Assembly (NCBI GenBank): GCA_045590995.1
Contig: JAZNRY010000101.1
Location: 5,823 to 69,822 of the forward strand
Direction of reading: 5' to 3'
Length of the DNA: 64,000 nucleotides
From: Paludibacteraceae bacterium
GTDB lineage: Bacteria; Bacteroidota; Bacteroidia; Bacteroidales; Paludibacteraceae
Shown here: in pieces, positions 1 through 64,000 of the stretch
How the letters are laid out: each line of letters opens with the position of its first letter
Position numbering within the stretch: position 1 is the first letter of the stretch
Position numbers and translations under genes: made by a program
The notes under the pieces: generated by a model
What the model was told of the DNA's origin: nothing
Databases searched by the model: none
The model's input: only the letters and a program-made list of their open reading frames with translations

Positions 1-1174
1 ATTTCTTATCGGGTTTAGGATGGCGTGTTCGAACTAATTCGATATGCGACATTAATGCATCGTGACGCTGTTGGCGTTGTTCTTCTATTGTTTGTTGGTA
101 TTCTTCTTCAGCCGATTGCAAGGCTTCTATTTGTTTATCTACATGCTTTTTCTTCTTGCGCCAATACCAAAGTATGCCTAATACTACCAACACAAGGGTA
201 ATAATGAGTACGCTATATCCAATCACTCGCCATATAAAGGTTTTGCAATAGTATAAATAATCTTGAAATACTTGTATTGCATTTAGAGAATCTATTTTTT
301 CAGTTTCCGCTTTGCGTTTTACATCCATTCGCAGACTTGCAAGACTATCTGCAGCCAATATATCATTATTTAAAATAGCATATTTGTGTAAAATATAGTA
401 AGCACTCACTTTATTAGCTGGCACATCAAAATCATTCACAACTTTCTCTGCATAATATGCAGCGGAATCCATTTGACCTAAATCATAAAAAGCATTTGCA
501 ATTTTGATAGCGCGATAGGATGTCGTTATAGGAGTTTGTTGTATGTAATAAATAATCGAATCAGGTGTATACTCAGTCTCTTGGTAGTAGAAATAAATAA
601 CACGAACATCATTGAGAAACCAACGATAACTATCATCAAATGAATAACTTGCAGCCATCTTCCATAAACTATCCGCTTCTGCAAATTGTTTTGACGCACA
701 CTTAATCATGCAAATAGTCAATAATCCATTTGCATAGTACCACTCATTTTCACTTCTCTCAAAATTATCCAATGCGCGTTCATAAAACAATAGTGACAAA
801 CTATCTTGATTGTAGTCCGCACATATTCCAGCCATACACGAGTTTACTCGTCCCTGATAAATTGGATTCTCTATTTTTAACCAGTCGGCTTCAATATAAC
901 ATTCCGCAGCGCGTTCCACTTGGTTGTAGTCATCCTCCAAGTTTCTTCCCATATAGTAGTAAGCTTTAGCCAAAGTGTTTCGTTTGAGCGTTCTACCTAA
1001 TGGATTATTCAGTGCATGAATAGTTTGGCGCAATGCCACTGTATCATCATAAATCACATGTTGTGTGACATCTAAACTATCAGCCATGGCAATAACTGCT
1101 TCTGCTCTTTGCCATTGAGTACAAGAGGTACAAAACCATATTAATGGAATGAGTAGTAAGTATATTTGCTTCAT
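1..1174 (-). CDS. helical-repeat (TPR-like) lipoprotein or membrane protein, 3' end cut by window edge
   Basis: Not in the ORF track because it runs off the edge. I checked the reverse frame codon by codon and it is open from ATG 1174-1172 to nt 2. It starts MKQIYLLLIPLIWFCTSC (signal plus Cys). Y/A-rich helical repeats follow, then a TM helix VIGYSVLIITLVLVVLGILWYW and a charged tail RKKKKHVDKQIEALQSAEEEYQQ. Confidence 0.6.
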   Translation of the reverse strand, partial: MKQIYLLLIPLIWFCTSCTQWQRAEAVIAMADSLDVTQHVIYDDTVALRQTIHALNNPLGRTLKRNTLAKAYYYMGRNLEDDYNQVERAAECYIEADWLKIENPIYQGRVNSCMAGICADYNQDSLSLLFYERALDNFERSENEWYYANGLLTICMIKCASKQFAEADSLWKMAASYSFDDSYRWFLNDVRVIYFYYQETEYTPDSIIYYIQQTPITTSYRAIKIANAFYDLGQMDSAAYYAEKVVNDFDVPANKVSAYYILHKYAILNNDILAADSLASLRMDVKRKAETEKIDSLNAIQVFQDYLYYCKTFIWRVIGYSVLIITLVLVVLGILWYWRKKKKHVDKQIEALQSAEEEYQQTIEEQRQQRHDALMSHIELVRTRHPKPDKK

Positions 1175-1203
1175 CTGTTTCATTCAAACTAACTATTTGG
1201 CTG

Positions 1204-1235
1204 CAAAGGTACTATTTTTTTATGACATAAACAAG
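1204..1235 (-). promoter_or_regulatory. Bacteroidota sigma-A type promoter (-33/-7) for gene 1..1174
   Basis: Reverse strand: CTTG, about 20 nt, then TACCTTTG (plus-strand CAAAGGTA at 1204-1211). Confidence 0.55.
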
Positions 1236-1244
1236 CATACAATC

Positions 1245-1275
1245 AAAAAACCGAGCGGAATCCCGCTCGGCTTTT
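1245..1275. terminator. intrinsic terminator hairpin (bidirectional shape)
   Basis: AAAAAA-CCGAGCGG-aatc-CCGCTCGG-CTTTT. It lies downstream of 1331..1831. Confidence 0.6.
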
Positions 1276-1330
1276 AATCTACTATTGGTATTAAGTGATT
1301 TGAATTATGTAAATAAGCAGCGAGAATTGT

Positions 1331-1831
1331 TTAATTCTTCTCTTGTATTTTGGCAATGGCGTTGAAAACGCTGTTGTCTTTTATACTTACCGCGATGGGC
1401 ATTTTGCTCTTGCGGGTGATGATGCAGACATCCATTGGGTCGGTAATCAAAGACAAGTGCTTGCCACATTCTTTGCAAGTAAATAGTCCCAGATTGCCAA
1501 AGAAACCACCTGCTCCTGCAATACGAATAGTCTGTTGGATACCATGTGGATAATGCTCAATTTTCTCGATTTCATCGGCAGGGATATTGATTTTCCATGC
1601 AAGAAGGTGGATGTTGATTGCTTCCTGTGTTACAGTTAGTTTGCGGGGGATGAGCACCATACAACTGAGTAGGGCAATGGCAACAATTACGAAGGTGACC
1701 AATAGCATCACTTGCTTGGTTGTGTACCATTGATAAGCCATATAGCCCATCGTGGCGAGGATAATGATACTGGCAATAATGGTCACAGACTTGATGGCTG
1801 GACTCAATGGAAGGAAGGCGGTGGTTTGCAT
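1331..1831 (-). CDS. membrane protein with bacterial PH-like domain
   Basis: ORF 1331..1912 trimmed to MQTTAF (ATG 1831), because a consensus -7 box at 1863-1870 lies inside the longer ORF. Two N-terminal TM helices, then IAGAGGFFGNLGLF and a PH-like C-terminal part. Confidence 0.55.
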   Translation of the reverse strand: MQTTAFLPLSPAIKSVTIIASIIILATMGYMAYQWYTTKQVMLLVTFVIVAIALLSCMVLIPRKLTVTQEAINIHLLAWKINIPADEIEKIEHYPHGIQQTIRIAGAGGFFGNLGLFTCKECGKHLSLITDPMDVCIITRKSKMPIAVSIKDNSVFNAIAKIQEKN

Positions 1832-1862
1832 AGTAGTATAATTTTGTGTTAGAAAGATGCTG

Positions 1863-1894
1863 CAAAGGTAGTGCTTTTTTTGCGAATATGCAAG
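1863..1894 (-). promoter_or_regulatory. promoter for 1331..1831
   Basis: Reverse-strand TACCTTTG at 1863-1870 and CTTG at 1891-1894. Confidence 0.55.
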
Positions 1895-1990
1895 CTTTAT
1901 GTGCATTTGCACACGCGTTAGAGGTGAGTGTGCATGAAAATCAGCGGATTAGAAAGAGGATTGTACACGGAGATGATATGCATTTAGCGA

Positions 1991-3412
1991 CTATAACTCC
2001 TGCCCCATTGCGTTATAGATCTTGCCATCGCGGAGGATGAGGAGTTGATTGTCGCGGATAATCTTTTGGCAATTGGTCATTGGCAATTGGATGTCGGATA
2101 CACTTGTTGGAGTGCCTAATGTTGTAAATTCGCCCGAATAGGTAGTAATAGGTTGGTTTTCTGCATCTTTGGTTGTGATGCTGTAAGTGTATTGTGTGGC
2201 TTCGGTCAAACCAGTAACGGTGAAGCGATAGCCATTGCCTGCTTGTTCTGCGTATTGCGCTGGGTGATTGCCATTACGACCTGGAGCAAAAGCAATATTG
2301 AGCAACTGACCTTCTGCATTGAAAGTCAAGGTACAGAATACCTCGTCGCCTTTCCTAATGACAATAATATATGTGTCAGCTTCCGTGTGCGTAGGCCATG
2401 TGATAGAAACCGAATTGGTGGAAGGCACAATAATGACACTATCCGTGACTACATTCCCATTTTCTGCACCAATACACTCAATCTGCTTGAAATTACCCCA
2501 AACTATATCCGAATAATATGCCCGATAATTTTCACAGGACACATGTACAATGGCATTGTAGTTTGTGAATGTGGATTCAAATGCTTTGGGTGGATTGGTT
2601 GCGTAACAATATATATCGTAGAGTTTTGTGGTATATTCACCACCAAACGCTTGTTCTCCAATTTCTTTGACTCCTGTGCCTAATGTTACCTTTGTAAGTG
2701 ACTGGCAATCAGCAAAAACTGCACCTGAAATATGGGTAACGCTATTGGGAATAGTCACCGATTCAAGAGCAAGGCACATATGGAATGCTGCTTTTTCAAT
2801 AGTCGTTACGCTATTAGGAATCGTGAGCGAGGTCATAGAAGCACACGCAAGGAAAGCTTGCTCGCCAATGCTTGTTACATTCTCAGGAATCGTAATGGAA
2901 GGGATTGCAATACAAAGGGCAAAAGTATGTGGTTCTATTCGCGTTATACCATTGGGAATGTTGATTGAGGTAAGGTAGATACAACTATGAAAAGCACCTT
3001 CACCAATACTTGTAACACTATTAGGAATGACAACAGAAATGAGAGATTCACAGTTACAACTTGCCAAAGCATACTTTCCTATATATGTTACGCTTTCGGG
3101 AATCGTGAGTGAGGCAAGGGTTTCGCACTCCCAAAAAGCATAGTCCCCAATACCTGTGACAACATAAGTAGTGTCATTATGTACTACAGAAGAGGGGATG
3201 TTGGCGGTGGTAAGATTGGGATAGTTGTTAGATGCGACTTTGCCAATCTCATTGGCTACTTCAACGGTATAAGGAGCCGTTTGGCTTGTGATATTGTAAC
3301 ACAAATCACCCACTCGGAAATCATACGCCCAAAGGGTAGTATTGGCGAATAGTAACAAGAAAAGAGGGAATAATTTTCGCATTGTTGTTTGATTTAAGTT
3401 TCCTGTTTTCAA
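1991..3412 (-). CDS. BspA-type leucine-rich-repeat surface protein with Fn3-like module and possible T9SS-type C-terminal tail
   Basis: Signal peptide MRKLFPLFLLLFANTTLWA. About 8 repeats of IPxSVTxIGxxAFxxCxxLxS. Fn3-like VSITWPT...YRFTVTGL. Tail DNQLLILRDGKIYNAMGQEL. Confidence 0.7.
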   Translation of the reverse strand: MKTGNLNQTTMRKLFPLFLLLFANTTLWAYDFRVGDLCYNITSQTAPYTVEVANEIGKVASNNYPNLTTANIPSSVVHNDTTYVVTGIGDYAFWECETLASLTIPESVTYIGKYALASCNCESLISVVIPNSVTSIGEGAFHSCIYLTSINIPNGITRIEPHTFALCIAIPSITIPENVTSIGEQAFLACASMTSLTIPNSVTTIEKAAFHMCLALESVTIPNSVTHISGAVFADCQSLTKVTLGTGVKEIGEQAFGGEYTTKLYDIYCYATNPPKAFESTFTNYNAIVHVSCENYRAYYSDIVWGNFKQIECIGAENGNVVTDSVIIVPSTNSVSITWPTHTEADTYIIVIRKGDEVFCTLTFNAEGQLLNIAFAPGRNGNHPAQYAEQAGNGYRFTVTGLTEATQYTYSITTKDAENQPITTYSGEFTTLGTPTSVSDIQLPMTNCQKIIRDNQLLILRDGKIYNAMGQEL

Positions 3413-3469
3413 TGAATCAAGTTTGGAATGATAACGCTATATTAAATATGTCGGGCAACGGTATGCATG

Positions 3470-4822
3470 TTAGTCATTTTGTACAATTTCCCAGTGACCT
3501 TCTTTGCGACCTCCGATGCGTGAGAGGATGCCTTGCGTTTGGAGTTTTTTTAACTGCCATTCGATACCTTTGGTTGTTATTCCAGTCAAGATGGCGAGTT
3601 CGTTAATAGTTATTGTCGGATTTTCTTTGATTGCATTGAGAATGTTTTCCCTAGTCTTTTCCCTAGTCTTTCCCCTAGTTTTTTCCACAGTCTTTTCCGA
3701 ACTCTTTTCCACAGTGTTCGTATTAGGTTTGTTGTAGAAGATAGTCCATATGCCCGCACCATCAAATCTCCATTCAGGCACAGGACATCCGTAGTTGGCA
3801 CAATAAGTCTGAATGCGTTCTATACCTTGTCCCCATGCTTCCACCTCACCTGCTCGGAAGAATGTGGCTGCTATATCGGGATTGTGTGGACGACTACCAT
3901 GCTTCTGTGTAAGGGTTTCCACCGTCCACTCAGCAGGTAATATCGCTGTGTTCCAAATCATTACCTTATCATCATATACACTAATTTGAATAGGCGTGAA
4001 GCTGCTATAGTCCTTGTGGATTAGCGCATTTAGAATTGCCTCGCGCAACGCATCTCGTGGTATAGGTAGTTCGTCAATGCGTTGTAGCCCTTCGTATCGG
4101 ATGTATGCCTTAGTATATTTGGTGGTAAGGAAGTCCATCGTTTTTTCGACTTGTTGGAAAAGACTTCCGTGCACTTCGTCCTGATAAAGAATTTGGTTTT
4201 TATCGTTGAAGAAACCGATTTTGACCCAAGCACCTGTAATAAACTTTTCGGGGTCTGCATGGAATAGTAAGGCAGCAGCTCGTTTGAGATAATTGCCTTC
4301 TATTAAATGCAATTTATCCATCAGTTCAGCGTTGCTTAATTGCAATTCATTTTCCGTCATTCGCTGGCTACGCACCACATCCGTTTTGAACATCTGGATA
4401 GAAGCCTCATCTAAGTCTTCAATATTCAGATATGGTTGGGGTACGCTATCCCAAGTTCGCCCACGCTTGCGCAATAGAAACTCCTCCAAAGCGTTGCCTG
4501 TAAGTTCCTGTTTGGTAGAACCCGAACGAATATAGTATGCACCATTATAAGCAATAGCTGCCATATTTGGCTCCACAACAATCTCAAGATAGGTTTTATC
4601 ATCTTTAGTATGCTGGTTGACACTGCAAACAATACCCAATTTCTGTACAATCTTGTTAGGAATATCTTCTTGCAGTTTGTGCGGATTATCTACACCCACC
4701 ACTTCGCCATTATCAGCAATACCTACATAGAGTGTGCCGCCTTTTGCATTAGCAAAGCCGCAGATTTCTTTTAGGAAATCGTCTCTCCAAATCTGTTTGT
4801 ATTCTACCGTTTGCGTTTCCAT
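3470..4822 (-). CDS. AlbA_2/Schlafen-type DNA-binding domain plus HATPase_c_4-like domain plus C-terminal wHTH protein (often annotated RecG-like or transcriptional regulator)
   Basis: N-terminus ETQTVEYKQIW..ICGFANAKGGTLYVGIADNGEVVGV. Centre REAILNALIHKDYS. A repeat linker EKSSEKTVEKTRGKTREKTRE, then ITINELAILTGITTKGIEWQLKKL. Confidence 0.65.
   Translation of the reverse strand: METQTVEYKQIWRDDFLKEICGFANAKGGTLYVGIADNGEVVGVDNPHKLQEDIPNKIVQKLGIVCSVNQHTKDDKTYLEIVVEPNMAAIAYNGAYYIRSGSTKQELTGNALEEFLLRKRGRTWDSVPQPYLNIEDLDEASIQMFKTDVVRSQRMTENELQLSNAELMDKLHLIEGNYLKRAAALLFHADPEKFITGAWVKIGFFNDKNQILYQDEVHGSLFQQVEKTMDFLTTKYTKAYIRYEGLQRIDELPIPRDALREAILNALIHKDYSSFTPIQISVYDDKVMIWNTAILPAEWTVETLTQKHGSRPHNPDIAATFFRAGEVEAWGQGIERIQTYCANYGCPVPEWRFDGAGIWTIFYNKPNTNTVEKSSEKTVEKTRGKTREKTRENILNAIKENPTITINELAILTGITTKGIEWQLKKLQTQGILSRIGGRKEGHWEIVQND
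3645..3716 (-). repeat. six tandem 12-nt units in frame in the AlbA_2-family gene
   Basis: TTTTCCCTAGTC x2, TTTCCCCTAGTT, TTTTCCACAGTC, TTTTCCGAACTC, TTTTCCACAGTG. Encodes the (E/G)KT(R/V)-type linker. Confidence 0.7.
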
Positions 4823-4872
4823 AAGGATTTCTGTTTTGTTGTGTGCCTATGTGGCATAGATGAAAAACGCTG

Positions 4873-4904
4873 CAAAGATACACTTTTTTGTGCAGATATG
4901 CAAG
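4873..4904 (-). promoter_or_regulatory. promoter for 3470..4822
   Basis: Reverse-strand TATCTTTG at 4873-4880 and CTTG at 4901-4904. Confidence 0.55.
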
Positions 4905-4965
4905 GAAATAGCAAGTTTTTGGGTGATTTTTCTTTAAACAGATAAATCAACGGTTTCAGGAAATG

Positions 4966-5024
4966 AGTCAACCTTTTTAGGAAGGGAGACAACTTTTTCG
5001 GGAATAAAGTCAACCTTTTTAGGA
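4966..5024. repeat. three 17-bp direct repeats spaced exactly 21 bp apart
   Basis: AGTCAACCTTTTTAGGA (4966), AGACAACTTTTTCGGGA (4987), AGTCAACCTTTTTAGGA (5008). Confidence 0.75.
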
Positions 5025-5068
5025 CTCAATCTTAAGAAAAGTGCTTTTTTAGTCATATGGTCTTCTTT

Positions 5069-5112
5069 CGGAGTTCTCTCGGAGTTCTCTCGGTTGTCGG
5101 TCGGTGGAATAA
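5069..5112. repeat. 11-bp-period array
   Basis: CGGAGTTCTCT x2, CGGTTGTCGGT, CGGTGGAATAA. Confidence 0.7.
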
Positions 5113-5227
5113 GGCAAAGTATAAGAGAAGGAAAAGAGACGGCAATCTTAACAAAAGTGATAGTGTAGGGCGTAGCGTGTAAGGTGTAAAGGCGGAGATT
5201 GTATCTTCATCCTCCGAGGAAGTATAA

Positions 5228-5304
5228 GGAATAGTGCGCTTATTGTGCGCTTATTGTGCGTCTATTGTCCGTGTATTGTGCGTGAATAGTGCGTAATTGA
5301 CAAA
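5228..5304. repeat. 11-bp-period array (TATTGTGCG type)
   Basis: CTTATTGTGCG x2, TCTATTGTCCG, TGTATTGTGCG, TGAATAGTGCG, TAATTGACAAA. Confidence 0.85.
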
Positions 5305-5345
5305 TATCTTGATGTGTGTGTGCGTTTGCCGCCCCGCTGATGGAA

Positions 5346-6185
5346 TTATAGATCTTTGACTAAGCGGACATTATAACCTTCAAACATATAGCTGATATCA
5401 ATATATAAATATCCACTATCGAACGCTAAATGATATGCTTTACCGAGCTCATAATACGCTGTAGCAGGGGTAGAAGACCAATATCGGCCAAACTCCTGGA
5501 GCTGTGATACTTTTGTTTCTGTTCCGTAAACTCCATCTTGCCACCTCCATCCACTTGCTGGTAAGAAGACGGCTCCGTTTTTCTCCAGTTTTTTCCACTC
5601 TGCAGCAGTAAAGGTTTGGTATGCGGCGTAATCGTAATTGTAGTTTTCACCAGGAACATAGGTGTTCATGCCAGAGGCGATAACGATGTCTTTGGGTACA
5701 GCCCAATTGTCGGGAAGAAGAATAAGTCCATTGGTACCATTGACTTGTGCTACTGTATAATAAGCACAGGCGTTTGGGCGTTTGTTGATGAGGTAATCCC
5801 ACTCGTCGTTGGTCAAAGTGCGCCAGGTATTTTGTGGATAGCCACTAATACTGTTTATACCCCAGTCTGTAAAAGTAGTGTAATCTCGTGTATCAATCGT
5901 GTTTAATGTAGGATTGTTGCCCGTTCCCCAACCAAAAAGGTCAATCCAACCTTCATAGTCTTGACTAATATAAATATTCTCTTCGCCAATATAGTCGTAT
6001 TGTTTTTCGGCAAAACGCCAAATGTCCTTTTTAGGACAATATTGTAAGTTCCCAGGAGAGAATACTACTTGTCGTGTTTCCGAGATTGAGAATCCGTATT
6101 GTAGTTCTGGTTGGTTCTGTGACTCGCAACTAATACAAATTGTCGCAATAACTACAAGAATCAGATATGTAATATTGGTTTTCAT
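5346..6185 (-). CDS. lipoprotein with FISUMP/DUF1566-like domain (paralogue 1)
   Basis: Lipobox VVIATICISC. FSPGNLQY..WRFAEKQYDYIG..IDLFGWGTGNNPT..NTWRTLTNDEW..AVFLPASGWR..GRYWSST..NVRLVKDL. Confidence 0.6.
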   Translation of the reverse strand: MKTNITYLILVVIATICISCESQNQPELQYGFSISETRQVVFSPGNLQYCPKKDIWRFAEKQYDYIGEENIYISQDYEGWIDLFGWGTGNNPTLNTIDTRDYTTFTDWGINSISGYPQNTWRTLTNDEWDYLINKRPNACAYYTVAQVNGTNGLILLPDNWAVPKDIVIASGMNTYVPGENYNYDYAAYQTFTAAEWKKLEKNGAVFLPASGWRWQDGVYGTETKVSQLQEFGRYWSSTPATAYYELGKAYHLAFDSGYLYIDISYMFEGYNVRLVKDL

Positions 6186-6195
6186 ATGTAAGATA

Positions 6196-6993
6196 TTAGA
6201 GGTTTTTAACTAAGCGTACGCTCTTTCCTGTTGATCGATTAATGAGCACGCTGTATGTATAAATCTGCCCATCGCAAAAATATAGGAAACAAGGGTCTGG
6301 TCCATCTATGGTTGCTGTCCAATAATAGCCTGCTTTTTGAGTTTCTGCAACTGCCGTTTTCGCTATTCTCATGCCTGCTGCAGGTAGAAAGACAGCTCCG
6401 TTTTGCTCTAACCGCCTCCATTGCTCTGCTGAGAAAGTCTGATGACTATATCCACTACCCATGTATCCTTCATGCATGCCAGAGATAAAGGAAATACTAT
6501 CAGGAGCTACCCAATTGTCGGGTAATAGAATAAGACCATTTACATTATTCACTTGCGCAACACCGATAAGAGTTCTAGCTTTAGGACGATTGAGAATCAG
6601 GTAGTTCCATTCGTCAATGGAAAGAGTGCGCCAAGTATTGGGATTGTCATCGCCAATGCAGTTTACACCCCAATCTACAAAGGTGTCGAAGTCGTTGTAA
6701 TTATTATTAATAAATGTTGGATTGTCTCCTGTTCCCCATCCAAATAGATCGACCCAATCAGCATATTTTTCGCTGATGTTTATGTTCTTTTTGCCTATAT
6801 AGTCATATTGATTAGGCGCAAAACGCCATGCGTATTTAGAAGGTTTGTATTGGAGATTGCCAGGAGAGAAGGCTACCTTCTGTTTAGGAGATACAGAGAA
6901 ATAAGGTGTATTTTTAGGACCGTTGATAGGTTCGCAGCTTGTTGCGATGAATGCTACTATGGCAAGTAGCAATAAACTGATTTTTGTTTTCAT
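6196..6993 (-). CDS. lipoprotein with FISUMP/DUF1566-like domain (paralogue 2, tandem)
   Basis: Lipobox IATSC. Same motif series as 5346..6185: FSPGNLQY, WRFAPNQYDYIG, VDLFGWGTGDNPT, NTWRTLSIDEW, AVFLPAAG, GYYWTAT, SVRLVKNL. Confidence 0.6.
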   Translation of the reverse strand: MKTKISLLLLAIVAFIATSCEPINGPKNTPYFSVSPKQKVAFSPGNLQYKPSKYAWRFAPNQYDYIGKKNINISEKYADWVDLFGWGTGDNPTFINNNYNDFDTFVDWGVNCIGDDNPNTWRTLSIDEWNYLILNRPKARTLIGVAQVNNVNGLILLPDNWVAPDSISFISGMHEGYMGSGYSHQTFSAEQWRRLEQNGAVFLPAAGMRIAKTAVAETQKAGYYWTATIDGPDPCFLYFCDGQIYTYSVLINRSTGKSVRLVKNL

Positions 6994-7027
6994 ATGAGTA
7001 GGTATTTAATTTCGCCTGCAAAGTTAC

Positions 7028-7059
7028 TACTTTTTTTTGATATATGCAAATAAATTTAC
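7028..7059 (-). promoter_or_regulatory. promoter for the lipoprotein pair 6993..5346
   Basis: Reverse-strand TAACTTTG at 7028-7035 and TTTG at 7056-7059. Confidence 0.6.
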
Positions 7060-7128
7060 CCCCCCTATTTTTCTTTGTAACGAACTGATAATAAATATGT
7101 TATATTTTAATGTACGAGAACTATATTA

Positions 7129-7194
7129 GGAATTGTCCGTGTATTGTGCGTCTATTGTCCGTCTATTGTGCGTGAATAGTGCGTAATTGACAAG
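7129..7194. repeat. 11-bp-period array (TATTGTGCG type, second copy)
   Basis: TGTATTGTGCG, TCTATTGTCCG, TCTATTGTGCG, TGAATAGTGCG, TAATTGACAAG. The last ~44 bp nearly match 5261-5304. Confidence 0.85.
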
Positions 7195-7251
7195 AAAAAA
7201 GAAGGTGCGTCTAGTAGACACACCCTCTTGGAATATTTATTCTCTAAAGGA

Positions 7252-8856
7252 TTAGAGTTGTGGACCAGCTGCAACAAGTGCTTTACCTGCCTCGTTGGTG
7301 GTGTACTTAGCGAAGTTCTTGATGAAGCGGCTTGCCAAATCCTTAGCTTTCTCTTCCCATTGAGCAGCGTCAGCATAAGTGTCGCGTGGGTCGAGGATGG
7401 CAGGATCAACACCTGGCAATGCAGTTGGAACCTCGAAATCGAAGAATGGGATCTTCTTGGTAGGAGCATTCAAGATGTCACCACCGAGGATAGCATCGAT
7501 GATACCGCGTGTATCCTTGATAGAGATACGCTTGCCAGTACCGTTCCAGCCAGTGTTAACGAGGTATGCCTTAGCACCAGATTTCTCCATGCGTTTTACG
7601 AGCTCCTCAGCATATTTAGTTGGGTGCAACTCCAAGAACGCTTGACCGAAGCAAGCAGAGAAAGTAGGAGTTGGCTCAGTGATACCACGCTCAGTACCAG
7701 CGAGTTTAGCAGTAAAGCCGCTGAGGAAGTAGTATTTGGTTTGCTCTGGAGTCAAGATGCTAACTGGAGGCAATACGCCGAATGCGTCAGCAGAGAGGAA
7801 GATAACATTCTTAGCTGCAGGACCAGCAGAGATTGGGCGAACGATCTTCTCGATGTGGTTGATTGGGTAGCTTACGCGGGTGTTCTCAGTAACGCTCTTG
7901 TCGGTGAAGTCAATCTTGCCGTTCTCGTCAACTGTAACGTTCTCGAGGAGAGCGTTGCGCTTGATAGCAGCGTAGATGTCTGGCTCAGACTCTTTGTCGA
8001 GGTTGATAACCTTAGCGTAGCAACCGCCTTCGAAGTTGAACACACCATTGTCATCCCATCCGTGCTCATCGTCACCAATGAGGAGACGCTTAGGATCGGT
8101 AGAAAGGGTGGTCTTACCTGTACCAGAAAGGCCGAAGAATACTGCGGTGTTCTCACCGTTCATGTCGGTGTTAGCAGAGCAGTGCATAGAAGCGATACCT
8201 TGGAGAGGCAAGAAGTAGTTCATCAAAGAGAACATACCCTTCTTCATCTCACCACCGTACCAGGTGTTGAGGATCACTTGCTCGCGGCTGGTAGTATTGA
8301 ATGCTACGCAAGTCTCAGAGTTCAAACCGAGCTCTTTGTAGTTCTCTACTTTAGCCTTAGAAGCGTTGTAAATCACGAAGTTAGGCTCGAAGTTCTCCAA
8401 CTCCTCAGCAGATGGTTGGATAAACATATTCGTTACGAAGTGTGCTTGCCATGCCACCTCAACGATGAAGCGAACAGCAATACGAGTATCAGGGTTGGTA
8501 CCGCAGAAAGCGTCCACCACGAAGAGGCGCTTGTTAGAAAGCTCCTTGATAGCGATGTCTTTTACCACAGCCCAAGTAGCCTCAGACATAGGTTTGTTGT
8601 CGTTCTTGTAGTCCTCGCTTGTCCACCATACATTGTCATGACTTTGAGCGTCATCAACGATGAATTTGTCTTTTGGAGAACGACCAGTATAAACACCAGT
8701 CATCACATTAACTGCGCCAAGCTCAGTCTCTTGGCCCTTGTCAAAGCCAGTTAAATCTGCTTTTGTCTCCTCTGCGAAGAGTACTTCGTAAGAAGGATTG
8801 TGTACGATCTCGGTTGTACCTACGATGCCGTACTGGGTCAAATCTAATTGTTTCAT
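7252..8856 (-). CDS. pckA: phosphoenolpyruvate carboxykinase (ATP)
   Basis: 534 aa with [29 protein letters not shown] and [10 protein letters not shown]. Consensus promoter upstream. Confidence 0.95.
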
Positions 8857-8947
8857 TTTTTAATATTAAAGGTTATTTAGTTATTATTTTATTCAATTTT
8901 GTAGCAAATTTTATGCCATTGCCTATTGACGCAAATTTTATCGGGTA

Positions 8948-8979
8948 CAAAATTACTGCTATTTTTTGAAATAGGCAAA
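8948..8979 (-). promoter_or_regulatory. pckA promoter
   Basis: Reverse-strand TAATTTTG at 8948-8955 and TTTG at 8976-8979. Confidence 0.6.
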
Positions 8980-9066
8980 TTTTTTCACATTTTAGTGCTA
9001 TTTTGCAACTTGCATATTACAAAATCACGAAAAACATGTTGTAAAACATATTTTTTTATCAAAATA

Positions 9067-9098
9067 TTTGGTAGGTATGAAAAAAAGCAGTACTTTTG
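9067..9098 (+). promoter_or_regulatory. orphan consensus promoter (drives candidate small RNA or peptide)
   Basis: TTTG at 9067-9070 and TACTTTTG at 9091-9098. No credible CDS follows before tsaC's own promoter. Confidence 0.5.
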
Positions 9099-9173
9099 CA
9101 CCGTGTTTTTCATGGTATTAGATTTAAGGTTAAGTAAAGATTGGGTTGTCGGGATGACAATCCTTCTTTTTTT
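9099..9173 (+). ncRNA. candidate short RNA (promoter to first terminator)
   Basis: A consensus promoter is followed about 50 nt later by a strong hairpin plus T-run. The alternative reading is a 32-aa hydrophobic peptide at 9112-9210. Confidence 0.3.
9143..9173 (+). terminator. intrinsic terminator after the orphan promoter
   Basis: GGGTTGTC-gggat-GACAATCC followed by TTCTTTTTTT. Confidence 0.5.
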
Positions 9174-9285
9174 ATGTATATCCATCCTTTCGGACTTTGG
9201 CCTCGCATAAAATGATCAGGTGTACCTTCGAGGACACCTTACCCTCGAAACTACGGTCGCATTATGAAGCCCATGTGCTACAAAA

Positions 9286-9320
9286 CGGCATAGAAAGCTT
9301 AACTTTCTGCCGTTTTTTTT
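9286..9320 (+). terminator. second intrinsic terminator before the tsaC promoter
   Basis: CGGCA(t)AGAAAG-cttaa-CTTTCTGCCG followed by T8. Confidence 0.55.
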
Positions 9321-9349
9321 GCACATGTGCATTTTTTGTTGTACCTTTG
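9318..9349 (+). promoter_or_regulatory. tsaC promoter
   Basis: TTTG at 9318-9321 and TACCTTTG at 9342-9349. Confidence 0.6.
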
Positions 9350-9357
9350 CAGTCGGT

Positions 9358-9942
9358 ATGGAAATGCGATACGATAAACAGGATTTGCAGAATGCCCTTC
9401 GGGTGTTACGAGCGGGTGGAGTAATACTCTATCCAACGGATACGGTGTGGGGTATAGGATGCGATGCTACCAATGCTTCAGCGGTCGCGCGCGTGTACGA
9501 AATAAAAAGGCGTGTGGATAGCAAGGCTATGTTGGTATTATTGGATGGGGCAGGTAAGTTGCAAGGTTATATGGACAAAGTGCCCGATACCGCGTGGATG
9601 TTGCTGGAGGCAAGCGAAGGGCAGAAACCTATGACGATCATTTATCCTCGTGCGAAGAACTTGGCAGCAAACTTGTTGGCGGATGATGGTAGTGTGGGTA
9701 TTCGTATCACGCAAGAGCCCTTTACGAAGGCACTTTGTGAGCAATTGAGGCGTCCGATAGTTTCGACCTCAGCCAACTACAGTGGAGAGCCAACGGCAAA
9801 GACTTTTGGCGATATTATGCCTGCTTTGTTGGAGGCAGTGGATTATGTATGTGCGTATCGTCGTGACGATAACACAAACCATCAGCCCTCTTCTATCATA
9901 AAGATTGATGAGGCCGAACGAATAACGATTATTAGAAAATAG
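9358..9942 (+). CDS. tsaC: L-threonylcarbamoyladenylate synthase (YrdC/Sua5 family)
   Basis: The ORF-track start at 9319 is TTG and lies inside the promoter. ATG 9358 follows the -7 box at 9342-9349. Motifs GGVILYPTDTVWGIGCDATN and VSTSANYSGEP. Confidence 0.85.
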   Translation: MEMRYDKQDLQNALRVLRAGGVILYPTDTVWGIGCDATNASAVARVYEIKRRVDSKAMLVLLDGAGKLQGYMDKVPDTAWMLLEASEGQKPMTIIYPRAKNLAANLLADDGSVGIRITQEPFTKALCEQLRRPIVSTSANYSGEPTAKTFGDIMPALLEAVDYVCAYRRDDNTNHQPSSIIKIDEAERITIIRK

Positions 9943-9943
9943 A

Positions 9944-11242
9944 ATGAAGCTTCTTTCCAAATACCGTAAACAACAGCTGGCGTATATCTGTGTGGATATA
10001 CTATCTTCGCTATTGGTTTGGTTGGCATTCTTGGGCTTTCGTTGGATGGTGTATGAGGGAAAAGTGATGGGGGTGGATACGCTTTGGATTCCAATGTTTG
10101 ATTTTTATCGCCCATTATTGTTATATCCATTGGGTTGTTTGATGGTATATTACTTAATGGGATATTATTTGCGACCTTTTAACAAAGATTATGCGCAAGA
10201 GTTTCGTGTTACCTTTCTTTCTGCATTGCTGATTGCTTTTGGGGCATTCTTTGTGATAATTATAGATGACCCCGTTAGTAGTTATCATCGGTATCTGACA
10301 TCCTTGTTGGTGTTAATAGGGGTGCATTTTGTGTTGAGTTATTTGCCGCGCTTATGTGTGACTATATTGTCGCGCAATCGTGGTGCTCATTTGCCAACCT
10401 ATTACACTATTCGTTCGTTGAAGCAAATAGATGATTTTAAGCAACATTTTTCGAAAGAGAATGATGTTGATGAAGTGGTGATAGATCTTCCTCAAACAGC
10501 CTCGGAGAAAGATATTTATACGATTATTAATCAATTATATCCCTATGGCGTTGAGATAGCGATTAAGCCTCGCTTGTATGATATGCTTACTGGTGCTGCG
10601 AGTATTAAGGATGTGGAAGATATGCCATTGGTACGCATAACAGAACACAAGATGAGCGATTCGCAGTTGTGTATGAAGCGGGCATTTGATGTGTTGCTTT
10701 CTTCACTGTCTTTGTTGGTGTTGTCACCAGTATATATATTATTGTACATACTGGTTTGGTGCACTTCTAAAGGTCCTGCTATATACAAACAAGAGCGTAT
10801 CGGATTACATGGCATACCTTTTCAGATATTAAAATTCCGCACCATGTATAATGATGCCGAGTCTGATATTCCTATGTTGAGTGCAGATCACGATTCGCGG
10901 ATTACCAAGGTGGGTGCATTCTTGCGTAAGTATCGTTTGGATGAGTTGCCACAAATGTGGAATGTGCTGAAAGGAGATATGTCTATTGTCGGTCCGCGCC
11001 CAGAGCGAAAGTACTTTATAGAACAGATAGAACAACAAGCCCCTTACTATTGTTTATTGTACAAAATACGCCCTGGTTTAACCAGTTGGGGACCTGTAAA
11101 AGTGGGATATACTGATACGATAGAAAAAATGATTCGCCGCCTTAATTACGATGTGGTGTATGTGGAGAATATGTCACTGCAATTGGACTTTAAGATTCTC
11201 TTCCACACGATTGGTGTAATTCTGGATGGCAAAGGGAAATAG
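9944..11242 (+). CDS. polyprenyl-phosphate sugar phosphotransferase (WbaP/EpsB-like bacterial sugar transferase)
   Basis: Four N-terminal TM helices. C-terminal KRAFDVLLSS..ILKFRTM..DELPQMWNVLKGDMSIVGPRPE. Confidence 0.85.
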   Translation: MKLLSKYRKQQLAYICVDILSSLLVWLAFLGFRWMVYEGKVMGVDTLWIPMFDFYRPLLLYPLGCLMVYYLMGYYLRPFNKDYAQEFRVTFLSALLIAFGAFFVIIIDDPVSSYHRYLTSLLVLIGVHFVLSYLPRLCVTILSRNRGAHLPTYYTIRSLKQIDDFKQHFSKENDVDEVVIDLPQTASEKDIYTIINQLYPYGVEIAIKPRLYDMLTGAASIKDVEDMPLVRITEHKMSDSQLCMKRAFDVLLSSLSLLVLSPVYILLYILVWCTSKGPAIYKQERIGLHGIPFQILKFRTMYNDAESDIPMLSADHDSRITKVGAFLRKYRLDELPQMWNVLKGDMSIVGPRPERKYFIEQIEQQAPYYCLLYKIRPGLTSWGPVKVGYTDTIEKMIRRLNYDVVYVENMSLQLDFKILFHTIGVILDGKGK

Positions 11243-11265
11243 TGTAAAGTGTAAAGGAGGGTGTT

Positions 11266-11442
11266 ATGAGTTACGATGAAGCAATAAAGCGAATAGAGCA
11301 GATTGTTAATGAGTTAGAACAATCGGAAGCGTTGAGCATGGAGGCGTATCAAGCCAAAGCCAAAGAGGCAAAAGATTTGCTATGCTTTTGCCAAAAACAG
11401 TTGACGGATTGGGAGGAGAAAATGGAAGAGGTAATACGGTAA
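11266..11442 (+). CDS. xseB: exodeoxyribonuclease VII small subunit
   Basis: 58 aa, below the ORF-track cutoff. My own translation: MSYDEAIKRIEQIVNELEQSEALSMEAYQAKAKEAKDLLCFCQKQLTDWEEKMEEVIR. This is the typical XseB helical hairpin pattern. Confidence 0.75.
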   Translation: MSYDEAIKRIEQIVNELEQSEALSMEAYQAKAKEAKDLLCFCQKQLTDWEEKMEEVIR

Positions 11443-11443
11443 A

Positions 11444-13252
11444 TTACTCTTCGGAGAAGTGCACGAGCACATGACGATAGGAATTGAATATCTTGGACTT
11501 CGATACGAATCCAAGGTATTTTTTTTGTTCGTCCACTACAGGTAGGTTCCACGCTCCTGTATCCTCAAATACTTCCATGACTTTGCCCATAGGCATGGTG
11601 TTGGTGATGATGGCTTGAGGTGAGTTCATCAGTTGCTTCACGGTGAAGCGATTGTAGAGGCGTGGTTGGAACATGATGTTGCGTACCTCATCCAAGAGCA
11701 GGATACCCAAGAGTTTGCCATTCGTGTCCACTACAGGGAAAATGTTTCGGCGACTTTGAGCAATGACTTTGACTAACTCTCCGAGTGTCATCTCAGGATT
11801 GAGTGTCATGAGGTCTGTTTCGAGTACATTGTCCATCTTAAGCAGTGTAAGCACAGAGCGATCTTTGTTGTGCGTGAGGAGTTCGCCTTTTTGCGCCAAA
11901 CGCATAGCATAGAGGCTATGTGGCTCGAATATCTTGATAGTCAGAAATGAGATAACAGCTACGGCCATTAGTGGCATGAATAAGTGGTAGCCACCCGTGA
12001 GTTCTGCAATGAGGAAGATACCTGTAAGCGGTGCGTGCATGACACCAGCCATCAATCCAGACATACCAGCCAAAGCAAAGTTGGCTTCTGGAACTTCAAT
12101 GCCAATCATATTCATTAGTCTGGCGCAAATGAAGCCCGTGATAGCACCCATGAATAGTGAAGGAGCGAAGATTCCTCCTACACCGCCACCGCCATTGGTA
12201 GCTACTGAAGCAAAAATCTTGAGTAACACAATTGCGGAGAAATAGCCAACCAGAATCCAAGAACCAGTGCCAAAGCGTTCGAAAGGACTATTGGCAATAG
12301 CAGAGATGGAGTCGCCGTTGATGAGCTGCTTGATGACATCATATCCCTCGCCATAGAGTGGGGGAAAGAGGAATAACAGCAAACCCAATGCCGAACCGCC
12401 AACGAGGAACTTTAACCAAATATTCTGTACATATCGTTTGAATAACTGCTCCAAGCGATTCATTCCGCGTGTAAAATAGAGTGATACCAATCCACATACA
12501 ATACCCAATATAACATACCAAGGCAGTCGCTCTACAAAGAAAGGTTCGCTATTTGTGAGCGGGAACATTGCCTCTTGCCCATTGACAAAGAACGATATAG
12601 CTGTTGCTGTCACAGAGGAGATGAGCAGTGGAGCCATACGCGTCATGGTTAGGTCCATCATCAGCACTTCAAGGGTAAAAACAAGACCAGCGATAGGGGC
12701 TTGGAAGATACCTCCGATTGCACCTGCCGCACCGCAACCAATCATGAGCATCATTGTCTTTTGGTCAAGGCGGAATAGTTTTGCCAAATTGCTGCCGATA
12801 GCGGCACCTGTCATAACGATAGGTGCCTCAGCTCCGACTGAACCTCCAAAACCAATGGTAATAGCCGATCCTACCACCGAAGTCCATGTATTATGGAGCT
12901 TGATAATCGATTTGCGCTGAGAGATAGCGTAAAGAATTTTAGTAATACCATGTGATATGTCGTCTTTCACGACATATTTCACGAATAGTCCTGCCAGTGT
13001 GATACCAATCATCGGGGTGATGAGATACCACCAGTGGTCCTGCTCAATGAGGTAGTGCTCCACCAAGTGATGGATGCCGTGTATCATTAGTTTGAGAAGT
13101 TGAGCAGCGCACGAAGCCAATGCTCCCACAAAGAAACTCAGGGTCAAGACGAGGTTTTTTTGCGGGATATGCTGCTCACGCCAAGCGATGAATCGATCGT
13201 ATGTTATTCCTGCGTGTCCCAACCTATGCCACGGTATTTGTCCAGATCCCAC
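11444..13252 (-). CDS. ClC-family chloride channel/antiporter with C-terminal CBS pair
   Basis: [17 protein letters not shown] and [11 protein letters not shown] selectivity motifs, with a CBS pair at the C-terminus. The start is uncertain: GTG 13252 or TTG 13222, and both overlap the obg 3' end. Confidence 0.85.
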
Positions 13253-14376
13253 TCCTCTTCCACTTCGTTGAGGTAGATGGTGTGTGGCTCGTCGTCGTCT
13301 TCTTCGGGTTCCTCGTCACGCTCAATGATTTTGACTTCAATGGGTGAGTGAGAAATTTCAATAACTTGATTCTGCTCTTTGTTGAGTTCTTCCCACAGCA
13401 TGTCCTTTAACTCGGTGAGTCCCATTCCGCTGGCGGAAGAAAAGCAGATAACAGATATACCTAATTCCTTACTAAGTTGTTTTGTAAGTTTATCAAGGTT
13501 AATATCTGGGTCTGCGATGTCGCATTTGGAGATAGCCAAGATACGTGCTTTGGTCAGCAGTTGTGGATTGTATTTTTCCAACTCTGAGAGCAATATCTCG
13601 TATTCCTTTTTGATATCTTCGGTGATGACGGGTACCATAAAGAGCAGTACCGCGTTACGCTCAATGTGTCGTAAGAAACGCAGTCCCAGTCCACGACCTT
13701 CGGCGGCACCCTCGATGATTCCTGGAATGTCTGCCATACAGAATGACTGATTATCGCGGTAGGAAACGATGCCGAGTTGGGGTGTCAGCGTGGTAAATGG
13801 ATAGTCCGCAATCTCGGGTTTTGCTGCGCTGACCACAGATAGCAGGGTTGATTTGCCAGCATTAGGGAAACCTACAAGTCCGACATCAGCGAGCACTTTG
13901 AGTTGTAGAATCACATTGGCTTCCATGCATGGTTCGCCGGGTTGTGCGTAGCGGGGAGCTTGGTTGGTAGCGGTGCGGAAATGCCAGTTGCCGAGTCCGC
14001 CTTTGCCTCCACGGAAGAGAATAATCTCTTCTTGATGCTCTTTTATTTCGCACATAAACTCGCCCGTGTCGCCATTGTAAACCACTGTACCACAAGGAAC
14101 CTCGATGATTTTATCCTCGCCGTCCTTGCCAAACGAACGCGATGGACCACCTTTGCTACCATCGGTGGCAAGGATATGCTTTTGATATTTCAAATGGAGT
14201 AGCGTCCACAGGTTGCGATTGCCTCGGAGGATAATATGTCCCCCTCGTCCTCCATCACCTCCATCGGGACCACCCTTGGGAACATATTTCGCACGGTGGA
14301 AGTGCATGCTACCAGGGCCGCCTTTACCAGAACGACAGTAGATTTTTACATAATCAATAAATGAAGATGATGCCAT
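13204..14376 (-). CDS. obg: GTPase Obg
   Basis: [34 protein letters not shown]1 motif GFPNAGKST, then DIPG. Acidic C-terminal tail. Confidence 0.95.
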
Positions 14377-14420
14377 GGTTTATTTGTGATTGGACAATTT
14401 GCAATTGATATTCAAAAATA

Positions 14421-14993
14421 TTATTGAATTAATTTCAGTATAGTGTCAATCTGACTGAAAGTATCCTCCATGGAGTAGTTGCCATTGATAGCAAAATAGT
14501 TATGGCGATGGAGGTAATATGTACATACAGGTTTTGTTTCGGATTGATATACTTGCAAGCGTTTTTTGATTGTTTCGTAGTTGTCATCTGCACGACCGCT
14601 TGTCTTTCCTCGATTGAGAAGACGCTTGATGACTTCATCTTCCTCCACAAACAAATCAAGGAGAACGGCCTTCATATGGCGACGCTCCATCAATAGTTCG
14701 AAAGCTTCGGCTTGTGCTACTGTTCGTGGAAAACCATCAAAAATAACCCCCTTGCAATCAGCAGGCAAATTGTCTATATAGCGCTCAATGAGGTGAATCA
14801 TTTTATGGTCAGGAACAAGGTTTCCGCCAGCAATCAATTCGTCAATCTCTTTTCCCAGTTCGCTACCAGATTTAATCTCTTGACGGAGAGCATCGCCTGT
14901 TGAAAGGTGTTGCAAACCATATTTTTCTACAATGATATCCGATTGTGTTCCCTTTCCGCTACCAGGGGCTCCGCAGAGGATAATGTTTAGCAT
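14421..14993 (-). CDS. adk: adenylate kinase
   Basis: MLNIILCGAPGSGKGTQ P-loop, 190 aa. Confidence 0.95.
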   Translation of the reverse strand: MLNIILCGAPGSGKGTQSDIIVEKYGLQHLSTGDALRQEIKSGSELGKEIDELIAGGNLVPDHKMIHLIERYIDNLPADCKGVIFDGFPRTVAQAEAFELLMERRHMKAVLLDLFVEEDEVIKRLLNRGKTSGRADDNYETIKKRLQVYQSETKPVCTYYLHRHNYFAINGNYSMEDTFSQIDTILKLIQ

Positions 14994-15039
14994 AGTTGAA
15001 ATGTTCTAAAATTTTTAAGAGTTTTAGGGTCAAAGTTGG

Positions 15040-15071
15040 ACACAAAACGAGTTGCCCCAAAAGAGCAACTC
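15040..15071 (-). terminator. hup terminator
   Basis: GAGTTGC-N9-GCAACTC, followed on the minus strand by GTTTTGTG. Confidence 0.45.
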
Positions 15072-15091
15072 GCTGTATCTACAAGATAGGA

Positions 15092-15355
15092 TTAGAGAGC
15101 CAAACCTTTACCAGCTTTGAACTTAGCCACTTTCTTAGCAGCAATCTCAATCTTAGCACCAGTAGCAGGGTTAACGCCTTGGCGAGCAGCTTTCTCAACT
15201 ACAGAGAAAGTACCGAAACCTACCAATTGTACGCTCTCGCCCTTTTGGAGTGCGCCAGCGATTGCATTTACAGTTGCCTCAAGAGCACCTTGTGCTTGTA
15301 CTTTTGTCAAACCAGCCTCAGCTGCAATAGCAGCTACTAAATCTGCTTTATTCAT
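15092..15355 (-). CDS. hup: HU family DNA-binding protein
   Basis: MNKADLVAAIA..GFGTFSVVEKAARQGVNPATG, 87 aa. Confidence 0.95.
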   Translation of the reverse strand: MNKADLVAAIAAEAGLTKVQAQGALEATVNAIAGALQKGESVQLVGFGTFSVVEKAARQGVNPATGAKIEIAAKKVAKFKAGKGLAL

Positions 15356-15421
15356 ACGAAAATTAGATTAAATAATTAAACATTAAGTATATTACATTGG
15401 AATTTCCAACGATTTGCTTGC

Positions 15422-15452
15422 AAAGTTACAATATTTTTCTTATACTGCAAAC
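15422..15452 (-). promoter_or_regulatory. hup promoter
   Basis: Reverse-strand TAACTTTG at 15422-15429 and TTTG at 15449-15452. Confidence 0.6.
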
Positions 15453-15520
15453 ATTTTGACTGAAAAAATGTCATTTTTCTGCCATTTTTTGTATTTTTCT
15501 GTTGTATAGCACGATTTTTG

Positions 15521-15551
15521 TTTGTATTTTCGTGTTTTTTTATTACTTTTG
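15521..15551 (+). promoter_or_regulatory. rhomboid gene promoter
   Basis: TTTG at 15521-15524 and TACTTTTG at 15544-15551. Confidence 0.6.
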
Positions 15552-15576
15552 CATAGAAATTATCAATCAATAGACA

Positions 15577-16389
15577 ATGTTTAGAAATTTACCACCGATT
15601 ACAAAAAATCTATTGTTCATCAATGTTATCTGCTATTTGGCAGATGTAGTTTTTCAGCGTTATGGCATTAATTTTAGCCATATTTTTGGCTTGCATTATT
15701 TGACGGCTTCTGACTTCCGTTTGTGGCAACCGCTGACCTATATGTTTATGCATGCAAATTTTTCGCATATCTTCTTCAATATGTTTGCGGTGCTGATGTT
15801 TGCTCCTGCGTTGGAAGATCGTTGGGGAGGGAAACGCTTTTTGATTTATTACTTCATTACGGGTTTGGGCGCTGCGATCGTGCAAGAGACTGTATGGGCA
15901 TTGCAGTTGCAACCAGTGTTGAACAGCCTTGATTCGTTGATGGCAAGTCAATTAGCGAACCGAGTAGTGACTATTGGTGCCAGCGGTGCAGTGTTTGGAA
16001 TCTTGTTAGCGTTTGGCTGGTTGTTCCCCGATGTGCGTATGTATATTATGTTTATTCCGATCCCTATACGCGCGCGTACCTTGGTTATTATCTATGCGTT
16101 GATAGAGTTATTTACAGGTTTGGCTCCTTCGGCGGGAGATAATGTGGCGCACTTCGCGCACTTGGGCGGTATGATTTTTGGCTGGTTGCTTATTCTTTGG
16201 TGGCGTTATCGCGGGTATGATGGTTTTGATTCTACGCCATGGAATGATGGCACGCTCCGCCGTTGGTGGGAGAATGTGAAGCGTTGGATTCGCGATAAAT
16301 GGGAGGACCGCTTCCCGCCTCGTCATCCGCGTATCAATCGCGATAAAGACAGCAACTACCGCGACTATCACTACCACGAGCCGTTGTGA
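15577..16389 (+). CDS. rhomboid family intramembrane serine protease
   Basis: HANFSHIFFN, GASGAVFGIL (GxSG) and AHLGG motifs across 6 TM helices. Confidence 0.85.
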   Translation: MFRNLPPITKNLLFINVICYLADVVFQRYGINFSHIFGLHYLTASDFRLWQPLTYMFMHANFSHIFFNMFAVLMFAPALEDRWGGKRFLIYYFITGLGAAIVQETVWALQLQPVLNSLDSLMASQLANRVVTIGASGAVFGILLAFGWLFPDVRMYIMFIPIPIRARTLVIIYALIELFTGLAPSAGDNVAHFAHLGGMIFGWLLILWWRYRGYDGFDSTPWNDGTLRRWWENVKRWIRDKWEDRFPPRHPRINRDKDSNYRDYHYHEPL

Positions 16390-16408
16390 TGCTTGTCTGT
16401 AGGAAACA

Positions 16409-18694
16409 TTAAGTATCTACATCAACGGAAACGACAGTACCCTTGCAATCCGTCTGCTGCAAGACGAGGTGGATACATTCGTGCAACAGTTGCTTGGCAT
16501 GTCGGATATTCGCCCCTTGCTCAACACGCAGGCGCAGTTGGCGGATATATTGGTTGTTGCGACGAGAAACTTGCGGAGTAATCACGCTGGAGATACGAGT
16601 CCCAAAAATATCTTGTAATGCCTGCATTAATACACGACTGCAATGCTCCAAACGGCGTTCATCACGATGACGCAAAGTGATCATCATTAACCGATGAAAT
16701 GGGGGGAAATAGAACATTTTGCGTTCGCTAACTTGCTGTTGGTAGATTCCTTTGAAATCGTGTGCGCATAACATTGTATATAAAGGATTCTTGGGGTCGA
16801 AAGTCTGAATCATCACCTCTCCTTGCTTACCACTGCGCCCTGCACGACCAGACACTTGTTCCAGCATTTGAAATGCGTACTCTGTACTGCGAAAATCAGG
16901 TTGATTGACCAGCATATCCGCTTGCAAAACCACCACCAAGGAGACATCATCGAAATGTAGTCCTTTCGTAACCATTTGTGTGCCGATAAGAATATCCACT
17001 TCGTGGCGCGCGAAACGGTCAATGATATGCTGATAAGCGTCCTTGCGGCGCGTAGTATCCAAATCCATACGCGCCAAGCGCGCATTCGGAAAAAGTCCTT
17101 GTATCTCCTCCTCCAAACGCTCCGTGCCAAATCCTTGTAATCGCCAAGGCGTACTACATTTGGGGCAATGGGAGGTTAGGGGATTAGGCGATGAGGCAAC
17201 GAGGCGATGAGGCGAAGGGGTGTAGCCGCAAGAGTGACAGATGAGGGTGTTGTGGCTCTTGTGGAAAGTCATGCTGACATCGCAGTTGGGACACTTGGGA
17301 ACCTCACCACAATTTGGACACTGCAAGAAGGGGGCATACCCTCTGCGATTTTGGAATAAGATTACTTGCTTGCCTTTAGCAATCTCCTCACGAATACGAA
17401 ATACCACAGGGTCGGCAAAATGACCATACATCTCTTTGCGATGATATTGGCGCTGCAAGTCCACCAATGTAATCTTTGGCAACTGCAAACCGCGAAAACG
17501 CTCTGTCATTTCGACAAGACTGTATTTACCCGACAATGCATTGTGGTAAGATTCGATAGAAGGAGTGGCTGTGCCTAATAGTACTTTAGCACCATACCAC
17601 TGTGCCATCATTATTGCCGCTGAACGCGCATGGTAACGCGGAGCAGGGTCCTGTTGCTTGTAACTGGGTTCGTGTTCTTCGTCCACAATGACCAAACCTA
17701 AATTGGAGAAAGGCAAGAATATCGCCGAGCGGGCGCCAAGGATGAGATTTGGATATTGGATATTGGACGCTTCGCTATTGGATATTGGTAATAGGCTGGA
17801 ATATATCTCGGTGCGTTCGTCGCTACTGAAGCGCGAATGATAGACCAATACTTGATTGCCAAAAACGGCTTGTAAGCGTTCGGTGAGTTGGGTAGTCAGG
17901 GCAATCTCGGGTACGAGATAAAGAACTTGTTTGCCTTGCTTTAGCACCTCGTCTATGAGATGAATATACACCTCCGTCTTGCCACTGGAGGTTACGCCAT
18001 GCAAGAGGGTTACATTCTTTGTTTTCCAACTTGTGCGTATCTCTTCAATCGCTCTTGTTTGTTGAATATCAAGGGTGTGCAACGCTTGTATTTGCCCTGT
18101 ATATTGACGCAAACGCGAGACTGGTCGTTCTTCTTCTAAAAATATTCCCTTGTCAATGAGCGTGCGCAATATTGTGCTACTCACTTTGCTCTCTTCTAAT
18201 AGTACGCGGCGTTCCACACCATTGTTATTCATGCGCAGGAAACAACGCAAAAGTTGCTCCTGCGACTTGGCACGGCGCAGACTATTCAATGCTAATTCTT
18301 GCTGGCGAGGATCTGCAAGCGAAGGATGTAAGTGAATGTACTGAGTGGTGCGAGCAGTATAGTTGTCGTCGATGATTCCAGCGGGTAATGCCGCTGCCAT
18401 TACTTCGCCTAATGTGCACATGTAATACTCCGCCATCCATTGCCAAAGACGCAATTGATGGGGCGTAACAACGGGTTGAGTGTCAATAATATCCACAATA
18501 TCTCGCACCTTGACCGAAGCAGGCAACTCGCCTTCGTGAAGGCGATAAACAACACCCGTAATAGTCTTCTTGCCCAATGGTACTAATACGCGCATGCCTG
18601 CCAATGGTGTTGGCATATTAGATGGGACACGATAGGTGTAGGCATCGGCAATTGCCAAGGGTAAAATTATATCAATCAATATGGTGTTGGACAT
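16409..18694 (-). CDS. priA: primosomal protein N' (replication restart helicase)
   Basis: GVTSSGKTEVY Walker A, VDEEH, and Cys pairs CPNCGEVPKCPNCD...CHSCG...CPKC. It contains two repeat-derived in-frame segments (see findings). Confidence 0.95.
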   Translation of the reverse strand: MSNTILIDIILPLAIADAYTYRVPSNMPTPLAGMRVLVPLGKKTITGVVYRLHEGELPASVKVRDIVDIIDTQPVVTPHQLRLWQWMAEYYMCTLGEVMAAALPAGIIDDNYTARTTQYIHLHPSLADPRQQELALNSLRRAKSQEQLLRCFLRMNNNGVERRVLLEESKVSSTILRTLIDKGIFLEEERPVSRLRQYTGQIQALHTLDIQQTRAIEEIRTSWKTKNVTLLHGVTSSGKTEVYIHLIDEVLKQGKQVLYLVPEIALTTQLTERLQAVFGNQVLVYHSRFSSDERTEIYSSLLPISNSEASNIQYPNLILGARSAIFLPFSNLGLVIVDEEHEPSYKQQDPAPRYHARSAAIMMAQWYGAKVLLGTATPSIESYHNALSGKYSLVEMTERFRGLQLPKITLVDLQRQYHRKEMYGHFADPVVFRIREEIAKGKQVILFQNRRGYAPFLQCPNCGEVPKCPNCDVSMTFHKSHNTLICHSCGYTPSPHRLVASSPNPLTSHCPKCSTPWRLQGFGTERLEEEIQGLFPNARLARMDLDTTRRKDAYQHIIDRFARHEVDILIGTQMVTKGLHFDDVSLVVVLQADMLVNQPDFRSTEYAFQMLEQVSGRAGRSGKQGEVMIQTFDPKNPLYTMLCAHDFKGIYQQQVSERKMFYFPPFHRLMMITLRHRDERRLEHCSRVLMQALQDIFGTRISSVITPQVSRRNNQYIRQLRLRVEQGANIRHAKQLLHECIHLVLQQTDCKGTVVSVDVDT
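17171..17220 (-). repeat. 16-nt direct repeat translated inside the priA zinc-binding region
   Basis: AGGCGATGAGGCAACG and AGGCGATGAGGCGAAG. Encodes SPHRLVASSPNP between CHSCG and CPKC. Confidence 0.6.
17747..17795 (-). repeat. related ATTGGAT/ACGCTTCGCTATTGG repeat translated inside priA
   Basis: ATTTGGATATTGGATATTGGACGCTTCGCTATTGGATATTGGTAATAGG. Translated as LLPISNSEASNIQYPNL. Confidence 0.65.
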
Positions 18695-18720
18695 GAATAC
18701 TTTTGACGATCATTTGCCTG

Positions 18721-18752
18721 CAAAATTACTGCTTTTTTTTGATATAGACAAG
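18721..18752 (-). promoter_or_regulatory. priA promoter
   Basis: Reverse-strand TAATTTTG at 18721-18728 and CTTG at 18749-18752. Confidence 0.55.
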
Positions 18753-18837
18753 TATTCAACACATTTTTTTGTGTGATAGTGTGGAAGTGTGGAAGTAGAA
18801 TGGTTGATTGGTGTTGTATTTCTGCCTTGTCAAAATA

Positions 18838-18870
18838 GCCGAGGATAAGCCGAAGATAAGCCGAAGATAG
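18838..18870. repeat. 11-bp-period array
   Basis: GCCGAGGATAA, GCCGAAGATAA, GCCGAAGATAG. Confidence 0.8.
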
Positions 18871-19032
18871 AAAAAAAGAGAGCGCGATATCACATCGAAC
18901 TCTCCTCCCATTATGAAAAACACTATTTATTAAATAACACAATTACTTGCGTTGTATCTGTACTTGATAAATTGTCTACAAAATCCGTGCCAAAGTGAAA
19001 TATAAAATGTAAAATTAATGCTTTTTTTGCAA

Positions 19033-19716
19033 TTATTCATTCATGTTTACTAATTTGTATCCCTTACCATGCACGCTGAGTATCTTGATTGCATTTTCTT
19101 TGCCGATATAGTTGCGCAAATGGTTGATATACACGCTCAGTGAACGCGAATTGAAATAGGTGTCGCTGCCCCATAGTGTCATTAAAATACGACTGCGCTC
19201 AACCATCTTTCCCATGTTCTGGCAAAGGATAAGCAGTAGTTCATTTTCGCGAGAGCTGAGTTTTTGTTCACCTAATAACTGACGCACAGCATCGAAAGGT
19301 ATGCCATTGAGATCAAATTTCATTTCGTCTTCATGTACTGCTGCTTTGTAGCGACGGAGAACGGCCTCAATCTTACAAACAAGAATATCTATCGAAAAAG
19401 GTTTGGTTACATAGTCGTCGCACCCAAGATTGTACCCTCGGATGATGTCTTCGCGATCGGTTTTTCCTGAGGTGATAATCACAGGCAAAGGATTACTGCT
19501 GTCACGCAACGATTTGAGAACCTGCCAACCATTCATTCGAGGCATCATAATGTCTAAAAGCAAAAGATCGTAATGCTTTTTATTCACCAATTCCCAGCCT
19601 TCTTGACCATCGGTGGCTGTATCTATTACATACCCTTTGTCTTGAAGATAGTCTGCAAGAACTGTGGAGAGATTGATGTCATCTTCAATTATCAAAATAT
19701 GTGTTGTCATAGACAT
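19033..19716 (-). CDS. OmpR/PhoB-type response regulator (no adjacent histidine kinase)
   Basis: Receiver ILIIEDD..LLLLDIMMP..T/K. Winged-helix C-terminus LSSRENELLLIL..HGKGYKL. Confidence 0.85.
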   Translation of the reverse strand: MSMTTHILIIEDDINLSTVLADYLQDKGYVIDTATDGQEGWELVNKKHYDLLLLDIMMPRMNGWQVLKSLRDSSNPLPVIITSGKTDREDIIRGYNLGCDDYVTKPFSIDILVCKIEAVLRRYKAAVHEDEMKFDLNGIPFDAVRQLLGEQKLSSRENELLLILCQNMGKMVERSRILMTLWGSDTYFNSRSLSVYINHLRNYIGKENAIKILSVHGKGYKLVNMNE

Positions 19717-19802
19717 TTTGTATTATATTTGCGATAATATTTTAACAAATACCATGCCAAAAATAAAAATAAGGTATAAAAAAACGAAATAATGGTGTGA
19801 TA

Positions 19803-19834
19803 TTTGCACTAATGCAAAAAAAGTTGTACCTTTG
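19803..19834 (+). promoter_or_regulatory. ansA promoter
   Basis: TTTG at 19803-19806 and TACCTTTG at 19827-19834. Confidence 0.6.
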
Positions 19835-19851
19835 TCTCAAAATTCTGTGTG

Positions 19852-20880
19852 ATGAAAGTATTGGTGATATTAACAGGCGGAACTATATCAATGGTTCGTG
19901 ATGCGCATTCAGGTTCGTTGTGCCCAGCTGATTTGCATACTTTCAAGGCGTATGTGCCTGAAATGTTTGCGGGTGATAATCATGTGGATATGATGCCTTT
20001 TGACCCATTGTTGGACTCCTCTGACCTCAATCCCGATAGTTGGCGGCAAATGGCGCAAATGGTACAAGAGCATTATGATGAATACGACGGTTTTGTTATT
20101 TTGCACGGTACAGACACCATGTCTTATTCTGCTTCAGCGCTTAGTTTTATGCTCGAACACTTGCGCAAACCAGTGGTGTTTACGGGTAGTCAGTTGCCTG
20201 TGGGTGTGCTGCGTTCGGATGCTAAAGAGAACTTGCTGACCGCTATAGAGATTGCAGGTGCGTATGACAATGATGGCAATGCAATTGTGCCAGAGGTGAC
20301 TGTATATATGGATGGCGAGTTGTATCGTGGCAATCGTACTACTAAACGCAATGCGGAACATTTTTCGGCATTCACCTCCTACAACTACCCAGCATTGGCT
20401 CGTGCAGGAGTGCATATCACTTATAATCGCCAGTTGATACATTACGGAGAGTCGCTACAACCATTGCATGTGTATGACCAGTTTGATACGCGCGTGGCGA
20501 TACTGAAACTCTTTCCCGGTATTTCAGAAGTTGTTGTGGAGGCTGTGTTGAATATTCCTAATCTGCGAGGTGTTGTGTTGGAAACTTTTGGCGCGGGTAA
20601 TGCACCTACTCACGAGTGGCTTTACCGTGCGCTGCGTAATGCAGTGGATAGAGGGGTGGTAGTTGTGAACAAAACACAATGTAATACGGGGTCAGTGAGT
20701 ATGGGACACTATGCTGTGAGTCTTAATCTGCTAAAAGCGGGCGTGATTTCGGGCTATGACATTACGACGGAGGCTTTGCTGACCAAAATGATGCACCTGC
20801 TCGGCGAAAATCCGAATGATATAGAAACTGTGAAACAAATGCTCTCTTCGTCGCTTCGTGGAGAATTAACAATAGGGTAG
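19852..20880 (+). CDS. ansA: L-asparaginase, type I
   Basis: TGGTISM and HGTDTM motifs. ATG 19852 follows the consensus promoter at 19803-19834. Confidence 0.9.
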   Translation: MKVLVILTGGTISMVRDAHSGSLCPADLHTFKAYVPEMFAGDNHVDMMPFDPLLDSSDLNPDSWRQMAQMVQEHYDEYDGFVILHGTDTMSYSASALSFMLEHLRKPVVFTGSQLPVGVLRSDAKENLLTAIEIAGAYDNDGNAIVPEVTVYMDGELYRGNRTTKRNAEHFSAFTSYNYPALARAGVHITYNRQLIHYGESLQPLHVYDQFDTRVAILKLFPGISEVVVEAVLNIPNLRGVVLETFGAGNAPTHEWLYRALRNAVDRGVVVVNKTQCNTGSVSMGHYAVSLNLLKAGVISGYDITTEALLTKMMHLLGENPNDIETVKQMLSSSLRGELTIG

Positions 20881-20953
20881 GGGCGGATATTGAGTATCGA
20901 TTGTTGATTATTGGATAGTGAATAATTTGGATAATAATAAAATACATAATGAT

Positions 20954-22393
20954 ATGAAAAATTTAGAACCAAAGGCAGTATGGAGCAATTTCCATCGCTT
21001 GACACAAATTCCCCGTCCATCGGGAAAGAAAGAAGAAGTAACTGCATTTTTGGCAGATTATGGTCGTTCATTGGGTTTGGAAACCGTTGTTGATAGCATA
21101 GGTAATGTGATTATTCGCAAACCTGCGAGTCCTGGCTATGAAAATCATCCGGGTGTGATTCTGCAAGGACATAGCGATATGGTGCCACAAAAGAACAACG
21201 ACACCGTTTTTGATTTTGAGAAAGACCCTATTGAAGCATATGTGGACGGCGAATGGGTGACAGCCAAAGGTACTACACTTGGTGCCGATAATGGTATTGG
21301 TGTGGCTGCTGCAATGGCTATTTTGGCGGATAAGAACGCGGTACACCCACCGTTGGAGATGTTGGTGACAGTAGATGAGGAGACTGGTATGTATGGTGCC
21401 TTTGCATTGGAAGGTGGTATGTTGCAAGGTAAGACATTGCTTAATTTGGATTCTGAAGCGGAGGGCGAATTATATGTTGGCTGTGCAGGCGGTGTGGACA
21501 CCACTGCTAAGTTTGCATACACGCCAGTAGAGGTAGAGGAAGGCGATGTAGCCGTAAAAGTGAGCATCACAGGTTGCAAGGGTGGTCACTCGGGTTGCGA
21601 TATTCATCTGCAACGCGCGAATGCCAACAAACTGTTGTTCCGCTTCTTGAAAGAGGCTGTGGCTAACTACGAAGCACGCTTGGCAAGTGTAGAGGGTGGT
21701 AGTTTGCGTAATGCTATCCCACGCGAGGCATCAGCCGTTATCACCGTTCCTGCTGAAGGTGTGGACGATATTATGGATTTGGTGGCAGAATGTGAAGATT
21801 TGTTCGTGACAGAATATGATGGTGTAGAAGACAATATCCGTTTGACCGCAGAGGAGGTGGCATGTCCTGCAACCGAGTTGCCAGAAGATGTGCAAGACTT
21901 CTTGATTCACGCCATTATAGCATGTCCTCATGGCGTATATCGTGTGATACCAGAGATGCCAGATGTGGTAGAAACCAGCAACAACCTTGCTATGCTGACC
22001 ACTACAGAGGATTGTGTGACAGTGATGTGCTTGACCCGCTCGTCAGTAGAATCACGCAAAGAGGAATTGCAAGAGATTATCCACTCGGTATTTGCTATGG
22101 CAGGTGCAGAAGTGGAGTTCTCGGGATCGTATCCGGGGTGGAAGCCTAATTTGAAGAGTCATATTCTGGAAGTGATGAAAAATACATACCAAACCAACTA
22201 TGGCGTAGAGCCCCGCGTGATAATTATCCACGCAGGATTGGAGTGCGGTATCATTGGTAGAAATTACCCCGGTATGGATATGATTTCGTTTGGTCCTACT
22301 ATTAAATATCCTCATTCACCCGATGAGCGCGTGAATATTGCGTCGGTGGAGAAGTTCTACGAATTTTTGTTAGCAACACTCAAGGCATTATAA
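20954..22393 (+). CDS. pepD: aminoacyl-histidine dipeptidase (M20C)
   Basis: LEPKAVWSNFHRLTQIPRPSG, HSDMV, GADNGIG, DEETGM. I prefer the start at MKNLEPK (20954) over 20918. Confidence 0.85.
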   Translation: MKNLEPKAVWSNFHRLTQIPRPSGKKEEVTAFLADYGRSLGLETVVDSIGNVIIRKPASPGYENHPGVILQGHSDMVPQKNNDTVFDFEKDPIEAYVDGEWVTAKGTTLGADNGIGVAAAMAILADKNAVHPPLEMLVTVDEETGMYGAFALEGGMLQGKTLLNLDSEAEGELYVGCAGGVDTTAKFAYTPVEVEEGDVAVKVSITGCKGGHSGCDIHLQRANANKLLFRFLKEAVANYEARLASVEGGSLRNAIPREASAVITVPAEGVDDIMDLVAECEDLFVTEYDGVEDNIRLTAEEVACPATELPEDVQDFLIHAIIACPHGVYRVIPEMPDVVETSNNLAMLTTTEDCVTVMCLTRSSVESRKEELQEIIHSVFAMAGAEVEFSGSYPGWKPNLKSHILEVMKNTYQTNYGVEPRVIIIHAGLECGIIGRNYPGMDMISFGPTIKYPHSPDERVNIASVEKFYEFLLATLKAL

Positions 22394-22394
22394 C

Positions 22395-23336
22395 ATGACA
22401 CAAACCAAAAGAACAATGAATAAAATAGGAATAGTTCTTCTGCTATGGATGTGCTGTGCCATGACGGTTGTATCGCAGAATGTGGTTGTGCTATTCGATG
22501 AAGAGGAATATGTGGAACAGAGTGCTTCGGACACGCTTGTTATTGATACGCTTGTTTCGGACACAATGACTATGGATACTTTGCCTTCTGTTGATGTGGA
22601 GTCTGCACACATGTCGCCTGCTTTTTCTGTCCAATATAAGTCGGATGTGCGCCATATACGCGATTCGCTGAAGCAAACAATGCGTTTGGCACGAGGAGTC
22701 ATGCATAAGAATGTGCGTACTATGCGCGATTCTGTTCGCCAAAACTTGCATGTTTTGGCTGGCAAAAACCCGCATCAATTGCGTGTTGGATGGGGTGATC
22801 AATTGTTCGAGTCGTTGATGTGGTATAACCAACTGCACTCGACGATTTATCCCGAGTCGTTTGTAGAGGAATATAGCGAAGAATACCGCTATTTGCAACA
22901 TTGGTTTGTGGAATATCAGTATCGTGTTCGTTATTGGTTTAATGTTGGTGCTATGGTGGATTATAGTGGTGTGCTGTGGGATAAGGTGATGCGCAATGGC
23001 AAAGGCGATGAGGTGAACCGTGAGAAGAATTGCGACTTCCACAACATTGCCATCATGGTCACAACGCGTTTCACATACATGCACTCCAAATATGTGTCGC
23101 TGTATTCGGGATTAGGTGCTGGCTTGAATATAAATACTGGCTCCGAAATAGATTACCGCGGTCGCAAGACAGCATTGGCTCCAGCGTTGAGTTTGACCGT
23201 TCTTGGCATGAATGTAGGTAACGAACGGTGGTTTGGTGCGGTAGAGTTTGGTGGACTATACTCGCTGATGAATATTCACGAAGTATATATGGCAGGTTCG
23301 CGTATGTTCACTGTATCTGTAGGTTGTAGATTTTAG
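22395..23336 (+). CDS. putative outer-membrane beta-barrel protein with DTLxx repeat linker
   Basis: Signal peptide. A DTLVIDTLVSDTMTMDTLPS repeat. Alternating-hydrophobic strands and a C-terminal ...FTVSVGCRF ending in Phe. Confidence 0.45.
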   Translation: MTQTKRTMNKIGIVLLLWMCCAMTVVSQNVVVLFDEEEYVEQSASDTLVIDTLVSDTMTMDTLPSVDVESAHMSPAFSVQYKSDVRHIRDSLKQTMRLARGVMHKNVRTMRDSVRQNLHVLAGKNPHQLRVGWGDQLFESLMWYNQLHSTIYPESFVEEYSEEYRYLQHWFVEYQYRVRYWFNVGAMVDYSGVLWDKVMRNGKGDEVNREKNCDFHNIAIMVTTRFTYMHSKYVSLYSGLGAGLNINTGSEIDYRGRKTALAPALSLTVLGMNVGNERWFGAVEFGGLYSLMNIHEVYMAGSRMFTVSVGCRF

Positions 23337-23353
23337 AGAAGAGATAAGAGAAT

Positions 23354-24670
23354 ATGAAGCGTAATATTATTATTTTACAATTGTCGTGTCTGCTATTGTC
23401 GGGCTGTTATAAGGGCGAAGTGCAATATGTAGATTTTACGGATTTGAGTATGGCAGAAAATAGTACTTTTCGTGTGACTGCACAAAAGACGACCAACTTG
23501 CAAGACTTGAGCAATGACCCTGAAATGTTGGAGCTGTGGGGAATGACAGATACCACTACGACAGCAAGAACGAATGTGGCAGGCATAACGAATCAACAAC
23601 GAGCAACTTCTACCTCGGTAGCGGGTATTATGCAAGAGTTGTTGGATTTTAGCAAAGTGCCTGTGGCGATTGAGTTGAGTGGTTTGTATAAGTCTGTGGA
23701 TGTGGATGATAATCCAATTTGGTTGTCTGGAAAAGTAATTCTGCCAGCCAAAGGACCTATCAAACGATATATCTTAGTGTCGCACTACACCATTGCCAGC
23801 AATAGAGAAGCACCAAGCAATATATTTTCGTTGGAAGGCTTGTTGGTGAAGTTGGGTTATGCGTTGATTATTCCCGATTACATAGGGTATGGTGTCACAT
23901 GGGATAAAGTACACCCCTATCTGGTCATGGAACTCACGGTACGCAATGTACTGGATATGTACTATGCGGTGGTGCCATTTTTGGAAAAAGCAGGTTGTGC
24001 GCCCGAACATGATGATATTTACTTGATGGGCTATTCACAGGGAGGTGCTACCACTATGGCGGTACAACACGAGATAGAGCACCACGATCACCCCATCAAG
24101 ATTCGCCGTGTGTTCGCGGGTGGTGGTCCGTATGATATAAAATATACTTATGACCAGTTTGTGGAAACCAATTGGGCATCCTATCCATGTGCAGTGCCTA
24201 TCATGATGCAAGGTATGGTAGTGGGCAACAAACTCAATCTGGATATGCGTACAATGATGGCAGACTATATATATGAGAACTTGGACGAATGGGTGAATAG
24301 CAAACGCTATACCACCAATCAAATCAATGCGCTGATTGGTACAAAAGTAACAAGCGAACTGCTGACATCTGTAGGTATGGATCGCCAGAGTAAAGAGGTT
24401 TCGGAATTATACAAAGCCATGACCGAGAACTCCATTCTGACTTATTCTTGGACCCCAAAAGCACCTGTGTATATGTTCCACTCGATGGATGATGATGTGG
24501 TGCCATTTGAGAATGCTATGCGTGCTAAAAGTAAATGGAAAAATGCGAATATCCAATATAGTTTTGGTCACTATGGCAATCACCAAATTGGTTGTGTTCG
24601 ATTTATTTATACAGTACAAACTTTATTGAAAAACGATGAGAAAGAAGAAAATGGAAACTTTGATTTCTAA
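23354..24670 (+). CDS. lipoprotein, alpha/beta-hydrolase (secretory lipase-like)
   Basis: Lipobox LLLSGC. GYSQGG nucleophile elbow. Late MFHSMDDDVVP and GHYGNH, consistent with Asp and His of a catalytic triad. Confidence 0.6.
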   Translation: MKRNIIILQLSCLLLSGCYKGEVQYVDFTDLSMAENSTFRVTAQKTTNLQDLSNDPEMLELWGMTDTTTTARTNVAGITNQQRATSTSVAGIMQELLDFSKVPVAIELSGLYKSVDVDDNPIWLSGKVILPAKGPIKRYILVSHYTIASNREAPSNIFSLEGLLVKLGYALIIPDYIGYGVTWDKVHPYLVMELTVRNVLDMYYAVVPFLEKAGCAPEHDDIYLMGYSQGGATTMAVQHEIEHHDHPIKIRRVFAGGGPYDIKYTYDQFVETNWASYPCAVPIMMQGMVVGNKLNLDMRTMMADYIYENLDEWVNSKRYTTNQINALIGTKVTSELLTSVGMDRQSKEVSELYKAMTENSILTYSWTPKAPVYMFHSMDDDVVPFENAMRAKSKWKNANIQYSFGHYGNHQIGCVRFIYTVQTLLKNDEKEENGNFDF

Positions 24671-25619
24671 TATATGGTGTCGTCCCATGAGATGGTTGCA
24701 CAATCATGGTGGTCATTGCGTGTGTGCATTGTTTGTGGGCATGTGGCTCATGAGTTTTGCTGCATGTAATCCTGAAGTGGCAGCACATACCGAAGGTGTA
24801 GAGATAACGATTGATATTGAGCAGGTGTCGGCAGGTTTTGCACAGGTTAGTTTTTCGACCAATAAAGAAGCGTTTTATCTCATCAGTATTCAACCTACAC
24901 AAGAGGGGGTTGATCCACAAAAGATTGCTAAAACCTTTATGCTATTATCGTTGGATAGCGCATATGTCGATTATCTATATTGGCGTAATAAGCAGTTGCA
25001 GCAACATATCCCTTTCGTGGCGGATTTCTCTTCTCACTCGTTGCAGTATGGCGATATAACCCATTTTTTCACGCTGTTGCAACCAAGCACGGAGTATTGG
25101 GTGTATGCTTTTGTGGTTGACCCTAATACCAATAAGCCTGCGGGTAAACTGTTCTTGGAGACTATCACCACCGACAGCATCAGCCGAATACCTGTGCAAT
25201 TTGAGTATCGTATTGATGGCTACTGGGATTATATCTACCCCATAGATTCAACGGGCGAGATCGTATCAACCATACCTTGGATAGGCGAGACGATAGATAG
25301 TCTGACTATTCGTGAGGACGGTTGGCGTGTGCCGGGTGAATACTTCTTCAACCGCTTTAAGACGGTGTATTATGAAGACTACGAGCGTATATTATATGGT
25401 ATATACGCGCATGAGAACAATGGTGTAGGCGATGGTACTTCTGCGACTCACTTTGAGGTAGGTAAGACATATTATACAGCTATGGCAGCGTTGGACGCTC
25501 CGCTGGTATTTCCTTTGCCAAAGAATATTTATAATATCTACCGCTTCACATGGACAGGCGAACAGATGGATACCGTTCTGATTCCTGAAAATAGTATGGT
25601 GGGAGACTGGGACTGGTAA
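24636..25619 (+). CDS. hypothetical lipoprotein
   Basis: The longest ORF overlaps the upstream gene by 35 nt. The likely start is MRWL at 24687, which gives the signal ...LFVGMWLMSFAAC. I recognise no family. Confidence 0.4.
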   Translation: MRKKKMETLISNIWCRPMRWLHNHGGHCVCALFVGMWLMSFAACNPEVAAHTEGVEITIDIEQVSAGFAQVSFSTNKEAFYLISIQPTQEGVDPQKIAKTFMLLSLDSAYVDYLYWRNKQLQQHIPFVADFSSHSLQYGDITHFFTLLQPSTEYWVYAFVVDPNTNKPAGKLFLETITTDSISRIPVQFEYRIDGYWDYIYPIDSTGEIVSTIPWIGETIDSLTIREDGWRVPGEYFFNRFKTVYYEDYERILYGIYAHENNGVGDGTSATHFEVGKTYYTAMAALDAPLVFPLPKNIYNIYRFTWTGEQMDTVLIPENSMVGDWDW

Positions 25620-25635
25620 ACAAAATTACAAGCAC

Positions 25636-25676
25636 AAAAAATCACACTGCTGTGTAAACTGTAGTGTGATTTTTTT
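25636..25676. terminator. bidirectional terminator between convergent genes
   Basis: AAAAA-ATCACACT-N14-AGTGTGAT-TTTTTT. Confidence 0.6.
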
Positions 25677-25704
25677 ATGCTTATGTACTTTGATTGTCTG
25701 GGGA

Positions 25705-26295
25705 CTATGCTTGTTCTTGGGCGAGTGCTTTCTCGTAGCAAGCACGGCAGAGTGGCTCATAGCTCTCGGTCTCGCCGAGCAAGACGCGCTTATCGCTGCT
25801 AACGGTACGGTGGCTGACATATGCCAAGTCGCCACAATGCACGCAGATGGCGTGGGTCTTATACACATCATCAGCAATGGCCATCAACGCTGGCATGGGT
25901 CCGAAAGGCACACCCTTGAAGTCCATATCCAAGCCCGCACAAATGACACGGATACCGCGGCGCGCCAACTCGTTGGCTACTTCCACGATGCCCATATCAA
26001 AGAATTGTGCTTCGTCGATGCCGACAACATCTACATCATTTGCCATGAGGAGAATGTTTTGACTGCTATCCACGGGAGTGGATTGGATGGCATTGCGGTC
26101 GTGACTGACTACTTCGGCTTCGCTATAGCGCACATCGATAGCGGGTTTGAAGATTTCTACTTTCAGTTTGGCAAACTGTGCGCGTTTCATACGGCGGATA
26201 AGTTCTTCGGTCTTGCCTGAGAACATACTTCCGCAAACTACTTCAATACTTCCTTTGCGGAACTTCGGACCTCGTGTTTCTAATTCATTATACAT
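25705..26295 (-). CDS. tdk: thymidine kinase
   Basis: Trimmed to MYNELE (ATG 26295). [16 protein letters not shown]-loop. C-terminal Zn ribbon CVHCG..CRACY. Confidence 0.9.
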
Positions 26296-26373
26296 AGCTA
26301 CTGGTATTGAAAAACAACTTTGGATTTTTTGTATTAACAACAACTTAATTAAAAAAAACAACTCAAACAACTT

Positions 26374-26399
26374 GCGCGGCAATCAACTTCCTGCCGCGC
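26374..26399. repeat. GC-hairpin repeat (REP-like), copy a
   Basis: GCGCGGCA-atcaacttcc-TGCCGCGC, preceded by AACAACTCAAACAAC. Confidence 0.75.
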
Positions 26400-26425
26400 T
26401 AAGGAATTATTTTTAGGTATGTTAG

Positions 26426-26848
26426 TTACTCGAATATATTTCCATTGTAAGTTAGTATCTCATTGATAGTTGGGTCGTAGAAATACCTTTCGATTTCAAT
26501 ATTTTTTGGTGCAAAGTTAACCAATACGCCAGATTTCACTTTGGTTAATCGCATATAATTAAATAATTGAGCACGATGCTCGGTATGTAGTTTCTCTACT
26601 GCTTTACACTCTATAATGTCTAAATCATGGTATATAAAATCCAATCGGTATGTCGCATTTAATTGTTTACCTCGATAGATTGGATGAAAAGTTTTTTCTC
26701 TCTCAAAAGAAAGCCCCTCTTCTGCTAACTCCAAACCCAATGCCTCTTGATATACATATTCATTCAATCCAGGTCCAAGTTCTTCATGTACCTTATAAAT
26801 AGCCCCTACAATCAAGTAGAGTAAATCTTTGAGTATATCTAATTTCAT
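26426..26848 (-). CDS. GxxExxY family protein (PD-(D/E)XK-like small protein)
   Basis: Trimmed to MKLDIL (ATG 26848). Literal signature G-L-N-E-Y-V-Y in ELGPGLNEYVYQEAL. The later DFIYHDLDIIECK is nuclease-core-like. Confidence 0.75.
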   Translation of the reverse strand: MKLDILKDLLYLIVGAIYKVHEELGPGLNEYVYQEALGLELAEEGLSFEREKTFHPIYRGKQLNATYRLDFIYHDLDIIECKAVEKLHTEHRAQLFNYMRLTKVKSGVLVNFAPKNIEIERYFYDPTINEILTYNGNIFE

Positions 26849-26859
26849 CTTATTCTTGA

Positions 26860-26885
26860 GCGCGCAAGGAAGTTGATTTGCGCGC
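26860..26885. repeat. GC-hairpin repeat, copy b (inverted relative to a)
   Basis: Reverse complement reads AACAACATAAACAAA-TTGCGCGCAA-atcaacttcc-TTGCGCGC. Confidence 0.75.
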
Positions 26886-26905
26886 AATTTGTTTATGTTG
26901 TTTTC

Positions 26906-28714
26906 TTAATCCGAAGCAACAATGTCTTGTACCATCATTTGGATGGTGGTATAATGGTTGAAGGTGTTTTCGTTGAGTTCGTAGCAGATGTCCACGGCAT
27001 TGCCGTTTTGAATATACTCTGCCATATCGGCACGCCCGAAGGCGATGCCTGTGATAGCGCTCATGCGGTCGGTGACATCCAATCGCAAATGCTCACGCTC
27101 TTTGCCCACAGCGCGCGTGTCGCGGTGATTGATCAGTCGGCGCGATACAAACAGCGGGCGCGGATTACCTGGACCAAAAGGTTCTAAGTGACGCAGCACA
27201 TTGTAGAAGGACTTGGTAATATCGCCCAACTGCAACTCTGCCTCAATATCCAATGTGGGTTGCAACTGATTCGGTTGTATATGCGCTGCCACATACGCTT
27301 CAAAGCGTTGCTTAAACTCTTGTAAATCATCAATATGCATGCTCAGTCCAGCCGCATATTTATGTCCGCCAAAGTTAGTGAGCAAGTCATGGCACGAATC
27401 AATAGCAGCATAGATATCAAATCCTCCTACCGAACGAGCCGAGCCTGAGATGATACCATCCTCGCCTGCGGTGAGAACGATAGTAGGACGGTAGTAGGTT
27501 TCTGTGAGGCGTGATGCGACAATACCCACAACGCCTTTGTGCCAATGAGGGGCATAGACTACGGTCGAATGGCGGTTAGCGAAGGCGGGGTCGTCTTGCA
27601 ATTGCAGCAATGCCTCTTTGGTGGTTTCTGTGTCGCAGTCGCGGCGGTCATCGTTGTGCTGATTGACTTCTTCTGCTTGTTGGCGTGCAAAAACAGGGTC
27701 GTCGGTCAGGAGCAGTTCTACGGCTGCGCGACCAGATTTCATGCGTCCACAAGCGTTGATGCGCGGCCCAATCTTATATACTAATTCATTGATTGTTATC
27801 TTCTTTGCCTCAATACCTGCCACTTGCATGATTGCCGATAAACCCGTGAAAGGTTGGGTGTTGAGTTGCTGAATACCGAAGTGCGCCAAGATTCGGTTTT
27901 CGCCTGTGATAGGCACGATATCCGAGGCAATGGACATAGCGAGCAACTGCAATAGTGGCAGAAGCCTCTCGCCTGATAGCCTAATAGCCTCATTGCCTTT
28001 CGCTTCAATTAAGTATCTTTGGGTATATGCTTGCGCCAGTTTGAAACCGACTCCGCAGCCTGAAAGGTCTTTGTATGGGTATGGGCAATCGCTGCGCTTC
28101 ATATTCAGCACTGCTACAGCATTGGGTAATTCGTCGCCAGGGGTATGGTGGTCGCAGACAATGACATCAATGCCTTTACTATTGGCGTAGGCGATTTTCT
28201 CAACGGCTTTGATACCGCAGTCAAGCGTGATAATCAGACTACATCCTTGCGCTACTGCGTAGTCTATACCTTGCGTGGATACGCCATAACCCTCGGTATA
28301 TCTATCGGGAATATAGTAGTCGATGTTGGACGGCGTTCCGCCTATTGGGTATTGGACGCCCTGCGGGCTATTGGCTATTTGACCATTATCCATTATCCCC
28401 TCCAAAAACCGATACATCAGTGCCACAGCAGTGGTGCCGTCCACATCATAGTCGCCGTAGATGAGGATTTTCTCGCCTCGTGTGATGGCTTGGTGCAGAC
28501 GCTCTACGGCTTTGTCCATGTCCTTCATGAGGAACGGATCATGCAGATTGTCCAGCGATGGGCGCACAAAAGCGCGTGCCTCATCAGCGGTCTGTATGCC
28601 ACGCACGACCAACATACGCGCGGCAGCGGAACTGATGTTCAGTTCGCGCTCCAACTGCTGTTGCACCTCCTGTTCCACCGCAGTCAAATGCCGTATGTTC
28701 CATTGGTAGGTCAT
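26906..28714 (-). CDS. recJ: single-stranded-DNA-specific exonuclease RecJ
   Basis: IYGDYDVDGTT, ITLDCG, VCDHH, and DHHA1 motif GGHKYAAG. It carries an in-frame repeat insert at 28325-28382. Confidence 0.95.
   Translation of the reverse strand: MTYQWNIRHLTAVEQEVQQQLERELNISSAAARMLVVRGIQTADEARAFVRPSLDNLHDPFLMKDMDKAVERLHQAITRGEKILIYGDYDVDGTTAVALMYRFLEGIMDNGQIANSPQGVQYPIGGTPSNIDYYIPDRYTEGYGVSTQGIDYAVAQGCSLIITLDCGIKAVEKIAYANSKGIDVIVCDHHTPGDELPNAVAVLNMKRSDCPYPYKDLSGCGVGFKLAQAYTQRYLIEAKGNEAIRLSGERLLPLLQLLAMSIASDIVPITGENRILAHFGIQQLNTQPFTGLSAIMQVAGIEAKKITINELVYKIGPRINACGRMKSGRAAVELLLTDDPVFARQQAEEVNQHNDDRRDCDTETTKEALLQLQDDPAFANRHSTVVYAPHWHKGVVGIVASRLTETYYRPTIVLTAGEDGIISGSARSVGGFDIYAAIDSCHDLLTNFGGHKYAAGLSMHIDDLQEFKQRFEAYVAAHIQPNQLQPTLDIEAELQLGDITKSFYNVLRHLEPFGPGNPRPLFVSRRLINHRDTRAVGKEREHLRLDVTDRMSAITGIAFGRADMAEYIQNGNAVDICYELNENTFNHYTTIQMMVQDIVASD
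28325..28382 (-). repeat. in-frame palindromic-unit repeat element (copy in recJ)
   Basis: TTGGACGGCGTTCCGCCTATTGGGTATTGGACGCCCTGCGGGCTATTGG. Translated as ANSPQGVQYPIGGTPSN. Confidence 0.8.
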
Positions 28715-28724
28715 GATTCGGCTG

Positions 28725-28756
28725 CAAAGGTACGAAAAAAAATGTAGAAAAGCAAG
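28725..28756 (-). promoter_or_regulatory. recJ promoter
   Basis: Reverse-strand TACCTTTG at 28725-28732 and CTTG at 28753-28756. Confidence 0.55.
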
Positions 28757-28787
28757 AAAACGAATAAAAAAGTGTTAGGATTATTTT

Positions 28788-29096
28788 CTATTTACGCAAG
28801 TTGTCGTTCTTTTGGAGTATCATTTTGTCTGCTTTGCGTTTGCGCAGGAAGTAGGTGATAGTGAAGGTAGGAATGATGTCGGTGAAGGGCAGTGCTTCTT
28901 CTAAGAAGGCGATGATGGTACCTTTTGTACCGCCAAAGAGTAAGCCGAATAGGCAGGCGGATATGGGTGCCCATACGGCGTCCATCCATTCGCCCATGCT
29001 GGGTATGATATAGGATAGCATACCTATTGTGTCTATCAGTATGCATAGCCATAGAGGCGGTATTGGTTGGCTCTGTGCCAGTGGCTGTTTGTCCAT
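28788..29096 (-). CDS. small integral membrane protein (family not recognised)
   Basis: Trimmed to MDKQPL (ATG 29096), because the consensus promoter at 29117-29147 lies inside the 185-aa ORF. 102 aa with 3 hydrophobic helices and a basic tail. Confidence 0.5.
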   Translation of the reverse strand: MDKQPLAQSQPIPPLWLCILIDTIGMLSYIIPSMGEWMDAVWAPISACLFGLLFGGTKGTIIAFLEEALPFTDIIPTFTITYFLRKRKADKMILQKNDNLRK

Positions 29097-29116
29097 GATA
29101 GTTAGTTTTTTGCCTG

Positions 29117-29147
29117 CAAAGGTACATAAAATAAACGAAAAATCAAA
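29117..29147 (-). promoter_or_regulatory. promoter for 28788..29096
   Basis: Reverse-strand TACCTTTG at 29117-29124 and TTTG at 29144-29147. Confidence 0.6.
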
Positions 29148-29193
29148 ATCTTTTTGATAAACAGTGTACATAATTTCGTAACTTCGCACTCGA

Positions 29194-29256
29194 AAACCCA
29201 CAGAAAGCACTTTATTCGGGCTGAAACCCACAGAAAGTGGATAAAACCCACAACGG
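29194..29256 (+). promoter_or_regulatory. three AAACCCACA(GAAAG) direct repeats upstream of the -7 box at 29272
   Basis: AAACCCACAGAAAG at 29194 and 29224, and AAACCCACAACGG at 29244. Confidence 0.45.
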
Positions 29257-29279
29257 TAATTGAAAAGGTAGTACCTTTG
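29250..29279 (+). promoter_or_regulatory. -7 box upstream of the DUF3987 module (weak or no -33)
   Basis: TACCTTTG at 29272-29279. There is no TTTG at the expected -33 position. Three AAACCCACA repeats lie just upstream. Confidence 0.4.
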
Positions 29280-29470
29280 CAGCGTGATTGAAAATGGGGG
29301 GTACGCTGTATATACATGGTGCAGGGACAAGGATACATAAAACAATAGCCTCCTTGCGCAGAGCGCAGAAATCTAAACTATCTAAACTAAAACGGGGATA
29401 TGATTAACAACAACACAAACAACAAGAATTATTTAAATCAACAACTTAAACAACATAAATCAACAACATT

Positions 29471-29496
29471 GCGCGGCAATCAACTCCCTGCCGCGC
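29471..29496. repeat. GC-hairpin repeat, copy c
   Basis: AACAACTTAAACAACATAAATCAACAACATT-GCGCGGCA-atcaactccc-TGCCGCGC. Confidence 0.75.
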
Positions 29497-29612
29497 TCAA
29501 GGAACAACACGAAGTTTCAACTGGTATATAAATCCATAAAAAAATAGTAATGTGCGTACCTATTGAGAGGTACACCTTAATATAATAAATAATCTAAACT
29601 AAAACAGTTTTC

Positions 29613-30899
29613 ATGATGAACCAATCTAATTTGATTGCAGAGAAGCAAGACCTTCTCATCACCCCTCACTTGACTGAGGGGCAGTTACCAACCCTACTTG
29701 AGCAGGCCCTCTCCGTCGCACCCGTTGGTGAGACACGCGACATGCTGTTGCTCTCCTTATTGACCAACTGTGGCTACGCCGTGCCTGCCATGCGTATGCT
29801 CCACGGTCGCCCTCACCACACCTACAGCCCCGAGCTACTGACCATGATTGTCGCCCCTGCCGCATCGGGCAAAGGTATCATGAACTATGGACGCCTGCTC
29901 CTGCAAGCAATCGAGGGTTGCAACGGCAAACAAGTGTATATCCCTGCCAACTCGTCCGCCTCAGCCCTCATTAAGGTCATGGACGAGTACGACGGACGCG
30001 GTATTGTCTTTGCCACAGAGATGGACACCCTCACCCAGACACTCCGTGCCGCCTACGGTAAGTTTGGTGACCTTGTTCGCTGTATCTTTGAACACGAGAC
30101 CGTTAGCCAACTCCGCCGCCAAAACAACGAGTTCATCGAGATTCGCAATCCGCGTATTGCTATGCTCCTGTCGGGTACGCCCAACCAAGTAGCACCATTG
30201 CTCCGCAACCGTGAGAATGGACTGATGTCCCGCTTTGGCTGCTATGTGGTCAATAGCCGCATGGACTTTGATGACCATGTGTGGGACATAGAGGAAGAGG
30301 GCAATATGCCGAGCGAAGCCGTACTCTATGACCGCCTTGCGACGGAACTCGGCGACCGTTACCTGTGGATGGAGACGGCAGGGCATGCGTGTTACTTCTA
30401 CCTCACGGATGCACAGCTCAAGACCATCAAGCGTATGTTCCGCAGTGAATACGACACCTATAGCGCAGAGTTTGGCGACTTGTTCGATGCCTCGCTCAAG
30501 CGTATGCCTGTGATTATGAAGCGCATTGGTATGATTCTGACGGGCTTGCGTTTGGATATGACCAAGCCATTGCCTGAGCGCGTGGTTTGCTCGGAGGAAG
30601 ATTTTCAGACCATGCTCTTGATTGGTCACAAACTGCTGATGCACGCCGCGATGGTCTTCCAAATGATGCCTGAGTTGAAAGCTACGCCTGTAGGTGAGAT
30701 AGGGGGCAATATGTTGCAAAAGCAGTTCTTCCAAATGCTTCCCACGGACTTTACGAAACAGGAGGCGGTGAAGCAAGCCGAAGTCCTTGGAGTGGCATTG
30801 AGCACAATGGAAAGATGGATAACAAAATCCGTACAAACTGCTCACATAGAAAGACTTGCAACAGGTTTGTACAGAAAGAAACCCTCATGTATTGCGTAG
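29613..30899 (+). CDS. DUF3987/VirE-like P-loop protein (mobile-element or phage-satellite type)
   Basis: LLTMIVAPAASGKG Walker-A-like motif, then IVFATEMDTL (Walker-B-like). The overall layout matches what I recall of Bacteroidota DUF3987 proteins. Sampled 60-nt stretches are 52-60% GC, against 37-45% in sampled neighbours. Confidence 0.55.
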   Translation: MMNQSNLIAEKQDLLITPHLTEGQLPTLLEQALSVAPVGETRDMLLLSLLTNCGYAVPAMRMLHGRPHHTYSPELLTMIVAPAASGKGIMNYGRLLLQAIEGCNGKQVYIPANSSASALIKVMDEYDGRGIVFATEMDTLTQTLRAAYGKFGDLVRCIFEHETVSQLRRQNNEFIEIRNPRIAMLLSGTPNQVAPLLRNRENGLMSRFGCYVVNSRMDFDDHVWDIEEEGNMPSEAVLYDRLATELGDRYLWMETAGHACYFYLTDAQLKTIKRMFRSEYDTYSAEFGDLFDASLKRMPVIMKRIGMILTGLRLDMTKPLPERVVCSEEDFQTMLLIGHKLLMHAAMVFQMMPELKATPVGEIGGNMLQKQFFQMLPTDFTKQEAVKQAEVLGVALSTMERWITKSVQTAHIERLATGLYRKKPSCIA

Positions 30900-30965
30900 T
30901 GAGGGGAATGAGGGAGTGAGGGAAATACACCCCTCACTTCCCTCACTCCCTCACTTCCCTCATTC
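30899..30965 (+). terminator. long imperfect hairpin made of inverted 8-mer arrays, after the DUF3987-like gene
   Basis: GTGAGGGGAATGAGGGAGTGAGGGAA-atacac-CCCTCACTTCCCTCACTCCCTCACTTCCCTCATTC. Confidence 0.45.
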
Positions 30966-31042
30966 TATATTTTAATAGAATAGATGCGATAGATATGATA
31001 GGATATAGATGTGCTACGGAAGGGATAGTGATGTCTTCTTAT

Positions 31043-31075
31043 GAACCCGTCAAGAACCCGTCATGAACCCGTAAT
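31043..31075. repeat. 11-bp-period array
   Basis: GAACCCGTCAA, GAACCCGTCAT, GAACCCGTAAT. Confidence 0.8.
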
Positions 31076-31097
31076 TGATCGCTGATTGGTGGTGGTT

Positions 31098-31389
31098 CTA
31101 CCAAAATTATAAACAATTATAGTATATTAACCAAAATTATTTGGGAACTATATACATGTTGACACTTTATATCTCCTTGCCCTGCGGGCAGAAATCTAAA
31201 TAAATCTTTTTGCCACGCTATAGCCACGCTTTTACGAGGTACTCCGTAATATATTACCACCGTCTCCTCACATCGCCTTGAGCGATGCTCGTGCGACTAA
31301 ATCTTAAGTAAATGTGGCATGAATAACACGAAGTGTCAACTGATATATAAGTCCCAATTATTTTATTAACAACTTAAACAACATAAACG
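31098..31389 (+). ncRNA. conserved noncoding leader block, copy A (candidate structured RNA or cis element)
   Basis: 31160-31268 matches the reverse complement of 60217-60325 with about 6 mismatches in 109 nt. 31276-31356 matches 60036-60116 at roughly 85%. No ORF of 60 aa or more on either strand. Confidence 0.4.
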
Positions 31390-31731
31390 ATGGCACGATT
31401 AGAATTAATAGCAATGCTTGTAAAAGTAACAGGAAAAGTTTTTGGTCGCAAATGCGACATGTGGCTCATGGAGCGATATGGTACCAAATATACCGCTCAC
31501 AGCAATCACCCGCGTGATTACAAGAAGAATCCGCAATCCAAAGCGGAGAAAGAATGTACTTTGCGTTTGGCTGCCGCCTCGAAGGCATACAACCAATTGG
31601 TAAAAGGTTCGCCCGAGTGGCTTGCGCTGGAGAAGGCATGGCGCGAGCAGAAGGATAAGCCAGGAGGTAAACCTTCTATTCGCGGGTACTTTATCTCACA
31701 ACACATGAAGCAGCTTAACACCACCCTATAA
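31390..31731 (+). CDS. small basic protein, paralogue family member P1
   Basis: 113 aa. MARLELIAMLVKVTGKVFG aligns with the N-termini of P2 and P3. Shares the central Q...(F/L) helix, the xxP(E/T/A)xx segment and the C-terminal SIRGYFISQHM (compare SLRTFVFRLLY and VIRTLYGYIFHTL). Confidence 0.6.
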   Translation: MARLELIAMLVKVTGKVFGRKCDMWLMERYGTKYTAHSNHPRDYKKNPQSKAEKECTLRLAAASKAYNQLVKGSPEWLALEKAWREQKDKPGGKPSIRGYFISQHMKQLNTTL

Positions 31732-31771
31732 GACCACTGCTACGCTAAGCAGGATTTGTAATCAAACCGAT

Positions 31772-31812
31772 AAAAAAGAGGATGTGTCTAACCCGACACA
31801 TCCTCTTTTTAT
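31772..31812. terminator. bidirectional terminator (P1 and C-N hydrolase converge)
   Basis: AAAAAA-GAGGATGTGTC-taaccc-GACACATCCTC-TTTTT. Confidence 0.7.
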
Positions 31813-31859
31813 TGCTAAAATCTATGCAAATGACTTTAATATGTCCTTTATGTCCATTA

Positions 31860-32705
31860 TCAAATCTTCTTGATTTCGAAGTGGTCCACATCTTTCCACA
31901 GCGGGAGCACCTCGCGGAAGTGGTGGAGTTTGGCAATATCAAAATCGGCAATCTTAGTGCCCTCTTCATCGTCTGCAAAAGACACAATCGGTTGCAAACG
32001 CGTATCATACGCCACCGAATGACCATTATAATGCAAGCCCATGCCGTCATCGCCCACGCAGTTCACCGCAGCAATATAGCACTGGTTCTCCGTAGCACGC
32101 GCTGCAATGAGCGCATCCCAATACTGAATACGAATATCGGGCCAGTTAGCTACCACCAAAATAATATCATAGTCACTTCCCGACTGATTGCGCGCCCAGA
32201 CAGGAAAACGCAAGTCGTAGCAGACAAGCAAGAGAATCTTCACACCCTGATACTCGAAGATACAGCGTTCCTCAGCAGGTCGGAAGAACTTATCCTCGCC
32301 TCCGTGGGCATACTGGTGGCGTTTGTCTTGTATCTGCACCTCGCCATGCGGCACTACCATAAAACCGCGGTTGACGAGCTTCGCTTGGCTATTGGACGGC
32401 GTTCCGCCTATTGGACGCCTTAAAGGGCTATTGGACGCTGCGCTATTGGAAATTGGGAAGCAGATGAATGAGCTCGTGATGGCTATCTCGTATTGGTCCG
32501 CTATGCGTTGGAGGGTGGTCATAATTTCCCCGTCCATTGTTTCTGCCAACTCAGGATGATTTGTGCAGAATCCTGTCGCAAACATCTCTGGCAGTACCGC
32601 CACATCGGCTTTCCCTGCCAATGCAGCGATACGCTGTTCTGCAAGGCGAAGGTTGGTCTCCTTATCCGCCCATGCGATGGGGTATTGTAGTAATGCTATT
32701 CGCAT
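31860..32705 (-). CDS. carbon-nitrogen hydrolase family amidohydrolase (YafV/omega-amidase-like)
   Basis: MRIALLQYPIAW..VAVLPEMFATGF (Glu) and LLVCYDLRFP (Cys). It carries an in-frame repeat insert at 32388-32457. Confidence 0.8.
   Translation of the reverse strand: MRIALLQYPIAWADKETNLRLAEQRIAALAGKADVAVLPEMFATGFCTNHPELAETMDGEIMTTLQRIADQYEIAITSSFICFPISNSAASNSPLRRPIGGTPSNSQAKLVNRGFMVVPHGEVQIQDKRHQYAHGGEDKFFRPAEERCIFEYQGVKILLLVCYDLRFPVWARNQSGSDYDIILVVANWPDIRIQYWDALIAARATENQCYIAAVNCVGDDGMGLHYNGHSVAYDTRLQPIVSFADDEEGTKIADFDIAKLHHFREVLPLWKDVDHFEIKKI
32388..32457 (-). repeat. in-frame palindromic-unit repeat element (copy in C-N hydrolase)
   Basis: ATTGGACGGCGTTCCGCCTATTGGACGCCTTAAAGGGCTATTGGACGCTGCGCTATTGG. 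Translated as SNSAASNSPLRRPIGGTPSN. Confidence 0.8.
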
Positions 32706-32902
32706 ATTTTTTTAAAGACAACTTAGACAACCTCTGCGCGGCGCCAACATTGCGCCTTGCTGAGAAGAATAATTATTCCTTAGCCGCTGAGCAGTATCGG
32801 GTTCCCTACGAGCTTCGTGAGCGAGTGGGGTGATAGTGTTGGCGAAGCGGAATAGTTGTTTGTGTTGTCTTTTTGAAGAAATGAAAGCTGGATTATTGTT
32901 TC

Positions 32903-33889
32903 TTACTTTTTCTTTTCTGGCGCTGAAGCAGGTTTGCCGATGGCTTCGCGCATGGTGGTGTCCGCTTGGATATTCTGCATGCGGTAGTATTCCATGATGC
33001 CGAGATTGCCATTGCGGAAAGCCTCTGCCATCGCTTGTGGCACCAATGCCTCTGCCTCAATTACTTTAGCACGAGCCTCTTGCGCTTTGGCCTTCATCTC
33101 TTGCTCATTAGCAATAGCCATCGCACGGCGTTCCTCTGCTTTGGCTTGAGCGATGTTTTTATCCGCTTGCGCTTGGTCCATCTGCAATTGCGCACCGATG
33201 TTCTTACCAACATCAATGTCGGCAATATCAATACTGAGAATCTCAAACGCTGTACCTGCGTCGAGCCCTTTGGAAAGTACGAGTTTGGAAATGCTATCTG
33301 GGTTCTCCAGCACGAGTTTGTGGCTCTCTGCCGAACCAATAGAAGATACGATACCTTCGCCTACACGAGCAAGCACAGTGTCTTCGCCAGCACCACCGAC
33401 CAATTGCTTGATATTGGCGCGCACGGTCACACGAGCTTTCGCAATCAGCTGAATACCATCTTTTGCCACAGCAGTTACAGGAGGAGTGTCAATCACGCGA
33501 GGGTTAACCGACATCTGTACTGCCTCAAACACATCACGACCTGCGAGGTCGATAGCAGTAGCCATCTGGAAAGTGAGTGCCATATTCGCTTTGCTGGCAC
33601 TCACGAGTGCATGTACTACGCGCTCGATATGTCCACCCGCGAGGAAGTGCGCCTCCAATCCGTCGCGCTTCACATCGGTAAGACCTGCCTTGTGCGCCTC
33701 GATGAGGCAATTGACAATGCGTGTAGGTGGTACCTTACGGATACGCATCAAAAAGAGCTGAATTAATGACACATGTACACCGCTCACTACTGCGTTGATC
33801 CACAGCATGAAAGGTACATAATAGAAGAAAATAATCACGAGGATGGCGATAATCGCCACAATTACGATTTCAAAAGGTCCTAATCCCAT
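32903..33889 (-). CDS. floA: flotillin-like protein FloA (UPF0365)
   Basis: N-terminal TM, then [16 protein letters not shown], an SPFH core, and an Ala/Glu-rich coiled coil [12 protein letters not shown]. Confidence 0.85.
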
Positions 33890-33958
33890 AATATTATTTG
33901 TTTAATGTTTAGTGTTTAACGATTTAACGAGTTAATGTTTAAAGTGTAAAGGCGAGGG

Positions 33959-34288
33959 CTATTTTTGCAACTCTTCCATGCGTTTGCCCGCAGATGGCAT
34001 ATCCACGCCGCCTTCAATTTTGGTGTCAAGTGCCATCTTGTCCATGGCTTTGCTCTTGATAAACACCCAAATAGCAATGCCACAAAGCAGAACGCATGCC
34101 GCCAAAGTGACATGACCCGCCCATGCCCAAAAAACAGCGAGCTTTACATAAGCAATCACTACGGCTGCAATCAAACTGGCAAGTCCAAACACACCTGCAA
34201 TACCAAAACCTGGCAAGAGAAACATCTCCGCCAATAGCAATCCGACTCCAAAGAGAACGAGAATAATGGTTAGAATTAAGTAAGTCAT
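33959..34288 (-). CDS. NfeD-like membrane protein (partner of FloA)
   Basis: 109 aa with three TM helices LLLAEMFLLPGFGIAGVFGL. It sits directly upstream of floA, as in nfeD-floA pairs. Confidence 0.55.
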   Translation of the reverse strand: MTYLILTIILVLFGVGLLLAEMFLLPGFGIAGVFGLASLIAAVVIAYVKLAVFWAWAGHVTLAACVLLCGIAIWVFIKSKAMDKMALDTKIEGGVDMPSAGKRMEELQK

Positions 34289-34333
34289 ATTTCTTTTAGG
34301 TTAAAGGTTATAGCCCCAATTATTAAACACGCT

Positions 34334-34365
34334 GCAAAGGTATAAAAAAAAATACATATATGCAA
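34334..34365 (-). promoter_or_regulatory. nfeD-like/floA promoter
   Basis: Reverse-strand TACCTTTG at 34334-34341 and TTTG at 34362-34365. Confidence 0.6.
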
Positions 34366-34430
34366 ACAAAAAAACAAAAAAACGAAAAACTTTACTTTAT
34401 ATAAGTAATGAGGAAAAGGTGAAAAATAAA

Positions 34431-34462
34431 TTTGGCACATTCAAAAAAATGTTGTACCTTTG
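34431..34462 (+). promoter_or_regulatory. topA operon promoter
   Basis: TTTG at 34431-34434 and TACCTTTG at 34455-34462. Confidence 0.6.
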
Positions 34463-34534
34463 TCGGCGCGTTCGGCACAGACCGCAGAAAAAAACATAAA
34501 AAAAGAATTATCAAACTACACCTTATATATAGTA

Positions 34535-36868
34535 ATGAGCAAAAATTTAGTAATCGTAGAGTCTCCTACCAAGGCTAAGACCATCGGTAAGTTTTTGGGT
34601 TCAGATTATCAAATCATGTCTTCGCAAGGTCATATTCGCGACATAGAAGGCATCGGAAAAAATAGCATTGGTATTGATTTTGAGAAAGGGTATCTGCCCA
34701 ATTATGTGGTTGATAGCCAAAAGGAACAATTGGTGGAATCGCTCAAAAAAGCCGCCAGGAAAGCAGAAACGATATGGCTTGCAAGTGATGAGGACCGCGA
34801 GGGAGAAGCTATAGCATGGCATCTGCAAGAGGTACTTGACTTACCAGCAGACCGTACGCATCGTATTGTTTTTCACGAGATTACTAAAAGTGCTATTAAC
34901 GAAGCATTGCGGCATCCTCGTAGCATTGATTACAATTTGGTGAATGCTCAGCAAGCTCGTCGCGTGCTGGATCGAATTGTGGGTTTTGAACTCTCGCCCG
35001 TGCTATGGAAGAAAGTGACAACGGGACTGAGTGCGGGACGCGTGCAATCGGTGGCAGTGCGATTGATTGTAGAACGCGAGCAGGAAATAGAGAACTTCAA
35101 GAGTACCGCACAATATAGATTGAATGCGGTATTTGCAGGACAAACCGTAACAGGACAACCTGTGCAATTCTCTACGGAACTCAATCACCGTTTTTCTACG
35201 AAAGAGGAGGCATTGGCGTTTTTAGAGAATTGTCAACATCAAGTCTTCACATTAACATCGGTTTCTCACAAGCAAGGTCATCGTAGTCCAGCGCCACCTT
35301 TCACAACCTCTTCACTCCAACAAGAGGCTGCGCGCAAACTGCACTTTACGGTATCAAAGACAATGCGTTTGGCGCAAGCATTATACGAAGCAGGACACAT
35401 TACATATATGCGTACTGACTCTGTGAACCTGAGTAGTTTAGCCCTGAATACAGCCAAAGAGGAGATATTGAAAGAGTATGGTGCTACATACCATCGGACA
35501 CGCAAATACCAGACTACCTCTAAAGGCGCGCAAGAGGCTCACGAAGCCATTCGTCCGACTTACATGAGCGTGGCGAGTGCTGGCAATAACCACGATGAGC
35601 GTAGGCTCTATGATTTGATTCGCAAGCGCGCGTTGGCTACGCAAATGGCAGATGCCGAAACAGATACGACACGCGTAGAGGTGTCAATGAGCAATGCTCC
35701 TTACTTATGGGTAGCAACACATGAGGTGGTGACTTTTGACGGATTCATGCGCGTATATACCCAAAGTACGGATGAAGAGTCGGGAGCAGAGACGCTGGGT
35801 ATGCAATCCTTGGCGCAACTGCAAGCTCCGATGGAATGTACGCTGCATACAGCGCAGGCACAAGAGTCGTTTACCAAAGCACCTCTTCGCTACAACGATG
35901 CTACACTGGTGAAACGCATGGAAGAGTTGGGCATTGGTCGCCCTTCTACCTATGCGACGGTGATAGAGACAATACAAAGCAGACAATATGTGGCGAAAGG
36001 CAATGTGGAGGGATACAAACGCTCATACAACATATTGACTTTGCAAGGGAATAAGATTAGCGATAAAACGAAATCAGAGATAGTAGGCGCAGATACGGGT
36101 AAATTCTTGCCTACCGACTTGGGGCGTATAACCAACAATTTCTTGGTAGAGCATTTCCCGACTATTCTCAGTTATGACTTCACCGCCCAATCGGAAGAGA
36201 GCTTTGATACGATTGCTGCGGGAGAAACCAATTGGGTACAGACTGTAGATTCATTCTACCAAGCTTTTCACCCTCTCATTCAACAAGTGCCTTCTGGAAA
36301 AATGGCAGCACGAGTGATAGGTAATCACCCAGACACAGGCGAGGTGGTTGTAGCCCGTATTACAAAGAATGGTCCATGTGTACAGATTGGTGATAGCGAT
36401 GATCAGAAACCGCGTTTTGCTTCTTTGCAGAAAGGGCAAAGCATTTTTACAATCACATTGGCCGAGGCTTTAGCATTGTTTGAAACGGCTTTCCCTTATA
36501 CGCTTACCCAATGGAATGGCAAAGATGTGGTGGTAGGCGAAGGTAAATACGGTCCATATGTGCGCTATGAGAAATCGTTTGTGAGTATTCCAAAGAATAT
36601 GGATCCTCGTGCCATTACACCAGAAGAAGCGATTGAACTATTAGAAAAACAACAGCAACAACAGTTGCCGATACATGTCTTTGGCGATATACAAGTGCTT
36701 AATGGTAAGTATGGAGCATATATCAAGACTGCTGAAGGTAATTATAAGATTCCTCGTTCGACCGATGTACAAACGCTTACCCAAGAGCAGTGTATGGAAA
36801 TTATTGCATCCGCTAATACAACCACAAAACCTAAAAAGACATTCACAAAACGATATACAAAAAAATAA
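34535..36868 (+). CDS. topA: DNA topoisomerase I
   Basis: Trimmed to MSKNLVIVESPTKAKTI (ATG 34535, downstream of promoter 34431-34462). SDEDREGE Toprim motif. Active-site YMRTDS. Confidence 0.95.
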   Translation: MSKNLVIVESPTKAKTIGKFLGSDYQIMSSQGHIRDIEGIGKNSIGIDFEKGYLPNYVVDSQKEQLVESLKKAARKAETIWLASDEDREGEAIAWHLQEVLDLPADRTHRIVFHEITKSAINEALRHPRSIDYNLVNAQQARRVLDRIVGFELSPVLWKKVTTGLSAGRVQSVAVRLIVEREQEIENFKSTAQYRLNAVFAGQTVTGQPVQFSTELNHRFSTKEEALAFLENCQHQVFTLTSVSHKQGHRSPAPPFTTSSLQQEAARKLHFTVSKTMRLAQALYEAGHITYMRTDSVNLSSLALNTAKEEILKEYGATYHRTRKYQTTSKGAQEAHEAIRPTYMSVASAGNNHDERRLYDLIRKRALATQMADAETDTTRVEVSMSNAPYLWVATHEVVTFDGFMRVYTQSTDEESGAETLGMQSLAQLQAPMECTLHTAQAQESFTKAPLRYNDATLVKRMEELGIGRPSTYATVIETIQSRQYVAKGNVEGYKRSYNILTLQGNKISDKTKSEIVGADTGKFLPTDLGRITNNFLVEHFPTILSYDFTAQSEESFDTIAAGETNWVQTVDSFYQAFHPLIQQVPSGKMAARVIGNHPDTGEVVVARITKNGPCVQIGDSDDQKPRFASLQKGQSIFTITLAEALALFETAFPYTLTQWNGKDVVVGEGKYGPYVRYEKSFVSIPKNMDPRAITPEEAIELLEKQQQQQLPIHVFGDIQVLNGKYGAYIKTAEGNYKIPRSTDVQTLTQEQCMEIIASANTTTKPKKTFTKRYTKK

Positions 36869-36874
36869 TCCATT

Positions 36875-37519
36875 ATGCGACACATTTCTCCATCTCTTCT
36901 TGCAGCCGACTTTGGCAACCTACAACGCGAATGCGAAATGATTAATCGTAGCAGTGCAGAGTATCTGCATATTGATGTGATGGACGGTGTATTTGTACCC
37001 AATATATCGTTTGGTTTTCCTGTGATGAAAGCAGTGGCTAAACATTGCACAAAACCCTTGGATGTACACCTGATGATTACAGACCCCGAGAAGTATGTGG
37101 CGCGTTTCTGCAAGGCAGGAGCATGGAGTGTGGGTTTTCATATAGAGGCGACAAATCAGCCCATGGAGGCTATTCGTATTATTCGTGAAGAAGGTGTGCG
37201 TACCTGCTTGACAATAAATCCTAAAACAGATATTCACGCGCTTGACCCCTATTTGGGTGAAGTGGATATGGTACTACTCATGTCGGTGGAAGCAGGCTAT
37301 GGTGGTCAGTCTTTCATTCCCGAATCTGTAGATCGCTTGCGCTACCTCCGTCGGGCAATAGATGAACGCGGACTCAGCACATTGATTGAAGTGGATGGGG
37401 GCATCAATACGAAAAATGCTTCCTTGCTGTGGGAAGCGGGTGCTGACATTCTGGTTGCAGGCAGTGCCGTCTTCCAAGCTAAAGACCCGATAGCCACTAT
37501 CGAGCAACTCAAACAATGA
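36875..37519 (+). CDS. rpe: ribulose-phosphate 3-epimerase
   Basis: LHIDVMDG, MSVEAGYGGQSF, EVDGGI. Confidence 0.92.
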   Translation: MRHISPSLLAADFGNLQRECEMINRSSAEYLHIDVMDGVFVPNISFGFPVMKAVAKHCTKPLDVHLMITDPEKYVARFCKAGAWSVGFHIEATNQPMEAIRIIREEGVRTCLTINPKTDIHALDPYLGEVDMVLLMSVEAGYGGQSFIPESVDRLRYLRRAIDERGLSTLIEVDGGINTKNASLLWEAGADILVAGSAVFQAKDPIATIEQLKQ

Positions 37520-38961
37520 AATGGATAGCAGCACATACATGGTTGCTGCTACTGGTGCCGTTGGTTTCGGGCATATTGTTGTGCTACTACACGAACTTTC
37601 CCAAAGACCTTTTTTGTAAGACCGCAGTCGATTACTTGGATTGCGATACCGTGCTTGCGCTTCATCTCGTGAGCGAGGGACAAGAGCGAGCAAAAACCAT
37701 TCGCTATACAGCTGAAGCACCTGACCGCAGTAGGTTGCTACTTTATTTGCAAAAAGATAGTCTGCCTTACCCCTGTATAGGTGATGTACTGTTGGTGCAA
37801 ACGCGCGTAGAACGAGGCGACTCGCTTGGCGCATTTGACTACGGTCGTTATCTTCGTCTGCATGGTATTGTGGGTAGTGCTTGGGCACATCGTGGCAATT
37901 GGATGGTGGTAGGTCATTCTCCTGTGAAAGGGATACGCGCTACGGCAGAGCGTTGGCAACGCTGGCTATACCAACGCTACAAGCAGATGGGTATTCGTGA
38001 ACCCGAATTGGGTATTCTATCAGCCCTTACTTTGGGCTATCGTGAGGAACTGGACAAACAGGTGCAACAATCCTTTTCCGCCGCTGGTGCAATGCATATA
38101 TTGGCAGTGAGTGGATTGCATACGGGCATCGTATGGGGAATTATCGTGTGGCTCCTTACATTGGGCGGCTATGCCCGTCCGTTGTATCATCAGCGTTGGA
38201 AACGCACGCTATTGGTTAGTCTTACGCTCATTGCACTATGGGGGTATGCGTTTCTCACGGGACTGAGTCCTTCGGTTATGCGCAGTGCATTAATGGTCAG
38301 TTTGCTGGAAATAGCGTGGCTTTTAGACCGTGATGCACGAGGAATCAACTACTTGGCAGCGGCGGCTGTAATCATATTGCTCATCAATCCGTTGGCGTTA
38401 TGGAGTGTGAGTTTTCAACTGAGTTTTGCTGCTATGGCAGCTATTATGTTGGTTGCAGAACGCATGCAACAACGAATCGTGCTACGCGGGAATGTGTGGC
38501 ATTACATCGTGGGGCTGTTGATAATGTCTGTTGCCGCACAAATAGGGACAATTCCCCTTACTTTACATTATTTTGGACAAACGAGCAACTACTTTGCCCT
38601 TACCAATATCGTGGTTATTCCCGCAGCTTTTGTGTTGCTGCTTTTAGGTATGAGTTCGTTGGCTTTCTCATGGTGTATGTTGGGGCACTGGTTGGCTGCG
38701 GCTGCGCAGATGGGTACCCGCTGGTTGCGCCTGTTTGTTGAATGGGTAGAACAGTTGCCTTTTGCCACGACGCATATCACTCTCTCTGTTCCGTCGGTGG
38801 TGTTGTGTTATATCGCAATCGCCTGTGGACTAATGCTATTGCGCGGTGACAAAGTGCATTGGTGGTGGCTTGTGGGGGTAGTTGTTTGTGCCGTTATGAT
38901 TGTTGTGACAGAAACAATGCAAATCAATATTTATTGCTATGAAAACCTCTTCTCCTCATAG
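37516..38961 (+). CDS. comEC: ComEC/Rec2 family competence membrane protein
   Basis: Polytopic, with GAMHILAVSGLHTG. ATGA overlap with rpe. Confidence 0.8.
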   Translation: MKWIAAHTWLLLLVPLVSGILLCYYTNFPKDLFCKTAVDYLDCDTVLALHLVSEGQERAKTIRYTAEAPDRSRLLLYLQKDSLPYPCIGDVLLVQTRVERGDSLGAFDYGRYLRLHGIVGSAWAHRGNWMVVGHSPVKGIRATAERWQRWLYQRYKQMGIREPELGILSALTLGYREELDKQVQQSFSAAGAMHILAVSGLHTGIVWGIIVWLLTLGGYARPLYHQRWKRTLLVSLTLIALWGYAFLTGLSPSVMRSALMVSLLEIAWLLDRDARGINYLAAAAVIILLINPLALWSVSFQLSFAAMAAIMLVAERMQQRIVLRGNVWHYIVGLLIMSVAAQIGTIPLTLHYFGQTSNYFALTNIVVIPAAFVLLLLGMSSLAFSWCMLGHWLAAAAQMGTRWLRLFVEWVEQLPFATTHITLSVPSVVLCYIAIACGLMLLRGDKVHWWWLVGVVVCAVMIVVTETMQINIYCYENLFSS

Positions 38962-40105
38962 TCTATCTGACCTTTGCCTACTTATCGGTGAGGCATTGGA
39001 AGAACATTTAGCGCCTACTTATTGGGTGCGTGCTGAGATTGCTTCGATCAGTTTGCGTGGGCATTGCTATATGGAATTGGTTGAAAAATCAGCTAACCAT
39101 AGCATCGCTGCCAAAGTGCGTGCTACTTGTTGGCAACATGCCTATCATATACTTGCGCCTTATTTTGCAGCCGAAACGGGACAAACGCTGTCCGTTGGTT
39201 TGCAAGTGCTACTGGAAGTGGAGGTTAGTTTTCATGCGGTATATGGCATGAGCTTGAATGTGGTAGGCATAGACCCTTCCTATACGCTCGGTGATTTAGC
39301 ACGCCAACGCCAAGAGACTATTCAACGCTTAAAGGAGGAGGGCGTGTGGGATATGCAACAATCGCTTCGTACACCCACTTTGCCACGGCGGATTGCTGTC
39401 ATATCTTCTGCTGATGCTGCGGGCTATGGCGATTTTCAACACCAACTCATGCATAATAGGGGAGCATATCGTTTCCATACCCAACTGTTTCCTGCTCTGA
39501 TGCAAGGTGAACAGTCTCCTCGCTCCATTATGCAAGCGTTGCACACGATAGCCGAGGAGAGTGAGGCTTACGATATTGTGGCGATTGTGCGTGGTGGCGG
39601 TGCTACTACCGACTTGCGCAATTTCGACGACTACGATCTTGCTTGCCATTGTGCGCAGTTTCCATTGCCTATTATTGCGGGTATAGGACACACACGCGAT
39701 ATAAGTGTTGTAGATATGGTGGTACATACCAGCGTGAAGACTCCTACAGCAGTGGCGGAATGGCTGATACAACGCATGGATGCACAAGCAGAGCGATTAG
39801 CTCAGTTATCCCTGCGCTTGCAAGAAGCTGTCAAACATTCCGTACAATGCCACCAGAATAAACTTTATAACCTGCATCAATCCATTCGATTTGCTACGCA
39901 ACAACGCCTCTATAAACAGCGTTCGAAGCTTGAACTATGGGAGAAAACAATAGCCCTTCATTCGCCCGAACGCATTTATCGTATGGGTTATACCTTAACC
40001 ACAATGGATGGCAAGGTAGTTCGGAGTATTCACGATGTGAAAGCGGGGCAACAATTACAAACCCACACAGCCGATGGCGTGATACTTAGTGAGGTTGTGG
40101 AGTAA
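38939..40105 (+). CDS. xseA: exodeoxyribonuclease VII large subunit
   Basis: OB-fold N-terminus YWVRAEIASISLRGHCYMELVE, IVRGGGATTDL, and a C-terminal coiled coil. Confidence 0.9.
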   Translation: MKTSSPHSLSDLCLLIGEALEEHLAPTYWVRAEIASISLRGHCYMELVEKSANHSIAAKVRATCWQHAYHILAPYFAAETGQTLSVGLQVLLEVEVSFHAVYGMSLNVVGIDPSYTLGDLARQRQETIQRLKEEGVWDMQQSLRTPTLPRRIAVISSADAAGYGDFQHQLMHNRGAYRFHTQLFPALMQGEQSPRSIMQALHTIAEESEAYDIVAIVRGGGATTDLRNFDDYDLACHCAQFPLPIIAGIGHTRDISVVDMVVHTSVKTPTAVAEWLIQRMDAQAERLAQLSLRLQEAVKHSVQCHQNKLYNLHQSIRFATQQRLYKQRSKLELWEKTIALHSPERIYRMGYTLTTMDGKVVRSIHDVKAGQQLQTHTADGVILSEVVE

Positions 40106-40132
40106 TAAGTTTTGCAGCATGCAAGCAGCGCT

Positions 40133-41080
40133 ATGAAGAAAAAGAAAGAGACAATTGTATTTCTGTTGAGTGCGGAGCAATGGTTGGGCGTATTGCTGCT
40201 CATTCTTATTGCAGGCAGTGTCTTCCTGCTGCTTCATCGTTTCCAACCGAAGGCGGTAGAACCTGTTGTCGTAACGACAGATTCCATGCGTACAACCTTT
40301 GCCGTGTATCAGGCGCAACAAGACAGTGTTCGCAAAGCAAAATGGAAAAAGCAATATGCGCGCGACACAATTGCTATTTGCATGCAGCAGTTTGATCCGA
40401 ATACGGCAGATAGCAGTACGCTTGTGCATTTGGGACTCAAACCATGGCAAGCCAGCAATATGCTCAAATACCGCGCTAAAGGCGGACGCTACCGCAAAAC
40501 CGAAGACTTCAAACGCCTCGATGGTATGACCGACAGCATGTACCTCGCGTTGCTACCGTATGTAGTGATTGATACGCTGGCTATCGACCGATGGCGCGAT
40601 AGTGTTCGGATGGCAGCCGATAGCGTTCCTCGTTATGTGAGTCACAAACGCGATACTATTCTTAATCTGCGTACAGCAGATACTACCGAATTGAAGATGA
40701 TAAAGGGAATCGGCAGTTACCGTGCCAAACAGATTATTCGCTATCGCGAGCAGTTAGGTGGTTTTGCTTCGGTGGAGCAATTGCGTGAAGTAAAAGCATT
40801 GCAACCGCTACTAAAAGATTCGCTTTCGACAGATTCTTTACTCTCGCACTTTTTTCTTGATAGTGTGCATATTGTGCCTTTGCGGGTGAATAGTATGCAT
40901 GTAGAGCGACTTCAACGCCACCCTTATTTGTCGTTTGAACAGGCAAGAGCCATTTATGAGTTGCGCCGAAGGAAGATTCAGTTGAAGCATCTGGACCAAC
41001 TGCGCACGCTTGATTGCTTGACAGAACAAGACATTCAACGCCTGCGCCCATATTTGAGTTTCGAACAGCGAGAGAAGTGA
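40133..41080 (+). CDS. helix-hairpin-helix repeat DNA-binding protein (ComEA-like)
   Basis: N-terminal TM, then three HhH units (for example LKMIKGIGSYRAKQIIRYREQLGGF). Start chosen at MKKKKET. Confidence 0.7.
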   Translation: MKKKKETIVFLLSAEQWLGVLLLILIAGSVFLLLHRFQPKAVEPVVVTTDSMRTTFAVYQAQQDSVRKAKWKKQYARDTIAICMQQFDPNTADSSTLVHLGLKPWQASNMLKYRAKGGRYRKTEDFKRLDGMTDSMYLALLPYVVIDTLAIDRWRDSVRMAADSVPRYVSHKRDTILNLRTADTTELKMIKGIGSYRAKQIIRYREQLGGFASVEQLREVKALQPLLKDSLSTDSLLSHFFLDSVHIVPLRVNSMHVERLQRHPYLSFEQARAIYELRRRKIQLKHLDQLRTLDCLTEQDIQRLRPYLSFEQREK

Positions 41081-41191
41081 TTTTTTGCTCTCTCATCTGT
41101 TCGCATACCACTCGGTTACCACTCTGATGCTCCCGCCACGCGGCGAAAATAATTTTCTTCTCGTTGAAATTGATAGTTTTTATGTGGAGTA

Positions 41192-41223
41192 CTTGCTCAA
41201 TTCAGAAATAATTTGTACCTTTG
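41192..41223 (+). promoter_or_regulatory. promoter with ~330-nt leader before 41554
   Basis: CTTG at 41192-41195 and TACCTTTG at 41216-41223. Confidence 0.5.
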
Positions 41224-41553
41224 CAGCGCAAAGTTGAGCAATTGACTTTGCAGACATATTATAAAAGCGTTTATTAGCGCTTGTTTTGGTGATTAGAAAT
41301 CTGGTAAATTTCACTCTCGCCCAAAACAAGAAGGCAGTAAACGCCCTTTGGGATATGTATATCCCGCCGCAGAGCATCCTTTGGGATTGCTCTGTTTGGT
41401 GGCATTTCATATTCGGCGTGGGCGTTATGTGCTTGTTCTTGCGAAAGGGTATACCAGAACCTCTAATCAAAGAATAAGCAATGGTAAGGTTCCACGCTTT
41501 CTTTATATATTCACGGGTCGTTTGGAGCCGATGTCCCACAAAAACAAACCAGT

Positions 41554-42012
41554 ATGAAGAATACATTTATTCTCATTTGTGCGTTGCTTTGTTCTTTGCA
41601 AACGATGGCAGTAAGCCTTGTAATAGAACATCGTTCGGGGGCAGATTTGTGGCAAGATGTTGCTATTATTGGAAAATGGGCATTTATTGAAGGCAAGCTG
41701 CAATTGTTTGACAAGTCTGGCGCTGTACTTGCAACAGAATTACTTGCAGAGATTAAGAACATCACTTTCGTTGCTTCCAATCCAACTACGGACACGGAGA
41801 GCGTACAGAGCAATGCCATTCTTGTTTATCCCAATCCCACGCAAGATGTATTGATGATTCAGGGCATTGAAGCCCAAACATTGCGTGTATATGACCTGCA
41901 GGGTCATTTACTCAGCACAACCAATGGCACACAGGTAGATGTTGCACATTTGGCGGACGGCACCTATCTTCTACAAATAGGTACGCAAGTTGTTCGCTTT
42001 ATTAAAAAATAG
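41554..42012 (+). CDS. small secreted protein with T9SS type-A C-terminal sorting domain
   Basis: Signal peptide MKNTFILICALLCSLQTMA. C-terminus ILVYPNPTQDVLMIQGIEAQTLRVYDLQGHLL...LADGTYLLQIGTQVVRFIKK. Confidence 0.75.
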   Translation: MKNTFILICALLCSLQTMAVSLVIEHRSGADLWQDVAIIGKWAFIEGKLQLFDKSGAVLATELLAEIKNITFVASNPTTDTESVQSNAILVYPNPTQDVLMIQGIEAQTLRVYDLQGHLLSTTNGTQVDVAHLADGTYLLQIGTQVVRFIKK

Positions 42013-42051
42013 TTGAAAGTTTATAGATTAAAGTTGAAAGGCTAGAATAAT

Positions 42052-43902
42052 ATGAAAAAGTTTACATTTTTAGCGATCTTTCTCATCGCAATGGTATCAA
42101 TGGCATTGGCTCAGACCAATATGTTTGTATGGATGGACGGTATAAAGACCACTTATCCAATTGCGCTGGTTGATAGTGTGACCTTTGGTGATGATGATGC
42201 ACCGATTGGTGGCATCGGAACCTTCTCTGTTAGTGCAACCAAACAAGTCACTTTCTCATCTGGTAACTTGCAGTATCATCCTGCTAATAATGTATGGCAG
42301 TTTGCTGCAAACCAAACCGATTATATTGGTGACGCAAATGCAAATATATCTAGCACCTATAATGGCTGGTTGGATTTGTTCGGTTGGAGTACAAGTGCTA
42401 CTAATTTTGGTGTAAGTACATCTACTGATTATGATGATTATAGTGGTTCTTTTGTTGATTGGGGTACGAATACAATCGGCAATGATGAACCTAATACATG
42501 GCGTACTTTGACTTATGATGAGTGGTATTATCTTCTCAATACTCGTACTAACGCAAATTCTCTTAAAGGTGTTGCTCAGGTCAATGGTGTGAATGGATTA
42601 ATCTTCTTGCCCGATACTTGGGTTTGCCCAGAGGGCATTACCTTCAAGTCAGGTTTCCATAGTAGTTATGGTACCGAGTATTACGCAGCTTACCAAACTT
42701 TTACTGCTGAGCAATGGTCAAAACTCGAAGCCGCAGGTGCCATCTTCCTCCCCGCTGCGGGCTTCCGCTACGGCTCAGATGTCAGCAATGTGCAGAGCTA
42801 CGGCTACTATTGGTCTGCCACTGAGTACGATAGCTACTACGCGCGCGGCCTCCGCTTCTACTCTGGCGGAGCGGACATGAGCAGCAGCCATCGCTGCAAC
42901 GGTCGATCCGTGCGTTTAGTTAAGGATATTAGCAACACCACTCCTGAACCTCCTATTGAGCCAGAGACAGAATGGATTACTATTTATATTGATACTGTGA
43001 TATGTGAGTATAATTTGCCATTTAATTGGCATGTCGGAGACCATACAATGATATTATGCGAAACAGCAGGTACTTATACGCATGAAGAAATAGTAGAAGT
43101 AGAGAACTACATCTACCATTATATATTTACTTTAGAATTGACAGTTCTAGATGATGTATCCATAAGCGTAGCACCCGAAACGGTAACAATTTGTGCGAGT
43201 GAGTTGCCATACTTTTGGGTTGTAGATGGAGAATACGGGCAATATTGGGTAGAATGCGATGCAGCAGGTTCTTATCAATATATAGAATCTTTGGAATGCG
43301 GTGTGGCTACTTATATATTAGAATTAGAGGTATTGGAGGAGGGAATATTTGATACAATTTGGGTAGAGGCGTACGATTCCTATGAGTGGCATGGCAAGGT
43401 TTATACCGAAAGTGGTCAATATCACTACTACAATCATTGTAGTAGTGTAGAAGTATTAAATTTGACCATTATAAAAACACCTACGAAACCCGAAGGTGAT
43501 AACTGCGAGAACGCGATACAGGTCAATTGGAACGATGAGATAAGTATCTGCGGTAGCACCGACACATGGTATGCTATAGATATTTCGGGGATTTGGGAAA
43601 GAGGTGAAGATATTACTACAACCTTTCGTAACAATTCTGCAGAAACTGCTACAATCACCAACGCATCTTATCTGGTTTGCTATGAAGATATTGTTGATAA
43701 TGAAATACCTTTGACTGAAGCGAAATCGGAAGTAAAATCAGGCGAAGAGCGCACAATTGTATATGATTTCTACAAGCTTCTTGATTTCCGTGTGTATATT
43801 CCAGATGATATAATCTATCTTCACATAAAGAACGACGGTGGTTGCGTGACCGCTCCAGCGCTATGGTTCTGGTTGCCCGCAACAGAGGATTTTGTTGAAT
43901 AA
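42052..43902 (+). CDS. secreted multidomain protein: FISUMP/DUF1566-like domain (paralogue 3) plus three Cys-containing ~55-aa repeats
   Basis: Signal peptide. FSSGNLQY..WQFAANQTDYIG..LDLFGWSTS..NTWRTLTYDEW..AIFLPAAGFR..GYYWSAT..SVRLVKDI. Then repeats ending TLELTVL, ILELEVL and VLNLTII. Confidence 0.6.
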   Translation: MKKFTFLAIFLIAMVSMALAQTNMFVWMDGIKTTYPIALVDSVTFGDDDAPIGGIGTFSVSATKQVTFSSGNLQYHPANNVWQFAANQTDYIGDANANISSTYNGWLDLFGWSTSATNFGVSTSTDYDDYSGSFVDWGTNTIGNDEPNTWRTLTYDEWYYLLNTRTNANSLKGVAQVNGVNGLIFLPDTWVCPEGITFKSGFHSSYGTEYYAAYQTFTAEQWSKLEAAGAIFLPAAGFRYGSDVSNVQSYGYYWSATEYDSYYARGLRFYSGGADMSSSHRCNGRSVRLVKDISNTTPEPPIEPETEWITIYIDTVICEYNLPFNWHVGDHTMILCETAGTYTHEEIVEVENYIYHYIFTLELTVLDDVSISVAPETVTICASELPYFWVVDGEYGQYWVECDAAGSYQYIESLECGVATYILELEVLEEGIFDTIWVEAYDSYEWHGKVYTESGQYHYYNHCSSVEVLNLTIIKTPTKPEGDNCENAIQVNWNDEISICGSTDTWYAIDISGIWERGEDITTTFRNNSAETATITNASYLVCYEDIVDNEIPLTEAKSEVKSGEERTIVYDFYKLLDFRVYIPDDIIYLHIKNDGGCVTAPALWFWLPATEDFVE

Positions 43903-43915
43903 TCCCATGCCAACC

Positions 43916-43955
43916 TCACCCTGCAAGTCAATTGATTTGTAGGGTGATTTTTTTT
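43916..43955 (+). terminator. intrinsic terminator after 42052..43902
   Basis: TCACCCTGCAA-N10-TTGTAGGGTGA followed by T8. Confidence 0.7.
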
Positions 43956-44029
43956 GTGATAAAATGTAGAACAACATCAGATCAAGAACATATATAAATA
44001 CATTGTGTGGCTTGTTTTTTGTCAATATA

Positions 44030-44061
44030 TTTGGTCATGTCAAAAAAATGTAGTACCTTTG
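44030..44061 (+). promoter_or_regulatory. promoter of the sigma-54 activator gene
   Basis: TTTG at 44030-44033 and TACCTTTG at 44054-44061. Confidence 0.6.
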
Positions 44062-44094
44062 TCTGCCAATTTGGCAGATTGACTGAAAATAACT

Positions 44095-45324
44095 ATGGAA
44101 CAACAAGAACTACAAGCCATAAAACAACGATTCAGTATCATTGGTAATAGTCCACTGATAAATCGTGATATTGAGGTGGCAGTGCAAGTGGCACGCACCG
44201 ATTTGAGCGTGCTTATTACTGGCGAAAGCGGTGTGGGAAAAGAACATTTTCCGCAAATCATTCACCACTATTCTACCCGCAAACATGGTCCATACTTCGC
44301 AGTGAACTGCGGTGCTATACCAGAAGGAACCATTGATAGCGAACTCTTTGGACATGAGAAAGGTGCCTTTACGGATGCCAAAGCCGAACGCAAAGGCTAT
44401 TTTGAAATAGCCAACGGAGGCACACTTTTCTTGGATGAAGTGGGCGAACTCCCATTGCAAACACAGGTGCGACTACTGCGCGTGTTGGAAACAGGCGAGT
44501 TTATTCGTATGGGTGCCAGTCAAGTGCAGAAAACCAATGTTCGCGTGGTAGCAGCTACCAACTTAGATATGAAACGCGCTATTTCTGAAGGTCGTTTCCG
44601 CGAGGATTTATACTATCGACTCAATACCGTAGAAATTAAAGTGCCTGCCTTACGCGATCGCAAGGGGGATATACCCTTGTTGTTCCGCAAGTTCGTTGTT
44701 GATTTCAGCGAACGCTACCGCATGCCTGCTATTCGATTAACAGAAGAAGCTACTGAATTGCTGAAAAACTATTATTGGAATGGCAATGTACGCCAACTCA
44801 AAAATGTGGCAGAGCAGATTAGTATCATTGAGAATACACGCGAGATTACTGCTGATACATTGCGCAAGTACCTACCTGCAAACGAAATGCACAGCGGATT
44901 AGCACTCTTGGGTGCGAATACGCAAAACACCCGCGATACTTTCATGAACGAACGCGAATTACTTTACAAAGTGTTGTTTGACATGAAACGCGACATGACC
45001 GAAATGCGTCAGCAACTCAACGGATTACTCGCTACAACGACTGCGCCTGCTCACCGAAATACCGAAATGGTTGTCAGCAACCCCACCGCTTATGAGCCCG
45101 TAGAGGAAGTGGAAGATGCGATTGCTCATGCTCCTATTCGTGCTGAGGTAGTGGAAGATGCGGTGTTGGCTGACGAACTCGCTTTGACTACAATGGAAGA
45201 GATAGAACGCGAGAGTATTCGCCGAGCGTTGGAACGCAATAATGGTAGCCGAAAAATGGCAGCCAACGAATTGCATATTTCTGAACGCACCCTTTATCGC
45301 AAAATCAAAGAGTACCAACTCTAA
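44095..45324 (+). CDS. sigma-54-dependent transcriptional activator (AAA+ plus Fis HTH, no N-terminal sensor domain)
   Basis: GESGVGKE, EKGAFTDA (a GAFTGA variant), LFLDEVGE. C-terminus AANELHISERTLYRKIKEY. Confidence 0.85.
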   Translation: MEQQELQAIKQRFSIIGNSPLINRDIEVAVQVARTDLSVLITGESGVGKEHFPQIIHHYSTRKHGPYFAVNCGAIPEGTIDSELFGHEKGAFTDAKAERKGYFEIANGGTLFLDEVGELPLQTQVRLLRVLETGEFIRMGASQVQKTNVRVVAATNLDMKRAISEGRFREDLYYRLNTVEIKVPALRDRKGDIPLLFRKFVVDFSERYRMPAIRLTEEATELLKNYYWNGNVRQLKNVAEQISIIENTREITADTLRKYLPANEMHSGLALLGANTQNTRDTFMNERELLYKVLFDMKRDMTEMRQQLNGLLATTTAPAHRNTEMVVSNPTAYEPVEEVEDAIAHAPIRAEVVEDAVLADELALTTMEEIERESIRRALERNNGSRKMAANELHISERTLYRKIKEYQL

Positions 45325-45346
45325 ACAATACTACACAACTCTCACT

Positions 45347-45856
45347 ATGATACAACAACGCTACATCCTATTTCTTCTCTCACTATTCCTTTTGAATAGT
45401 TGCTCCATCTCGTATAAGTTCAATGGAGCGAGTATTGATTACTCCAAAGTAAAGACTATTTCTGTAGCCGATTTTACGAATAACGCAGCATTGGTTTATG
45501 CTCCATTGGCAGTTAATCTAACCGATGGTATCAAAGACCTCTACCAACGCCAAACGCGCCTTGAGCAAGTAAGACGCGGAGGTAACCTTGAACTCGAAGG
45601 AGAGATTACGGGCTACAACCTCACACCGATGGCGGTATCAGCCGATAGTTATGCCGCAGAAACCAAGCTCACAATCACGGTGAAAGTGCGATTTACCAAT
45701 AATGTTGCACCAGAGGATAGTTTTGAGAAAACATACTCAGCTTACCAGACTTTCGATGCTTCACAAATGCTTACGGATGTGCAAGAGGAACTTTGCAACA
45801 CCATGATTGCGGAGATTGCTGACCAAATTTATAACGATACAGTAGCAAAATGGTAA
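45347..45856 (+). CDS. LptE-like lipoprotein
   Basis: Trimmed to MIQQRY (ATG 45347). Lipobox LLNSCS. As far as I recall, the position between the sigma-54 activator and secG is a common Bacteroidota arrangement. Confidence 0.5.
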   Translation: MIQQRYILFLLSLFLLNSCSISYKFNGASIDYSKVKTISVADFTNNAALVYAPLAVNLTDGIKDLYQRQTRLEQVRRGGNLELEGEITGYNLTPMAVSADSYAAETKLTITVKVRFTNNVAPEDSFEKTYSAYQTFDASQMLTDVQEELCNTMIAEIADQIYNDTVAKW

Positions 45857-45861
45857 AAAAA

Positions 45862-45893
45862 TTTGCGTAATTCAAAAAAAAGCAGTACCTTTG
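45862..45893 (+). promoter_or_regulatory. secG promoter
   Basis: TTTG at 45862-45865 and TACCTTTG at 45886-45893. Confidence 0.6.
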
Positions 45894-45956
45894 CCTGCTG
45901 AATGTTTTTGCCACATTATACCTTTGAAACTTTTAAAACTTTAAAACAATAATATT

Positions 45957-46307
45957 ATGTACATTTTATTAACTATTTTGATTGTTATCGCAGCTGTATT
46001 GCTCGTTCTTTTGGTGTTGGTTCAAAACAGCAAGGGTGGTGGTTTAGCAGCTGGTTTCTCAAGCGGTAACCAAGTGATGGGCGCTCCTAAGACTGCTGAC
46101 TTCTTGGAGAAAGCAAGTTGGACTTTGGCTGGTATCATTATTGCACTCAGCATCATCGCTGTGGGCTTTAATAAAAATGCCAATGTTGATACCGAAGCTG
46201 ACAGTGCAATCACAGAGCAAGTGCAAGAGGCTTATGAAGCTGAGCAAGCTGCGCAAGCAGTGCCAGAATTTGAAGCTACTGAGGTAGTGGAAGAAGTGGC
46301 AGAATAA
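45957..46307 (+). CDS. secG: preprotein translocase subunit SecG
   Basis: MYILLTILIVIAAVLLVLLVLVQNSKGGGLAAGF. Consensus promoter at 45862-45893. Confidence 0.85.
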   Translation: MYILLTILIVIAAVLLVLLVLVQNSKGGGLAAGFSSGNQVMGAPKTADFLEKASWTLAGIIIALSIIAVGFNKNANVDTEADSAITEQVQEAYEAEQAAQAVPEFEATEVVEEVAE

Positions 46308-46334
46308 TTTACCTACTGCACACACAAAAAAGAT

Positions 46335-46362
46335 AAAAGAGAGGCCAATCGTCTCTCTTTTA
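46335..46362. terminator. bidirectional terminator (secG and merR-family gene converge)
   Basis: AAAAGAGAG-gccaatcgt-CTCTCTTTT. Confidence 0.55.
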
Positions 46363-46683
46363 TATATATCTTCGTATTTCCACCAATTCGGTACGCACGC
46401 GTTGCAGAATCTCTGCTGCTCGTTGGCGGAAGTCGGTTTCGCGTTTGCCATTCTTCAACTCTTGGCGGATGGCTTGAATACGCGTGATATGCATTTCGTC
46501 GCGAAGATACCTAATTTGCTTAATCAAATCAATGTCCGAAGAGGTATAATAGCGGTTGCCATGTCCGTCTTTGCGAGGCGATAACTGTTCGAAATGCCTT
46601 TCCCAATAACGCAATGTGCTGGCTGGAAGCCCTGTCATCTCTTGGGCTTCAGTCATAGAATAATATATCTTCTCACTTTCCAT
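46360..46683 (-). CDS. MerR family transcriptional regulator
   Basis: YSMTEAQEMTGLPASTLRYWERHF HTH, 107 aa. Confidence 0.8.
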   Translation of the reverse strand: MESEKIYYSMTEAQEMTGLPASTLRYWERHFEQLSPRKDGHGNRYYTSSDIDLIKQIRYLRDEMHITRIQAIRQELKNGKRETDFRQRAAEILQRVRTELVEIRRYI

Positions 46684-46764
46684 AAACTCTATTTTTTCTC
46701 TCGCATTGCTCCCTACCTTGTGTATCCGTAGTAGATAGTACGCGGGGTCGTGTGCTGAGGGAAT

Positions 46765-48024
46765 TTACACATTGGGAATCTTGAGCGTTTTGCCTGCACG
46801 AATAAAGTCGGATGTTAGTCCGTTGAACGATTTCAATCGTTTGACACTCACATGGAATTTAGCCGCAATACCGCCCAAGGTATCGCCCTCTTTAATCTTA
46901 TAGTATGTAATGCCATTTACGGAATACCCACCATTCAATCCCGTTTTTTGCATCAGGTCAATCTCCGCGCGGCGGTTATGAATGAGTTCTTTGGCTTGAT
47001 AGGCAAGAATACTATCTTGCTGATCAATGTAGGTTCCTGAAATTTGAATTGGCAGACAAAGTGCATACTCTTTTCCACCAGGAATAATGTCGCGAGCGTA
47101 TTGAGGATTGAGTTTGCGCAATTCTTCGATGGTGATATCTAAATTCGCTGCTATCTGCTTGAGGTGTTGGCGTTCAGAGGTAACAACCGTGTCTGTAATA
47201 GGGTAACGAATCTCGGTCGTTGGGCAAATGCCATGTACATCGGCATAGTTCATAGCATAAGAAGCCGCAATGAAAATAGGCAGATAACCGCGTGTCTCCT
47301 TTGGAAGAAAAGGATAAATGCTCCAAAAATCGCGTTTCCCACCTGCACGATGAATCGCTTTATTGACATTGCCTGGACCACAATTGTAGGCGGCAATCAC
47401 CAGATTCCAATCCTCAAAGATATTATACAATGCTTTTAGGAAACGGCATGCGGCTTCAGTCGAACGAATAGGGTCCATGCGCTCATCGATGAGCGAATTG
47501 ATTTCTAAACCATATTTTTTGCCTGTCGCAGGCATAAATTGCCATAAACCTACAGCTCCCATATGCGAGCGCGCTTGTGGGTTGAGTGCCGACTCAATCA
47601 CAGGTAGGTAGCACAATTCAAAGGGGAGCTCATATTTGCCCAATATGTCCTCGAAGATAGGAAAATAGTATTCAGCCTTGCGTTGAAGACTTGCCAATTG
47701 GCGTGGACTATGCTTCACATAGCGCAAGATATAGCGTCGCACAACATCATTATAGGGTACTTCAATGATGAAAGGCAATGCTTGTAGGCGTGCTTTATAA
47801 ATGGAGTCGGGTAACTCGGTGATAAGGGTATCGGAAGTACATTCGGTAGTGTCAAGCCATGCCAATGCTTCGTCAAAGAAAACGGGCATGTCTGCTATTG
47901 TATCTCCCATTTGCCCTGTAAGCAAGGAAATAGTATCCGTTGTGGTATCTACCGATATGGTGTCTTGGGCTTGTAGCGACAAGATACTTAAAAAGGATAT
48001 GAATAGAATAATTGTTGTTTTCAT
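46765..48024 (-). CDS. mltD: lytic transglycosylase (SLT domain) with C-terminal LysM
   Basis: VIESALNPQARSHMGAVGLWQFMPATG, AYNCGPGN, and LysM YKIKEGDTLGGIAAKF. Confidence 0.8.
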   Translation of the reverse strand: MKTTIILFISFLSILSLQAQDTISVDTTTDTISLLTGQMGDTIADMPVFFDEALAWLDTTECTSDTLITELPDSIYKARLQALPFIIEVPYNDVVRRYILRYVKHSPRQLASLQRKAEYYFPIFEDILGKYELPFELCYLPVIESALNPQARSHMGAVGLWQFMPATGKKYGLEINSLIDERMDPIRSTEAACRFLKALYNIFEDWNLVIAAYNCGPGNVNKAIHRAGGKRDFWSIYPFLPKETRGYLPIFIAASYAMNYADVHGICPTTEIRYPITDTVVTSERQHLKQIAANLDITIEELRKLNPQYARDIIPGGKEYALCLPIQISGTYIDQQDSILAYQAKELIHNRRAEIDLMQKTGLNGGYSVNGITYYKIKEGDTLGGIAAKFHVSVKRLKSFNGLTSDFIRAGKTLKIPNV

Positions 48025-48713
48025 TAGAATGTTATTGCAAGTTTTACTTCGGCTGTTCGTTGGTTTTGCAAATCGTAGTAGAGTTGAGGGGATACATTCA
48101 ACGAAAGGTCGTTGGAAATGTCAAAATCAAATAATTGTGCATCAACATATGCGTCCACCAACGATAGTGTATATACCAAGACCGTTACAAGGATAGACAA
48201 GTCACGCTGTCGTAGCGAAGCATTTTGCCAGTCTTTGAGGCGATTTTGGTAGGCTTGTGTTCCGCCCATAGTTTGTATGCTATACCCCTCAGGTAGGATA
48301 GCGTTGTAGGATTTGTTGGGGTCGTTGCTCACTGTGCCATTTTGAATGTCGTAGTAGATGTCACGGTAAGCGGATTTGTATCCTTCATACTGTCCGTTGG
48401 TCCATGTGATAGCATAGATACAGCCCATGAAACCACCATAGACAATAGGCAGTTTCCAGTAACTTCGGTTGTATATTTGTCCTAATCCTGGTACCACAGC
48501 ACCCAACCATACGGCACGCATCGGATTGGGTTTCCAGAACAGACGATCATACTCTTTTTGGGTAAGAGGCAAGGAGTCGGACAACGCTTCCGTTGTATGC
48601 CATCCCTTTGGTGGAATAGAATCGTTATCAGACAATCGCTGTCTGTCAGAAGCAGATGTCCATAAAGGGAATAGGACGAAGAAGCATAATATGTAAATGC
48701 GAATGCGCATCAA
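48024..48713 (-). CDS. DUF5683 domain protein
   Basis: KPNPMRAVWLGAVVPGLGQIYNRSYWKLPIVYGGF. Conserved position after parB. Confidence 0.7.
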   Translation of the reverse strand: MMRIRIYILCFFVLFPLWTSASDRQRLSDNDSIPPKGWHTTEALSDSLPLTQKEYDRLFWKPNPMRAVWLGAVVPGLGQIYNRSYWKLPIVYGGFMGCIYAITWTNGQYEGYKSAYRDIYYDIQNGTVSNDPNKSYNAILPEGYSIQTMGGTQAYQNRLKDWQNASLRQRDLSILVTVLVYTLSLVDAYVDAQLFDFDISNDLSLNVSPQLYYDLQNQRTAEVKLAITF

Positions 48714-49534
48714 TGTATTCGGCTAATAATCGTATTGAGTTCCTCCTCGCTGTGGAATGTGATGACTATTTTTTGCCCTATGATTTTTGCTGTATCACCC
48801 AGTTTTTCAGTCAAGGTGCGTTGTTGTGCATTGTATATAACTTTGTTTTTGCGCTCTTTCTTTTCTGGTTTGATGGCACTCACCAACTCTTCTACTTTGC
48901 GCACGGACAACCCATTTTGCAGGATACGCTTGTAAATGCTGAGTTGTTGCTCAGGTGAAGTAGAGCCGAGTATGGCGCGTGCATGTCCCATATCAATTTT
49001 TTTCTCTTTGATACCGAGTTGAATCTCAGCTGGGAGTTTCAGCAGTCGCAGATAGTTAGCCACCGTAGCGCGTTTCTTGCCTACACGCTCCGACATGCGC
49101 TCTTGGGTCAGGTTGTACTCATCCATCAGTCGTTGGTAGGCAAGTGCAATCTCTATGGCATCAAGGTCTTCGCGTTGAATATTCTCAATGAGCGCCCATT
49201 CCATCACCTGCTCATCTTTGGCAGTACGAATATACGCAGGTATGGAGTTAAGTCCTGCTATTTTGGCAGCACGAAAACGGCGTTCACCCGCAATGATCAT
49301 ATAGCGTTTGTCGGCGTCCTTTCGCAAGGTAATGGGAGAGATGACACCATGTTCGCTGATGGATTGTGCCAATTCTTGAAGTGCTTCTTCGTCAAATGTG
49401 CGGCGTGGTTGGTCTGGGTTAGGGTAAATCCTATCCAGTGCAATCTCGTTGATAGAGGATGATCCCGCTGTAGAGATATGTGTCGTGTCAATGAGCGCGT
49501 CTAATCCGCGTCCTAATCCTAATGATTTTTTCAT
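48710..49534 (-). CDS. parB: chromosome partitioning protein ParB
   Basis: GLGRGLDALI, IAGERRFRAAK, then an HTH. ATGA overlaps on both sides. Confidence 0.92.
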   Translation of the reverse strand: MKKSLGLGRGLDALIDTTHISTAGSSSINEIALDRIYPNPDQPRRTFDEEALQELAQSISEHGVISPITLRKDADKRYMIIAGERRFRAAKIAGLNSIPAYIRTAKDEQVMEWALIENIQREDLDAIEIALAYQRLMDEYNLTQERMSERVGKKRATVANYLRLLKLPAEIQLGIKEKKIDMGHARAILGSTSPEQQLSIYKRILQNGLSVRKVEELVSAIKPEKKERKNKVIYNAQQRTLTEKLGDTAKIIGQKIVITFHSEEELNTIISRIH

Positions 49535-50298
49535 GCGTTGCTCCTTCTGATAAGTTCTTTTGCTAAATTGATATAGTTTTTCGCACCTTTACTGCTTCGA
49601 TCGTACTCCAATACCGACATGCCATGACTTGGTGCTTCGCTAAGGCGTACATTGCGCGCAATGACCGTGTCAAACACCAAGTCGCCAAAGTGGCGGCGTA
49701 CCTCATCATGCACTTGCATAGATAGGCGAAGACGACCATCGTACATGGTAAGCAGGAATCCTTCAATACGCAAAGTGGGGTTGAGGTTAGATTTGATAAT
49801 CTTAATGGTGTTCAGCAGTTTGGCAATACCTTCGAGCGCAAAGAACTCGCATTGCACAGGAATAATCACGCTGTCGCTTGCTGTGAGTGCGTTGATGGTT
49901 ATCAAGCCCAATGATGGTGAGCAGTCAATGAGAATATAGTCGTAGAGTGGGCGCAACGGAGTGAGTACTCGTTTGAGCAAGTTCTCTCTGTCCTCCATGT
50001 TCAGCATTTCTATTTCTGCACCTACGAGGTCAATGTGCGATGGAATAAGGTCGAGGTTAGGGCGCGAAGTGTGTACAATGGCATCATTGGAGTCAATGCC
50101 TACAACCAAACACTCATAAATGGTGTTGTTGAGTTGTTGAATATCTACGCCCAATCCAGATGAAGTGTTAGCTTGTGGATCGGCATCAATAAGTAGTACT
50201 TTTTTGCCCTCTGCTGCCAACGAGGCTGCAAGATTAATGGAGGTTGTTGTTTTTCCTACACCTCCTTTTTGATTGGCTAATGAAATGATTTTTCCCAT
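49531..50298 (-). CDS. parA: chromosome partitioning ATPase ParA
   Basis: IISLANQKGGVGKTTT deviant Walker A. Confidence 0.92.
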   Translation of the reverse strand: MGKIISLANQKGGVGKTTTSINLAASLAAEGKKVLLIDADPQANTSSGLGVDIQQLNNTIYECLVVGIDSNDAIVHTSRPNLDLIPSHIDLVGAEIEMLNMEDRENLLKRVLTPLRPLYDYILIDCSPSLGLITINALTASDSVIIPVQCEFFALEGIAKLLNTIKIIKSNLNPTLRIEGFLLTMYDGRLRLSMQVHDEVRRHFGDLVFDTVIARNVRLSEAPSHGMSVLEYDRSSKGAKNYINLAKELIRRSNA

Positions 50299-50338
50299 AT
50301 GTTCGATTTACAATTTACAAGGTGTTATAATGTTGTAC

Positions 50339-51007
50339 CTATAGCTTAATTTCCCATAAATAAGCAAAGTTTAGACTCAGACTCATTAAATTGGATTGAC
50401 TAAAATAGTCCACTTTTCGGTTGTTGTATATTGTGCCCATGCTGAAGTTGAATCGTGCTTCCAGTTGGAATAATCCAATCTTTCGTGTTCGGTAGTAACA
50501 CCCCAATCCGCCTGCCAGTCCCCAGTCAAAATGTTTGTCAATGGGTTGGTATTGTGGTTGAGTAATGAATGATGGCAGTTCCGTGGCTATGTCGCGGAAG
50601 CAGTATCCTATTTGTGGTCCCAAGTTGAGGAACGCACGAAATCGCTCTTTGCCGAAGTAAAGGTGCATCAGCAGTGGCACTTCTATGTAATCCAGTGTGC
50701 GATAGTATTCTATGGGTTGTGCTGTGTTGGTAATCGTCTCGTGCCATCCGCGTTGCATATAGTTGATTTCGGCTTGTATGGCACATACTTTGTGTCCTGC
50801 GTAGCGGAACACTATTCCTCCATTTGGAGAGAGTGGCGATTGCATGATGTTGATATTTGCCACACTCGGTTTCAACATAATCGTAGAAGCCATCACGCCG
50901 CCATGTACTCCGACATATAGTTCAGGTCGCCTAAGGCGAGGCTGCGCCATACTCATGACACTCAGGAGTAGCAATAGGATTAGAGTAATATGTCGTTGAC
51001 GAATCAT
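50339..51007 (-). CDS. outer-membrane beta-barrel (porin/PorT-like) protein
   Basis: Trimmed to MIRQRHITLILLLLLSVMSMAQ (ATG 51007, ATGA overlap with the upstream stop). Alternating beta-strand pattern. Confidence 0.5.
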   Translation of the reverse strand: MIRQRHITLILLLLLSVMSMAQPRLRRPELYVGVHGGVMASTIMLKPSVANINIMQSPLSPNGGIVFRYAGHKVCAIQAEINYMQRGWHETITNTAQPIEYYRTLDYIEVPLLMHLYFGKERFRAFLNLGPQIGYCFRDIATELPSFITQPQYQPIDKHFDWGLAGGLGCYYRTRKIGLFQLEARFNFSMGTIYNNRKVDYFSQSNLMSLSLNFAYLWEIKL

Positions 51008-52461
51008 TGATGAATGATATGTATATTGTGGTTTTCGTAGCCACTTTGTGGGGTGGTTTGTATGTAGTGTATATTGGCTTGTATGCCATTCCAACTCTCG
51101 TTGGTCAGTAGTGTTGTGTCGTTTGTCTGTTGGAGCATTGCCAGCAAATGTGCTGTCAGGTCATAACCCAAGAGGTCATATCTGGGTTGCGTAGAACTGA
51201 GTTCGTGGTTGAAGTATTGCTCAAACAGTTGCTCGTAGGAGTCGGGTACCATAAGCGCAGGAGAAAATACTGAGGTGTAGAGCTGCGGAAGAATAATCTT
51301 CTCGTTTTGCCACGAGTAGTGTGAGAATAGGGTTATGCGGTAGTTGCCACATGCTTTCAGCAGGTGTGGCATAACGGTTTGCAAGTTGGCGTAACGTTCG
51401 GTATTGAAGATAACAATGTTCTCTATGTCGCTGCGAAAGGCACTATCTATGGAGTCATTGAGTATCGCTTTGAGGGCGATGGTGGTAGTTGGCACCTCGT
51501 GTTGCTGCAGTGCTTTGTGCAGTGCCATAATGCCAGAAGGTATCACTTCGCCTTCTTTCTGCTCTATGAGTATGCAGTTCACGCTATCTTTGCGCTGTGC
51601 CAAGTAGCGTGCAAGGGTGTCTGCCTCTATTTGCTCCGAAGGGTTGAATTTCAGTGTGTGTGTGTATGGATTCTTTTTATCCAAGTGCGATAAGAAGGGT
51701 ATCAAGCACCAAATACTATCTTCTTGAATGGAGTCCAGCACAGTAGTTGTTTGTTGTGCATAAGCAGGACCTATGATAGCATGCATGGTGTGTATTTCAG
51801 GGTGCTGTGAGAGTACTTCTTTGGTGCGGCTGGTAGTCTTGCCTATGTCGTAGGTGAAGATTTCCATGTGTTGTCCACGATGTTGTGCTTCGTAGATAGC
51901 AATCAATGCACCTGCATAGAAATCGTAGAAACGCTCCATGTTCTTCTCTCGCTTGATTGCATTGGCATGCAGTGGCAAGAGCAGTGCCAAACGAATGGCT
52001 GTGCTGTCCAATGCTGCGAGTGTATCAACAGATAGGGTGTCCAACGCAAGCGTATCCAATGCAAGCGTGTCCACTGGCGTGTTGCTTATGATGGGTTTCT
52101 TGCGCTTTGTTTCTTTGTTTTCTTCGAAGAGTACCAACCGCTGGCGCTTCTTCTCTTTGACCTCCTTTGGTTTTGTTACTTGTTTGTCTTCTGTTGCTTT
52201 CAGTTTTGCAGGCACCAATATCACTTCGTCCATGCGCAGCCCTCTGTGTTGTAGTTGGGGGTTGGCCTTCAGTATCTCTTCTTGTGTCACACCGAAGTTC
52301 ACGCTAATGCGGTATAGCCCGATGCTTCGTTCAACGGTGTAGCGATAATACACTTGTCCGTTGATGGTGTCCAATGGATAATTCAGTCCTTCGCCTTGTG
52401 CAGGCATAGCCCATGCCAGTAGTGCAAGGCAAATGGCGATATATGTACCTATCTGTTTCAT
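51004..52461 (-). CDS. LysM-like domain plus periplasmic-binding-protein-like domain protein
   Basis: Signal peptide. YYRYTVERSIGLYRISVNFGVTQEEILKANP (LysM-like). A DTLALDTLALDTLSVDTL linker, then a type-1 PBP-like C-terminus. Confidence 0.5.
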   Translation of the reverse strand: MKQIGTYIAICLALLAWAMPAQGEGLNYPLDTINGQVYYRYTVERSIGLYRISVNFGVTQEEILKANPQLQHRGLRMDEVILVPAKLKATEDKQVTKPKEVKEKKRQRLVLFEENKETKRKKPIISNTPVDTLALDTLALDTLSVDTLAALDSTAIRLALLLPLHANAIKREKNMERFYDFYAGALIAIYEAQHRGQHMEIFTYDIGKTTSRTKEVLSQHPEIHTMHAIIGPAYAQQTTTVLDSIQEDSIWCLIPFLSHLDKKNPYTHTLKFNPSEQIEADTLARYLAQRKDSVNCILIEQKEGEVIPSGIMALHKALQQHEVPTTTIALKAILNDSIDSAFRSDIENIVIFNTERYANLQTVMPHLLKACGNYRITLFSHYSWQNEKIILPQLYTSVFSPALMVPDSYEQLFEQYFNHELSSTQPRYDLLGYDLTAHLLAMLQQTNDTTLLTNESWNGIQANIHYIQTTPQSGYENHNIHIIHQ

Positions 52462-54098
52462 ATTGCTTTTGTATAACGCTTTCTGCGTACTATGATTACT
52501 GTTGCACCCACTATAGCCAACAATAATAGCGGCACTATGATGCTGATTACTTGTGCGCTTATGCGCCCTTCTCTCGCGCGCTGGTCATTGATAAGGCGGA
52601 GTGTGAATTGCTTTTGTCGGAGTGACATCCAGCCTGAATCATCCGTCAGGTATAGGACTGCGTTTACCATAAAATCGCGGTTGCCAAACTGTGTTTGGGT
52701 ATATCGGTCATATCCCAATGGCAATGGTTGCCCTTGTTGCCATTCATTGCGAATGGTGCTTCCTGCTGCCACTACGATTTGTTTGGTAGGACTACTCTGT
52801 TTGCGTAGCGGTGCATGCAGTTCTATCCCCTCGGGTGGAAGCAAGTGGGCAAATAGCGATGGGAAAACGCCCTCTATGTTTGCCGCTACAGGAATGAAGG
52901 CGTATTGAAATTCGCTTTCTGTGCCCTCAAACAAGCTCAAATCCACTTCGGCGGGTGTGCCTGTTAGTTTGCTGTTGGATGAGGTGGCAAGCAGGGTGGT
53001 CTTGTGTAGCCCATCTTCTCCTCCTACGAAATCCAGCATAGAAGCCATGGTAGCACTCACTTGCATGATGTTGCGTGTGATAGGTGATGCTTGCGAGGTG
53101 AGCAATAGCGGTGCGTATGTCCAAGGCATGGGTTGCCAATTGGGTTGCTGCGGGTCGTTCGATACATCCACGGGTACGGGCAAGCATTGCAGGTCTTGCA
53201 CCAATACGGGGTTCACACGAACGCCGTAGCGAAACAGCATGTCCGATAGGTTCAGCTCCAAGGGGATGATGGGTGTCATACCGCTCTGCGAAAGCGTGGT
53301 GTTGGAGAAGCGTACACCATTCAGTACCCATAAGATACGCCCGCCTTGCATGAGGTATTGGTCCAAAATATACTTGTCCTCTTCCGAGAATGGCTCTTGT
53401 GGGTCGGCTATGATTACTGCGCGGTATTCATCCAGCACGCCAGTCTCTTTGCCCAAGGTGCCACGGTCTATTTGGTAGTAGTGTGATAGAGCTTGACTTA
53501 GGTCAAACACCTCCCTCTCGGTCAGTTCGCCGTGTCCTTCTAAAAAGGCTATCTTCTCCACTTTTTCGCGTGTGAGCGTATGCAGGGCTTCCACAAAGGC
53601 GAACTCCAAGTTCTCAATGCTATGGTTGAGGTTTTCCTCGCCACTGCGTCCACGATTGTTGCGCAGTAATTCCACGACAGCAGTTTTATCCTTATATGTC
53701 AGGAGTGCATAGGGGTAAATGGTGGTTTGTGCTGTTTGTCCTTTGTGTGTGCGTTCGTGGATGACGGTGGGAGACAGCCCTTGCGGAATAGCCTCCGCCG
53801 ACACCCGATAGTCAATCTCTGCGCCTTTAGCTTCTCGCATCTCGCCTCTCGCCGTCTCTAACTCCTCCACTATTTCCACGGTAGCGCGTTGCAATCGTTG
53901 AAATCCTGCGTTGAGTTCGCCGTCAAGAAGAATGGTCACTTGTAGTGGAGCGTTGAGCTCTTGCAGCAGGGCTTTGGTCGTGGGGGCAATGCTATAACGG
54001 CGGTCGTTGGTCATGTCCCAACGCACCACAAAATGGTGCACCAGCAGGTTGGTCACTACCAGTGCTACCACGATCGCTATACCTTTCCAGATTTTCAT
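52458..54098 (-). CDS. gldG: GldG-like ABC-transporter-associated protein
   Basis: N-terminal TM plus RWDMTNDRRYSIAPTTKALLQEL. C-terminal TM IIVPLLLLAIVGATVIIV. This is the GldG architecture. Confidence 0.6.
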   Translation of the reverse strand: MKIWKGIAIVVALVVTNLLVHHFVVRWDMTNDRRYSIAPTTKALLQELNAPLQVTILLDGELNAGFQRLQRATVEIVEELETARGEMREAKGAEIDYRVSAEAIPQGLSPTVIHERTHKGQTAQTTIYPYALLTYKDKTAVVELLRNNRGRSGEENLNHSIENLEFAFVEALHTLTREKVEKIAFLEGHGELTEREVFDLSQALSHYYQIDRGTLGKETGVLDEYRAVIIADPQEPFSEEDKYILDQYLMQGGRILWVLNGVRFSNTTLSQSGMTPIIPLELNLSDMLFRYGVRVNPVLVQDLQCLPVPVDVSNDPQQPNWQPMPWTYAPLLLTSQASPITRNIMQVSATMASMLDFVGGEDGLHKTTLLATSSNSKLTGTPAEVDLSLFEGTESEFQYAFIPVAANIEGVFPSLFAHLLPPEGIELHAPLRKQSSPTKQIVVAAGSTIRNEWQQGQPLPLGYDRYTQTQFGNRDFMVNAVLYLTDDSGWMSLRQKQFTLRLINDQRAREGRISAQVISIIVPLLLLAIVGATVIIVRRKRYTKAI

Positions 54099-54110
54099 TT
54101 CTCGTTTTAT

Positions 54111-54166
54111 GGCTCCCAGCTGCCGGTCGCCTAATGTTGGTTTCCGGCTGCTGGCTCCCGGCTGCC
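54111..54166. repeat. GC-rich GGCTCCC(A/G)GCTGCC direct repeat pair
   Basis: GGCTCCCAGCTGCC at 54111 and GGCTCCCGGCTGCC at 54153. Related strings occur at 60836-60907 and 63979-64000. Confidence 0.55.
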
Positions 54167-54168
54167 AA

Positions 54169-55929
54169 TTACAACGCCTCTTTATTCACCACCACAGGAT
54201 ATTTCTCTCTCAGTGCTTCCACCCACAGCTTCTCCAAATAGTCTTGGTAGTCGGTGGTCACCTGTCCGCGTACATCGGTGTATTCTTGTGGTGCTTTGAT
54301 TACTTTGCCAACAGGGATAACGAATGGGAACTCTTCCGTTGGGGTGTATTCAGCGGCTTTGTCTTTGAATGCATATCTGTCCACAGCAGCATTTTTGCCT
54401 TTTGTCCAAAGACCATGTTCTACGCGAACATAGGTCACGCTGTCCACATTTATGCGTTGATTGATATAGCTTACTACGGAGTCTGGGTTTGCGCTCTTGG
54501 CTATTTGTTTTGCTGCTTTGGCTGACACTTCGTCCTTGGCGTAAATCATATAGCCTTTGAAGCGTGGCTCATCCCATGTGTAGTTTTTCTTGTTTGCTTT
54601 GAAGTATGCTGCCAAGCCTTTCGTGTCTTTGTTGGCTTTGTCCCACACCTCGCGTAGCGATACATCAAAGAGCAGGATACCATCGTGGTATTCGCGCACA
54701 AGGTTACGCAAGTCTTCGTATTTCTCCTCCAAGTGTGCATCTGCGTATGCTTTCACCTCGGCGTCCGTCATTTCTGCTGGCAAATTGTATTCTGCGCGTG
54801 TCTTTTGGATAAAACTCTTTTCTGCTTCCGCAAAGCGCACATCGCGTTTCACTTGATTGAGCATTTGTTGACGAATGCTATCCAGTGGTTGAATGCCGCG
54901 TTTCTCATACAGTTTCACAAAGTGCCAACCGAATCGGGTAGGGAATGGCTCGCTCATTGCGCCCTCTTCCAAGCCGAAGGTGATGTTCTCAAATGGCTGT
55001 ACCATCATGCCTCTGCCAAACCAACCGAGATCGCCGCCTCTCACTGCCGAACCCTTGTCGTCTGAGTTCTCTATAGCCACTTGTGCGAAGTCTGCGCCTG
55101 CCAATACTGCTTGGTATAGACTGTCAATTTTCTTTTTGGCGTCCATAGCGGTAGCTTCGTTTCCGCGTGGCATCATCTTCATGATGTGTGCCGCATGCAC
55201 CTCTTCGTAAGCACGCTCTTCTTCCACCAATGCAATATGAAAACCGTAAGGGCTGCGGAAGATAGGGGTCACTTCGCCCACTGGGGTGGTATATACTGCA
55301 TCCTCAAATGGATAGACAAAGCGGAACACCTCAATCCAACCGAGTTCACCGCCGTTCTCTTTGCCTGCTGGGTCCTCAGTCATCTCGCGTGCTACATCGG
55401 CGAACGCCTCTGGCTCGCGTACAGTGATCCACTTGCGACCTTTCTTCACTTTCTTCTCCACGCCAGTAGTAACGCGCTCGCGTGCCAATTCTATCTTGGC
55501 TGTGGCAGCTGCTACGGTAGCAGAGTCGGCGTCGGCTGGACATTGCATAGCAATGTGTGCTGCGCGGCGCACATTTGCTTTGCGGTTGTAACTCATGACT
55601 ACCAAACTGTCAATTGCTTCTTGGTCTTGCAAGTATTTTGGTGTAGCTTGCGCACGATAACCTGCTAATTCCTTTTTGAATGCCTCGGTTGTATCCACAC
55701 CTTGAGCAATGGCTTCAGTCACTTTCAACTTGAAGTTGATAAAGAGGTCCAGGTATTCTTCCATAGACTTCTTTTCCAAACTGTTCTCTTGGTTGTTTTT
55801 CTCGTAGATATACAAGAACTCCGACAGCATCACGGGCTCACCGTTGATGGTTAATAACACTTTGTCTTCTTGTGCAAAGCCCATCAATGAGCCTGCCAAT
55901 AACACGATGGATAAAAGTACTTTTTTCAT
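54169..55929 (-). CDS. peptidyl-prolyl cis-trans isomerase (SurA/PpiC parvulin type, two rotamase domains)
   Basis: Signal peptide. YGFHIALV and FGWHFVKL parvulin motifs. Confidence 0.8.
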   Translation of the reverse strand: MKKVLLSIVLLAGSLMGFAQEDKVLLTINGEPVMLSEFLYIYEKNNQENSLEKKSMEEYLDLFINFKLKVTEAIAQGVDTTEAFKKELAGYRAQATPKYLQDQEAIDSLVVMSYNRKANVRRAAHIAMQCPADADSATVAAATAKIELARERVTTGVEKKVKKGRKWITVREPEAFADVAREMTEDPAGKENGGELGWIEVFRFVYPFEDAVYTTPVGEVTPIFRSPYGFHIALVEEERAYEEVHAAHIMKMMPRGNEATAMDAKKKIDSLYQAVLAGADFAQVAIENSDDKGSAVRGGDLGWFGRGMMVQPFENITFGLEEGAMSEPFPTRFGWHFVKLYEKRGIQPLDSIRQQMLNQVKRDVRFAEAEKSFIQKTRAEYNLPAEMTDAEVKAYADAHLEEKYEDLRNLVREYHDGILLFDVSLREVWDKANKDTKGLAAYFKANKKNYTWDEPRFKGYMIYAKDEVSAKAAKQIAKSANPDSVVSYINQRINVDSVTYVRVEHGLWTKGKNAAVDRYAFKDKAAEYTPTEEFPFVIPVGKVIKAPQEYTDVRGQVTTDYQDYLEKLWVEALREKYPVVVNKEAL

Positions 55930-55984
55930 TGTTTTTTATTCTTTTTAATTCAAAATTCGTAATTCAAAATTCACATAAAGCGTG

Positions 55985-56016
55985 CAAAATTACAAAAAAA
56001 ATTTGATATATGCAAA
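55985..56016 (-). promoter_or_regulatory. PPIase gene promoter (overlaps the divergent nrnA-like promoter)
   Basis: Reverse-strand TAATTTTG at 55985-55992 and TTTG at 56013-56016. Confidence 0.55.
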
Positions 56017-56032
56017 AAAAGTTGTACTTTTG
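56002..56032 (+). promoter_or_regulatory. nrnA-like gene promoter
   Basis: TTTG at 56002-56005 and TACTTTTG at 56025-56032. Confidence 0.6.
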
Positions 56033-56056
56033 CGGAGAATTTCACATAAAATAACA

Positions 56057-57166
56057 ATGGCAACGCTCACTCCTATTTTTTCGCAGGCGGAGATTTGTAC
56101 CGCGCAAGAGTTTATCAATCAGTCGAATAACATAGTTATTCTCACGCATATGTCGCCTGACGGCGATGCGATGGGGTCATCGTTGGCAATGCGCCATTTC
56201 TTAGAGGCGCAGGGCAAGCATGTGTCAGTGATTGTGCCGAATGCTTTTCCTGATTTTTTGGCTTGGTTGCCCAAGGCCAATGAGGATATTATTTACGAGA
56301 CGCATCGTGCAGAGGCAGACGCGTTGCTGGAGCAGGCAGATTTGGTCATTTGCACCGATTTCAACGAGCCAAAGCGCATTGGCTCGTTGGGCGATAAGCT
56401 CCTCTCGCTCACCTGTAAGAAGATGATGATTGACCACCATCTCCACCCAGCCGATTTCCCCGATTTGACCCTGTCTTATCCCTCTTCCCCCTCCACCTGC
56501 GAACTCGTATATCGATTAATAACATCCCTATCGCCAATAACCAATAGCCCGCAGGGCGTCCCATATCCAATAGGCGGAACGCCGTCCATTAACCAGAATA
56601 TAGCCACTTGCATCTATACGGGCATGATGACCGATACGGGCAATTTCTCTTTCAATTCCAATTACCCTGAAATGTATCAAATTGTCGGTGAATTAGTGTC
56701 TTTTGGCGTGAATAAGGACGAGATTTACAACCGTGTCTTCAATGCTTATTCGGCGGATCGTATGCGCCTTATGGGTTATTGTTTGTATCAGAAGATGCGT
56801 ATTTTCCCAGAGTGTCATACGGCGCTCATTTATTTGAGCCGCAAAGAGTTGTATCGTTTCAATTTCCAGTCGGGTGATGCAGAGGGTATTGTGAACTTGC
56901 CTTTGCAGATTAAGGATATTCACTATTCTTGTTTCATGCGCGAGGACAAGGTCAATCCTACCGAAGTGGCGTTAGCGGGAGGCAGCAAGACCAAGATTAA
57001 GATCTCGCTCCGCAGTCAGGGTGACCGTCCTGTGAATGTCTTTGCAAAGGATATTTTCGGCGGTGGTGGTCACGCCAATGCTTCGGGTGGCGAGTATTAT
57101 GGTCCTCTTATCGAAGCGGTGCAATTGTTTATTGATAATTATCCGCAATATTTCGCCAAAGAATAG
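56057..57166 (+). CDS. nrnA: DHH/DHHA1 phosphoesterase (NrnA-like oligoribonuclease/pAp phosphatase)
   Basis: Trimmed to MATLTPIF (ATG 56057, after promoter 56002-56032). HMSPDGDAMGS, MMIDHH, GGGGHANASGG. It carries an in-frame repeat insert at 56534-56593. Confidence 0.75.
   Translation: MATLTPIFSQAEICTAQEFINQSNNIVILTHMSPDGDAMGSSLAMRHFLEAQGKHVSVIVPNAFPDFLAWLPKANEDIIYETHRAEADALLEQADLVICTDFNEPKRIGSLGDKLLSLTCKKMMIDHHLHPADFPDLTLSYPSSPSTCELVYRLITSLSPITNSPQGVPYPIGGTPSINQNIATCIYTGMMTDTGNFSFNSNYPEMYQIVGELVSFGVNKDEIYNRVFNAYSADRMRLMGYCLYQKMRIFPECHTALIYLSRKELYRFNFQSGDAEGIVNLPLQIKDIHYSCFMREDKVNPTEVALAGGSKTKIKISLRSQGDRPVNVFAKDIFGGGGHANASGGEYYGPLIEAVQLFIDNYPQYFAKE
56534..56593 (+). repeat. in-frame palindromic-unit repeat element (copy in nrnA-like gene)
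   Basis: Reverse complement of the recJ copy, about 45 of 49 nt identical. Translated as ITNSPQGVPYPIGGTPSI. Confidence 0.8.
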
Positions 57167-57194
57167 CGATTTTTCCCCAATTCATCGGTGTTTT

Positions 57195-57809
57195 TTATAG
57201 AATAGGGTATGCGGCATCTTCATCTCCGTCCACTGCGGGAGGATTGAAGTTGCGTTGTTTGGGCATACCTGATAGGCTGTTTGTCCACCATACCCACATG
57301 CCGAAGAGCATCAAGTAAAATAGGTACTTGAATATATAGCTGTGCATCAACTCAAACAATTCGGGGTGGTACTCTATAATCAATGTAATCAGTGCGATAC
57401 GCAGGACATTGAATAGGTATATAGCCACAAATCCCAATGGTATAAACCACAATTTGCGTAGCCATTTTCCGCGTGCTACGAGCATGATTATCAGCCAGAT
57501 GAACGCTTGTTTCAAGGCGGTGCAACTCCATACAATGCGCACGCTGGAACCGCTGTCGAAACGCAGGATATTGTTGGGCAACTGGTGAAGGGTGTCGCGC
57601 ACGAGGTGTACCGCCCAATAAACAGCATTAGCGATATGCGCAGCCAAAAAGTCAAACGGTGCGGTGATGTCTATTCCGAACCATGTCACTTGTTCGCCAC
57701 CTTCATCACCCATTACGGTAAACTTCCAGAAGAAGTTCGCCACTAACAACGCCACTACGAACAATAGTATGTTCACATACGGAGTAATATGTTTTTTCCA
57801 ATTTTTCAT
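57195..57809 (-). CDS. exosortase/archaeosortase family protein (XrtF-like size)
   Basis: 204 aa, polytopic. Candidate catalytic Cys in IVWSCTALKQ, Arg in FNVLRIAL, and His in ELMHSYIF. Confidence 0.55.
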   Translation of the reverse strand: MKNWKKHITPYVNILLFVVALLVANFFWKFTVMGDEGGEQVTWFGIDITAPFDFLAAHIANAVYWAVHLVRDTLHQLPNNILRFDSGSSVRIVWSCTALKQAFIWLIIMLVARGKWLRKLWFIPLGFVAIYLFNVLRIALITLIIEYHPELFELMHSYIFKYLFYLMLFGMWVWWTNSLSGMPKQRNFNPPAVDGDEDAAYPIL

Positions 57810-57973
57810 TCGCCAATTTATATATTTCGTTGTTTTTGTTTATTATTTCTTTCCGTGGCACAATGTTGGTGCCACGGATTAGTTGTCTCTGTTGTCGTCA
57901 ATCCAATTCCCTTGTCGCTCGCAGGATTATTGTTTGCGAGCGGACATTGTCGCCATTGTCGTCCTTCCGTCCC

Positions 57974-59002
57974 TTAAATCCTTGTCTTCGCATACGGTGC
58001 CGCATCCACGGGACAGAACTCTCTCTTCAGGTACTTATAGTACCCTGCTTGCGCCACCATCGCGGCATTGTCCGTCGTGTAGGCAAACGGTGGGATATGC
58101 ACTTTCCAGTGATGGCGTTTGCCCAAGTCAAGGAGTGCATCGCGCAGTCCGCTGTTGGCGCTCACGCCGCCTGCCACGGCAATCTCTTTTATCCCCATAT
58201 CCTTGGCTGCTTGCTTCAGCTTATTGATAAGAATATCAATGATGGTCTTCTGCAACGAAGCGCACAAATCCGCTTTGTGTTCCTCGATGAAATCGGGATT
58301 TTCTTTCAGTTGGTCGCGCAGGAAATAGAGGAACGAGGTCTTCAGTCCCGAGAACGAGTAGTTGTATTCGGGTATATGGGGTTTGCTGAATTGGAACGCC
58401 TCGGCATTGCCTTCTTTGGCAAGTCGGTCTATCCATGGTCCGCCGGGGTAGGGCAGTCCCATGATCTTCGCGCACTTGTCGAACGCTTCGCCTGCGGCGT
58501 CATCAATCGTCTGTCCGATGATCTCCATGGTGTAGTGGTCTTTTACCAGCACAATCTGACTATTTCCCCCACTCACCAACAAACACAGAAAAGGGAAGCC
58601 TGGCTCCCGGTTCCCGGTATCCGTGCCTTTCGCCTCGATGAAATGGGCTAAAATATGCGCTTGCAGGTGGTTCACTTCCACCAGTGGTATGTCTTGTGCG
58701 AGTGCCAATCCTTTGGCGAAACTGGTGCCTACCAGCAGGCTACCCAACAACCCAGGTCCTCGTGTGAAGGCAATCGCGCTCAGTTGGTCTGCCGTCACGC
58801 CTGCGCGTTTGAGGGCGGCATCTACTACGGGTACGATGTTCAGTTGGTGCGCACGGCTGGCGAGTTCGGGTACTACGCCGCCGAACTCCTCGTGTACGCC
58901 TTGCGAAGCGGTCACATTGCTCAATAGCAGCCCATCACGAATGACTGCTGCCGAGGTGTCGTCGCAACTCGATTCTATCGCTAAAATAATGGTCTCTTTC
59001 AT
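57974..59002 (-). CDS. tsaD: tRNA N6-adenosine threonylcarbamoyltransferase
   Basis: ILAIESSCDDTSAAV, GVVPELASRAH, LLVSGG, GGVSAN. Confidence 0.95.
   Translation of the reverse strand: MKETIILAIESSCDDTSAAVIRDGLLLSNVTASQGVHEEFGGVVPELASRAHQLNIVPVVDAALKRAGVTADQLSAIAFTRGPGLLGSLLVGTSFAKGLALAQDIPLVEVNHLQAHILAHFIEAKGTDTGNREPGFPFLCLLVSGGNSQIVLVKDHYTMEIIGQTIDDAAGEAFDKCAKIMGLPYPGGPWIDRLAKEGNAEAFQFSKPHIPEYNYSFSGLKTSFLYFLRDQLKENPDFIEEHKADLCASLQKTIIDILINKLKQAAKDMGIKEIAVAGGVSANSGLRDALLDLGKRHHWKVHIPPFAYTTDNAAMVAQAGYYKYLKREFCPVDAAPYAKTRI
58604..58624 (-). repeat. three tandem 7-mers (21 nt, in frame) inside tsaD
   Basis: CTCCCGG TTCCCGG TATCCGT. Encodes part of GTDTGNREPG, just before the conserved FPFL..VSGG. 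Confidence 0.45.
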
Positions 59003-59089
59003 ATCAATCCCATTTATGTATTGGCTATATTGTTATTGTTGGTTCTAATATTGTTGTTGATTGTTAATAGTCTTATTTTTCTCCCATGA

Positions 59090-59114
59090 GCGCGCAATGT
59101 GTTGTTTTGCGCGC
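59090..59114. repeat. GC-hairpin repeat, copy f (upstream of tsaD)
   Basis: GCGCGCAA-tgtgttgtt-TTGCGCGC, flanked by GTTGTT-rich tracts. Confidence 0.7.
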
Positions 59115-59154
59115 AATGTATTGTTGACTTATGTTGTTGTCTTAAATATCCCCT

Positions 59155-59496
59155 TTATTTCTTCGGATACAGCAATCGGAACACGAAGGTGCGCAACGAA
59201 GCGCATGGTTGTTTCTTTCGTTTGCGTGATTCGGTTATGTGTTTGCGGAAAAGCTGTTCGTATTCAGCGCGTTGTGTAGGGTCAGCCAACTGCGAGTCCA
59301 CCTCTTTCCATGTGTCACGAAAGCGTGCTTGCGCTTGTTGTTGTGCCTCGGTGGGGGTGTCCACGCGATTGGGGTACTCCATGCCTATGCCGTATAATTG
59401 TCCTGTGTGTTTGTTTGCACGGATATAAATGCGCTCATTACGGATGAACTTGCCCGTTATTGAGGCAAATGGGGAAGATGGTGTAATTTTTGACAT
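59155..59496 (-). CDS. small basic protein, paralogue family member P3
   Basis: Start moved to MSKITPSSPFASITGKF (ATG 59496). This aligns with P2 MAKILLDAPIAAVAGSI, and the ATG at 59523 abuts a GC hairpin. 113 aa. Confidence 0.55.
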   Translation of the reverse strand: MSKITPSSPFASITGKFIRNERIYIRANKHTGQLYGIGMEYPNRVDTPTEAQQQAQARFRDTWKEVDSQLADPTQRAEYEQLFRKHITESRKRKKQPCASLRTFVFRLLYPKK

Positions 59497-59525
59497 AAGA
59501 TGATTATTACTAATATTTCCCATGA

Positions 59526-59550
59526 GCGCGCAATGTGTTGTTTTGCGCGC
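59526..59550. repeat. GC-hairpin repeat, copy g (between P2 and P3)
   Basis: GCGCGCAA-tgtgttgtt-TTGCGCGC, then AAGTTGTTTAAGTTGTT. Confidence 0.7.
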
Positions 59551-59604
59551 AAATGTTGTTGGATTAAGTTGTTTAAGTTGTTGATTAAAATAATTCTTTT
59601 TGTT

Positions 59605-59997
59605 TTATTCCTGCTCTTTCGCTTGGGTGTGTAGGGTGTGGAATATATACCCGTATAGTGTCCTAATGACGGACTTTCGGCGCGATGAATAGGGCAAATA
59701 GTCGTTTGATGAAGCGGAGCGTTTGTACGATGGATTATGTTTCTTCGTGTATGCAGCAAACTCTTTTTCCCATTTTGTGCGTTTTGCTGGGTCTGCCATT
59801 TCGGCGTGTACTTGTTTAGAAATCTCGCCGAACAGTGATGAGTTGCGTTTTTGTGTTTCCGATGGGGGTTGCTCATTGGGGTGCATGACTATATAGGCAT
59901 GGGTACGACCATTGCGCATACGATAAACCACTTGTTGGTGTTTGGATATCGAACCAGCCACCGCTGCTATAGGAGCATCAAGAAGAATTTTTGCCAT
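59605..59997 (-). CDS. small basic protein, paralogue family member P2
   Basis: 130 aa. MAKILLDAPIAAVAGSISKHQQVVYRMRNG...PSETQKRNSSLFGEISKQVHAEMADPAKRTKWEKEF...VIRTLYGYIF. Preceded by a ~420-nt conserved leader. Confidence 0.6.
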   Translation of the reverse strand: MAKILLDAPIAAVAGSISKHQQVVYRMRNGRTHAYIVMHPNEQPPSETQKRNSSLFGEISKQVHAEMADPAKRTKWEKEFAAYTKKHNPSYKRSASSNDYLPYSSRRKSVIRTLYGYIFHTLHTQAKEQE

Positions 59998-59999
59998 AA

Positions 60000-60416
60000 T
60001 TGTTTATATTGTTGTTTATAGTTTGCTTTTAGTTTTGGGATTTATATACTTGTTGACCCTTTGTGTTATTCCCGCCACATTTACTGAAGATTTAGTCGTA
60101 CGATCATCGCTCAAGGTCTATCGGGGTCCCCGAAAATTTTTAATTTTTGGGGAGAGGAGAAATGGCGGCAAGCCAAACTCGCACGCGAGTTTCATCTTGC
60201 AAGCCCATTTCGACGAAGGAGACGGTGGTAATATATTACGGAGTACCTCGTAAAAGCGCGGCTTAAGTGTGGCAAAAAGATTTATTTAGATTTCTGCCCG
60301 CAGGGCAAGGAGATATTCAGTGTCACCATGCCTAATAATTCGCTTCATTCGCCGTTCCAAATAAATAATTTTGGTTAATCTTCTATAATTTTGGTAGCGC
60401 AAATCACTTTCGCCTG
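60000..60416 (-). ncRNA. conserved noncoding leader block, copy B, with a 100-nt structured insert
   Basis: Begins right after the consensus promoter at 60417-60448. Homologous to copy A, except that 60117-60216 replaces 7 nt of copy A. Confidence 0.4.
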
Positions 60417-60448
60417 CAAAGGTACTAAAATTCACGGACATCACCAAA
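60417..60448 (-). promoter_or_regulatory. promoter of conserved leader B and the P2-P3 genes
   Basis: Reverse-strand TACCTTTG at 60417-60424 and TTTG at 60445-60448. Confidence 0.55.
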
Positions 60449-60499
60449 TTTTTTGCCGAAAAAATACAATTTTTGTTACTTTTTTGCATCGTGTCTGTT

Positions 60500-60609
60500 C
60501 CGATAGATAACCGATACATAACCGATACATTACCGACACATAACCGATACATATGAATACCCCGTGAATACTCCCCGAATACTCTGCGAATATCCCATGA
60601 ATACCCCTA
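60500..60609. repeat. 11-bp-period array, ten units of two sequence types
   Basis: CCGATAGATAA, CCGATACATAA, CCGATACATTA, CCGACACATAA, CCGATACATAT, then GAATACCCCGT, GAATACTCCCC, GAATACTCTGC, GAATATCCCAT, GAATACCCCTA. Confidence 0.85.
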
Positions 60610-60909
60610 TCTTTAGATCCCTATGGGAGCAGCCTACCCTGCAAATACCCTCAAGCCACCTACATCCCCTTTCACCTTTCAGTTTTCAGTTTATATGTAC
60701 ATCGTCTCCAACCAAGTGCCTATGATGATTGATGTGCGTCAAAACATAGACACAGTGCCTATGTCCATGCTGATACATCCAGACTACCGAACCGAGAAAG
60801 CAGAGTTATTTCTACTTCTATCCAGAGTTGGTTCTCTGCCGCCAGCCACTGGATGCCAGCCACCAGCCGCCAAATGCTGGTTCCCAGCCGCCGGATGCCA
60901 GCTGCCCCT

Positions 60910-60943
60910 AAAAAAAGCCACCTTGTCTTTTCAACAAAGTGGC
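60910..60943 (-). terminator. intrinsic terminator downstream of tnaA and the tandem repeats
   Basis: Minus strand: AGCCACTTTG-N8-CAAGGTGGCT followed by T7. Confidence 0.55.
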
Positions 60944-60957
60944 TTCTTTATCCCTTG

Positions 60958-60983
60958 CCGCGGCAGGGAGTTGATTGCCGCGG
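60958..60983. repeat. GC-hairpin repeat, copy d
   Basis: CCGCGGCA-gggagttgat-TGCCGCGG. The reverse complement has the same loop as copy c. Confidence 0.7.
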
Positions 60984-61237
60984 AATGTTGTCTATGTTGT
61001 CTTCTTAACCAACGGCACTCCTTGTCTCCGTGTCCATCCGTGCCATCCGTGGGATGTTATATCTCCTTGCCGCAGATCATTGTTGGCGAATCGGAAGAGT
61101 TGTCTATGTTGTCTTCTTAACCACCCGATTCCTTGTCTCCGTGTCCATCCGTGTCATCCGTGGGCGGTTATATCTCCTTGCCGCAGATCATTGTTGGCGA
61201 ATCGGGAATGTTGTCTATGTCGTCTTCCAAAAACTTA
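60983..61237. repeat. tandem repeat, ~111-112 bp unit, about 2.2 copies
   Basis: TTGTCTATG starts at 60988, 61100 and 61211. Each unit contains CCATCCGTG subrepeats and ATATCTCCTTGCCGCAGATC. Confidence 0.85.
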
Positions 61238-61241
61238 CACC

Positions 61242-62621
61242 TTACTTTCCCAAACGCTTCAATTCAACGGTGAAATGGCGCATTAGCGGTGCTTCTTTCG
61301 TAATCGCCAAACCGCGAGTGATACTCTCACGGCGGTCATAGACATTCTTCAGAGCAGCAGCAATCACCTTCATATGGTTGTCGGTATAAACGCGGCGAGG
61401 GATACACAATCGCACCAAGTCCAGTCCGCCAAAGCGGTTCTCTCTTGTTACAGGATCTCTATCCGCCAAGATATAACCTATCTCACACGCACGAATACCT
61501 GCCTCCAAGTACAATTCGCAGGTCAATGTCTGCGCAGGGAACTCCTCAATAGGCACATGGGTCAGCACCTTATCCGCATCCACGAAGATAGCGTGACCAC
61601 CTGCAGGGCGTTGGTAAGGAATGCCGTATTCATCGAGCAACTCAGCCAAATACTCCACCTGATGAATACGCGTTTGCAACATGTCAAACTGCGTGTTTTC
61701 CTCCAATCCAACGGCCAAAGCAGCCATATCGCGACCGTTCATACCGCCATAGGTGATAAAGCCCTCGTATGGGATACAATAGCGTTTGCAACCTTCGTAC
61801 CAATCCTCGCGATTAGTAGCGATGAATCCGCCCATATTCACGATTCCGTCCTTCTTAGCGGACATGGTCATGCTATCGGCATAGGAGAACATCTCTTTGG
61901 CAATCTCCTGAATACTCTTGTCTGCATAACCTTCCTCGCGGGTCTTGATGAAATACGCATTCTCCGCAAAGCGCGCAGAGTCCATATTCACAGGTACGCC
62001 ATACTTATGGCACAGCTCGCATGTCTCGCGGATATTCTTCATCGAAACGGGCTGTCCGCCTACAGTATTATTCGTTACGGTCAGCACCATAAATGGCACA
62101 TTGCCTGGGTTGTCTTTCAGCAATTGCTCCAGATGCTCTAAGTCCACATTACCCTTGAAAGGAATCTCCAATTGGGTGTTCTTCGCCTCTTTGATAGTTA
62201 CATCAAAAGCGTGTGCCTTGCGTGCCTCAATATGCCCTTTTGTCGTATCGAAATGCGCATTACCAGGGATGACATGTCCCTCTTTCACAAGGTGAGAGAA
62301 GAGTACATTCTCCGCCGCACGACCTTGGTGCGTTGGGATAACATACTGAAAACCGGTGATACGAGTGATTGTGTCCTTCAGTTCGAAGAACGACTTACTA
62401 CCCGAATAACTCTCATCGCCGAGCATCAATGCAGCCCATTGGCGGTCGGACATAGCGCCTGTACCCGAGTCGGTCAAAAGGTCAATGTAAACTTGCTCGC
62501 TGCGGAGCATAAAGATGTTGTTCTTAGCTTCTTTCAGCCATTGTTCGCGCTCTGCGCGGGTGGATTTGCGGATGGGTTCTACCATCTTAATCTTCCACGA
62601 TTCAGCAAAAGGTAATTCCAT
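61242..62621 (-). CDS. tnaA: tryptophanase (beta-eliminating lyase)
   Basis: 459 aa. IDLLTDSGTGAMS, DSARFAENAYFIK, the MSAKKDG PLP-Lys motif, GGHAIFVDA. Closer to TnaA than to tyrosine phenol-lyase as I remember the two sequences. Confidence 0.85.
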   Translation of the reverse strand: MELPFAESWKIKMVEPIRKSTRAEREQWLKEAKNNIFMLRSEQVYIDLLTDSGTGAMSDRQWAALMLGDESYSGSKSFFELKDTITRITGFQYVIPTHQGRAAENVLFSHLVKEGHVIPGNAHFDTTKGHIEARKAHAFDVTIKEAKNTQLEIPFKGNVDLEHLEQLLKDNPGNVPFMVLTVTNNTVGGQPVSMKNIRETCELCHKYGVPVNMDSARFAENAYFIKTREEGYADKSIQEIAKEMFSYADSMTMSAKKDGIVNMGGFIATNREDWYEGCKRYCIPYEGFITYGGMNGRDMAALAVGLEENTQFDMLQTRIHQVEYLAELLDEYGIPYQRPAGGHAIFVDADKVLTHVPIEEFPAQTLTCELYLEAGIRACEIGYILADRDPVTRENRFGGLDLVRLCIPRRVYTDNHMKVIAAALKNVYDRRESITRGLAITKEAPLMRHFTVELKRLGK

Positions 62622-62656
62622 GGTATTTGTATTGATTAAAAAGTTTTAAGGGTGTG

Positions 62657-62688
62657 CAAAAGTACTACTTTTTTTTGAAATATGCAAA
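62657..62688 (-). promoter_or_regulatory. tnaA promoter
   Basis: Reverse-strand TACTTTTG at 62657-62664 and TTTG at 62685-62688. Confidence 0.6.
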
Positions 62689-62702
62689 AAAATAAATGAA
62701 TA

Positions 62703-62734
62703 TTTGTGTATATCCTTTTTTTTTTGTACTTTTG
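62703..62734 (+). promoter_or_regulatory. waaA promoter
   Basis: TTTG at 62703-62706 and TACTTTTG at 62727-62734. Confidence 0.6.
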
Positions 62735-62778
62735 CGCGGTATTTTGTATATTCCCCTTGTTATGGGGGTAAAGAAACT

Positions 62779-63978
62779 ATGTTTATATATTTTTGGATAC
62801 TACGATTGGCTGCCCTTTTCGGGCATAGCAAAGCGAAGAAAATAGTCAGAGGGCAACGCGAGGCAATCACTGCGCTGCAAGAATGGCGTGCGGCTGTTAC
62901 TGCACCCGTATTGTGGATTCATGTGGCGTCCGTTGGAGAGTTTGAGCAGGTGCGTCCTATCATTGAGCGCTTGCGCGAGAACCGTACCGCGCGCAAAATC
63001 GTGCTGACTTTCTTCTCCTCCTCGGGCTATGAGATGCGCAAGGATTACGACAAGGTGGACAAAGTCCTCTACCTGCCTTTCGCTACAAAGCGCAATGCCA
63101 AAAAATGGCTACACGCATTGCAACCAGAGATGGCGGTATTCGTCAAATATGAATTTTGGCCTGCTTACCTGCTGCGCCTGAAAAAACAGAATATCCCCAC
63201 TTATCTCATTTCCGCCATCTTCCGTCCTAAGCAATTGTTCTTCCGACCTTGGGGTACTCTCTATCGTCGATTGCTGCATTGTTTCACGCATATCTATGTG
63301 CAAGACCAGGCTTCTGCACAATTGTTATTGCGCTATGGCATAGAACCTGTGACGGTGGCTGGTGATACGCGCTTTGACCGCGTGACCGAAGTGCGTTCGG
63401 CAGCCAAAGAACTGCCTGTCGTGCAAATGTTCGCAGGAGAAAAGACGCGCGTATTGGTGGCAGGTAGCACATGGCCAGAGGAAGAGCAGATGCTCGCACG
63501 CTTTGTAGCGGAACGCGAAGATATACGCTTGATATTGGTGCCGCACGAATTGCATGAGAACCATTTGCGACAAATCTTCCAGTATTTCGAGGGACGCTAT
63601 GTGCGCTACAGCGAGGCTTCTCCCATGAGTGTGTCTATGGCGCGCGTACTGCTGGTGGATACGATGGGATTGTTGTCCTCTATCTACCGCTATGGTGCGG
63701 TAGCATACATAGGCGGTGGCTTTGGCGTGGGGATTCACAACACGCTGGAGGCGGCGGTATATGGCATGCCCGTCGTGTTTGGACCAAACTGGAAGAAGTT
63801 CCGCGAAGCGCAAGGACTGCAAGAGGCAGGAGCGGCAATCAGCGTGAAGAACTACCGCGAATTCGCGGAGGCATTAGACAGAGCGTTTGCCGAACAAGAG
63901 CAGATGGGACAAGCCGCAGCCGACTATGTCCAAAGCGAGTGCGGCGCCACCGAGAAGATTTATCGGGAAATCTTCTAA
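62779..63978 (+). CDS. waaA: 3-deoxy-D-manno-octulosonic acid (Kdo) transferase
   Basis: Trimmed to MFIYFWIL (ATG 62779, after promoter 62703-62734). VLWIHVASVGEFEQVRPII. Confidence 0.85.
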   Translation: MFIYFWILRLAALFGHSKAKKIVRGQREAITALQEWRAAVTAPVLWIHVASVGEFEQVRPIIERLRENRTARKIVLTFFSSSGYEMRKDYDKVDKVLYLPFATKRNAKKWLHALQPEMAVFVKYEFWPAYLLRLKKQNIPTYLISAIFRPKQLFFRPWGTLYRRLLHCFTHIYVQDQASAQLLLRYGIEPVTVAGDTRFDRVTEVRSAAKELPVVQMFAGEKTRVLVAGSTWPEEEQMLARFVAEREDIRLILVPHELHENHLRQIFQYFEGRYVRYSEASPMSVSMARVLLVDTMGLLSSIYRYGAVAYIGGGFGVGIHNTLEAAVYGMPVVFGPNWKKFREAQGLQEAGAAISVKNYREFAEALDRAFAEQEQMGQAAADYVQSECGATEKIYREIF

Positions 63979-64000
63979 GGACCCAGCCCCCGGCTCCCGG

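Follow-up and report, generated by a model that had tools for sequence, protein, structure and literature searches.

A tandem mini-hairpin repeat family of gut Paludibacteraceae, probably tolerated as a protein loop in RecJ

Rickettsia palindromic elements (RPEs), reportedly described by Ogata et al. in 2000 and cited as refs 13 and 14 in PMC3733652, are lineage-specific short repeats capable of forming hairpins, which lie between genes and in frame within many unrelated housekeeping genes, are translated as extra surface segments and are missing from the orthologues of relatives. RPE-1 is a single palindrome of ~100–150 bp. Short tandem units of another kind are found in the cyanobacterial STRR heptamer repeats, reportedly the subject of work by Mazel et al. 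in 1990, which are intergenic and are not known to carry a hairpin module. GTAG- and CGTC-tagged REPs were treated by Di Nocera et al. (2013; PMC3733652) in a paper that places both REPs and RPEs inside open reading frames (ORFs), often those of DNA replication and repair genes, assigns RPE-4 and RPE-6 to the short CGTC-type repeats, and reports CGTC-type repeats, with no known transposase, in Bacteroidetes. Since gene-internal REPs and Bacteroidetes CGTC REPs are described in general terms in that paper (PMC3733652), the phenomenon reported here is not without precedent. Bacterial MITEs inserted in frame have also been reviewed (PMC3184786). The first-pass annotation of the DNA studied here knew of no comparable element in Bacteroidota; this holds for the Paludibacteraceae family itself, of which literature searches returned no description, but not for CGTC REPs in Bacteroidetes, which PMC3733652 describes generally.

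The DNA analysed is a 64,000-nt stretch of a Paludibacteraceae genome, referred to as the window. Its recJ gene (26906–28714, minus strand) encodes a protein of 602 aa with DHH, DHHA1 and RecJ_OB domains, and an array of short repeats at 28326–28398 (minus strand) falls between DHH motif I (DYDVDGTT) and the sequence IDYYIPDRY. Read in the sense direction, the array is ggataatggataatgg tcaaatag CCAATAG-cccgcagggc-gtCCAATAC CCAATAG-gcggaacgcc-gtcc, with the peptide (G)IMDNGQIANSPQGVQYPIGGTPSN. It comprises a unit with the hairpin GGCGGAACGCC (28328–28348, minus strand), which has a 4-bp stem and a GAA loop and reads PIGGTPS, and a unit with the hairpin GCCCGCAGGGC (28354–28374, minus strand), which has a 4-bp stem and a GCA loop and reads NSPQGV. 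The element had been placed at 28325–28382; it is indeed present there but is longer, spanning ~28326–28398 once ccattatccattatcc (28383–28398, plus strand) is included. This last segment consists of a pair of oppositely oriented linker heptamers, the remnant of an inverted left arm.

Two unrelated genes of the window had been said to carry the same block in the same orientation and frame, and this is borne out. The 21-mer GGACGGCGTTCCGCCTATTGG occurs exactly at 28328 (plus), 32394 (plus) and 56567 (minus), that is, in recJ, a C-N hydrolase gene and an NrnA-like gene, a total of three copies in the window where none is expected (100 shuffles), while GGACGCCCTGCGGGCTATTGG is found exactly at 28354 (plus) and 56541 (minus). 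The recJ and nrnA blocks are identical at 46 of 49 nt, where about 45 had been counted, and the recJ and hydrolase copies share 23 identical nt rather than 24. All three agree in orientation and reading frame with respect to the host gene, the direction of the array following that of the gene on both strands, and the translations given earlier for the recJ, nrnA-like and hydrolase segments, ANSPQGVQYPIGGTPSN, TNSPQGVPYPIGGTPSI and SNSPLRRPIGGTPSN, are correct as they stood. The hydrolase array (32389–32456, minus strand; CCAATTT, CCAATAG-cgcagc-gt, CCAATAG-ccctttaaggc-gt, CCAATAG-gcggaacgcc-gt, CCAATAG; peptide PISNSAASNSPLRRPIGGTPSNS) lies in a C-N hydrolase/amidohydrolase gene (PF00795; 31860–32705, minus strand). 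The NrnA-like array (56527–56592, plus strand; cctatcg ccaataa CCAATAG-cccgcagggc-gt cccatat CCAATAG-gcggaacgcc-gt ccattaa; peptide LSPITNSPQGVPYPIGGTPSIN) lies in a DHH/DHHA1 phosphoesterase gene (56057–57166, plus strand, with a possible upstream GTG start at 55982). To these three loci must be added a fourth, degenerate copy that had been missed, at 17747–17795 (minus strand) in priA, the gene for primosomal protein N' (16409–18694, minus strand). It reads cctatta ccaatat CCAATAG-cgaagc-gt ccaatat ccaatat ccaaat, contains the DNA mini-hairpin GCGAAGC and has the peptide PISNSEASNIQYPN / LPISNSEASNIQYPN.

Comparison across genomes allowed us to define the repeat unit as a CCAATAG-type heptamer linker (variants CCCATAG, CCTATAG, CCATTAG and CCAATAT/C) followed by a short, perfect G...C hairpin of varying sequence and GTCC, 15–22 nt in all. 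Arrays contain from 1 to ~14 such units arranged head to tail, interspersed with linkers that lack a hairpin; most run in one direction and span 15–70 nt. Of the junctions between neighbouring units, 176 are tandem and 4 inverted, and pairs of arrays facing one another, which give composites of ~115 nt, are occasional; the RecJ composite is the only inverted one and folds as four local mini-hairpins. The stems are of 2–6 bp, mostly 2–5 bp, are composed of G and C only and start with G-C, and the loops are mostly of 3 nt. GNA triloops make up 71% of the hairpin loops on the CCAATAG strand (GAA 161, GCA 64 and GTA 15 among 338 units), forming mini-hairpins that include GCGAAGC, GCGCAGC and GCGTAGC. 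The stem occurs in at least 10 different sequences, each with complementary arms, and when inserts were anchored without regard to the hairpin a terminal stem of at least 3 bp was present in 35% of unique inserts as against 2.4% of shuffles. The 5' flank of the hairpin is ATAG in 310 of the 338 units and TTAG in 26, and no linker provides GTAG.

A scan of species genomes revealed at least 116 stretches, of which at least 108 are loci in at least 33 Paludibacteraceae/Bacteroidales MAGs, the remainder being single, chance-like matches; these figures set minimum values for copy number and host range, and they answer the suggestion that the block might belong to a multi-copy family. Array density is ~1 per 16–19 kb. 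Among the matches listed, which hold 338 units, 185 units fall in intergenic DNA or short ORFs, 131 lie in genes in the sense direction and 22 in genes in the antisense direction, on gene calls that are crude (longest ORF, greedy); because many loci are orthologous, these counts do not represent independent events. At least 33 unrelated host genes were verified by conserved domains flanking the insert on both sides. They include genes for a sigma-54 regulator, a MATE protein, MurF, MurG, MnmA, PepD and MalQ, and 5 of 33 act in DNA replication or repair (RecJ, PriA, Mfd, TopoIII and MutS2). Many of the intergenic copies are found immediately before a gene's start or immediately after its stop. 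In viral contigs, two search patterns had only scattered matches, attributable to chance and set in unrelated GC-rich DNA, and carriage of the arrays by phage was rejected. Rfam gave no family for the arrays, whether those of the window at gathering thresholds or a 330-nt array at E ≤ 1.

The reading frame of the gene-internal copies is uniform. Across loci, in-gene sense copies of GGCGGAACGCC units use the PIGGTPS frame in 45 of 45 cases and those of GCCCGCAGGGC units the NSPQGV frame in 23 of 23. One of the three sense frames meets a TAG in the linker, so that essentially a single frame stays open through arrays of several units; linkers in phase 2 ending in G number 0 of 63, and the NSPQGV unit of recJ is joined to the next by CCAATAC (QY), by which the TAG stop is avoided in that phase. 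The open-frame peptide, NSPQGV-QY-PIGGTPS-NS, is small and polar and rich in Pro, Gly, Ser and Asn. Judging by the maintenance of frame, the array segments are probably translated as part of their host proteins, an example of a predicted junction-spanning peptide being ...MDNGQIANSPQGVQYPIGGTPSNIDYYIPDR. No feature supports an intein, an intron or another removable insert, and frame and stop avoidance favour translation. Alignment to solved structures, which had been proposed as a check, places the inserts in gaps: ~20 residues in RecJ (8y30_A), 14 in the NrnA-like protein (4py9_A) and ~22 in the hydrolase (2e11_A, nitrilase-fold). In the AlphaFold model of NrnA (mean pLDDT 76.5), residues 162–175 are predicted as coil with pLDDT <50 between two helices. 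Residues 110–127 of RecJ are likewise coil in a model built with 17 close homologues, which is poor (mean pLDDT 41.7).

So strict a use of frame, in a peptide shared by ~20 unrelated proteins, might be taken to mean that PIGGTPS/NSPQGV is a selected protein motif, taken up by different enzymes because it serves in interaction, modification or localisation. That the dimer is open in a single frame, however, follows from the TAG stops in the linkers, and about half or more of the units (185 of 338) are in intergenic DNA or short ORFs. The host proteins are variously cytoplasmic, membrane and periplasmic, close strains lack the peptide or have other repeat-derived fillers in its place, and nucleotide identity, third codon positions included, is far above what selection on the protein would need. 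Since the majority of units lie between genes and the frame is explained by the stops, we rejected a protein motif of the O-glycosylation or interaction type and regard any such role as highly improbable.

Alleles were compared among RecJ, NrnA and hydrolase homologues 73–99% identical to one another. The source of the window is placed in Paludibacteraceae by 94% identity to a protein of a named MAG. RecJ homologues range from 588 to 657 aa in length and differ at two internal hot spots, which combine independently, and in a variable C-terminal tail; allele P0045 has both sites filled, and P0017 has no element. At site 1, alternative alleles have QNLASNLSPLTFSL or DKVILEQGTKSQDII where the element would be, and the element-free recJ alleles have different heptamer repeats in that position (cctctaa cctttcg..., ccgatat...); for this reason the site looks like one of replacement or turnover rather than of clean insertion, and neither a target-site duplication nor a clean empty site was found for recJ among close homologues. 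At site 2 the array is wholly absent from some near-identical strains. The ~115-nt composite occupies site 1 in locus L121 and site 2 in loci L071 and L120; in the L121 allele, P0002, the inverted left arm retains two hairpin units, making it 51 nt longer than that of the window recJ. Insert-free orthologues, which the first-pass annotation had proposed to look for, were obtained in part: NrnA P0236 is empty, with the repeat-free sequence RLSDDGQLSTD, and hydrolase P0326 lacks exactly two units (39 nt), whereas recJ alleles keep other heptamers. NrnA alleles are empty, of the window type, or expanded by a 33-nt segment present three times. Array changes between strains are thus precise to the unit, whole units being gained or lost between the repeated linkers, as in the 39-nt loss, a 51-nt loss and the 33-nt triplication, and frame is kept. 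No target-site duplication is visible on comparison of empty and filled NrnA sites.

These data also dispose of the idea that the segment is an ancient loop, specific to the lineage, whose nucleotide similarity arose by chance, or an artefact of metagenome assembly, in favour of which there is nothing beyond the derivation of all the data from MAGs and metagenome contigs. By chance no matches are expected, unrelated genes are identical at 46 of 49 nt, and insert-free alleles exist. The same alleles recur in many independent NCBI, ENA, JGI and Logan assemblies, 8 contigs carrying P0002 and 5 carrying P0236. We consider this idea refuted, its probability being negligible: the segment does not behave as an ancient loop, and the similarity between loci does not vanish on alignment.

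The arrays are a Bacteroidota counterpart of the Rickettsia palindromic elements. As with RPEs, insertion is in frame in many genes, here at least 33 unrelated ones, with the ORF intact, and the likeness drawn earlier stands to this extent. It does not extend to architecture: the arrays are built of tandem 15–22-nt units with 2–6-bp stems, head to tail at 176 of 180 junctions, instead of one long palindrome, and unit number differs between strains. The hosts differ too, being a free-living gut anaerobe of Bacteroidota in the one case and an obligate intracellular alphaproteobacterium in the other. With in-frame VNTRs or minisatellites and with STRRs, the family shares short tandem units, runs of pure heptamers, and copy number that varies between strains by unit-precise gain and loss; the frame-keeping changes in length (33 nt present once or three times in NrnA, 39 nt in the hydrolase, 51 nt in RecJ) are those of an in-frame VNTR. 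Ordinary VNTRs are, however, specific to a locus, whereas near-identical hairpin-bearing units are found here at >100 unrelated loci. Like MITEs, the arrays are small non-autonomous repeats able to sit inside ORFs without disrupting them, but MITEs are of 70–300 bp, the units here are far shorter, and most copies lack terminal inverted repeats, none of which was found for arrays in general, or target-site duplications. Only the rare head-to-head composite of ~115 nt is MITE-like.

The resemblance to REPs is closer, and raises the question of whether the units are true REPs moved by a RAYT or an IS200/IS605-type Y1 transposase encoded elsewhere in the genome. The hairpins have (A/T)TAG on their 5' side and CGTC on their 3' side, sequences that recall the GTAG and the CGTC tag marking the two super-families of REPs. 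In Di Nocera et al. (PMC3733652), REPs are short GC-rich hairpins with conserved unpaired flanks and sub-families with compensatory changes in the stem, mostly intergenic near gene ends, with a minority in ORFs that often serve DNA replication or repair, all of which applies to the present family; both kinds are recorded there inside ORFs, notably of DNA repair genes, and RecJ, PriA, Mfd, TopoIII and MutS2 are among the 33 hosts found here. The tag is, however, ATAG or TTAG and never GTAG, and the stems of 2–6 bp, made of G and C only, contrast with stems of 6–13 bp among the published families. Against the CGTC REPs described there, which have stems of 8–9 bp starting with A-T and loops of 4–5 nt, the present stems start with G-C and enclose loops that are mostly of 3 nt. 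CGTC and CCA both occur here, but with CCA 5' and CGTC 3' of the hairpin (CCAATAG-hairpin-CGTCC), an apparent mirror of the published order CGTC-stem-loop-stem-CCA. According to the same paper, CGTC REPs form mostly head-to-head dimers and head-to-tail pairs are negligible, whereas 176 junctions here are head to tail and 4 are not; REPs in general form head-to-head or tail-to-tail dimers, rather than tandem arrays with interspersed hairpin-less heptamers. RAYT genes (PF01797) are typically flanked by their repeats, but tblastn with IS200/IS608/RAYT-like queries, a search of low sensitivity, gave nothing below E = 0.6 in ~1 Mb of array-bearing loci and the window. The Y1-transposase family (PF01797) is not among 25 of the window's 80 Pfam families. 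Overall, we judge a true REP identity, with a transposase acting from elsewhere in the genome, to be rather unlikely.

Some properties of the units could point to the arrays being functional nucleic-acid signals. Priming, replication restart, recombination or transcription might involve them as single-stranded DNA mini-hairpins, or they might, as mRNA structures, influence stability or translation; in either event the coding copies would be dually constrained and the loop a by-product. GNA mini-hairpins are 'extraordinarily stable' DNA hairpins at phage and plasmid priming sites (PMC13037366), and here GNA triloops are concentrated on one defined strand, which in genes is the sense strand by 131 to 22. 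The hairpin is preserved through its many stem sequences, and many intergenic copies adjoin starts or stops. In orthologous sets the units are conserved at ~0.98, against 0.8–0.9 for flanking coding DNA, an estimate inflated by the choice of loci through an exact 21-mer. On the other hand, near-identical strains vary freely in the presence and copy number of the units, NrnA and RecJ site 2 can be empty, and array positions relative to genes are not conserved. Intergenic copies in unidirectional spacers take both orientations, 18 to 10, and 'correction' by template switching can yield perfect stems without selection. A signalling function of this kind seems unlikely to us. We also regard as unlikely the idea that the arrays form a class of their own, beyond a mere REP variant, as tandem strings of strand-specific GNA mini-hairpins linked by heptamers, which would be laid down and resized by a dedicated or host single-stranded DNA activity (priming, template switching or Y1-type) and co-oriented with transcription. 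Were this so, a side effect would be rapid, cassette-like diversification of loops in essential enzymes such as RecJ, NrnA, PriA, Mfd and MurF of an uncultured rumen and hindgut lineage.

The explanation that we favour, and consider probable, is that recJ holds one copy of a non-coding, REP- or RPE-like repeat family which is lineage-specific to gut Paludibacteraceae and whose copies inside genes are tolerated as protein loops. The spread of the family, the alternative alleles and the gaps in structural alignments all support the original proposal of a mobile or copy-pasted element of this kind, and the arrays are presumably mobile. Units would be gained and lost through slipped-strand or template-switch replication promoted by the hairpins. 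New loci may be seeded by a copy-paste step, either a transposition through ssDNA hairpins as in REP/RAYT systems or a repair or gene conversion event for which other copies serve as template. Selection would then filter the gene-internal copies, those that survive being confined to permissive surface loops as disordered insertions. The element would have no function for RecJ, and would be tolerated selfish or neutral DNA that also makes protein loops of variable length. Set against this, the strand asymmetry of the loops and the sense bias of gene-internal units might also stem from a function exerted by the DNA or RNA itself.

On this favoured reading, the occurrence of selfish repeats translated inside essential genes, a phenomenon of Rickettsia and of a few Proteobacteria and Verrucomicrobia, now takes in free-living gut Bacteroidota, where it has the different form of head-to-tail mini-hairpin arrays. 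The arrays provide a tractable case of short hairpin repeats spreading without an evident transposase. They also flag naturally permissive insertion sites in RecJ, NrnA, PriA, Mfd, MurF, MurG and other proteins, and are ready VNTR-like markers for typing strains of uncultured ruminant gut bacteria. In the annotation and phylogenomics of MAGs they lead to misalignment, to the calling of false domains and to overestimated divergence; in relatives, for instance, runs of DLQRS derived from the repeats have precomputed matches to Pentapeptide Pfam families.

Within the window the 21-mer GGACGGCGTTCCGCCTATTGG occurs exactly at 28328 (+), 32394 (+) and 56567 (−), with no match in 100 dinucleotide-preserving shuffles of the window, and a second module, GGACGCCCTGCGGGCTATTGG, occurs exactly at 28354 (+) and 56541 (−). 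The host genes encode RecJ (26906–28714, minus strand), a C-N hydrolase (31860–32705, minus strand) and an NrnA-like DHH protein (plus strand, ending at 57166). The first-pass annotation had placed the repeat in recJ correctly, and the nucleotide sharing it proposed among these three genes is present with small corrections: the recJ and nrnA blocks are identical at 46 of 49 nt (about 45 had been counted), and the recJ and hydrolase copies share 23 identical nt (not 24). The orientation and frame are also common to the three hosts, as it had said. Each carries CCAATAG-hairpin-CGTCC on the gene-sense strand, and the GGCGGAACGCC unit encodes PIGGTPS in all three proteins. Element orientation tracks host-gene direction on both strands, and cumulative GC skew shows no switch across the window. 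A scan for clustered TATTGG revealed a fourth, degenerate copy in priA (17747–17795, reading PISNSEASNIQYPN); no arrays beyond these four were found in the window.

One genome per species was scanned with a degenerate pattern covering both modules, and at least 116 stretches matched. Among the matches listed, 108 come from 33 gut MAGs of sheep, buffalo, yak, deer and cattle, labelled Paludibacteraceae or Bacteroidales, and the remaining eight of the 116 are isolated, chance-like and from unrelated phyla. We conclude that the arrays are a dispersed family and, among the matches listed, one confined to a single lineage. At one orthologous site in four Latescibacterota genomes (L011, L039, L065 and L088) the degenerate pattern matches a conserved CCAATAGGCGGCAGGGCGTCC once; no array surrounds it, so this match was put down to chance.

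In the loci listed, the unit reads as a heptamer linker, a perfect hairpin that starts with G and ends with C, and then GTCC. The linker is CCAATAG, with variants CCCATAG, CCTATAG, CCATTAG and CCGATAG, and heptamers lacking a hairpin (CCAATAT, CCAATAC, CCAATAA) are scattered between units. A structure-aware census gave at least 338 units in these loci, many of which are orthologous, so that the counts are not all separate events. The commonest hairpins are GGCGGAACGCC (86), GCGAAGC (49), GCCCGCAGGGC (48) and GCCCGAAGGGC (19); dozens more are rarer and have different stems, such as GCTCGCTTGCGAGC, GCCGCTCCAGCGGC, GCCTCTCCGAGGC and GCAGCGAAGCTGC; the stem sequence thus changes while complementarity is retained. 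When the search was anchored on the flanks alone, a terminal stem of at least 3 bp was found in 35% of unique inserts versus 2.4% of shuffled ones. Loops on the CCAATAG strand are GAA (161), GCA (64) and GTA (15), GNA accounting for 71%. The DNA mini-hairpins known from Hirao and colleagues as 'extraordinarily stable' (PMC13037366) are represented by GCGAAGC, GCGCAGC and GCGTAGC.

Units lie in head-to-tail arrays: 176 neighbouring pairs are head to tail and four inverted, with 1 to 13 detected units per array. The 108 listed loci hold 44 arrays besides the seed arrays, about one per 19 kb for a total locus length estimated at ~830 kb (~108 × 7.7 kb), a density similar to the window's four per 64 kb. 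In locus L071, from another Paludibacteraceae MAG, an intergenic array of ~330 nt (3560–3885) occupies the spacer between recJ and the thymidine kinase gene tdk and comprises ~14 head-to-tail units, mainly of the 22-nt period CCCATAC CCAATAG CGAAGCGT. Its counterpart in the window has no array and contains a 141-aa ORF in its place.

Gene calls from a crude longest-ORF caller make the loci 87% coding overall, and 185 of the 338 units fall between genes or in short, doubtful ORFs; the family is therefore enriched outside genes. Both orientations are seen among intergenic copies, and inside long genes 131 units are sense and 22 antisense. The host genes number at least 33 and are unrelated; by NCBIfam they include a sigma-54 response regulator, a MATE transporter, RecJ, MurF, MurG, PriA, Mfd, TopoIII, MutS2, MnmA, PepD, a ZigA/CobW GTPase, MalQ, a GH149 phosphorylase, MltD, PhoB, a DltB-like protein, FloA and others. 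Five of the 33, a small sample, act on DNA (RecJ, PriA, Mfd, TopoIII and MutS2), and this may parallel the surplus of REPs inside replication and repair genes that Di Nocera et al. (PMC3733652) noted. At orthologous sites in L006, L066, L078, L080 and L101 an antisense array (...CTATTGGTAATGAAAAAG...) lies 2–3 nt from the ATG of a gene, so that it occupies the ribosome-binding region of that gene in several species. Antisense in-frame insertions were found in L113 (1344–2744), in a 466-aa ORF that is CinA-like by eye alone, encoding GRFANGRRSAYWVMDALRAKG, and in L045 (1869–2666), in a PhoB-type regulator, encoding DIGRSHSELSDASLLGNG. Since both are genuine, the antisense orientation is tolerated, though rare.

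Frame use inside genes is uniform. All 45 in-gene sense GGCGGAACGCC units read CCA ATA GGC GGA ACG CCG TCC (PIGGTPS), and all 23 GCCCGCAGGGC units read xCC AAT AGC CCG CAG GGC GTC (NSPQGV). In the third phase CCAATAG becomes C CAA TAG, a stop, so the dimer CCAATAG-CCCGCAGGGCGT-CCAATAC-CCAATAG-GCGGAACGCCGT-CC is open in one sense frame only, which is why the same frame had been seen in three genes. A heptamer in the stop-prone phase is always CCAATAT or CCAATAC (Gln-Tyr); its final base is G in 0 of 63 cases versus 78% in other phases, a figure that is partly circular because 'in gene' is defined by an open ORF. A frame filter operates on arrays in genes, and the uniform frame is largely mechanical in origin. 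The open frame encodes peptides rich in Pro, Gly, Ser, Thr, Asn and Gln, while the other frames of single units, which go unused, would yield Arg-Arg (NRRNAV, PIARRAS) and the antisense frames GRRSAYW or TAFRLL; selection on the encoded peptide could explain the 131:22 sense bias. Judged from these reading frames, in-frame arrays are probably translated.

The inserts sit in loops. That of RecJ is a gap of ~20 residues relative to 8y30_A, between the helix after DHH motif I and the IPNRF strand; that of NrnA is a 14-residue gap relative to the Bacteroides fragilis homologue 4py9_A; and six residues of 2e11_A correspond to 28 in the hydrolase. In the AlphaFold model of the NrnA-like protein (mean pLDDT 76.5), residues 162–175 are coil with pLDDT below 50, between helices 147–162 and 180–192. 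The RecJ model is poor (41.7) and agrees weakly.

Among the 120 best RecJ homologues (83–100% identical), length varies from 588 to 657 aa through two hot spots and a short variable C-terminal tail. Site 1, after DHH motif I, has at least eight alleles: the window form EGIMDNGQIANSPQGVQYPIGGTPSNI, longer forms with RSAAAMGRSQSELMDNG inserted, EGVQSPIADCQSPNI (44 proteins), SGIGNRTAMPIGNRNTDDEPISDIRYPLPAI (23), QNLASNLSPLTFSL (~20), DKVILEQGTKSQDII and EAIRREGYEAKGAEI. Site 2, the second internal hot spot, reads IEAKGNEAIRLSGER in the window and most proteins and VDNGRSQSELMDGAEHLMDNGPIANSPQGVQYPIGGTPSNSEASI in ~25. The sites combine independently: the element is at neither in homologue P0017, at site 1 only in the window, at site 2 only in P0065 and at both in P0014. 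At the DNA level, L121 has a ~115-nt composite at site 1 while L071, L120 and L027 have it at site 2, so that it occupies different sites of one gene. It consists of inverted units (left arm ATAATGG-ACG-hairpin-CTATGGG-ACG-CTCGCAAAGCGAG-CTAATGG), a centre (ATAATGG TCAAATAG) and sense units. In the window copy this composite lacks the two left-arm hairpins (51 nt) between ATAATGG repeats, which accounts for the remnant ggataatggataatgg at 28383–28398. Even the site-1 alleles called 'element-free' consist of heptamer runs (in L119/L120 and L122, either cctctaa cctttcg cctctaa cctttag or an atcggga.../ccgatat ×3 head-to-head composite), so site 1 shows cassette-like replacement and no clean insertion; the L119/L120 and L122 alleles suggest several related linker 'dialects'.

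Between the window recJ and homologue P0002 (L121), over window 28230–28470, ~77 nt upstream of the element are identical and ~95 nt downstream are ~79% identical by hand count. The breakpoint of this mosaic is at or near the array, which may thus be a junction for recombination. The C-terminus of RecJ P0004 and P0045 (...IIPSSESDNGRPS) looks like an antisense repeat unit extending the 3' end of the ORF. Genes upstream of recJ differ between the strains of L119–L122 (Fic/HTH_DeoR, an LHH toxin domain, faint Tli3-like matches, PDDEXK_3), so that accessory genes adjoin hypervariable recJ.

The NrnA loop is hypervariable among homologues 73–99% identical. In P0123 a 33-nt unit (CCAATAG cccgcagggcgt cccatat ccaataW) is perfectly triplicated, and insert-free alleles, for which the first-pass annotation had proposed a search, exist, as in the 355-aa P0236 (RLSDDGQLSTD). 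Among the 120 closest hydrolase homologues the array is close to fixation; P0326 is without exactly 39 nt (two units) between c[ca]atag repeats, and P0359 has a different short filler. Across the three protein sets whole units are gained and lost with unit precision. In NrnA homologues P0156, P0234, P0237 and P0240 (up to 461 aa), the loop matching window 56527–56592 is filled by another repeat, (DLQRS)n. Precomputed Pfam annotation includes Pentapeptide families PF13599 and PF00805 for the last three and neither for P0156; these matches are likely a false 'domain' derived from the repeat.

Arrays could be resized by hairpin-promoted slippage or by unequal recombination between linkers. Intramolecular template switching (quasipalindrome correction), and not selection, may be what keeps the stems perfect. 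New loci might arise through templated repair or gene conversion, or be seeded by a REP/RAYT-like transposase that acts on ssDNA hairpins. A tblastn search of low sensitivity with Y1 transposase queries gave no match in ~1 Mb of array-bearing loci, and a search for a mobilising enzyme in the window met housekeeping genes alone among 25 of 80 Pfam families. Phage carriage was rejected, viral contigs being without arrays.

The first-pass reading of a real repeat tolerated as a protein loop is essentially right, and the family is best placed in the known class of short palindromic repeats that genes tolerate in frame, within which it is set apart by its unusual tandem mini-hairpin architecture and striking strain-level dynamics. 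A literature search, not exhaustive, found no published description of it. The closest functional parallel is the Rickettsia palindromic elements, and the closest structural one the tagged REPs described by Di Nocera et al. (PMC3733652). That paper places repeats of the CGTC type in Bacteroidetes, treats RPE-4 and RPE-6 as CGTC REPs, catalogues REPs within ORFs and notes no known transposase for the CGTC kind. Several defining features of both REP super-families are absent here: the tag is ATAG instead of GTAG, the CGTC/CCA polarity appears mirrored relative to CGTC REPs, and the stems are 2–6 bp and GC-only, whereas REP families have 6–13 bp, or 8–9 bp starting with AT. The arrays behave like in-frame VNTRs, yet are common to more than 100 loci. 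No Rfam family matches at the arrays; the sole Rfam match in the window, at 9103–9176 (+), scores 77.2 bits (gathering score 56) and is to RF04319, the FopS sRNA family of Bacteroidetes.

Follow-up and report, generated by a model that had tools for sequence, protein, structure and literature searches.

A modular family of short hairpin repeats carried in frame within housekeeping genes of Paludibacteraceae, with an array in a carbon-nitrogen hydrolase gene

The window considered here, a 64,000-nt stretch of DNA from a Paludibacteraceae bacterium, includes a gene for a carbon-nitrogen hydrolase that contains, antisense and in frame, an array of short repeat units (the focal array; Table 1). 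Read on the plus strand, positions 32388-32457 are laid out as g CTATTGG / ACGGCGTTCCGCCTATTGG / ACGCCTTAAAGGGCTATTGG / ACGCTGCGCTATTGG / AAATTGG g; the three hairpins are GGCGttcCGCC, GCCTtaaaGGGC, and GCtgcGC, and each unit is closed by CTATTGG. The first unit is the commonest unit type of the repeat family described below and had been predicted to be kept exactly, as indeed it is, the 24-mer ATTGGACGGCGTTCCGCCTATTGG occurring exactly at 32391-32414 and, with one mismatch, at 28325-28348 (+) and 56567-56590 (-), where shuffled sequences give an expectation of 0. The GTATTGG spacer found in those other two window copies is absent from the focal copy and a further unit, the 15-nt ACGCTGCGCTATTGG, is present, both in line with the original prediction, which had also held that the second palindrome carries a changed loop. 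This palindrome does differ from those of the other copies, but its loop is not new, since GCCC-TAAA-GGGC recurs as a unit type within the family; the stem of the window copy reads GCCT...GGGC, and the intact stem is found in the orthologues L067, L119, and L120. The reading frame is preserved as had been claimed, with the open reading frame of the hydrolase running through the array as ...SSFICFPISNSAASNSPLRRPIGGTPSNSQAKLVNRGF....

Table 1. Repeat arrays, their units, and host genes in the window
Feature	Position	Strand	Description
Focal array	32388..32457	+ (TATTGG strand)	Heptamer CTATTGG 32389-32395, three hairpin units, heptamer AAATTGG 32450-32456
Unit 1, ACGGCGTTCCGCCTATTGG	32396..32414	+	Stem GGCG/CGCC, loop TTC (GAA on the gene's sense strand)
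Unit 2, ACGCCTTAAAGGGCTATTGG	32415..32434	+	GCCC-TAAA-GGGC unit type with C-to-T stem change
Unit 3, ACGCTGCGCTATTGG	32435..32449	+	Sense strand GCGCAGC, fits the GCGNAGC DNA mini-hairpin motif
Host gene, carbon-nitrogen hydrolase (nitrilase family)	31860..32705	-	281 aa, Pfam CN_hydrolase E=9e-35
Predicted insert-junction peptides			...FICLPISNSAAS... and ...GGTPSNSQAK...
RecJ sister array	28325..28381	+	ORF 26906-28714 (-); GGCGTTCCGCC unit, GTATTGG, GCCCTGCGGGC unit, then heptamers; peptide MDNGQIANSPQGVQYPIGGTPSN
DHH/DHHA1 phosphoesterase sister array	56527..56591	-	ORF 55982-57166 (+); same two hairpin units as RecJ array; peptide SPITNSPQGVPYPIGGTPSI
PriA short array	17747..17795	+	ORF 16409-18694 (-); TATTGG heptamers and one ACGCTTCGCTATTGG unit
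Heptamer-only tract, BspA-type LRR gene	2064..2090	+	ORF 1991-3412 (-); TTTTGG CAATTGG TCATTGG CAATTGG

The heptamer CTATTGG is over-represented in the window, with 20 occurrences seen against 8.1 expected and no shuffle reaching 20, and a scan of the window with the unit grammar recovered five arrays against 0-1 in 30 shuffles. The RecJ array adjoins inverted CCATTAT heptamers at 28383-28398, the array in the DHH/DHHA1 phosphoesterase gene is likewise antisense to its host, and the ACGCTTCGCTATTGG unit in PriA corresponds to GCGAAGC on the sense strand. The tract in the BspA-type LRR gene, which has no hairpin, is a possible relative of the family. The RecJ and DHH/DHHA1 copies stand at sites that are not homologous to the focal one, and their differences from the focal copy are those of separate arrays built from a common unit repertoire rather than gains and losses in one lineage.

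Within the hydrolase the focal array corresponds to the peptide PISNSAASNSPLRRPIGGTPSNSQ, residues 84-107. When aligned with PDB 2e11, residues 80-107 stand where that structure has a 6-residue loop, and residues 83-109 form a coil between two beta strands in an AlphaFold model of low quality (24 close homologues, mean pLDDT 53), which was used only for the strand-coil-strand topology around the insert. Residues E40, K128, and C162, the expected catalytic triad, are invariant in 24 alleles. In L120, a bAvd-like gene adjoins the hydrolase, apparently by coincidence.

The focal array belongs to a dispersed modular family present in at least 30 species of Paludibacteraceae sampled from the guts of herbivores. 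That further copies built from the same units should exist was implied by the original prediction, and the count for a 21-mer core is at least 115 stretches, to which at least 30 species-level genomes contribute (at least 30 assemblies among the 80 loci listed, from a collection with one genome per species), all of them Paludibacteraceae or uncultured Bacteroidales assemblies. Across a sample of 130 distinct sequence contexts representing 67 independent sites, a unit consists of GGAC, a GC-rich hairpin with G as its first base and C as its last, and then TATTGG, with heptamers of the NTATTGG type interspersed; arrays mix at least 60 stem types with these heptamer linkers in variable order. Hairpins are 7-15 nt long and have stems of 2-6 bp. 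Among the 90 distinct inner sequences of the form TAxxGG-AC...TAxxGG, 60 have ends that pair perfectly over 3 bp or more (mean 2.9 and maximum 8 in shuffles), stems vary with compensatory changes, and 189 of 226 triloop units have a GNA triloop on the CCAATA strand. Mismatch counts for the folded strand were 4 G.T against 8 A.C. Nearest-neighbour folding of the 86-nt region, as DNA of both strands and as RNA, was no better than that of shuffles (z = +0.75 to +0.94), and the case for hairpin structure rests on covariation.

About half of the sampled sites lie inside housekeeping genes, including those for RecJ, PriA, Mfd, MutS2, and topoisomerase, and the host genes are intact with their domains conserved. 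By orientation, 30 of the 67 sites are intragenic and antisense, at most 14 are intragenic and sense (about half of these dubious), and 23 are intergenic, the last showing no orientation bias toward neighbouring genes. Array orientation follows the gene and not the chromosome; replication direction as the determinant of orientation was rejected, given that the window copies at 28-32 kb as against that at 56 kb, and the two in L010, turn with the genes that carry them. PIGGTPS is the reading in all 84 antisense contexts inside genes. On the CCAATA strand two of the three frames run into a TAG stop at CCAATAG, which leaves PIGGTPS(NS) as the sole reading of the common unit. All three frames are open on the TATTGG strand, yet it is seldom the sense strand, a rarity for which peptide tolerance is a plausible explanation. 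An unexpected feature of the hydrolase insert is an identity of 96% at third codon positions, where the flanks have 64%; at other orthologous sites, identity is 0.977 in array bases beyond the search core and 0.88 in flanks. The contrast within the hydrolase would not be predicted for purely neutral selfish DNA, and either homogenisation or selection would be needed.

Length variation among strains, which the original prediction had proposed as its check, was found at the focal site and proceeds by whole units. The 120 close homologues of the hydrolase (84-100% identical) range from 267 to 329 aa in length, with the differences in two places, the focal site and one about 10 residues downstream of it. 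Three hairpin units occupy the focal codon in the window, L067, L119, L120, and L121; two are present in L116, which is without CGCAGCG+TCCMATAG (15 nt) and without the third unit of the focal array; one is present in L089 and L122, each two units short (39 nt); and L117 has none, only heptamers. Most cluster representatives (78 of 120) have the three-unit layout, which is no recent private rearrangement of the window strain. Every deletion is flanked by direct repeats CGTCC(A/C)ATAGCC, and the end points of insertions and deletions fall in the 8-12-nt repeats around units, which is the expected signature of slippage or unequal exchange between units. In L122 (P0086), represented by one 1.4-kb metagenome contig, the downstream array is joined to the upstream array within a common GCGGAACGCCGTCC unit and 57 nt are duplicated; this allele is an unequal crossover between two arrays and gives direct evidence that copies recombine with one another. 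In L045 and L081, blocks of one unit and of three units are duplicated in tandem, and two sites in RecJ show the same kind of variation as the focal site. Hydrolase and RecJ alleles are all in frame, with steps of 15, 24, or 39 nt, as seen by a protein search, which would miss frameshifted alleles. Gain and loss of whole units by slippage or recombination, as first suggested from the focal copy, is supported by the series of three-, two-, one-, and zero-unit alleles, the repeat-bounded indels, and the L122 recombinant.

On balance, it is probable that the focal stretch is one array of a lineage-specific, modular family akin to REP/BIME, which in genes is a tolerated, frame-filtered loop extension, changes its unit number by slippage or unequal exchange, and is homogenised by ectopic recombination. 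Inside genes, only a filtered subset of copies would survive, namely those giving peptides rich in proline, serine, asparagine, glycine, and threonine in short surface loops, and the element would be translated as an extension that reshapes such loops at tolerable cost. Whole-unit changes would be caused by replication slippage or by unequal exchange between the 8-12-nt repeats; slippage would place break points in CGTCCMATAGCC repeats and create no new sites. Hairpins in single-stranded DNA probably favour these changes, because the 7-nt units correspond to the very stable GCGNAGC mini-hairpin. Ectopic recombination or gene conversion, of which one instance between arrays was observed, may keep units alike and carry unit types from array to array. 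As no transposase was found in the window or by a motif scan of 955 kb of related DNA, the mode by which the family spreads can only be inferred, and our best guess for new sites is a REP-like route through single-stranded DNA that would use a structure-specific enzyme encoded elsewhere in the genome. Slippage accounts for loss and tandem duplication of units but not for the first arrival of a different unit type.

An alternative that we consider unlikely is that single hairpin units are themselves mobile, an enzyme (a single-strand transposase of the HUH/RAYT type or another) inserting a unit in an already present heptamer tract and duplicating a heptamer, as proposed for the 21-27-nt cyanobacterial SDR; gain would then be insertion rather than recombination, and heptamer tracts would be target hot spots. 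The constant single-stranded flanks GGAC and TATTGG around a stem that varies in sequence but is conserved in structure could be read by a structure-specific enzyme, L117 has heptamers only where other alleles of the focal site have hairpins between heptamers, and the heptamers of one array tend to be of one type, as in the TATTGG and TAATGG alleles of site 7. Flanking hexamers are identical in 90 of 191 units against 68 expected, but this is a modest excess, for which homogeneity within arrays accounts equally well. Deletion alone derives all short focal alleles from the three-unit majority allele, and near-identical two-unit composites at unrelated sites suggest that larger blocks move. A RAYT subclass specific to Bacteroidetes and associated with atypical hairpins has been described (PMC6006769). 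No candidate enzyme, sought as an ORF with the HUH/RAYT motif (HUH...Y), was present in the window and 955 kb of related loci, which make up about 1% of each genome and are uninformative for whole genomes. Pfam searches of about 45 window ORFs gave no transposase, integrase, or reverse transcriptase; a repeat-flanked gene sought in the array-rich locus L064 yielded only small unknown genes and an AAA ATPase. Rfam at gathering thresholds returned nothing at the arrays and FopS sRNA elsewhere in the window, and the window held no tRNAs. Two unit patterns had no exact match in IMG/VR viral contigs, giving no sign of phage carriage.

Occupation of one codon by two unrelated hairpin-plus-repeat families is a further point in favour of unit insertion, and it stems from an unexpected observation at the hydrolase. 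In strains that are 97.5% identical elsewhere, the focal codon holds an unrelated hairpin-plus-repeat cassette, which slippage fails to explain. Cassettes of both families are built from a GC-rich hairpin with tandem repeats of about 7 nt behind it. When the window is compared with the cassette-bearing L118, similarity shifts sharply at the insert, from about 86% on the 5' side to about 95% on the 3' side, a pattern typical of recombination tracts. When metagenomes were scanned with the L118 hairpin, the matches were mostly unrelated palindromes from soils, and 14 loci were relevant. A tentative and rather speculative reading is that at least two unrelated families of hairpin-plus-heptamer cassettes reflect an active, possibly site-seeking system in these gut Bacteroidales that swaps, installs, and resizes cassettes at the same surface-loop codons of housekeeping proteins, with the cassette DNA held constant over at least 30 species by sequence- or structure-specific machinery and not by descent. 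If true, this would be a new way to make and maintain strain-level polymorphism in protein loops and a new class of very small mobile DNA; should the targeting be real, cassette swaps at fixed codons would constitute a new source of strain-level protein variation.

The units might instead be functional signals, whether of the DNA-uptake type, sites for a DNA- or RNA-binding protein, or mRNA structures, that are kept by selection or molecular drive, their presence in genes being a side effect of a need for many copies. This is improbable, although the conservation of third positions in the insert and of array bases at the other orthologous sites, the exact persistence of the 21-mer over at least 30 species, and the similarity step between the window and L118 all speak for it. 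Several of the hosts named above maintain the genome, and a bias to genome-maintenance genes is also known for uptake sequences. The window also contains a gene for the competence protein ComEC (37516-38961), but ComEC is nearly universal and so is no evidence of competence. Intragenic REPs, too, have a reported bias to genome-maintenance genes (PMC3733652). Stems, however, vary freely with compensatory changes, which fits recognition of structure and not of a fixed uptake word, and three cores per 64 kb is a low density for an uptake signal; units are gained and lost without visible cost, and the array can be replaced by an unrelated cassette.

Selection at the protein level, by which peptides of the PIGGTPSNS type would be useful as linkers or modification sites and the likeness in DNA would follow, is very improbable and is largely refuted by synonymous-site conservation and the intergenic copies. 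The single peptide frame in all 84 contexts would agree with it but is imposed by the TAG stops that interrupt the other two, and amino-acid diversity, at 0.063 in the insert, is not above the 0.107 of the rest of the hydrolase, but third codon positions are as conserved as the others. Units also occur between genes and in both orientations, the hosts share no relationship, ranging from cytoplasmic to membrane and secreted proteins, and insert-free alleles or alleles with unrelated inserts coexist in near-identical strains. The chance that the array is an assembly or binning artefact is negligible: although the comparison sequences are mostly metagenome contigs and the L122 recombinant comes from a single short one, more than 100 independent assemblies, made by different projects from different hosts, have the same arrays at the same sites, assembly k-mers are much longer than the repeats, and reading frames are intact. 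An intein or intron was rejected, the insert being too small, devoid of such motifs, and always in frame, as was a diversity-generating retroelement, there being no template/variable repeat pair.

Among known elements, the family is closest to REP/BIME, to CGTC-tagged REPs together with Rickettsia RPEs, and to cyanobacterial SDR/STRR. REP/BIMEs are mobilised by RAYT (TnpA-REP) tyrosine transposases, and the HUH Y1 RAYT gene is flanked by repeats. Like them, the family has short GC-rich hairpins with a conserved unpaired tag beside the stem, many dispersed copies, and several hairpin types per genome; its hairpins and short linkers form mosaic clusters, its structure is conserved through compensatory stem changes, and a master sequence is conserved in related species. 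REP palindromes, however, measure 20-40 bp against the 7-15-nt hairpins of the family, carry an unpaired GTAG at the 5' foot where the family has GGAC 5' and TATTGG 3' and no GTAG, and are mainly extragenic, whereas about half of the family is intragenic; the tandem heptamer linkers are also unlike REP/BIME.

CGTC-tagged REPs have been reported in Bacteroidetes without a dedicated transposase (Di Nocera et al., 2013, PMC3733652), and they occur in frame within ORFs, where dimers or clusters that encode 20-80 residues are frequent, as are replication and repair genes among the hosts (PMC3733652). The sense strand of the family ends ...C-GTCC-AATA, so that CGTC abuts every hairpin with CCA next to it, and in-frame residence in functional ORFs, a feature of CGTC REPs and RPEs, holds in 84 of 84 contexts. 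The CGTC REP tag is unpaired, whereas in the family the C of CGTC is the last paired stem base; CGTC REPs have 8-9-bp stems starting with A-T and loops of 4-5 nt (PMC3733652), in contrast to stems of 2-6 bp with G-C ends and mostly triloops in the family. Heptamer scaffolds, moreover, are not described for the CGTC REP class, and Rickettsia palindromic elements, at 100-150 bp, are far longer than the family units.

The cyanobacterial SDR, reportedly described by Elhai et al. in 2008, is said to be a hairpin of about 21-27 nt nested in tandem heptamer (STRR) arrays, to be mainly intergenic, and to vary in presence or absence between related strains; to our knowledge it has no known transposase. 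The family resembles SDR-in-STRR in having units of 15-24 nt (one heptamer counted) between NTATTGG heptamers, but it differs in phylum (Bacteroidota as against the cyanobacterial Nostocaceae of SDR1-8) and probably in sequence, and in-frame residence in housekeeping genes is not known as a hallmark of SDR. Heptamer repeats are known from some Bacteroidetes (PMC4679880). The 7-nt units, GCGAAGC, GCGCAGC, or GCGTAGC on the sense strand, match the GCGNAGC mini-hairpin exactly, and the longer units mostly have GNA triloops on the gene-sense strand. These mini-hairpins, studied by Hirao and co-workers, melt at 70-76 C and have natural sites in phage and plasmid single-strand origins (PMC13037366); they are a physical motif and not a family of genetic elements, and a role in dispersed repeats is not described. 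The family shares with MITEs a non-coding, dispersed nature and occasional in-frame residence in genes, but it has neither terminal inverted repeats nor a consistent target-site duplication (130 flank contexts), its units are an order of magnitude shorter, and its architecture is modular. DNA uptake sequences (USS/DUS) are fixed words of 9-12 nt found about once per kb in both orientations, unlike the family, which has three cores in 64 kb, variable stems, and a biased genic orientation. Contingency loci switch genes through shifts of frame or promoter spacing, whereas the hydrolase and RecJ alleles seen by protein search are in frame and the hosts are housekeeping genes.

Few parts of bacterial genomes are understood as poorly as small palindromic repeats, and we know of no mobilising enzyme for CGTC-type or SDR-type elements. 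The family offers a clean study system, with tiny, parsable units at dozens of orthologous sites in at least 30 species and with public metagenomes rich in natural whole-unit alleles, and the conservation of the insert well beyond a neutral level calls for explanation. By lying in frame, the arrays lengthen and diversify housekeeping proteins in uncultured Bacteroidales of the rumen and hindgut, and they can mislead orthologue clustering, strain typing, and structure prediction. They also create spurious long ORFs on the opposite strand, as exemplified by those at 31782-32423 (+) and 32323-32559 (+).

The array in the hydrolase gene reads g CTATTGG / ACGGCGTTCCGCCTATTGG / ACGCCTTAAAGGGCTATTGG / ACGCTGCGCTATTGG / AAATTGG g on the forward strand, and its composition agrees with the original prediction that it is a shuffled variant of a dispersed element. 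The 24-mer quoted as its first unit is present exactly and recurs twice in the window with one mismatch each, where shuffles give none; these copies, in RecJ and a DHH protein, comprise a GGCGTTCCGCC unit, (G/A)TAT(T/G)GG and a GCCCTGCGGGC unit. Relative to them, the hydrolase copy lacks the 7-nt spacer, has a different second hairpin and carries an additional 15-nt unit, as described. The host gene, for a carbon-nitrogen hydrolase of 281 aa (Pfam PF00795, E = 9e-35), keeps its reading frame through the array, translated as FPISNSAASNSPLRRPIGGTPSNSQ. Hydrolase residues 80-107 stand between two aligned blocks where PDB 2e11 has six residues, and a low-confidence model (mean pLDDT 53) gives strand at 75-82, coil at 83-110 and strand at 111-117; on this alignment and model, the insert is predicted to occupy a loop. 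Residues E40, K128 and C162, invariant in 24 alleles, match the Glu-Lys-Cys catalytic triad expected of the nitrilase superfamily.

Two spurious long ORFs opposite the hydrolase cross the array because the TATTGG strand is stop-free in every frame, and such ORFs over arrays could be miscalled as genes. Adjoining the hydrolase is a small basic protein (about 100 aa, no Pfam match); two relatives at the related locus L064 lie between intergenic arrays and have a ...KYGTxYT... motif in common with it. Upstream of the hydrolase, FloA/NfeD lie in the window, unlike in another strain (locus L120), where the upstream gene matches bAvd / 23S rRNA IVP families and has no evident tie to the repeats.

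Length polymorphism among strains, anticipated by the original prediction, is present. The 120 best hydrolase homologues (84-100% identity) are 267-329 aa long, and their length differences map to two places, the focal site and another some 10 residues downstream of it. In the DNA of representative alleles, given on the sense strand, the three-unit allele (window, L067, L119, L120, L121) is CCAATAG CGCAGCG TCCMATAG CCCTTTAGGGCG TCCAATAG GCGGAACGCCG TCCAATAG, the majority layout (78/120 representatives). A two-unit allele (L116) is without CGCAGCG and TCCMATAG, 15 nt; one-unit alleles (L089, L122) miss the other two units, 39 nt; and a zero-hairpin allele (L117) has the heptamer tract GCCAATA GCCCATT GCCAATA. 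Direct repeats CGTCC(A/C)ATAGCC bound every allele difference at the site, and all differences are multiples of three, even though one 19-nt or 20-nt unit by itself would not be. In L122 (protein P0086), the downstream array continues directly into the upstream array's 3' flank, with the junction inside a shared GCGGAACGCCGTCC and 57 nt, encoding QAKLxNRGFMIKP, duplicated; this looks like an unequal crossover between the two arrays, in a single 1.4-kb contig for which an assembly chimera is possible. Other orthologous sites vary by whole units and heptamer number, as in a 24-nt indel of ATATTGG plus ACGGCTGCGCCTATTGG and a range of 2-7 heptamers at one site; one-unit and three-unit blocks are tandemly duplicated in L045 and L081, and RecJ homologues have two variable sites with several unrelated inserts at each. 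This unit-level variation is real and explained, and the proposal that units are gained and lost by slippage or recombination is supported by the whole-unit alleles, their direct-repeat break points and the apparent L122 crossover.

The repeat pattern exceeds chance in the window, where CTATTGG occurs 20 times against 8.1 expected and a scan with a simple grammar, in which a hexamer is followed by two or more heptamers or hairpin units, gives five arrays where 30 shuffles give 0-1. Further copies exist elsewhere, since the 21-mer GGACGGCGTTCCGCCTATTGG is exact in at least 115 stretches of a one-genome-per-species collection; the first 80 loci alone represent at least 30 different assemblies. 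Among the matches listed, every carrier is either Paludibacteraceae or an uncultured member of the Bacteroidales, and the faecal samples include those of sheep, deer, buffalo, yak and cattle. The closest named homologues come from Paludibacteraceae metagenome-assembled genomes. The window's gene content (PEPCK, Obg, adenylate kinase, topoisomerase, ComEC, ParB, TsaD and others) is that of ordinary chromosome, with no transposase by Pfam annotation of the ORFs. The window also contains FopS (Rfam RF04319, 77 bits), of a Bacteroidetes sRNA family, which identifies this DNA as Bacteroidota.

Coordinates of repeats, host genes and neighbouring features (window positions unless a related locus is named)
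Feature	Position	Strand	Location or remark
Focal array	32388-32457	+	carbon-nitrogen hydrolase
Array	28325-28381		RecJ
Array	56527-56591		DHH/DHHA1 protein
Array	17747-17795		PriA
Array, heptamers only	2064-2090		BspA-type LRR protein
24-mer, exact	32391-32414		focal array
24-mer, one mismatch	28325-28348	+	RecJ
24-mer, one mismatch	56567-56590	-	DHH protein
Hydrolase ORF	31860-32705	-
Opposite-strand ORFs	31782-32423, 32323-32559	+	spurious
Small basic protein	31390-31731	+	adjoins hydrolase
Its relatives	L064:1087-1383, L064:1443-1757		between intergenic arrays
Gene upstream of hydrolase	L120:1-206
Crossover-like allele	L122:301-1200		protein P0086
L118 insert	L118:1731-1899		codon of window 32385-32456
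Second hydrolase site	32559-32323 region		residues ~117-122
RecJ ORF	26906-28714
RecJ second insert	27971-27998		residue ~236
CCATTAT heptamers	28383-28398		meet RecJ array
PriA ORF	16409-18694
PriA second repeat insert	17176-17215
CTCTCGC array	53817-53858	+	ORF 52458-54098 (ABC_transp_aux)
FopS sRNA	9103-9176
Intergenic tandem repeats	5234-5294, 7132-7184, 33899-33942, 42011-42040, 60500-60607, 60987-61227

Alignment of 130 distinct contexts gives the anatomy of a unit as (GG)AC, a hairpin with G first and C last, then TA(T/A)(T/G/A)GG, and the heptamers interspersed between units include NTATTGG, NTATGGG, NTATAGG and CGATGGG, among others. When every sequence between TAxxGG-AC and TAxxGG is taken, palindromic or not, the ends pair perfectly over 3 bp or more in 60 of 90 distinct sequences (shuffles: mean 2.9, maximum 8), and the stems are diverse (GGCG/CGCC, GCCC/GGGC, GCGC/GCGC, GCCAC/GTGGC, GCCTC/GAGGC, GCTCGC/GCGAGC and others); they show genuine covariation around conserved single-stranded flanks. 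Triloops predominate, and GNA loops (GAA, GCA, GTA, GGA) on the CCAATA strand are found in 189 of 226 units and 13 of 41 distinct hairpins, against only 4 of 41 on the opposite strand. The shortest units on the CCAATA strand (GCGAAGC, GCGCAGC or GCGTAGC) are the GCGNAGC DNA mini-hairpin, which has a Tm of 70-76 C and is formed only with GNA loops (PMC13037366). By nearest-neighbour folding, in which that motif is not modelled, the 86-nt focal region is not unusually stable (z = +0.75 to +0.94). Mismatches counted as a guide to the functional strand (G.T 4 vs A.C 8) favour neither strand clearly.

Across 955 kb of related DNA and the window, 164 arrays occupy 67 independent sites, 30 of them inside long ORFs antisense to the host, 23 intergenic and up to 14 in sense orientation, about half of the last being single-unit chance-like matches or at the 5' edge of a stop-to-stop ORF. 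Host genes serve DNA replication and repair (RecJ at two sites, PriA, a topoisomerase, Mfd, MutS2), the cell wall and envelope (MurF, MurG, NlpC/P60, MBOAT, MATE, TolC) and other functions (CN hydrolase, MnmA, TsaD, a sigma-54 activator, CobW, M16 peptidase, aldehyde dehydrogenase, glucanotransferase and others). Replication and repair genes look over-represented, and the same lean was noted for intragenic REPs by Di Nocera et al. (PMC3733652).

Within genes a frame filter operates, the common unit being read in a single frame, PIGGTPS, in 84 of 84 distinct intragenic antisense contexts. Only one frame is open across a unit between two CCAATAG, because CCAATAG yields TAG (C-CAA-TAG) and the 19-nt unit shifts the next by one phase. 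None of the three frames of the TATTGG strand (LDGVPPIG, GRRSAYW, TAFRLL) is closed by a stop, yet just 7 contexts use this strand as sense, and the orientation bias is therefore not explained by stop codons. Intergenic copies have no orientation bias with respect to neighbouring genes, and orientation flips with the host gene inside one contig (window 28-32 kb vs 56 kb; also L010). Peptides of antisense copies are flexible and rich in proline, serine, asparagine, glycine and threonine, those of the opposite strand aromatic and hydrophobic; the bias probably reflects selection on the encoded peptide. Some TAATGG-type units do lie in sense orientation, where they encode MDNG...RSQSEL, and these fit this reading.

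The insert is far better conserved than its host gene. In five three-unit alleles (L119, L120 and L121, retrieved via proteins, and the window and L067, which contain the searched 21-mer), flanking coding DNA is 84% identical and its third codon positions 64%, against 96% for the 72-nt insert and also for its third positions. Seven further orthologous sites show 97.7% identity for array bases beyond the search core and 88% for the flanks, and amino-acid diversity is lower in the insert (0.063) than in the rest of the hydrolase (0.107). This excess is not predicted by neutral decay of an old insertion; it needs homogenisation among copies by gene conversion together with constraint fixing the consensus across at least 30 species, or else direct selection on DNA or RNA.

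In near-identical strains the focal codon carries unrelated cassettes, and this replacement, like the excess conservation, was unexpected and is worth pursuing. Outside the insert, the window hydrolase is 97.5% identical to proteins with PTPPAAGVCCSPAEVLLKQVVDVVVKSAPF instead. The L118 insert consists of a 9-bp hairpin, CCGCTGGGG-TGTGTTGTT-CCCCAGCGG, after which come short tandem repeats of GTTGTT type; this kind of insert is a second dispersed family of the same build as the TATTGG family, found at 14 metagenome loci, mostly intergenic and several with common flanks (L142, L150, L157, L162, L164, L166, L173, L177, L182, L185-L187, L191, L194). L017 has a third insert type at the codon, with GGCGATA-type heptamers and another hairpin. 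The hydrolase's second site is empty in the window (VVPHGE). In other strains (L089, L119, L067) it is occupied by a TATTGG array, by CCGATAN heptamers arrayed together with a GCGAAGC unit, or by an unrelated element that encodes HSVYPNREELEGGSNLPSLQGGDGGR; the IKPNAP alleles, nominally "empty", contain CCAATGC ACCCATT, which look like heptamer remnants. Between the window and L118, DNA identity is about 86% on the 5' side of the insert and about 95% on the 3' side, where it rises to 98-100% across 180 nt, a mosaic that favours at least some shuffling of old alleles between lineages by homologous recombination. Two other readings are possible: frequent insertion, with this loop among the few places that tolerate it, or attraction of further elements by existing repeat tracts.

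The TATTGG family belongs to the small palindromic dispersed repeats and works like REP/BIME elements. Cyanobacterial SDR elements, which are nested in heptamer arrays, are among the three most similar groups, as is the GCGNAGC mini-hairpin as a physical motif. So too are the CGTC-tagged REPs and Rickettsia palindromic elements, which lie in frame in ORFs, often of replication or repair genes, the CGTC class being reported without a transposase (PMC3733652). Hairpin size and stem composition depart from those of described REP-type elements, the GTAG tag of REPs, terminal inverted repeats and consistent target-site duplications are absent, and location is not confined to extragenic DNA; the family is therefore not assigned to any described one, and targeted literature searches gave no description of it.

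Mechanistically, hairpins may stimulate slippage or unequal exchange between units, gene conversion would homogenise the units, and peptide tolerance would filter orientation inside genes. New sites may be colonised by a route of the HUH/RAYT type, since these enzymes read conserved single-stranded flanks around a hairpin whose sequence varies; a motif scan of the window and the 955-kb sample of related loci found no such gene. RAYTs include a subclass specific to Bacteroidetes and described with "atypical secondary structures" (PMC6006769).

Short-period repeats are abundant in this genome as a whole. RecJ has a second in-frame insert of 8-nt period (TRF consensus GCCTAATA, peptide IEAKGNEAIRLSGER), at a site where other strains have arrays of TATTGG/TAATGG hairpins, a different short insert, or no insert (QQYGLPFDNLVPLL). 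CCATTAT heptamers, which are inverted TAATGG-type units, meet the RecJ array head to head, and in L017 and L045 this side is longer by whole inverted hairpin units encoding MDNGRSQSELMDNG. PriA likewise has a second insert, of in-frame 8-nt repeats reading CGCCTCAT CGCCTCGT TGCCTCAT CGCCTAAT on the sense strand. The CTCTCGC heptamer array (5.7 copies) is GGCGAGA-type on the sense strand, and GGCGAGA/GGCGATA heptamers flank many TATTGG arrays of related loci. Many intergenic short tandem repeats have periods of 7, 8, 9 or 11 nt, and one 111-nt repeat is present in 2.2 copies.

Follow-up and report, generated by a model that had tools for sequence, protein, structure and literature searches.

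The residence of repeats within bacterial genes has been documented for both intragenic REPs and RPEs (PMC3733652, PMC10969869). According to the summaries in PMC10969869 and PMC3733652, RPEs (Ogata et al. 2000, 2002) are dispersed palindromic repeats of ~100-150 bp from obligate intracellular Alphaproteobacteria, which occur in frame in many unrelated, apparently functional genes, encode a conserved peptide, form insertions judged compatible with the protein fold and are also found between genes, with no dedicated transposase known. The GTAG/CGTC-tagged REPs described by Di Nocera et al. (2013) have a palindromic unit of 20-40 bp, one end of which is tagged by a conserved tetranucleotide, GTAG or CGTC, that stays unpaired; they are mostly extragenic and mostly arranged as head-to-head dimers, and are associated with a RAYT (TnpA-REP) gene flanked by repeats (PMC3733652). 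The CGTC families have a stem of 8-9 bp, with A/T in the first two stem positions, and a loop of 4-5 nt; CGTC repeats, reported from Bacteroidetes among others, have no dedicated transposase, their head-to-tail arrays are described as negligible, and many of the intragenic REP copies lie in replication and repair genes (PMC3733652). Bacteroidetes are also home to subclasses of TnpA-Y1 whose hairpin repeats are atypical (PMC6006769).

The element described here lies within a gene for an NrnA-like DHH phosphoesterase in the window, that is, the whole 64,000-nucleotide stretch of Paludibacteraceae DNA that was analysed. We consider it probable that the element belongs to an abundant Paludibacteraceae family of dispersed palindromic repeats of the REP/RPE type, translated as loop insertions and filtered by selection. 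Like RPEs, the Paludibacteraceae arrays occur in frame in unrelated functional ORFs, where they encode a conserved peptide, occupy fold-compatible sites (four sites in the window were compared with structures) and are also intergenic. Unlike RPEs, they are 40-90 nt long and composed of 15-20 nt modules set on a heptamer scaffold and joined by a conserved linker, and their hosts are free-living gut Bacteroidota. At the level of sequence, no relationship to RPEs was detected; the likeness is one of analogy, not homology. With REPs, the arrays share short GC-rich palindromes with conserved unpaired flanks and a presence in repair and replication genes, here including those for RecJ, PriA, topoisomerase, Mfd and MutS2. 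The REP tags are echoed in sequence, not in exact position: ATAG is found on the 5' side of the stem, in which its G takes part, and CGTC is formed by the last C of the stem and the following GTC. The differences from REPs are the stems of 3-6 bp, the loops of mostly 3 nt, the overlap of tag and stem, the head-to-tail order of the units and the location of about two thirds of the copies in genes (87/128).

Cyanobacterial SDRs are ~20-nt dispersed hairpin repeats found with tandem heptamer runs, both between and within genes; Elhai et al. (2008) reportedly dealt with SDRs of 21-27 nt and heptameric STRR repeats. SDRs are not known to have a mobilising enzyme, and, to our knowledge, a strong bias toward one coding frame is not among their described features. 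On this definition, the arrays match SDRs and STRRs in size and heptamer association, and differ in phylum and in their unrelated sequence. Coding VNTRs offer a likeness in their in-frame tandem duplication (33- and 54-nt units here) and in length polymorphism between close orthologs; however, ordinary VNTRs are locus-specific, whereas the same modules recur here at ~30 unrelated loci and intergenically. MITEs differ from the arrays, which are without terminal inverted repeats and for which no target-site duplication was discerned.

The array in the NrnA-like gene and its relatives in the window

The host ORF is open from 55982 to 57166 (forward strand), and its homologs start at the ATG at 56054, which is the probable start (Table 1). 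Its domains are intact (Pfam DHH, 6e-20; DHHA1, 1e-5), and the protein aligns end to end with 3W5W (E = 8e-98). The array opens with the heptamer CCAATAA, followed by the module CCAATAG-CCCGCAGGGC-GT, the spacer CCCATAT, a second module, CCAATAG-GCGGAACGCC-GT, and CCATTAAC; it is translated as PITNSPQGVPYPIGGTPSIN and enters the protein directly ahead of ..IATCIYTGMMTDTGNF, the insertion point given in the original prediction. In an AF2 model of only moderate quality (mean pLDDT 70), residues 162-177 form a coil with pLDDT below 50, flanked by helices 148-159 and 181-193. We take the translated array to be a disordered loop of ~14-20 aa that joins two DHH-domain helices and, in itself, is most likely without function.

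Table 1. Positions in the window of the repeat arrays, their mini-hairpins and the host genes
Feature	Position	Strand	Description and evidence
Repeat array in NrnA-like gene	56534..56594	+	~60 nt; 14-residue gap versus PDB 3W5W/4PY9
Mini-hairpin 1, GCCC-GCA-GGGC	56547..56557	+	4-bp stem, GNA-type triloop (folded as DNA)
Mini-hairpin 2, GGCG-GAA-CGCC	56573..56583	+	Inside the 21-mer at 56567-56587
Host gene, NrnA-like DHH/DHHA1 phosphoesterase, intact	56054..57166	+	Pfam, structure alignment, homologs
Array copy in recJ	28326..28381	-	Translated QIANSPQGVQYPIGGTPSN; ~20 aa extra versus RecJ structure 8Y30
Host gene recJ	26906..28714	-	Domains DHH, DHHA1, RecJ_OB
Four-module array in carbon-nitrogen hydrolase gene	32373..32457	-	Translated PISNSAASNSPLRRPIGGTPSNSQAKLV; alignment to 2E11
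Host gene, CN_hydrolase family	31860..32705	-	Domain match
Short array in priA	17747..17788	-	Translated PISNSEASNIQYPN; 6-residue gap versus PriA 8FAK
Host gene priA	16409..18694	-	E = 6e-116 to PriA structures

The NrnA-like element, quoted as a 60-mer that is found at 56534-56593 of the forward strand, had been predicted to be the same as one in recJ, with orientation and frame relative to the host preserved. Both statements are borne out: over 53 nt the element matches, at 94% identity, the reverse complement of window positions 28327-28379, which lie inside recJ on the reverse strand, and the two host proteins read ..NSPQGVPYPIGGTPS.. (NrnA-like) and ..NSPQGVQYPIGGTPS.. (recJ). The 21-mer at 56567-56587, CCAATAGGCGGAACGCCGTCC, is found exactly in three copies in the window, with 3 occurrences against 0 in 100 dinucleotide-preserving shuffles, and the core of the first mini-hairpin occurs 25 times among the fetched loci. 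A fourth, shorter copy, in priA, consists of CCAATAT heptamers and one 15-nt module with a GCGAAGC mini-hairpin (TRF period 7); its orientation and phase are those of the other copies, and its peptide is LPISNSEASNIQYPN. In the carbon-nitrogen hydrolase, the alignment to 2E11 is split into 1-79 and 108-277, with ~22 extra residues between. For all four window copies, the four sites for which structures were compared, the alignment gaps in solved homologs coincide with the array (4/4). None of the four arrays matched Rfam 15 at the gathering score; the sole Rfam 15 match in the window is FopS, at 9103-9176.

The array site in nrnA is a hotspot at which different lineages have different repeats; this, the priA copy and the modular hairpin-linker grammar go beyond the original prediction. 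Some close orthologs are devoid of an array and others carry unrelated repeats at the same site. Array content there turns over fast while the host protein remains 83-99% identical.

Composition of the arrays and their distribution across genomes

The arrays, ~40-90 nt in length, consist of modules and additional CCAATAN heptamers placed head to tail. Each 15-20 nt module comprises a conserved linker (..GTCC-[A/C]ATA-G..) and then a small perfect palindrome that begins with G and ends with C. The palindrome cores span 7-15 nt, with a stem of 3-6 bp and a loop of 2-5 nt, mostly 3 nt and often G-N-A, and are separated by linkers of 7-9 nt (GTCC-AATA-G). In 290 modules the stretch from ATA to GTCC encloses a stem of 3 bp or more, compared with ~20 in shuffles, and these modules comprise 87 distinct cores with differing stems; among the cores with longer stems, 35 of 43 are perfect palindromes. 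The peptide changes from module to module (NSPQGV, NSPLGR, NSSSER, NSALAR and others) while the palindrome is kept. The G of ATAG belongs to the stem; when ATAG was placed wholly outside the core, no enrichment was seen. Predicted folding energies of the hairpins were no better than those of shuffles (z from -0.6 to +0.65), so it is covariation by itself that makes the case for structure. Mismatches of the G.U type in stems numbered 3, versus 1 for A.C, giving no clear G.U excess in what is an underpowered comparison.

Terminal inverted repeats and a long palindrome were both absent from the arrays, the boundaries of which are linker heptamers. Growth and shrinkage take place locally, by tandem duplication of whole composite units, as shown by a 33-nt unit present three times in locus L117 and a 54-nt unit present twice in locus L081. 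Linkers also vary, with GTCCAATA here and GATCTTCA in locus L118, the hairpins being common to both.

The genome scan recovered the exact 21-mer in at least 115 loci, almost all of them from Paludibacteraceae gut MAGs; viral contigs yielded no copy. Since selection of the loci relied on this single exact 21-mer and orthology links many of the copies, independence applies to the ~30 sites and not to the 131 matches. Differences between the copies at the spacer and 3' end meant that a 54-mer query with up to 3 mismatches recovered no sequence other than its own, and the remaining copies were recovered by the repeat finder and the 21-mer core. Near-identical composites of 45-53 nt, together with the exact 21 nt, occur at ~30 unrelated sites and intergenically.

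Gene calling, which was crude, placed 87 of 128 copies inside ORFs and 41 between genes, several of the latter in 5' UTRs or just upstream of terminators. The genic share, about two thirds, exceeds what one would expect if the insertions were purely deleterious and merely filtered by selection, and may reflect a preference for coding DNA or some benefit. The ORFs that carry the array in sense belong to ~28 unrelated families, 23 of which have clear Pfam domains, including RecJ, topoisomerase, Mfd, MutS2, TsaD, MurG, MurF, MnmA, a sigma-54 activator, MatE and aldehyde dehydrogenase, among others. These proteins are functionally unrelated, and both cytoplasmic and membrane proteins are represented; the peptide PIGGTPS is identical across many of them. 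Between orthologs, the arrays diverge at approximately the same rate as the flanking coding DNA, which indicates vertical inheritance. Additional conservation of the arrays at the nucleotide level, suggested by a 63/63 identity with locus L117, does not generalise.

Reading frame and orientation of genic copies

The use of a single frame had been ascribed to selection for a stop-free, loop-compatible reading. Loop compatibility is upheld by the gaps in solved homologs and by the AF2 coil. The stop-free part does not stand: translation of the consensus in six frames gives stops in only two, so that four of the six frames, including all three on the reverse strand, are open, and freedom from stops cannot explain why one is used. 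The genome-wide comparison suggested in the original prediction comes out strongly in favour of preserved orientation and frame: 83 genic copies lie in sense in long ORFs and only 4 are antisense, of which one is convincingly internal (one antisense family versus ~28 families in the forward phase). Against the 1-in-4 use expected for stop-free frames, the binomial p is ~1e-15. What sets the used frame apart is its peptide, 60-76% P/G/S/T/N/Q and nearly uncharged, whereas the unused reverse frames yield 32-55% hydrophobic or aromatic residues.

Every module contains TAG, and arrays with two or more modules thus have only one open forward frame. Where the codon phase would have the linker read TAN, 85/87 heptamers in genes end in T or C compared with 34/105 between genes, making the avoidance of in-frame TAG phase-specific (Fisher p ~1e-23). 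Between genes, copies point either way with respect to the adjacent genes and have no consistent orientation to transcription. The bias is therefore specific to coding sequence, which points to selection on the translated product rather than to an oriented insertion mechanism. An orientation linked to replication was also considered and rejected, since both orientations are found on one replichore, there is no GC-skew switch between the window copies, and in locus L010 opposite genic copies lie 6 kb apart.

Origin, spread and significance of the arrays

Under the REP/RPE-like reading, arrays would be copied to new genomic sites in either orientation. Within genes, purifying selection would then retain those that are of whole-codon length, in the sense frame, free of in-frame TAG and situated in surface loops or interdomain linkers. 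The peptide of that frame, as in recJ, is flexible and lacks charge, its main residues being Pro, Gly, Ser, Asn and Thr. As the copying agent, our leading candidate, put forward with low confidence, is a single-strand-DNA HUH/Y1 (RAYT-type) enzyme recognising the hairpin and its flank, the alternative being template switching at heptamer repeats. No transposase or mobilising gene was found in the ~0.95 Mb of sequence examined, which is a weak negative, and a motif filter identified no RAYT/IS200-type enzyme in the same ~0.95 Mb or among the repeat-flanked ORFs of the repeat-rich locus L064. Comparison of nrnA and tsaD yielded no clean pair of filled and empty sites and no discernible target-site duplication; the loops have diverged in every lineage at both genes, leaving no readable insertion footprint.

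A bolder proposal, which we hold only tentatively and consider doubtful on balance, is that the arrays constitute a distinct class of ultra-small repeat. Its unit would be a 15-20 nt G...C mini-hairpin with a 9-nt linker on heptamer runs, spread without a transposase of known kind, perhaps through template switching guided by the hairpins or through a single-strand-DNA enzyme not yet recognised, with lineage-specific sister families differing in the linker and repeated colonisation of the same permissive loops.

That the arrays arise in place appears unlikely. CCAATAN microsatellites would slip in permissive loops, hairpins would form by local template switching, and the similarity between loci would come from ectopic gene conversion. 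The period-7 runs on which the arrays are built, their expansion through tandem duplication, the different repeats held by each lineage at the nrnA site, and the failure to find a transposase, terminal inverted repeats or a target duplication are all in keeping with such an origin. However, independent origin cannot produce the identity of the exact 21-nt and near-identical 45-53-nt composites at ~30 unrelated sites and between genes, and conversion requires that every site already has a homologous array, which again presupposes a degree of copying from locus to locus.

We regard it as improbable that the hairpins are selected for a function in mRNA or DNA, be it translational pausing that aids domain folding, mRNA stabilisation, or a protein-binding or topology site, with the peptide as a tolerated by-product. 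For REPs, a role at the RNA or DNA level has been proposed (PMC3733652), stems are kept here across many different sequences, and the several intergenic copies in 5' UTRs or just upstream of terminators fit this possibility. Yet intergenic orientation is inconsistent relative to transcription, the stems are perfect Watson-Crick pairs and show no clear G.U-type excess (3 vs 1), folding energy is unexceptional, and array content turns over fast at the nrnA site in a host protein that stays 83-99% identical.

Even less credible is a functional peptide module, i.e., a linker or short linear motif that was positively selected and spread among genes. The identity of PIGGTPS in many proteins and the near-exclusive use of one frame would agree with it, but the same DNA is intergenic in both orientations, the palindrome is retained from one module to the next even where the peptide is not, the hosts are functionally unrelated cytoplasmic and membrane proteins, and close orthologs lack the array or hold unrelated repeats at its site. 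Finally, an assembly or sequencing artefact, a prospect raised in the original prediction, is refuted by the intact reading frames and by the presence of the same insert in orthologs from many independent assemblies, including nrnA orthologs that are 99% identical (23 member sequences in P0001 and 21 in P0002).

In-frame "selfish DNA" within genes has for the most part been regarded as peculiar to Rickettsia and a few REP-rich Proteobacteria. To the Rickettsia case of selfish DNA in coding sequence, the Paludibacteraceae arrays add a new bacterial example, in which a far smaller repeat of unrelated sequence behaves likewise across many uncultured gut Paludibacteraceae, occupying core genes such as those for RecJ, PriA, Mfd, MutS2, TsaD and MurG. 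The signatures of selection are unusually clear, with one of four open frames used, phase-specific avoidance of stops and unbiased intergenic copies. The arrays provide a natural experiment that reveals where conserved enzymes can accommodate 5-40 extra residues in their loops and how repeat dynamics at the DNA level are converted into variation in protein length. They also call for caution in the handling of MAGs, in which they inflate and vary gene lengths and can seed misassembly or spurious low-complexity or "pentapeptide" annotations. If the arrays do form a distinct class of ultra-small repeat, they would represent a general and ongoing source of new loop and linker sequence in housekeeping proteins across the family.

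Repeat arrays and their modules

The 60-mer repeat inside the NrnA-like gene lies where the original prediction had placed it, and the copy in recJ is indeed its reverse complement (56536-56588 and 28327-28379, 94% over 53 nt by repeat finder). Because the two genes are on opposite strands, orientation and phase of the element are identical in both, confirming that its relationship to the host is preserved; the translated arrays read ..NSPQGVPYPIGGTPS.. in the NrnA-like protein and ..NSPQGVQYPIGGTPS.. in RecJ. Further copies, a longer one in a CN-hydrolase gene and a shorter one in priA, complete the set (see table); the priA copy shares orientation and phase with the others and is a period-7 run (Tandem Repeats Finder). 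The exact 21-mer CCAATAGGCGGAACGCCGTCC, the core common to three copies, occurs three times in the window versus none in 100 shuffles.

Repeat arrays, host genes and other features of the window
Feature	Positions	Strand	Remarks
Repeat array (60-mer)	56534-56593	+	inside NrnA-like ORF
NrnA-like host ORF	55982..57166	+	probable start 56054; DHH and DHHA1 domains complete
recJ host gene	26906..28714	-	contains partner copy 28327-28379
CN-hydrolase gene copy	32373-32457		third, longer; ..PISNSAASNSPLRRPIGGTPSNSQ..
priA copy	17747-17788		fourth, shorter; ..LPISNSEASNIQYPN..
tsaD	57974-59002		no array
15-nt tandem repeat	52040-52073		TCCAA(C/T)GCAAGCGT(A/G); antisense within ORF 51004-52461; encodes DTLAL repeats
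11-nt-period tandem repeats	5063-5294, 7132-7184, 18837-18869, 31043-31072, 60500-60607		many, units differ; intergenic
Dispersed repeat pairs	31155-31357 / 60035-60330; 29417-29470 / 59552-59605; 26352-26407 / 26852-26907		intergenic
PD-(D/E)XK ORF (PF13366)	26426-26887		small; bracketed by a dispersed pair; adjoins DUF3987 gene
FopS sRNA family (Bacteroidetes)	9103-9176	+	Rfam, 77 bits, above gathering score
Tandem repeat, 111-nt unit	60987-61227		2.2 copies, 91% identity

The element is built of modules of 15, 19 or 20 nt, in which small palindromes beginning with G and ending with C (e.g., GCCC-GCA-GGGC, GGCG-GAA-CGCC, GCGAAGC, GCCCT-TT-AGGGC) are spaced by a conserved linker, ..GTCC-[A/C]ATA-G.., with additional CCAATAN heptamers in between. 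The nrnA array of the window thus runs from a heptamer through a 19-nt module, a 7-nt spacer and a second 19-nt module to a degenerate linker. Across 881 kb of related sequence, 290 modules have ATA and GTCC flanking a stem of 3 bp or more, compared with ~20 in shuffles. They represent 87 different cores with a wide variety of stems, and 35 of the 43 distinct cores having at least 4 stem positions are perfect palindromes; it is thus the palindrome itself, rather than its sequence, that is kept. The encoded peptide varies along with it (NSPQGV, NSPLGR, NSPSGR, NSSSER, NSALAR and others). Predicted folding energies of the arrays were no better than those of shuffles, so the evidence for hairpins is covariation, not thermodynamics, and no Rfam family matched any array. 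The tandem repeat at 52040-52073 could be distantly related to the 15-nt module, with the opposite strand being read.

A scan of species-representative genomes recovered the 21-mer in at least 115 stretches, nearly all from Paludibacteraceae MAGs of ruminant and other animal guts, one of them syntenic with the window at 80-89% nucleotide identity; viral contigs yielded no copy. Orthologs 99% identical and carrying the same nrnA insert come from many independent assemblies, which rules out an assembly artefact for this copy.

Reading frame and orientation

Among the 131 exact 21-mer matches listed (128 in retrieved loci and 3 in the window), 90 lie in the phase CCA ATA GGC GGA ACG CCG TCC (PIGGTPS) within a frame of 120 codons or more, none in the second phase in which the lone module is free of stops, 11 in reverse frames and 30 without a long ORF. 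By crude gene calls, the genic copies among the 128 listed locus matches number 83 sense versus 4 antisense. Three of the latter are at most 75 nt from the ORF start and probably precede the true start of the gene; the sole convincing antisense copy is in CinA (L068:1344-2744, minus strand), as ..NGRRSAYWVMDALRA.. in the MoCF-KH interdomain linker. The 41 intergenic copies among these 128 are mixed, being co- and anti-oriented to both neighbours in about equal numbers of independent loci, and copies in both orientations share one replichore in the window, GC skew showing no switch between them. The bias is thus confined to coding sequence and tracks the gene, which favours selection on the product over transcription- or replication-coupled insertion as its source.

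Every module contains TAG and, since module lengths are not divisible by three, a pair of modules typically closes all forward frames but one; genic combinations sum to whole codons (20+19 = 39, 19+7+19 = 45, 15+20+19 = 54). In the C-CAA-TAN phase, 85 of 87 genic heptamers end in T or C, compared with 34 of 105 between genes (Fisher p ~1e-23), and in the AAT-AGx phase G is retained in 143 of 162. Stops are thus avoided in a phase-specific manner, evidence that the ribosome reads the arrays.

The original prediction ascribed the use of a single frame to selection for a stop-free, loop-compatible reading. The loop part stands; stop-freeness is insufficient, since four of the six consensus frames have no stop, the three on the reverse strand among them. 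In 27 of 28 host families the used frame recurs, against the 1-in-4 expected for stop-free frames (p ~1e-15). Its peptides are 60-76% P/G/S/T/N/Q and 0-10% charged, whereas those of the unused reverse frames abound in W, Y, L and R and are 32-55% hydrophobic or aromatic. Compatibility of the peptide is the factor that discriminates between frames.

Host proteins and turnover at their loops

The genic copies listed fall into ~28 unrelated host families, 23 with clear Pfam domains, including RecJ, topoisomerase, Mfd and MutS2; TsaD and MnmA; MurG, MurF and NlpC/P60; sigma-54 activator, MatE and CobW; aldehyde dehydrogenase, GH77 and M16 peptidase; and OEP, MBOAT, VapE-like, CN-hydrolase and NrnA. 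Several families have two different copy sites (e.g., RecJ in locus L017). The alignment of the NrnA-like protein to 3W5W/4PY9, structures of Bacteroides-type NrnA homologs, extends over the full length (E = 8e-98), with a 14-residue gap precisely at PITNSPQGVPYPIG. Relative to solved homologs, RecJ has ~20 extra residues, CN-hydrolase ~22, the alignment breaking at the array, and PriA 6. AlphaFold2, at only moderate confidence (mean pLDDT 70), models residues 162-177 of the NrnA-like protein as coil with pLDDT <50 between helices 148-159 and 181-193.

The segment bounded by ELVYRLI and IATCIYTGMM varies among nrnA orthologs of 80-99% identity: it can be a short linker (LSDDGQLST), a single unit like the window's, a 33-nt unit in tandem two or three times (L117), runs of heptamers only, other short repeats, or arrays of up to ~95 aa from a sister family, which has the mini-hairpins GCGCAGC and GGC-GTA-GCC in common with the element and differs in linker (GATCTTCA; peptide DLQRS...). 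The sister family, with 15-nt units, was seen at this nrnA site in the ortholog L118:1501-2886 and also in P0114, P0117 and P0027, and its DLQRS... arrays give faint Pfam 'pentapeptide' matches. The TsaD loop after HLQAHILAHFI, which is different in each lineage (EAKGTDTGNREPG in the window, RTGIGDRRSGIGEREADTPS in L117, a 2 x 54-nt array in L081), is another hotspot. Orthologous arrays diverge about as much as flanking coding DNA (0.85-0.93 vs 0.86-0.90), indicating vertical inheritance with whole modules gained and lost.

Dispersal and relationship to known repeats

Collectively, these results show that identical modules have been dispersed to ~30 unrelated sites and expanded locally in tandem, and that genic arrays, apparently translated, are located in protein loops and filtered by frame, stop codons and peptide type. 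Insertion would occur in both orientations, with selection purging all copies but those that are sense, in-frame and loop-located. A RAYT-type enzyme is, tentatively, the leading candidate for copying the arrays, given that Bacteroidetes carry TnpA-Y1 subclasses 2.4 and 2.6, linked to atypical hairpin repeats (PMC6006769); alternatively, template switching at heptamer runs may copy them. No HUH/Y1 transposase was found in ~0.95 Mb of window and related DNA, and no clean filled-versus-empty pair at nrnA or tsaD gave a footprint. The accessory-gene island L064:900-5250 has mini-hairpin arrays in every spacer, in both orientations; its repeat-flanked genes include no transposase, encoding instead an AAA_14/DUF4143 ATPase and small DUF proteins (DUF5675, DUF3791/DUF3990). 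The dispersed intergenic repeats of the window include the hairpin-bearing motif TTGCGCGGCAATCAACTyCCTGCCGCG, and the arrangement around the PD-(D/E)XK ORF looks like small accessory cassettes with repeat borders.

No description of repeats of this type from Paludibacteraceae or other Bacteroidales came up in literature searches. In cyanobacteria, small dispersed repeats reportedly (Elhai, in 2008) sit in heptamer runs, a likeness to the arrays described here. In-frame palindromic repeats within genes are known from Rickettsia (RPEs; PMC10969869), and intragenic REPs, many of them in replication and repair genes (PMC3733652), are echoed here by the presence of copies in RecJ, PriA, topoisomerase, Mfd and MutS2. 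In behaviour the present family resembles REPs and RPEs, yet it lacks several of their defining features: its stems are 3-6 bp rather than the 8-9 bp of REPs, its arrays head-to-tail rather than head-to-head dimers, about two-thirds of the listed copies are genic, and a single 100-150 bp palindrome, as in RPEs, is absent. The element is best classed among REP/RPE-like coding palindromes, with clean signatures of selection.
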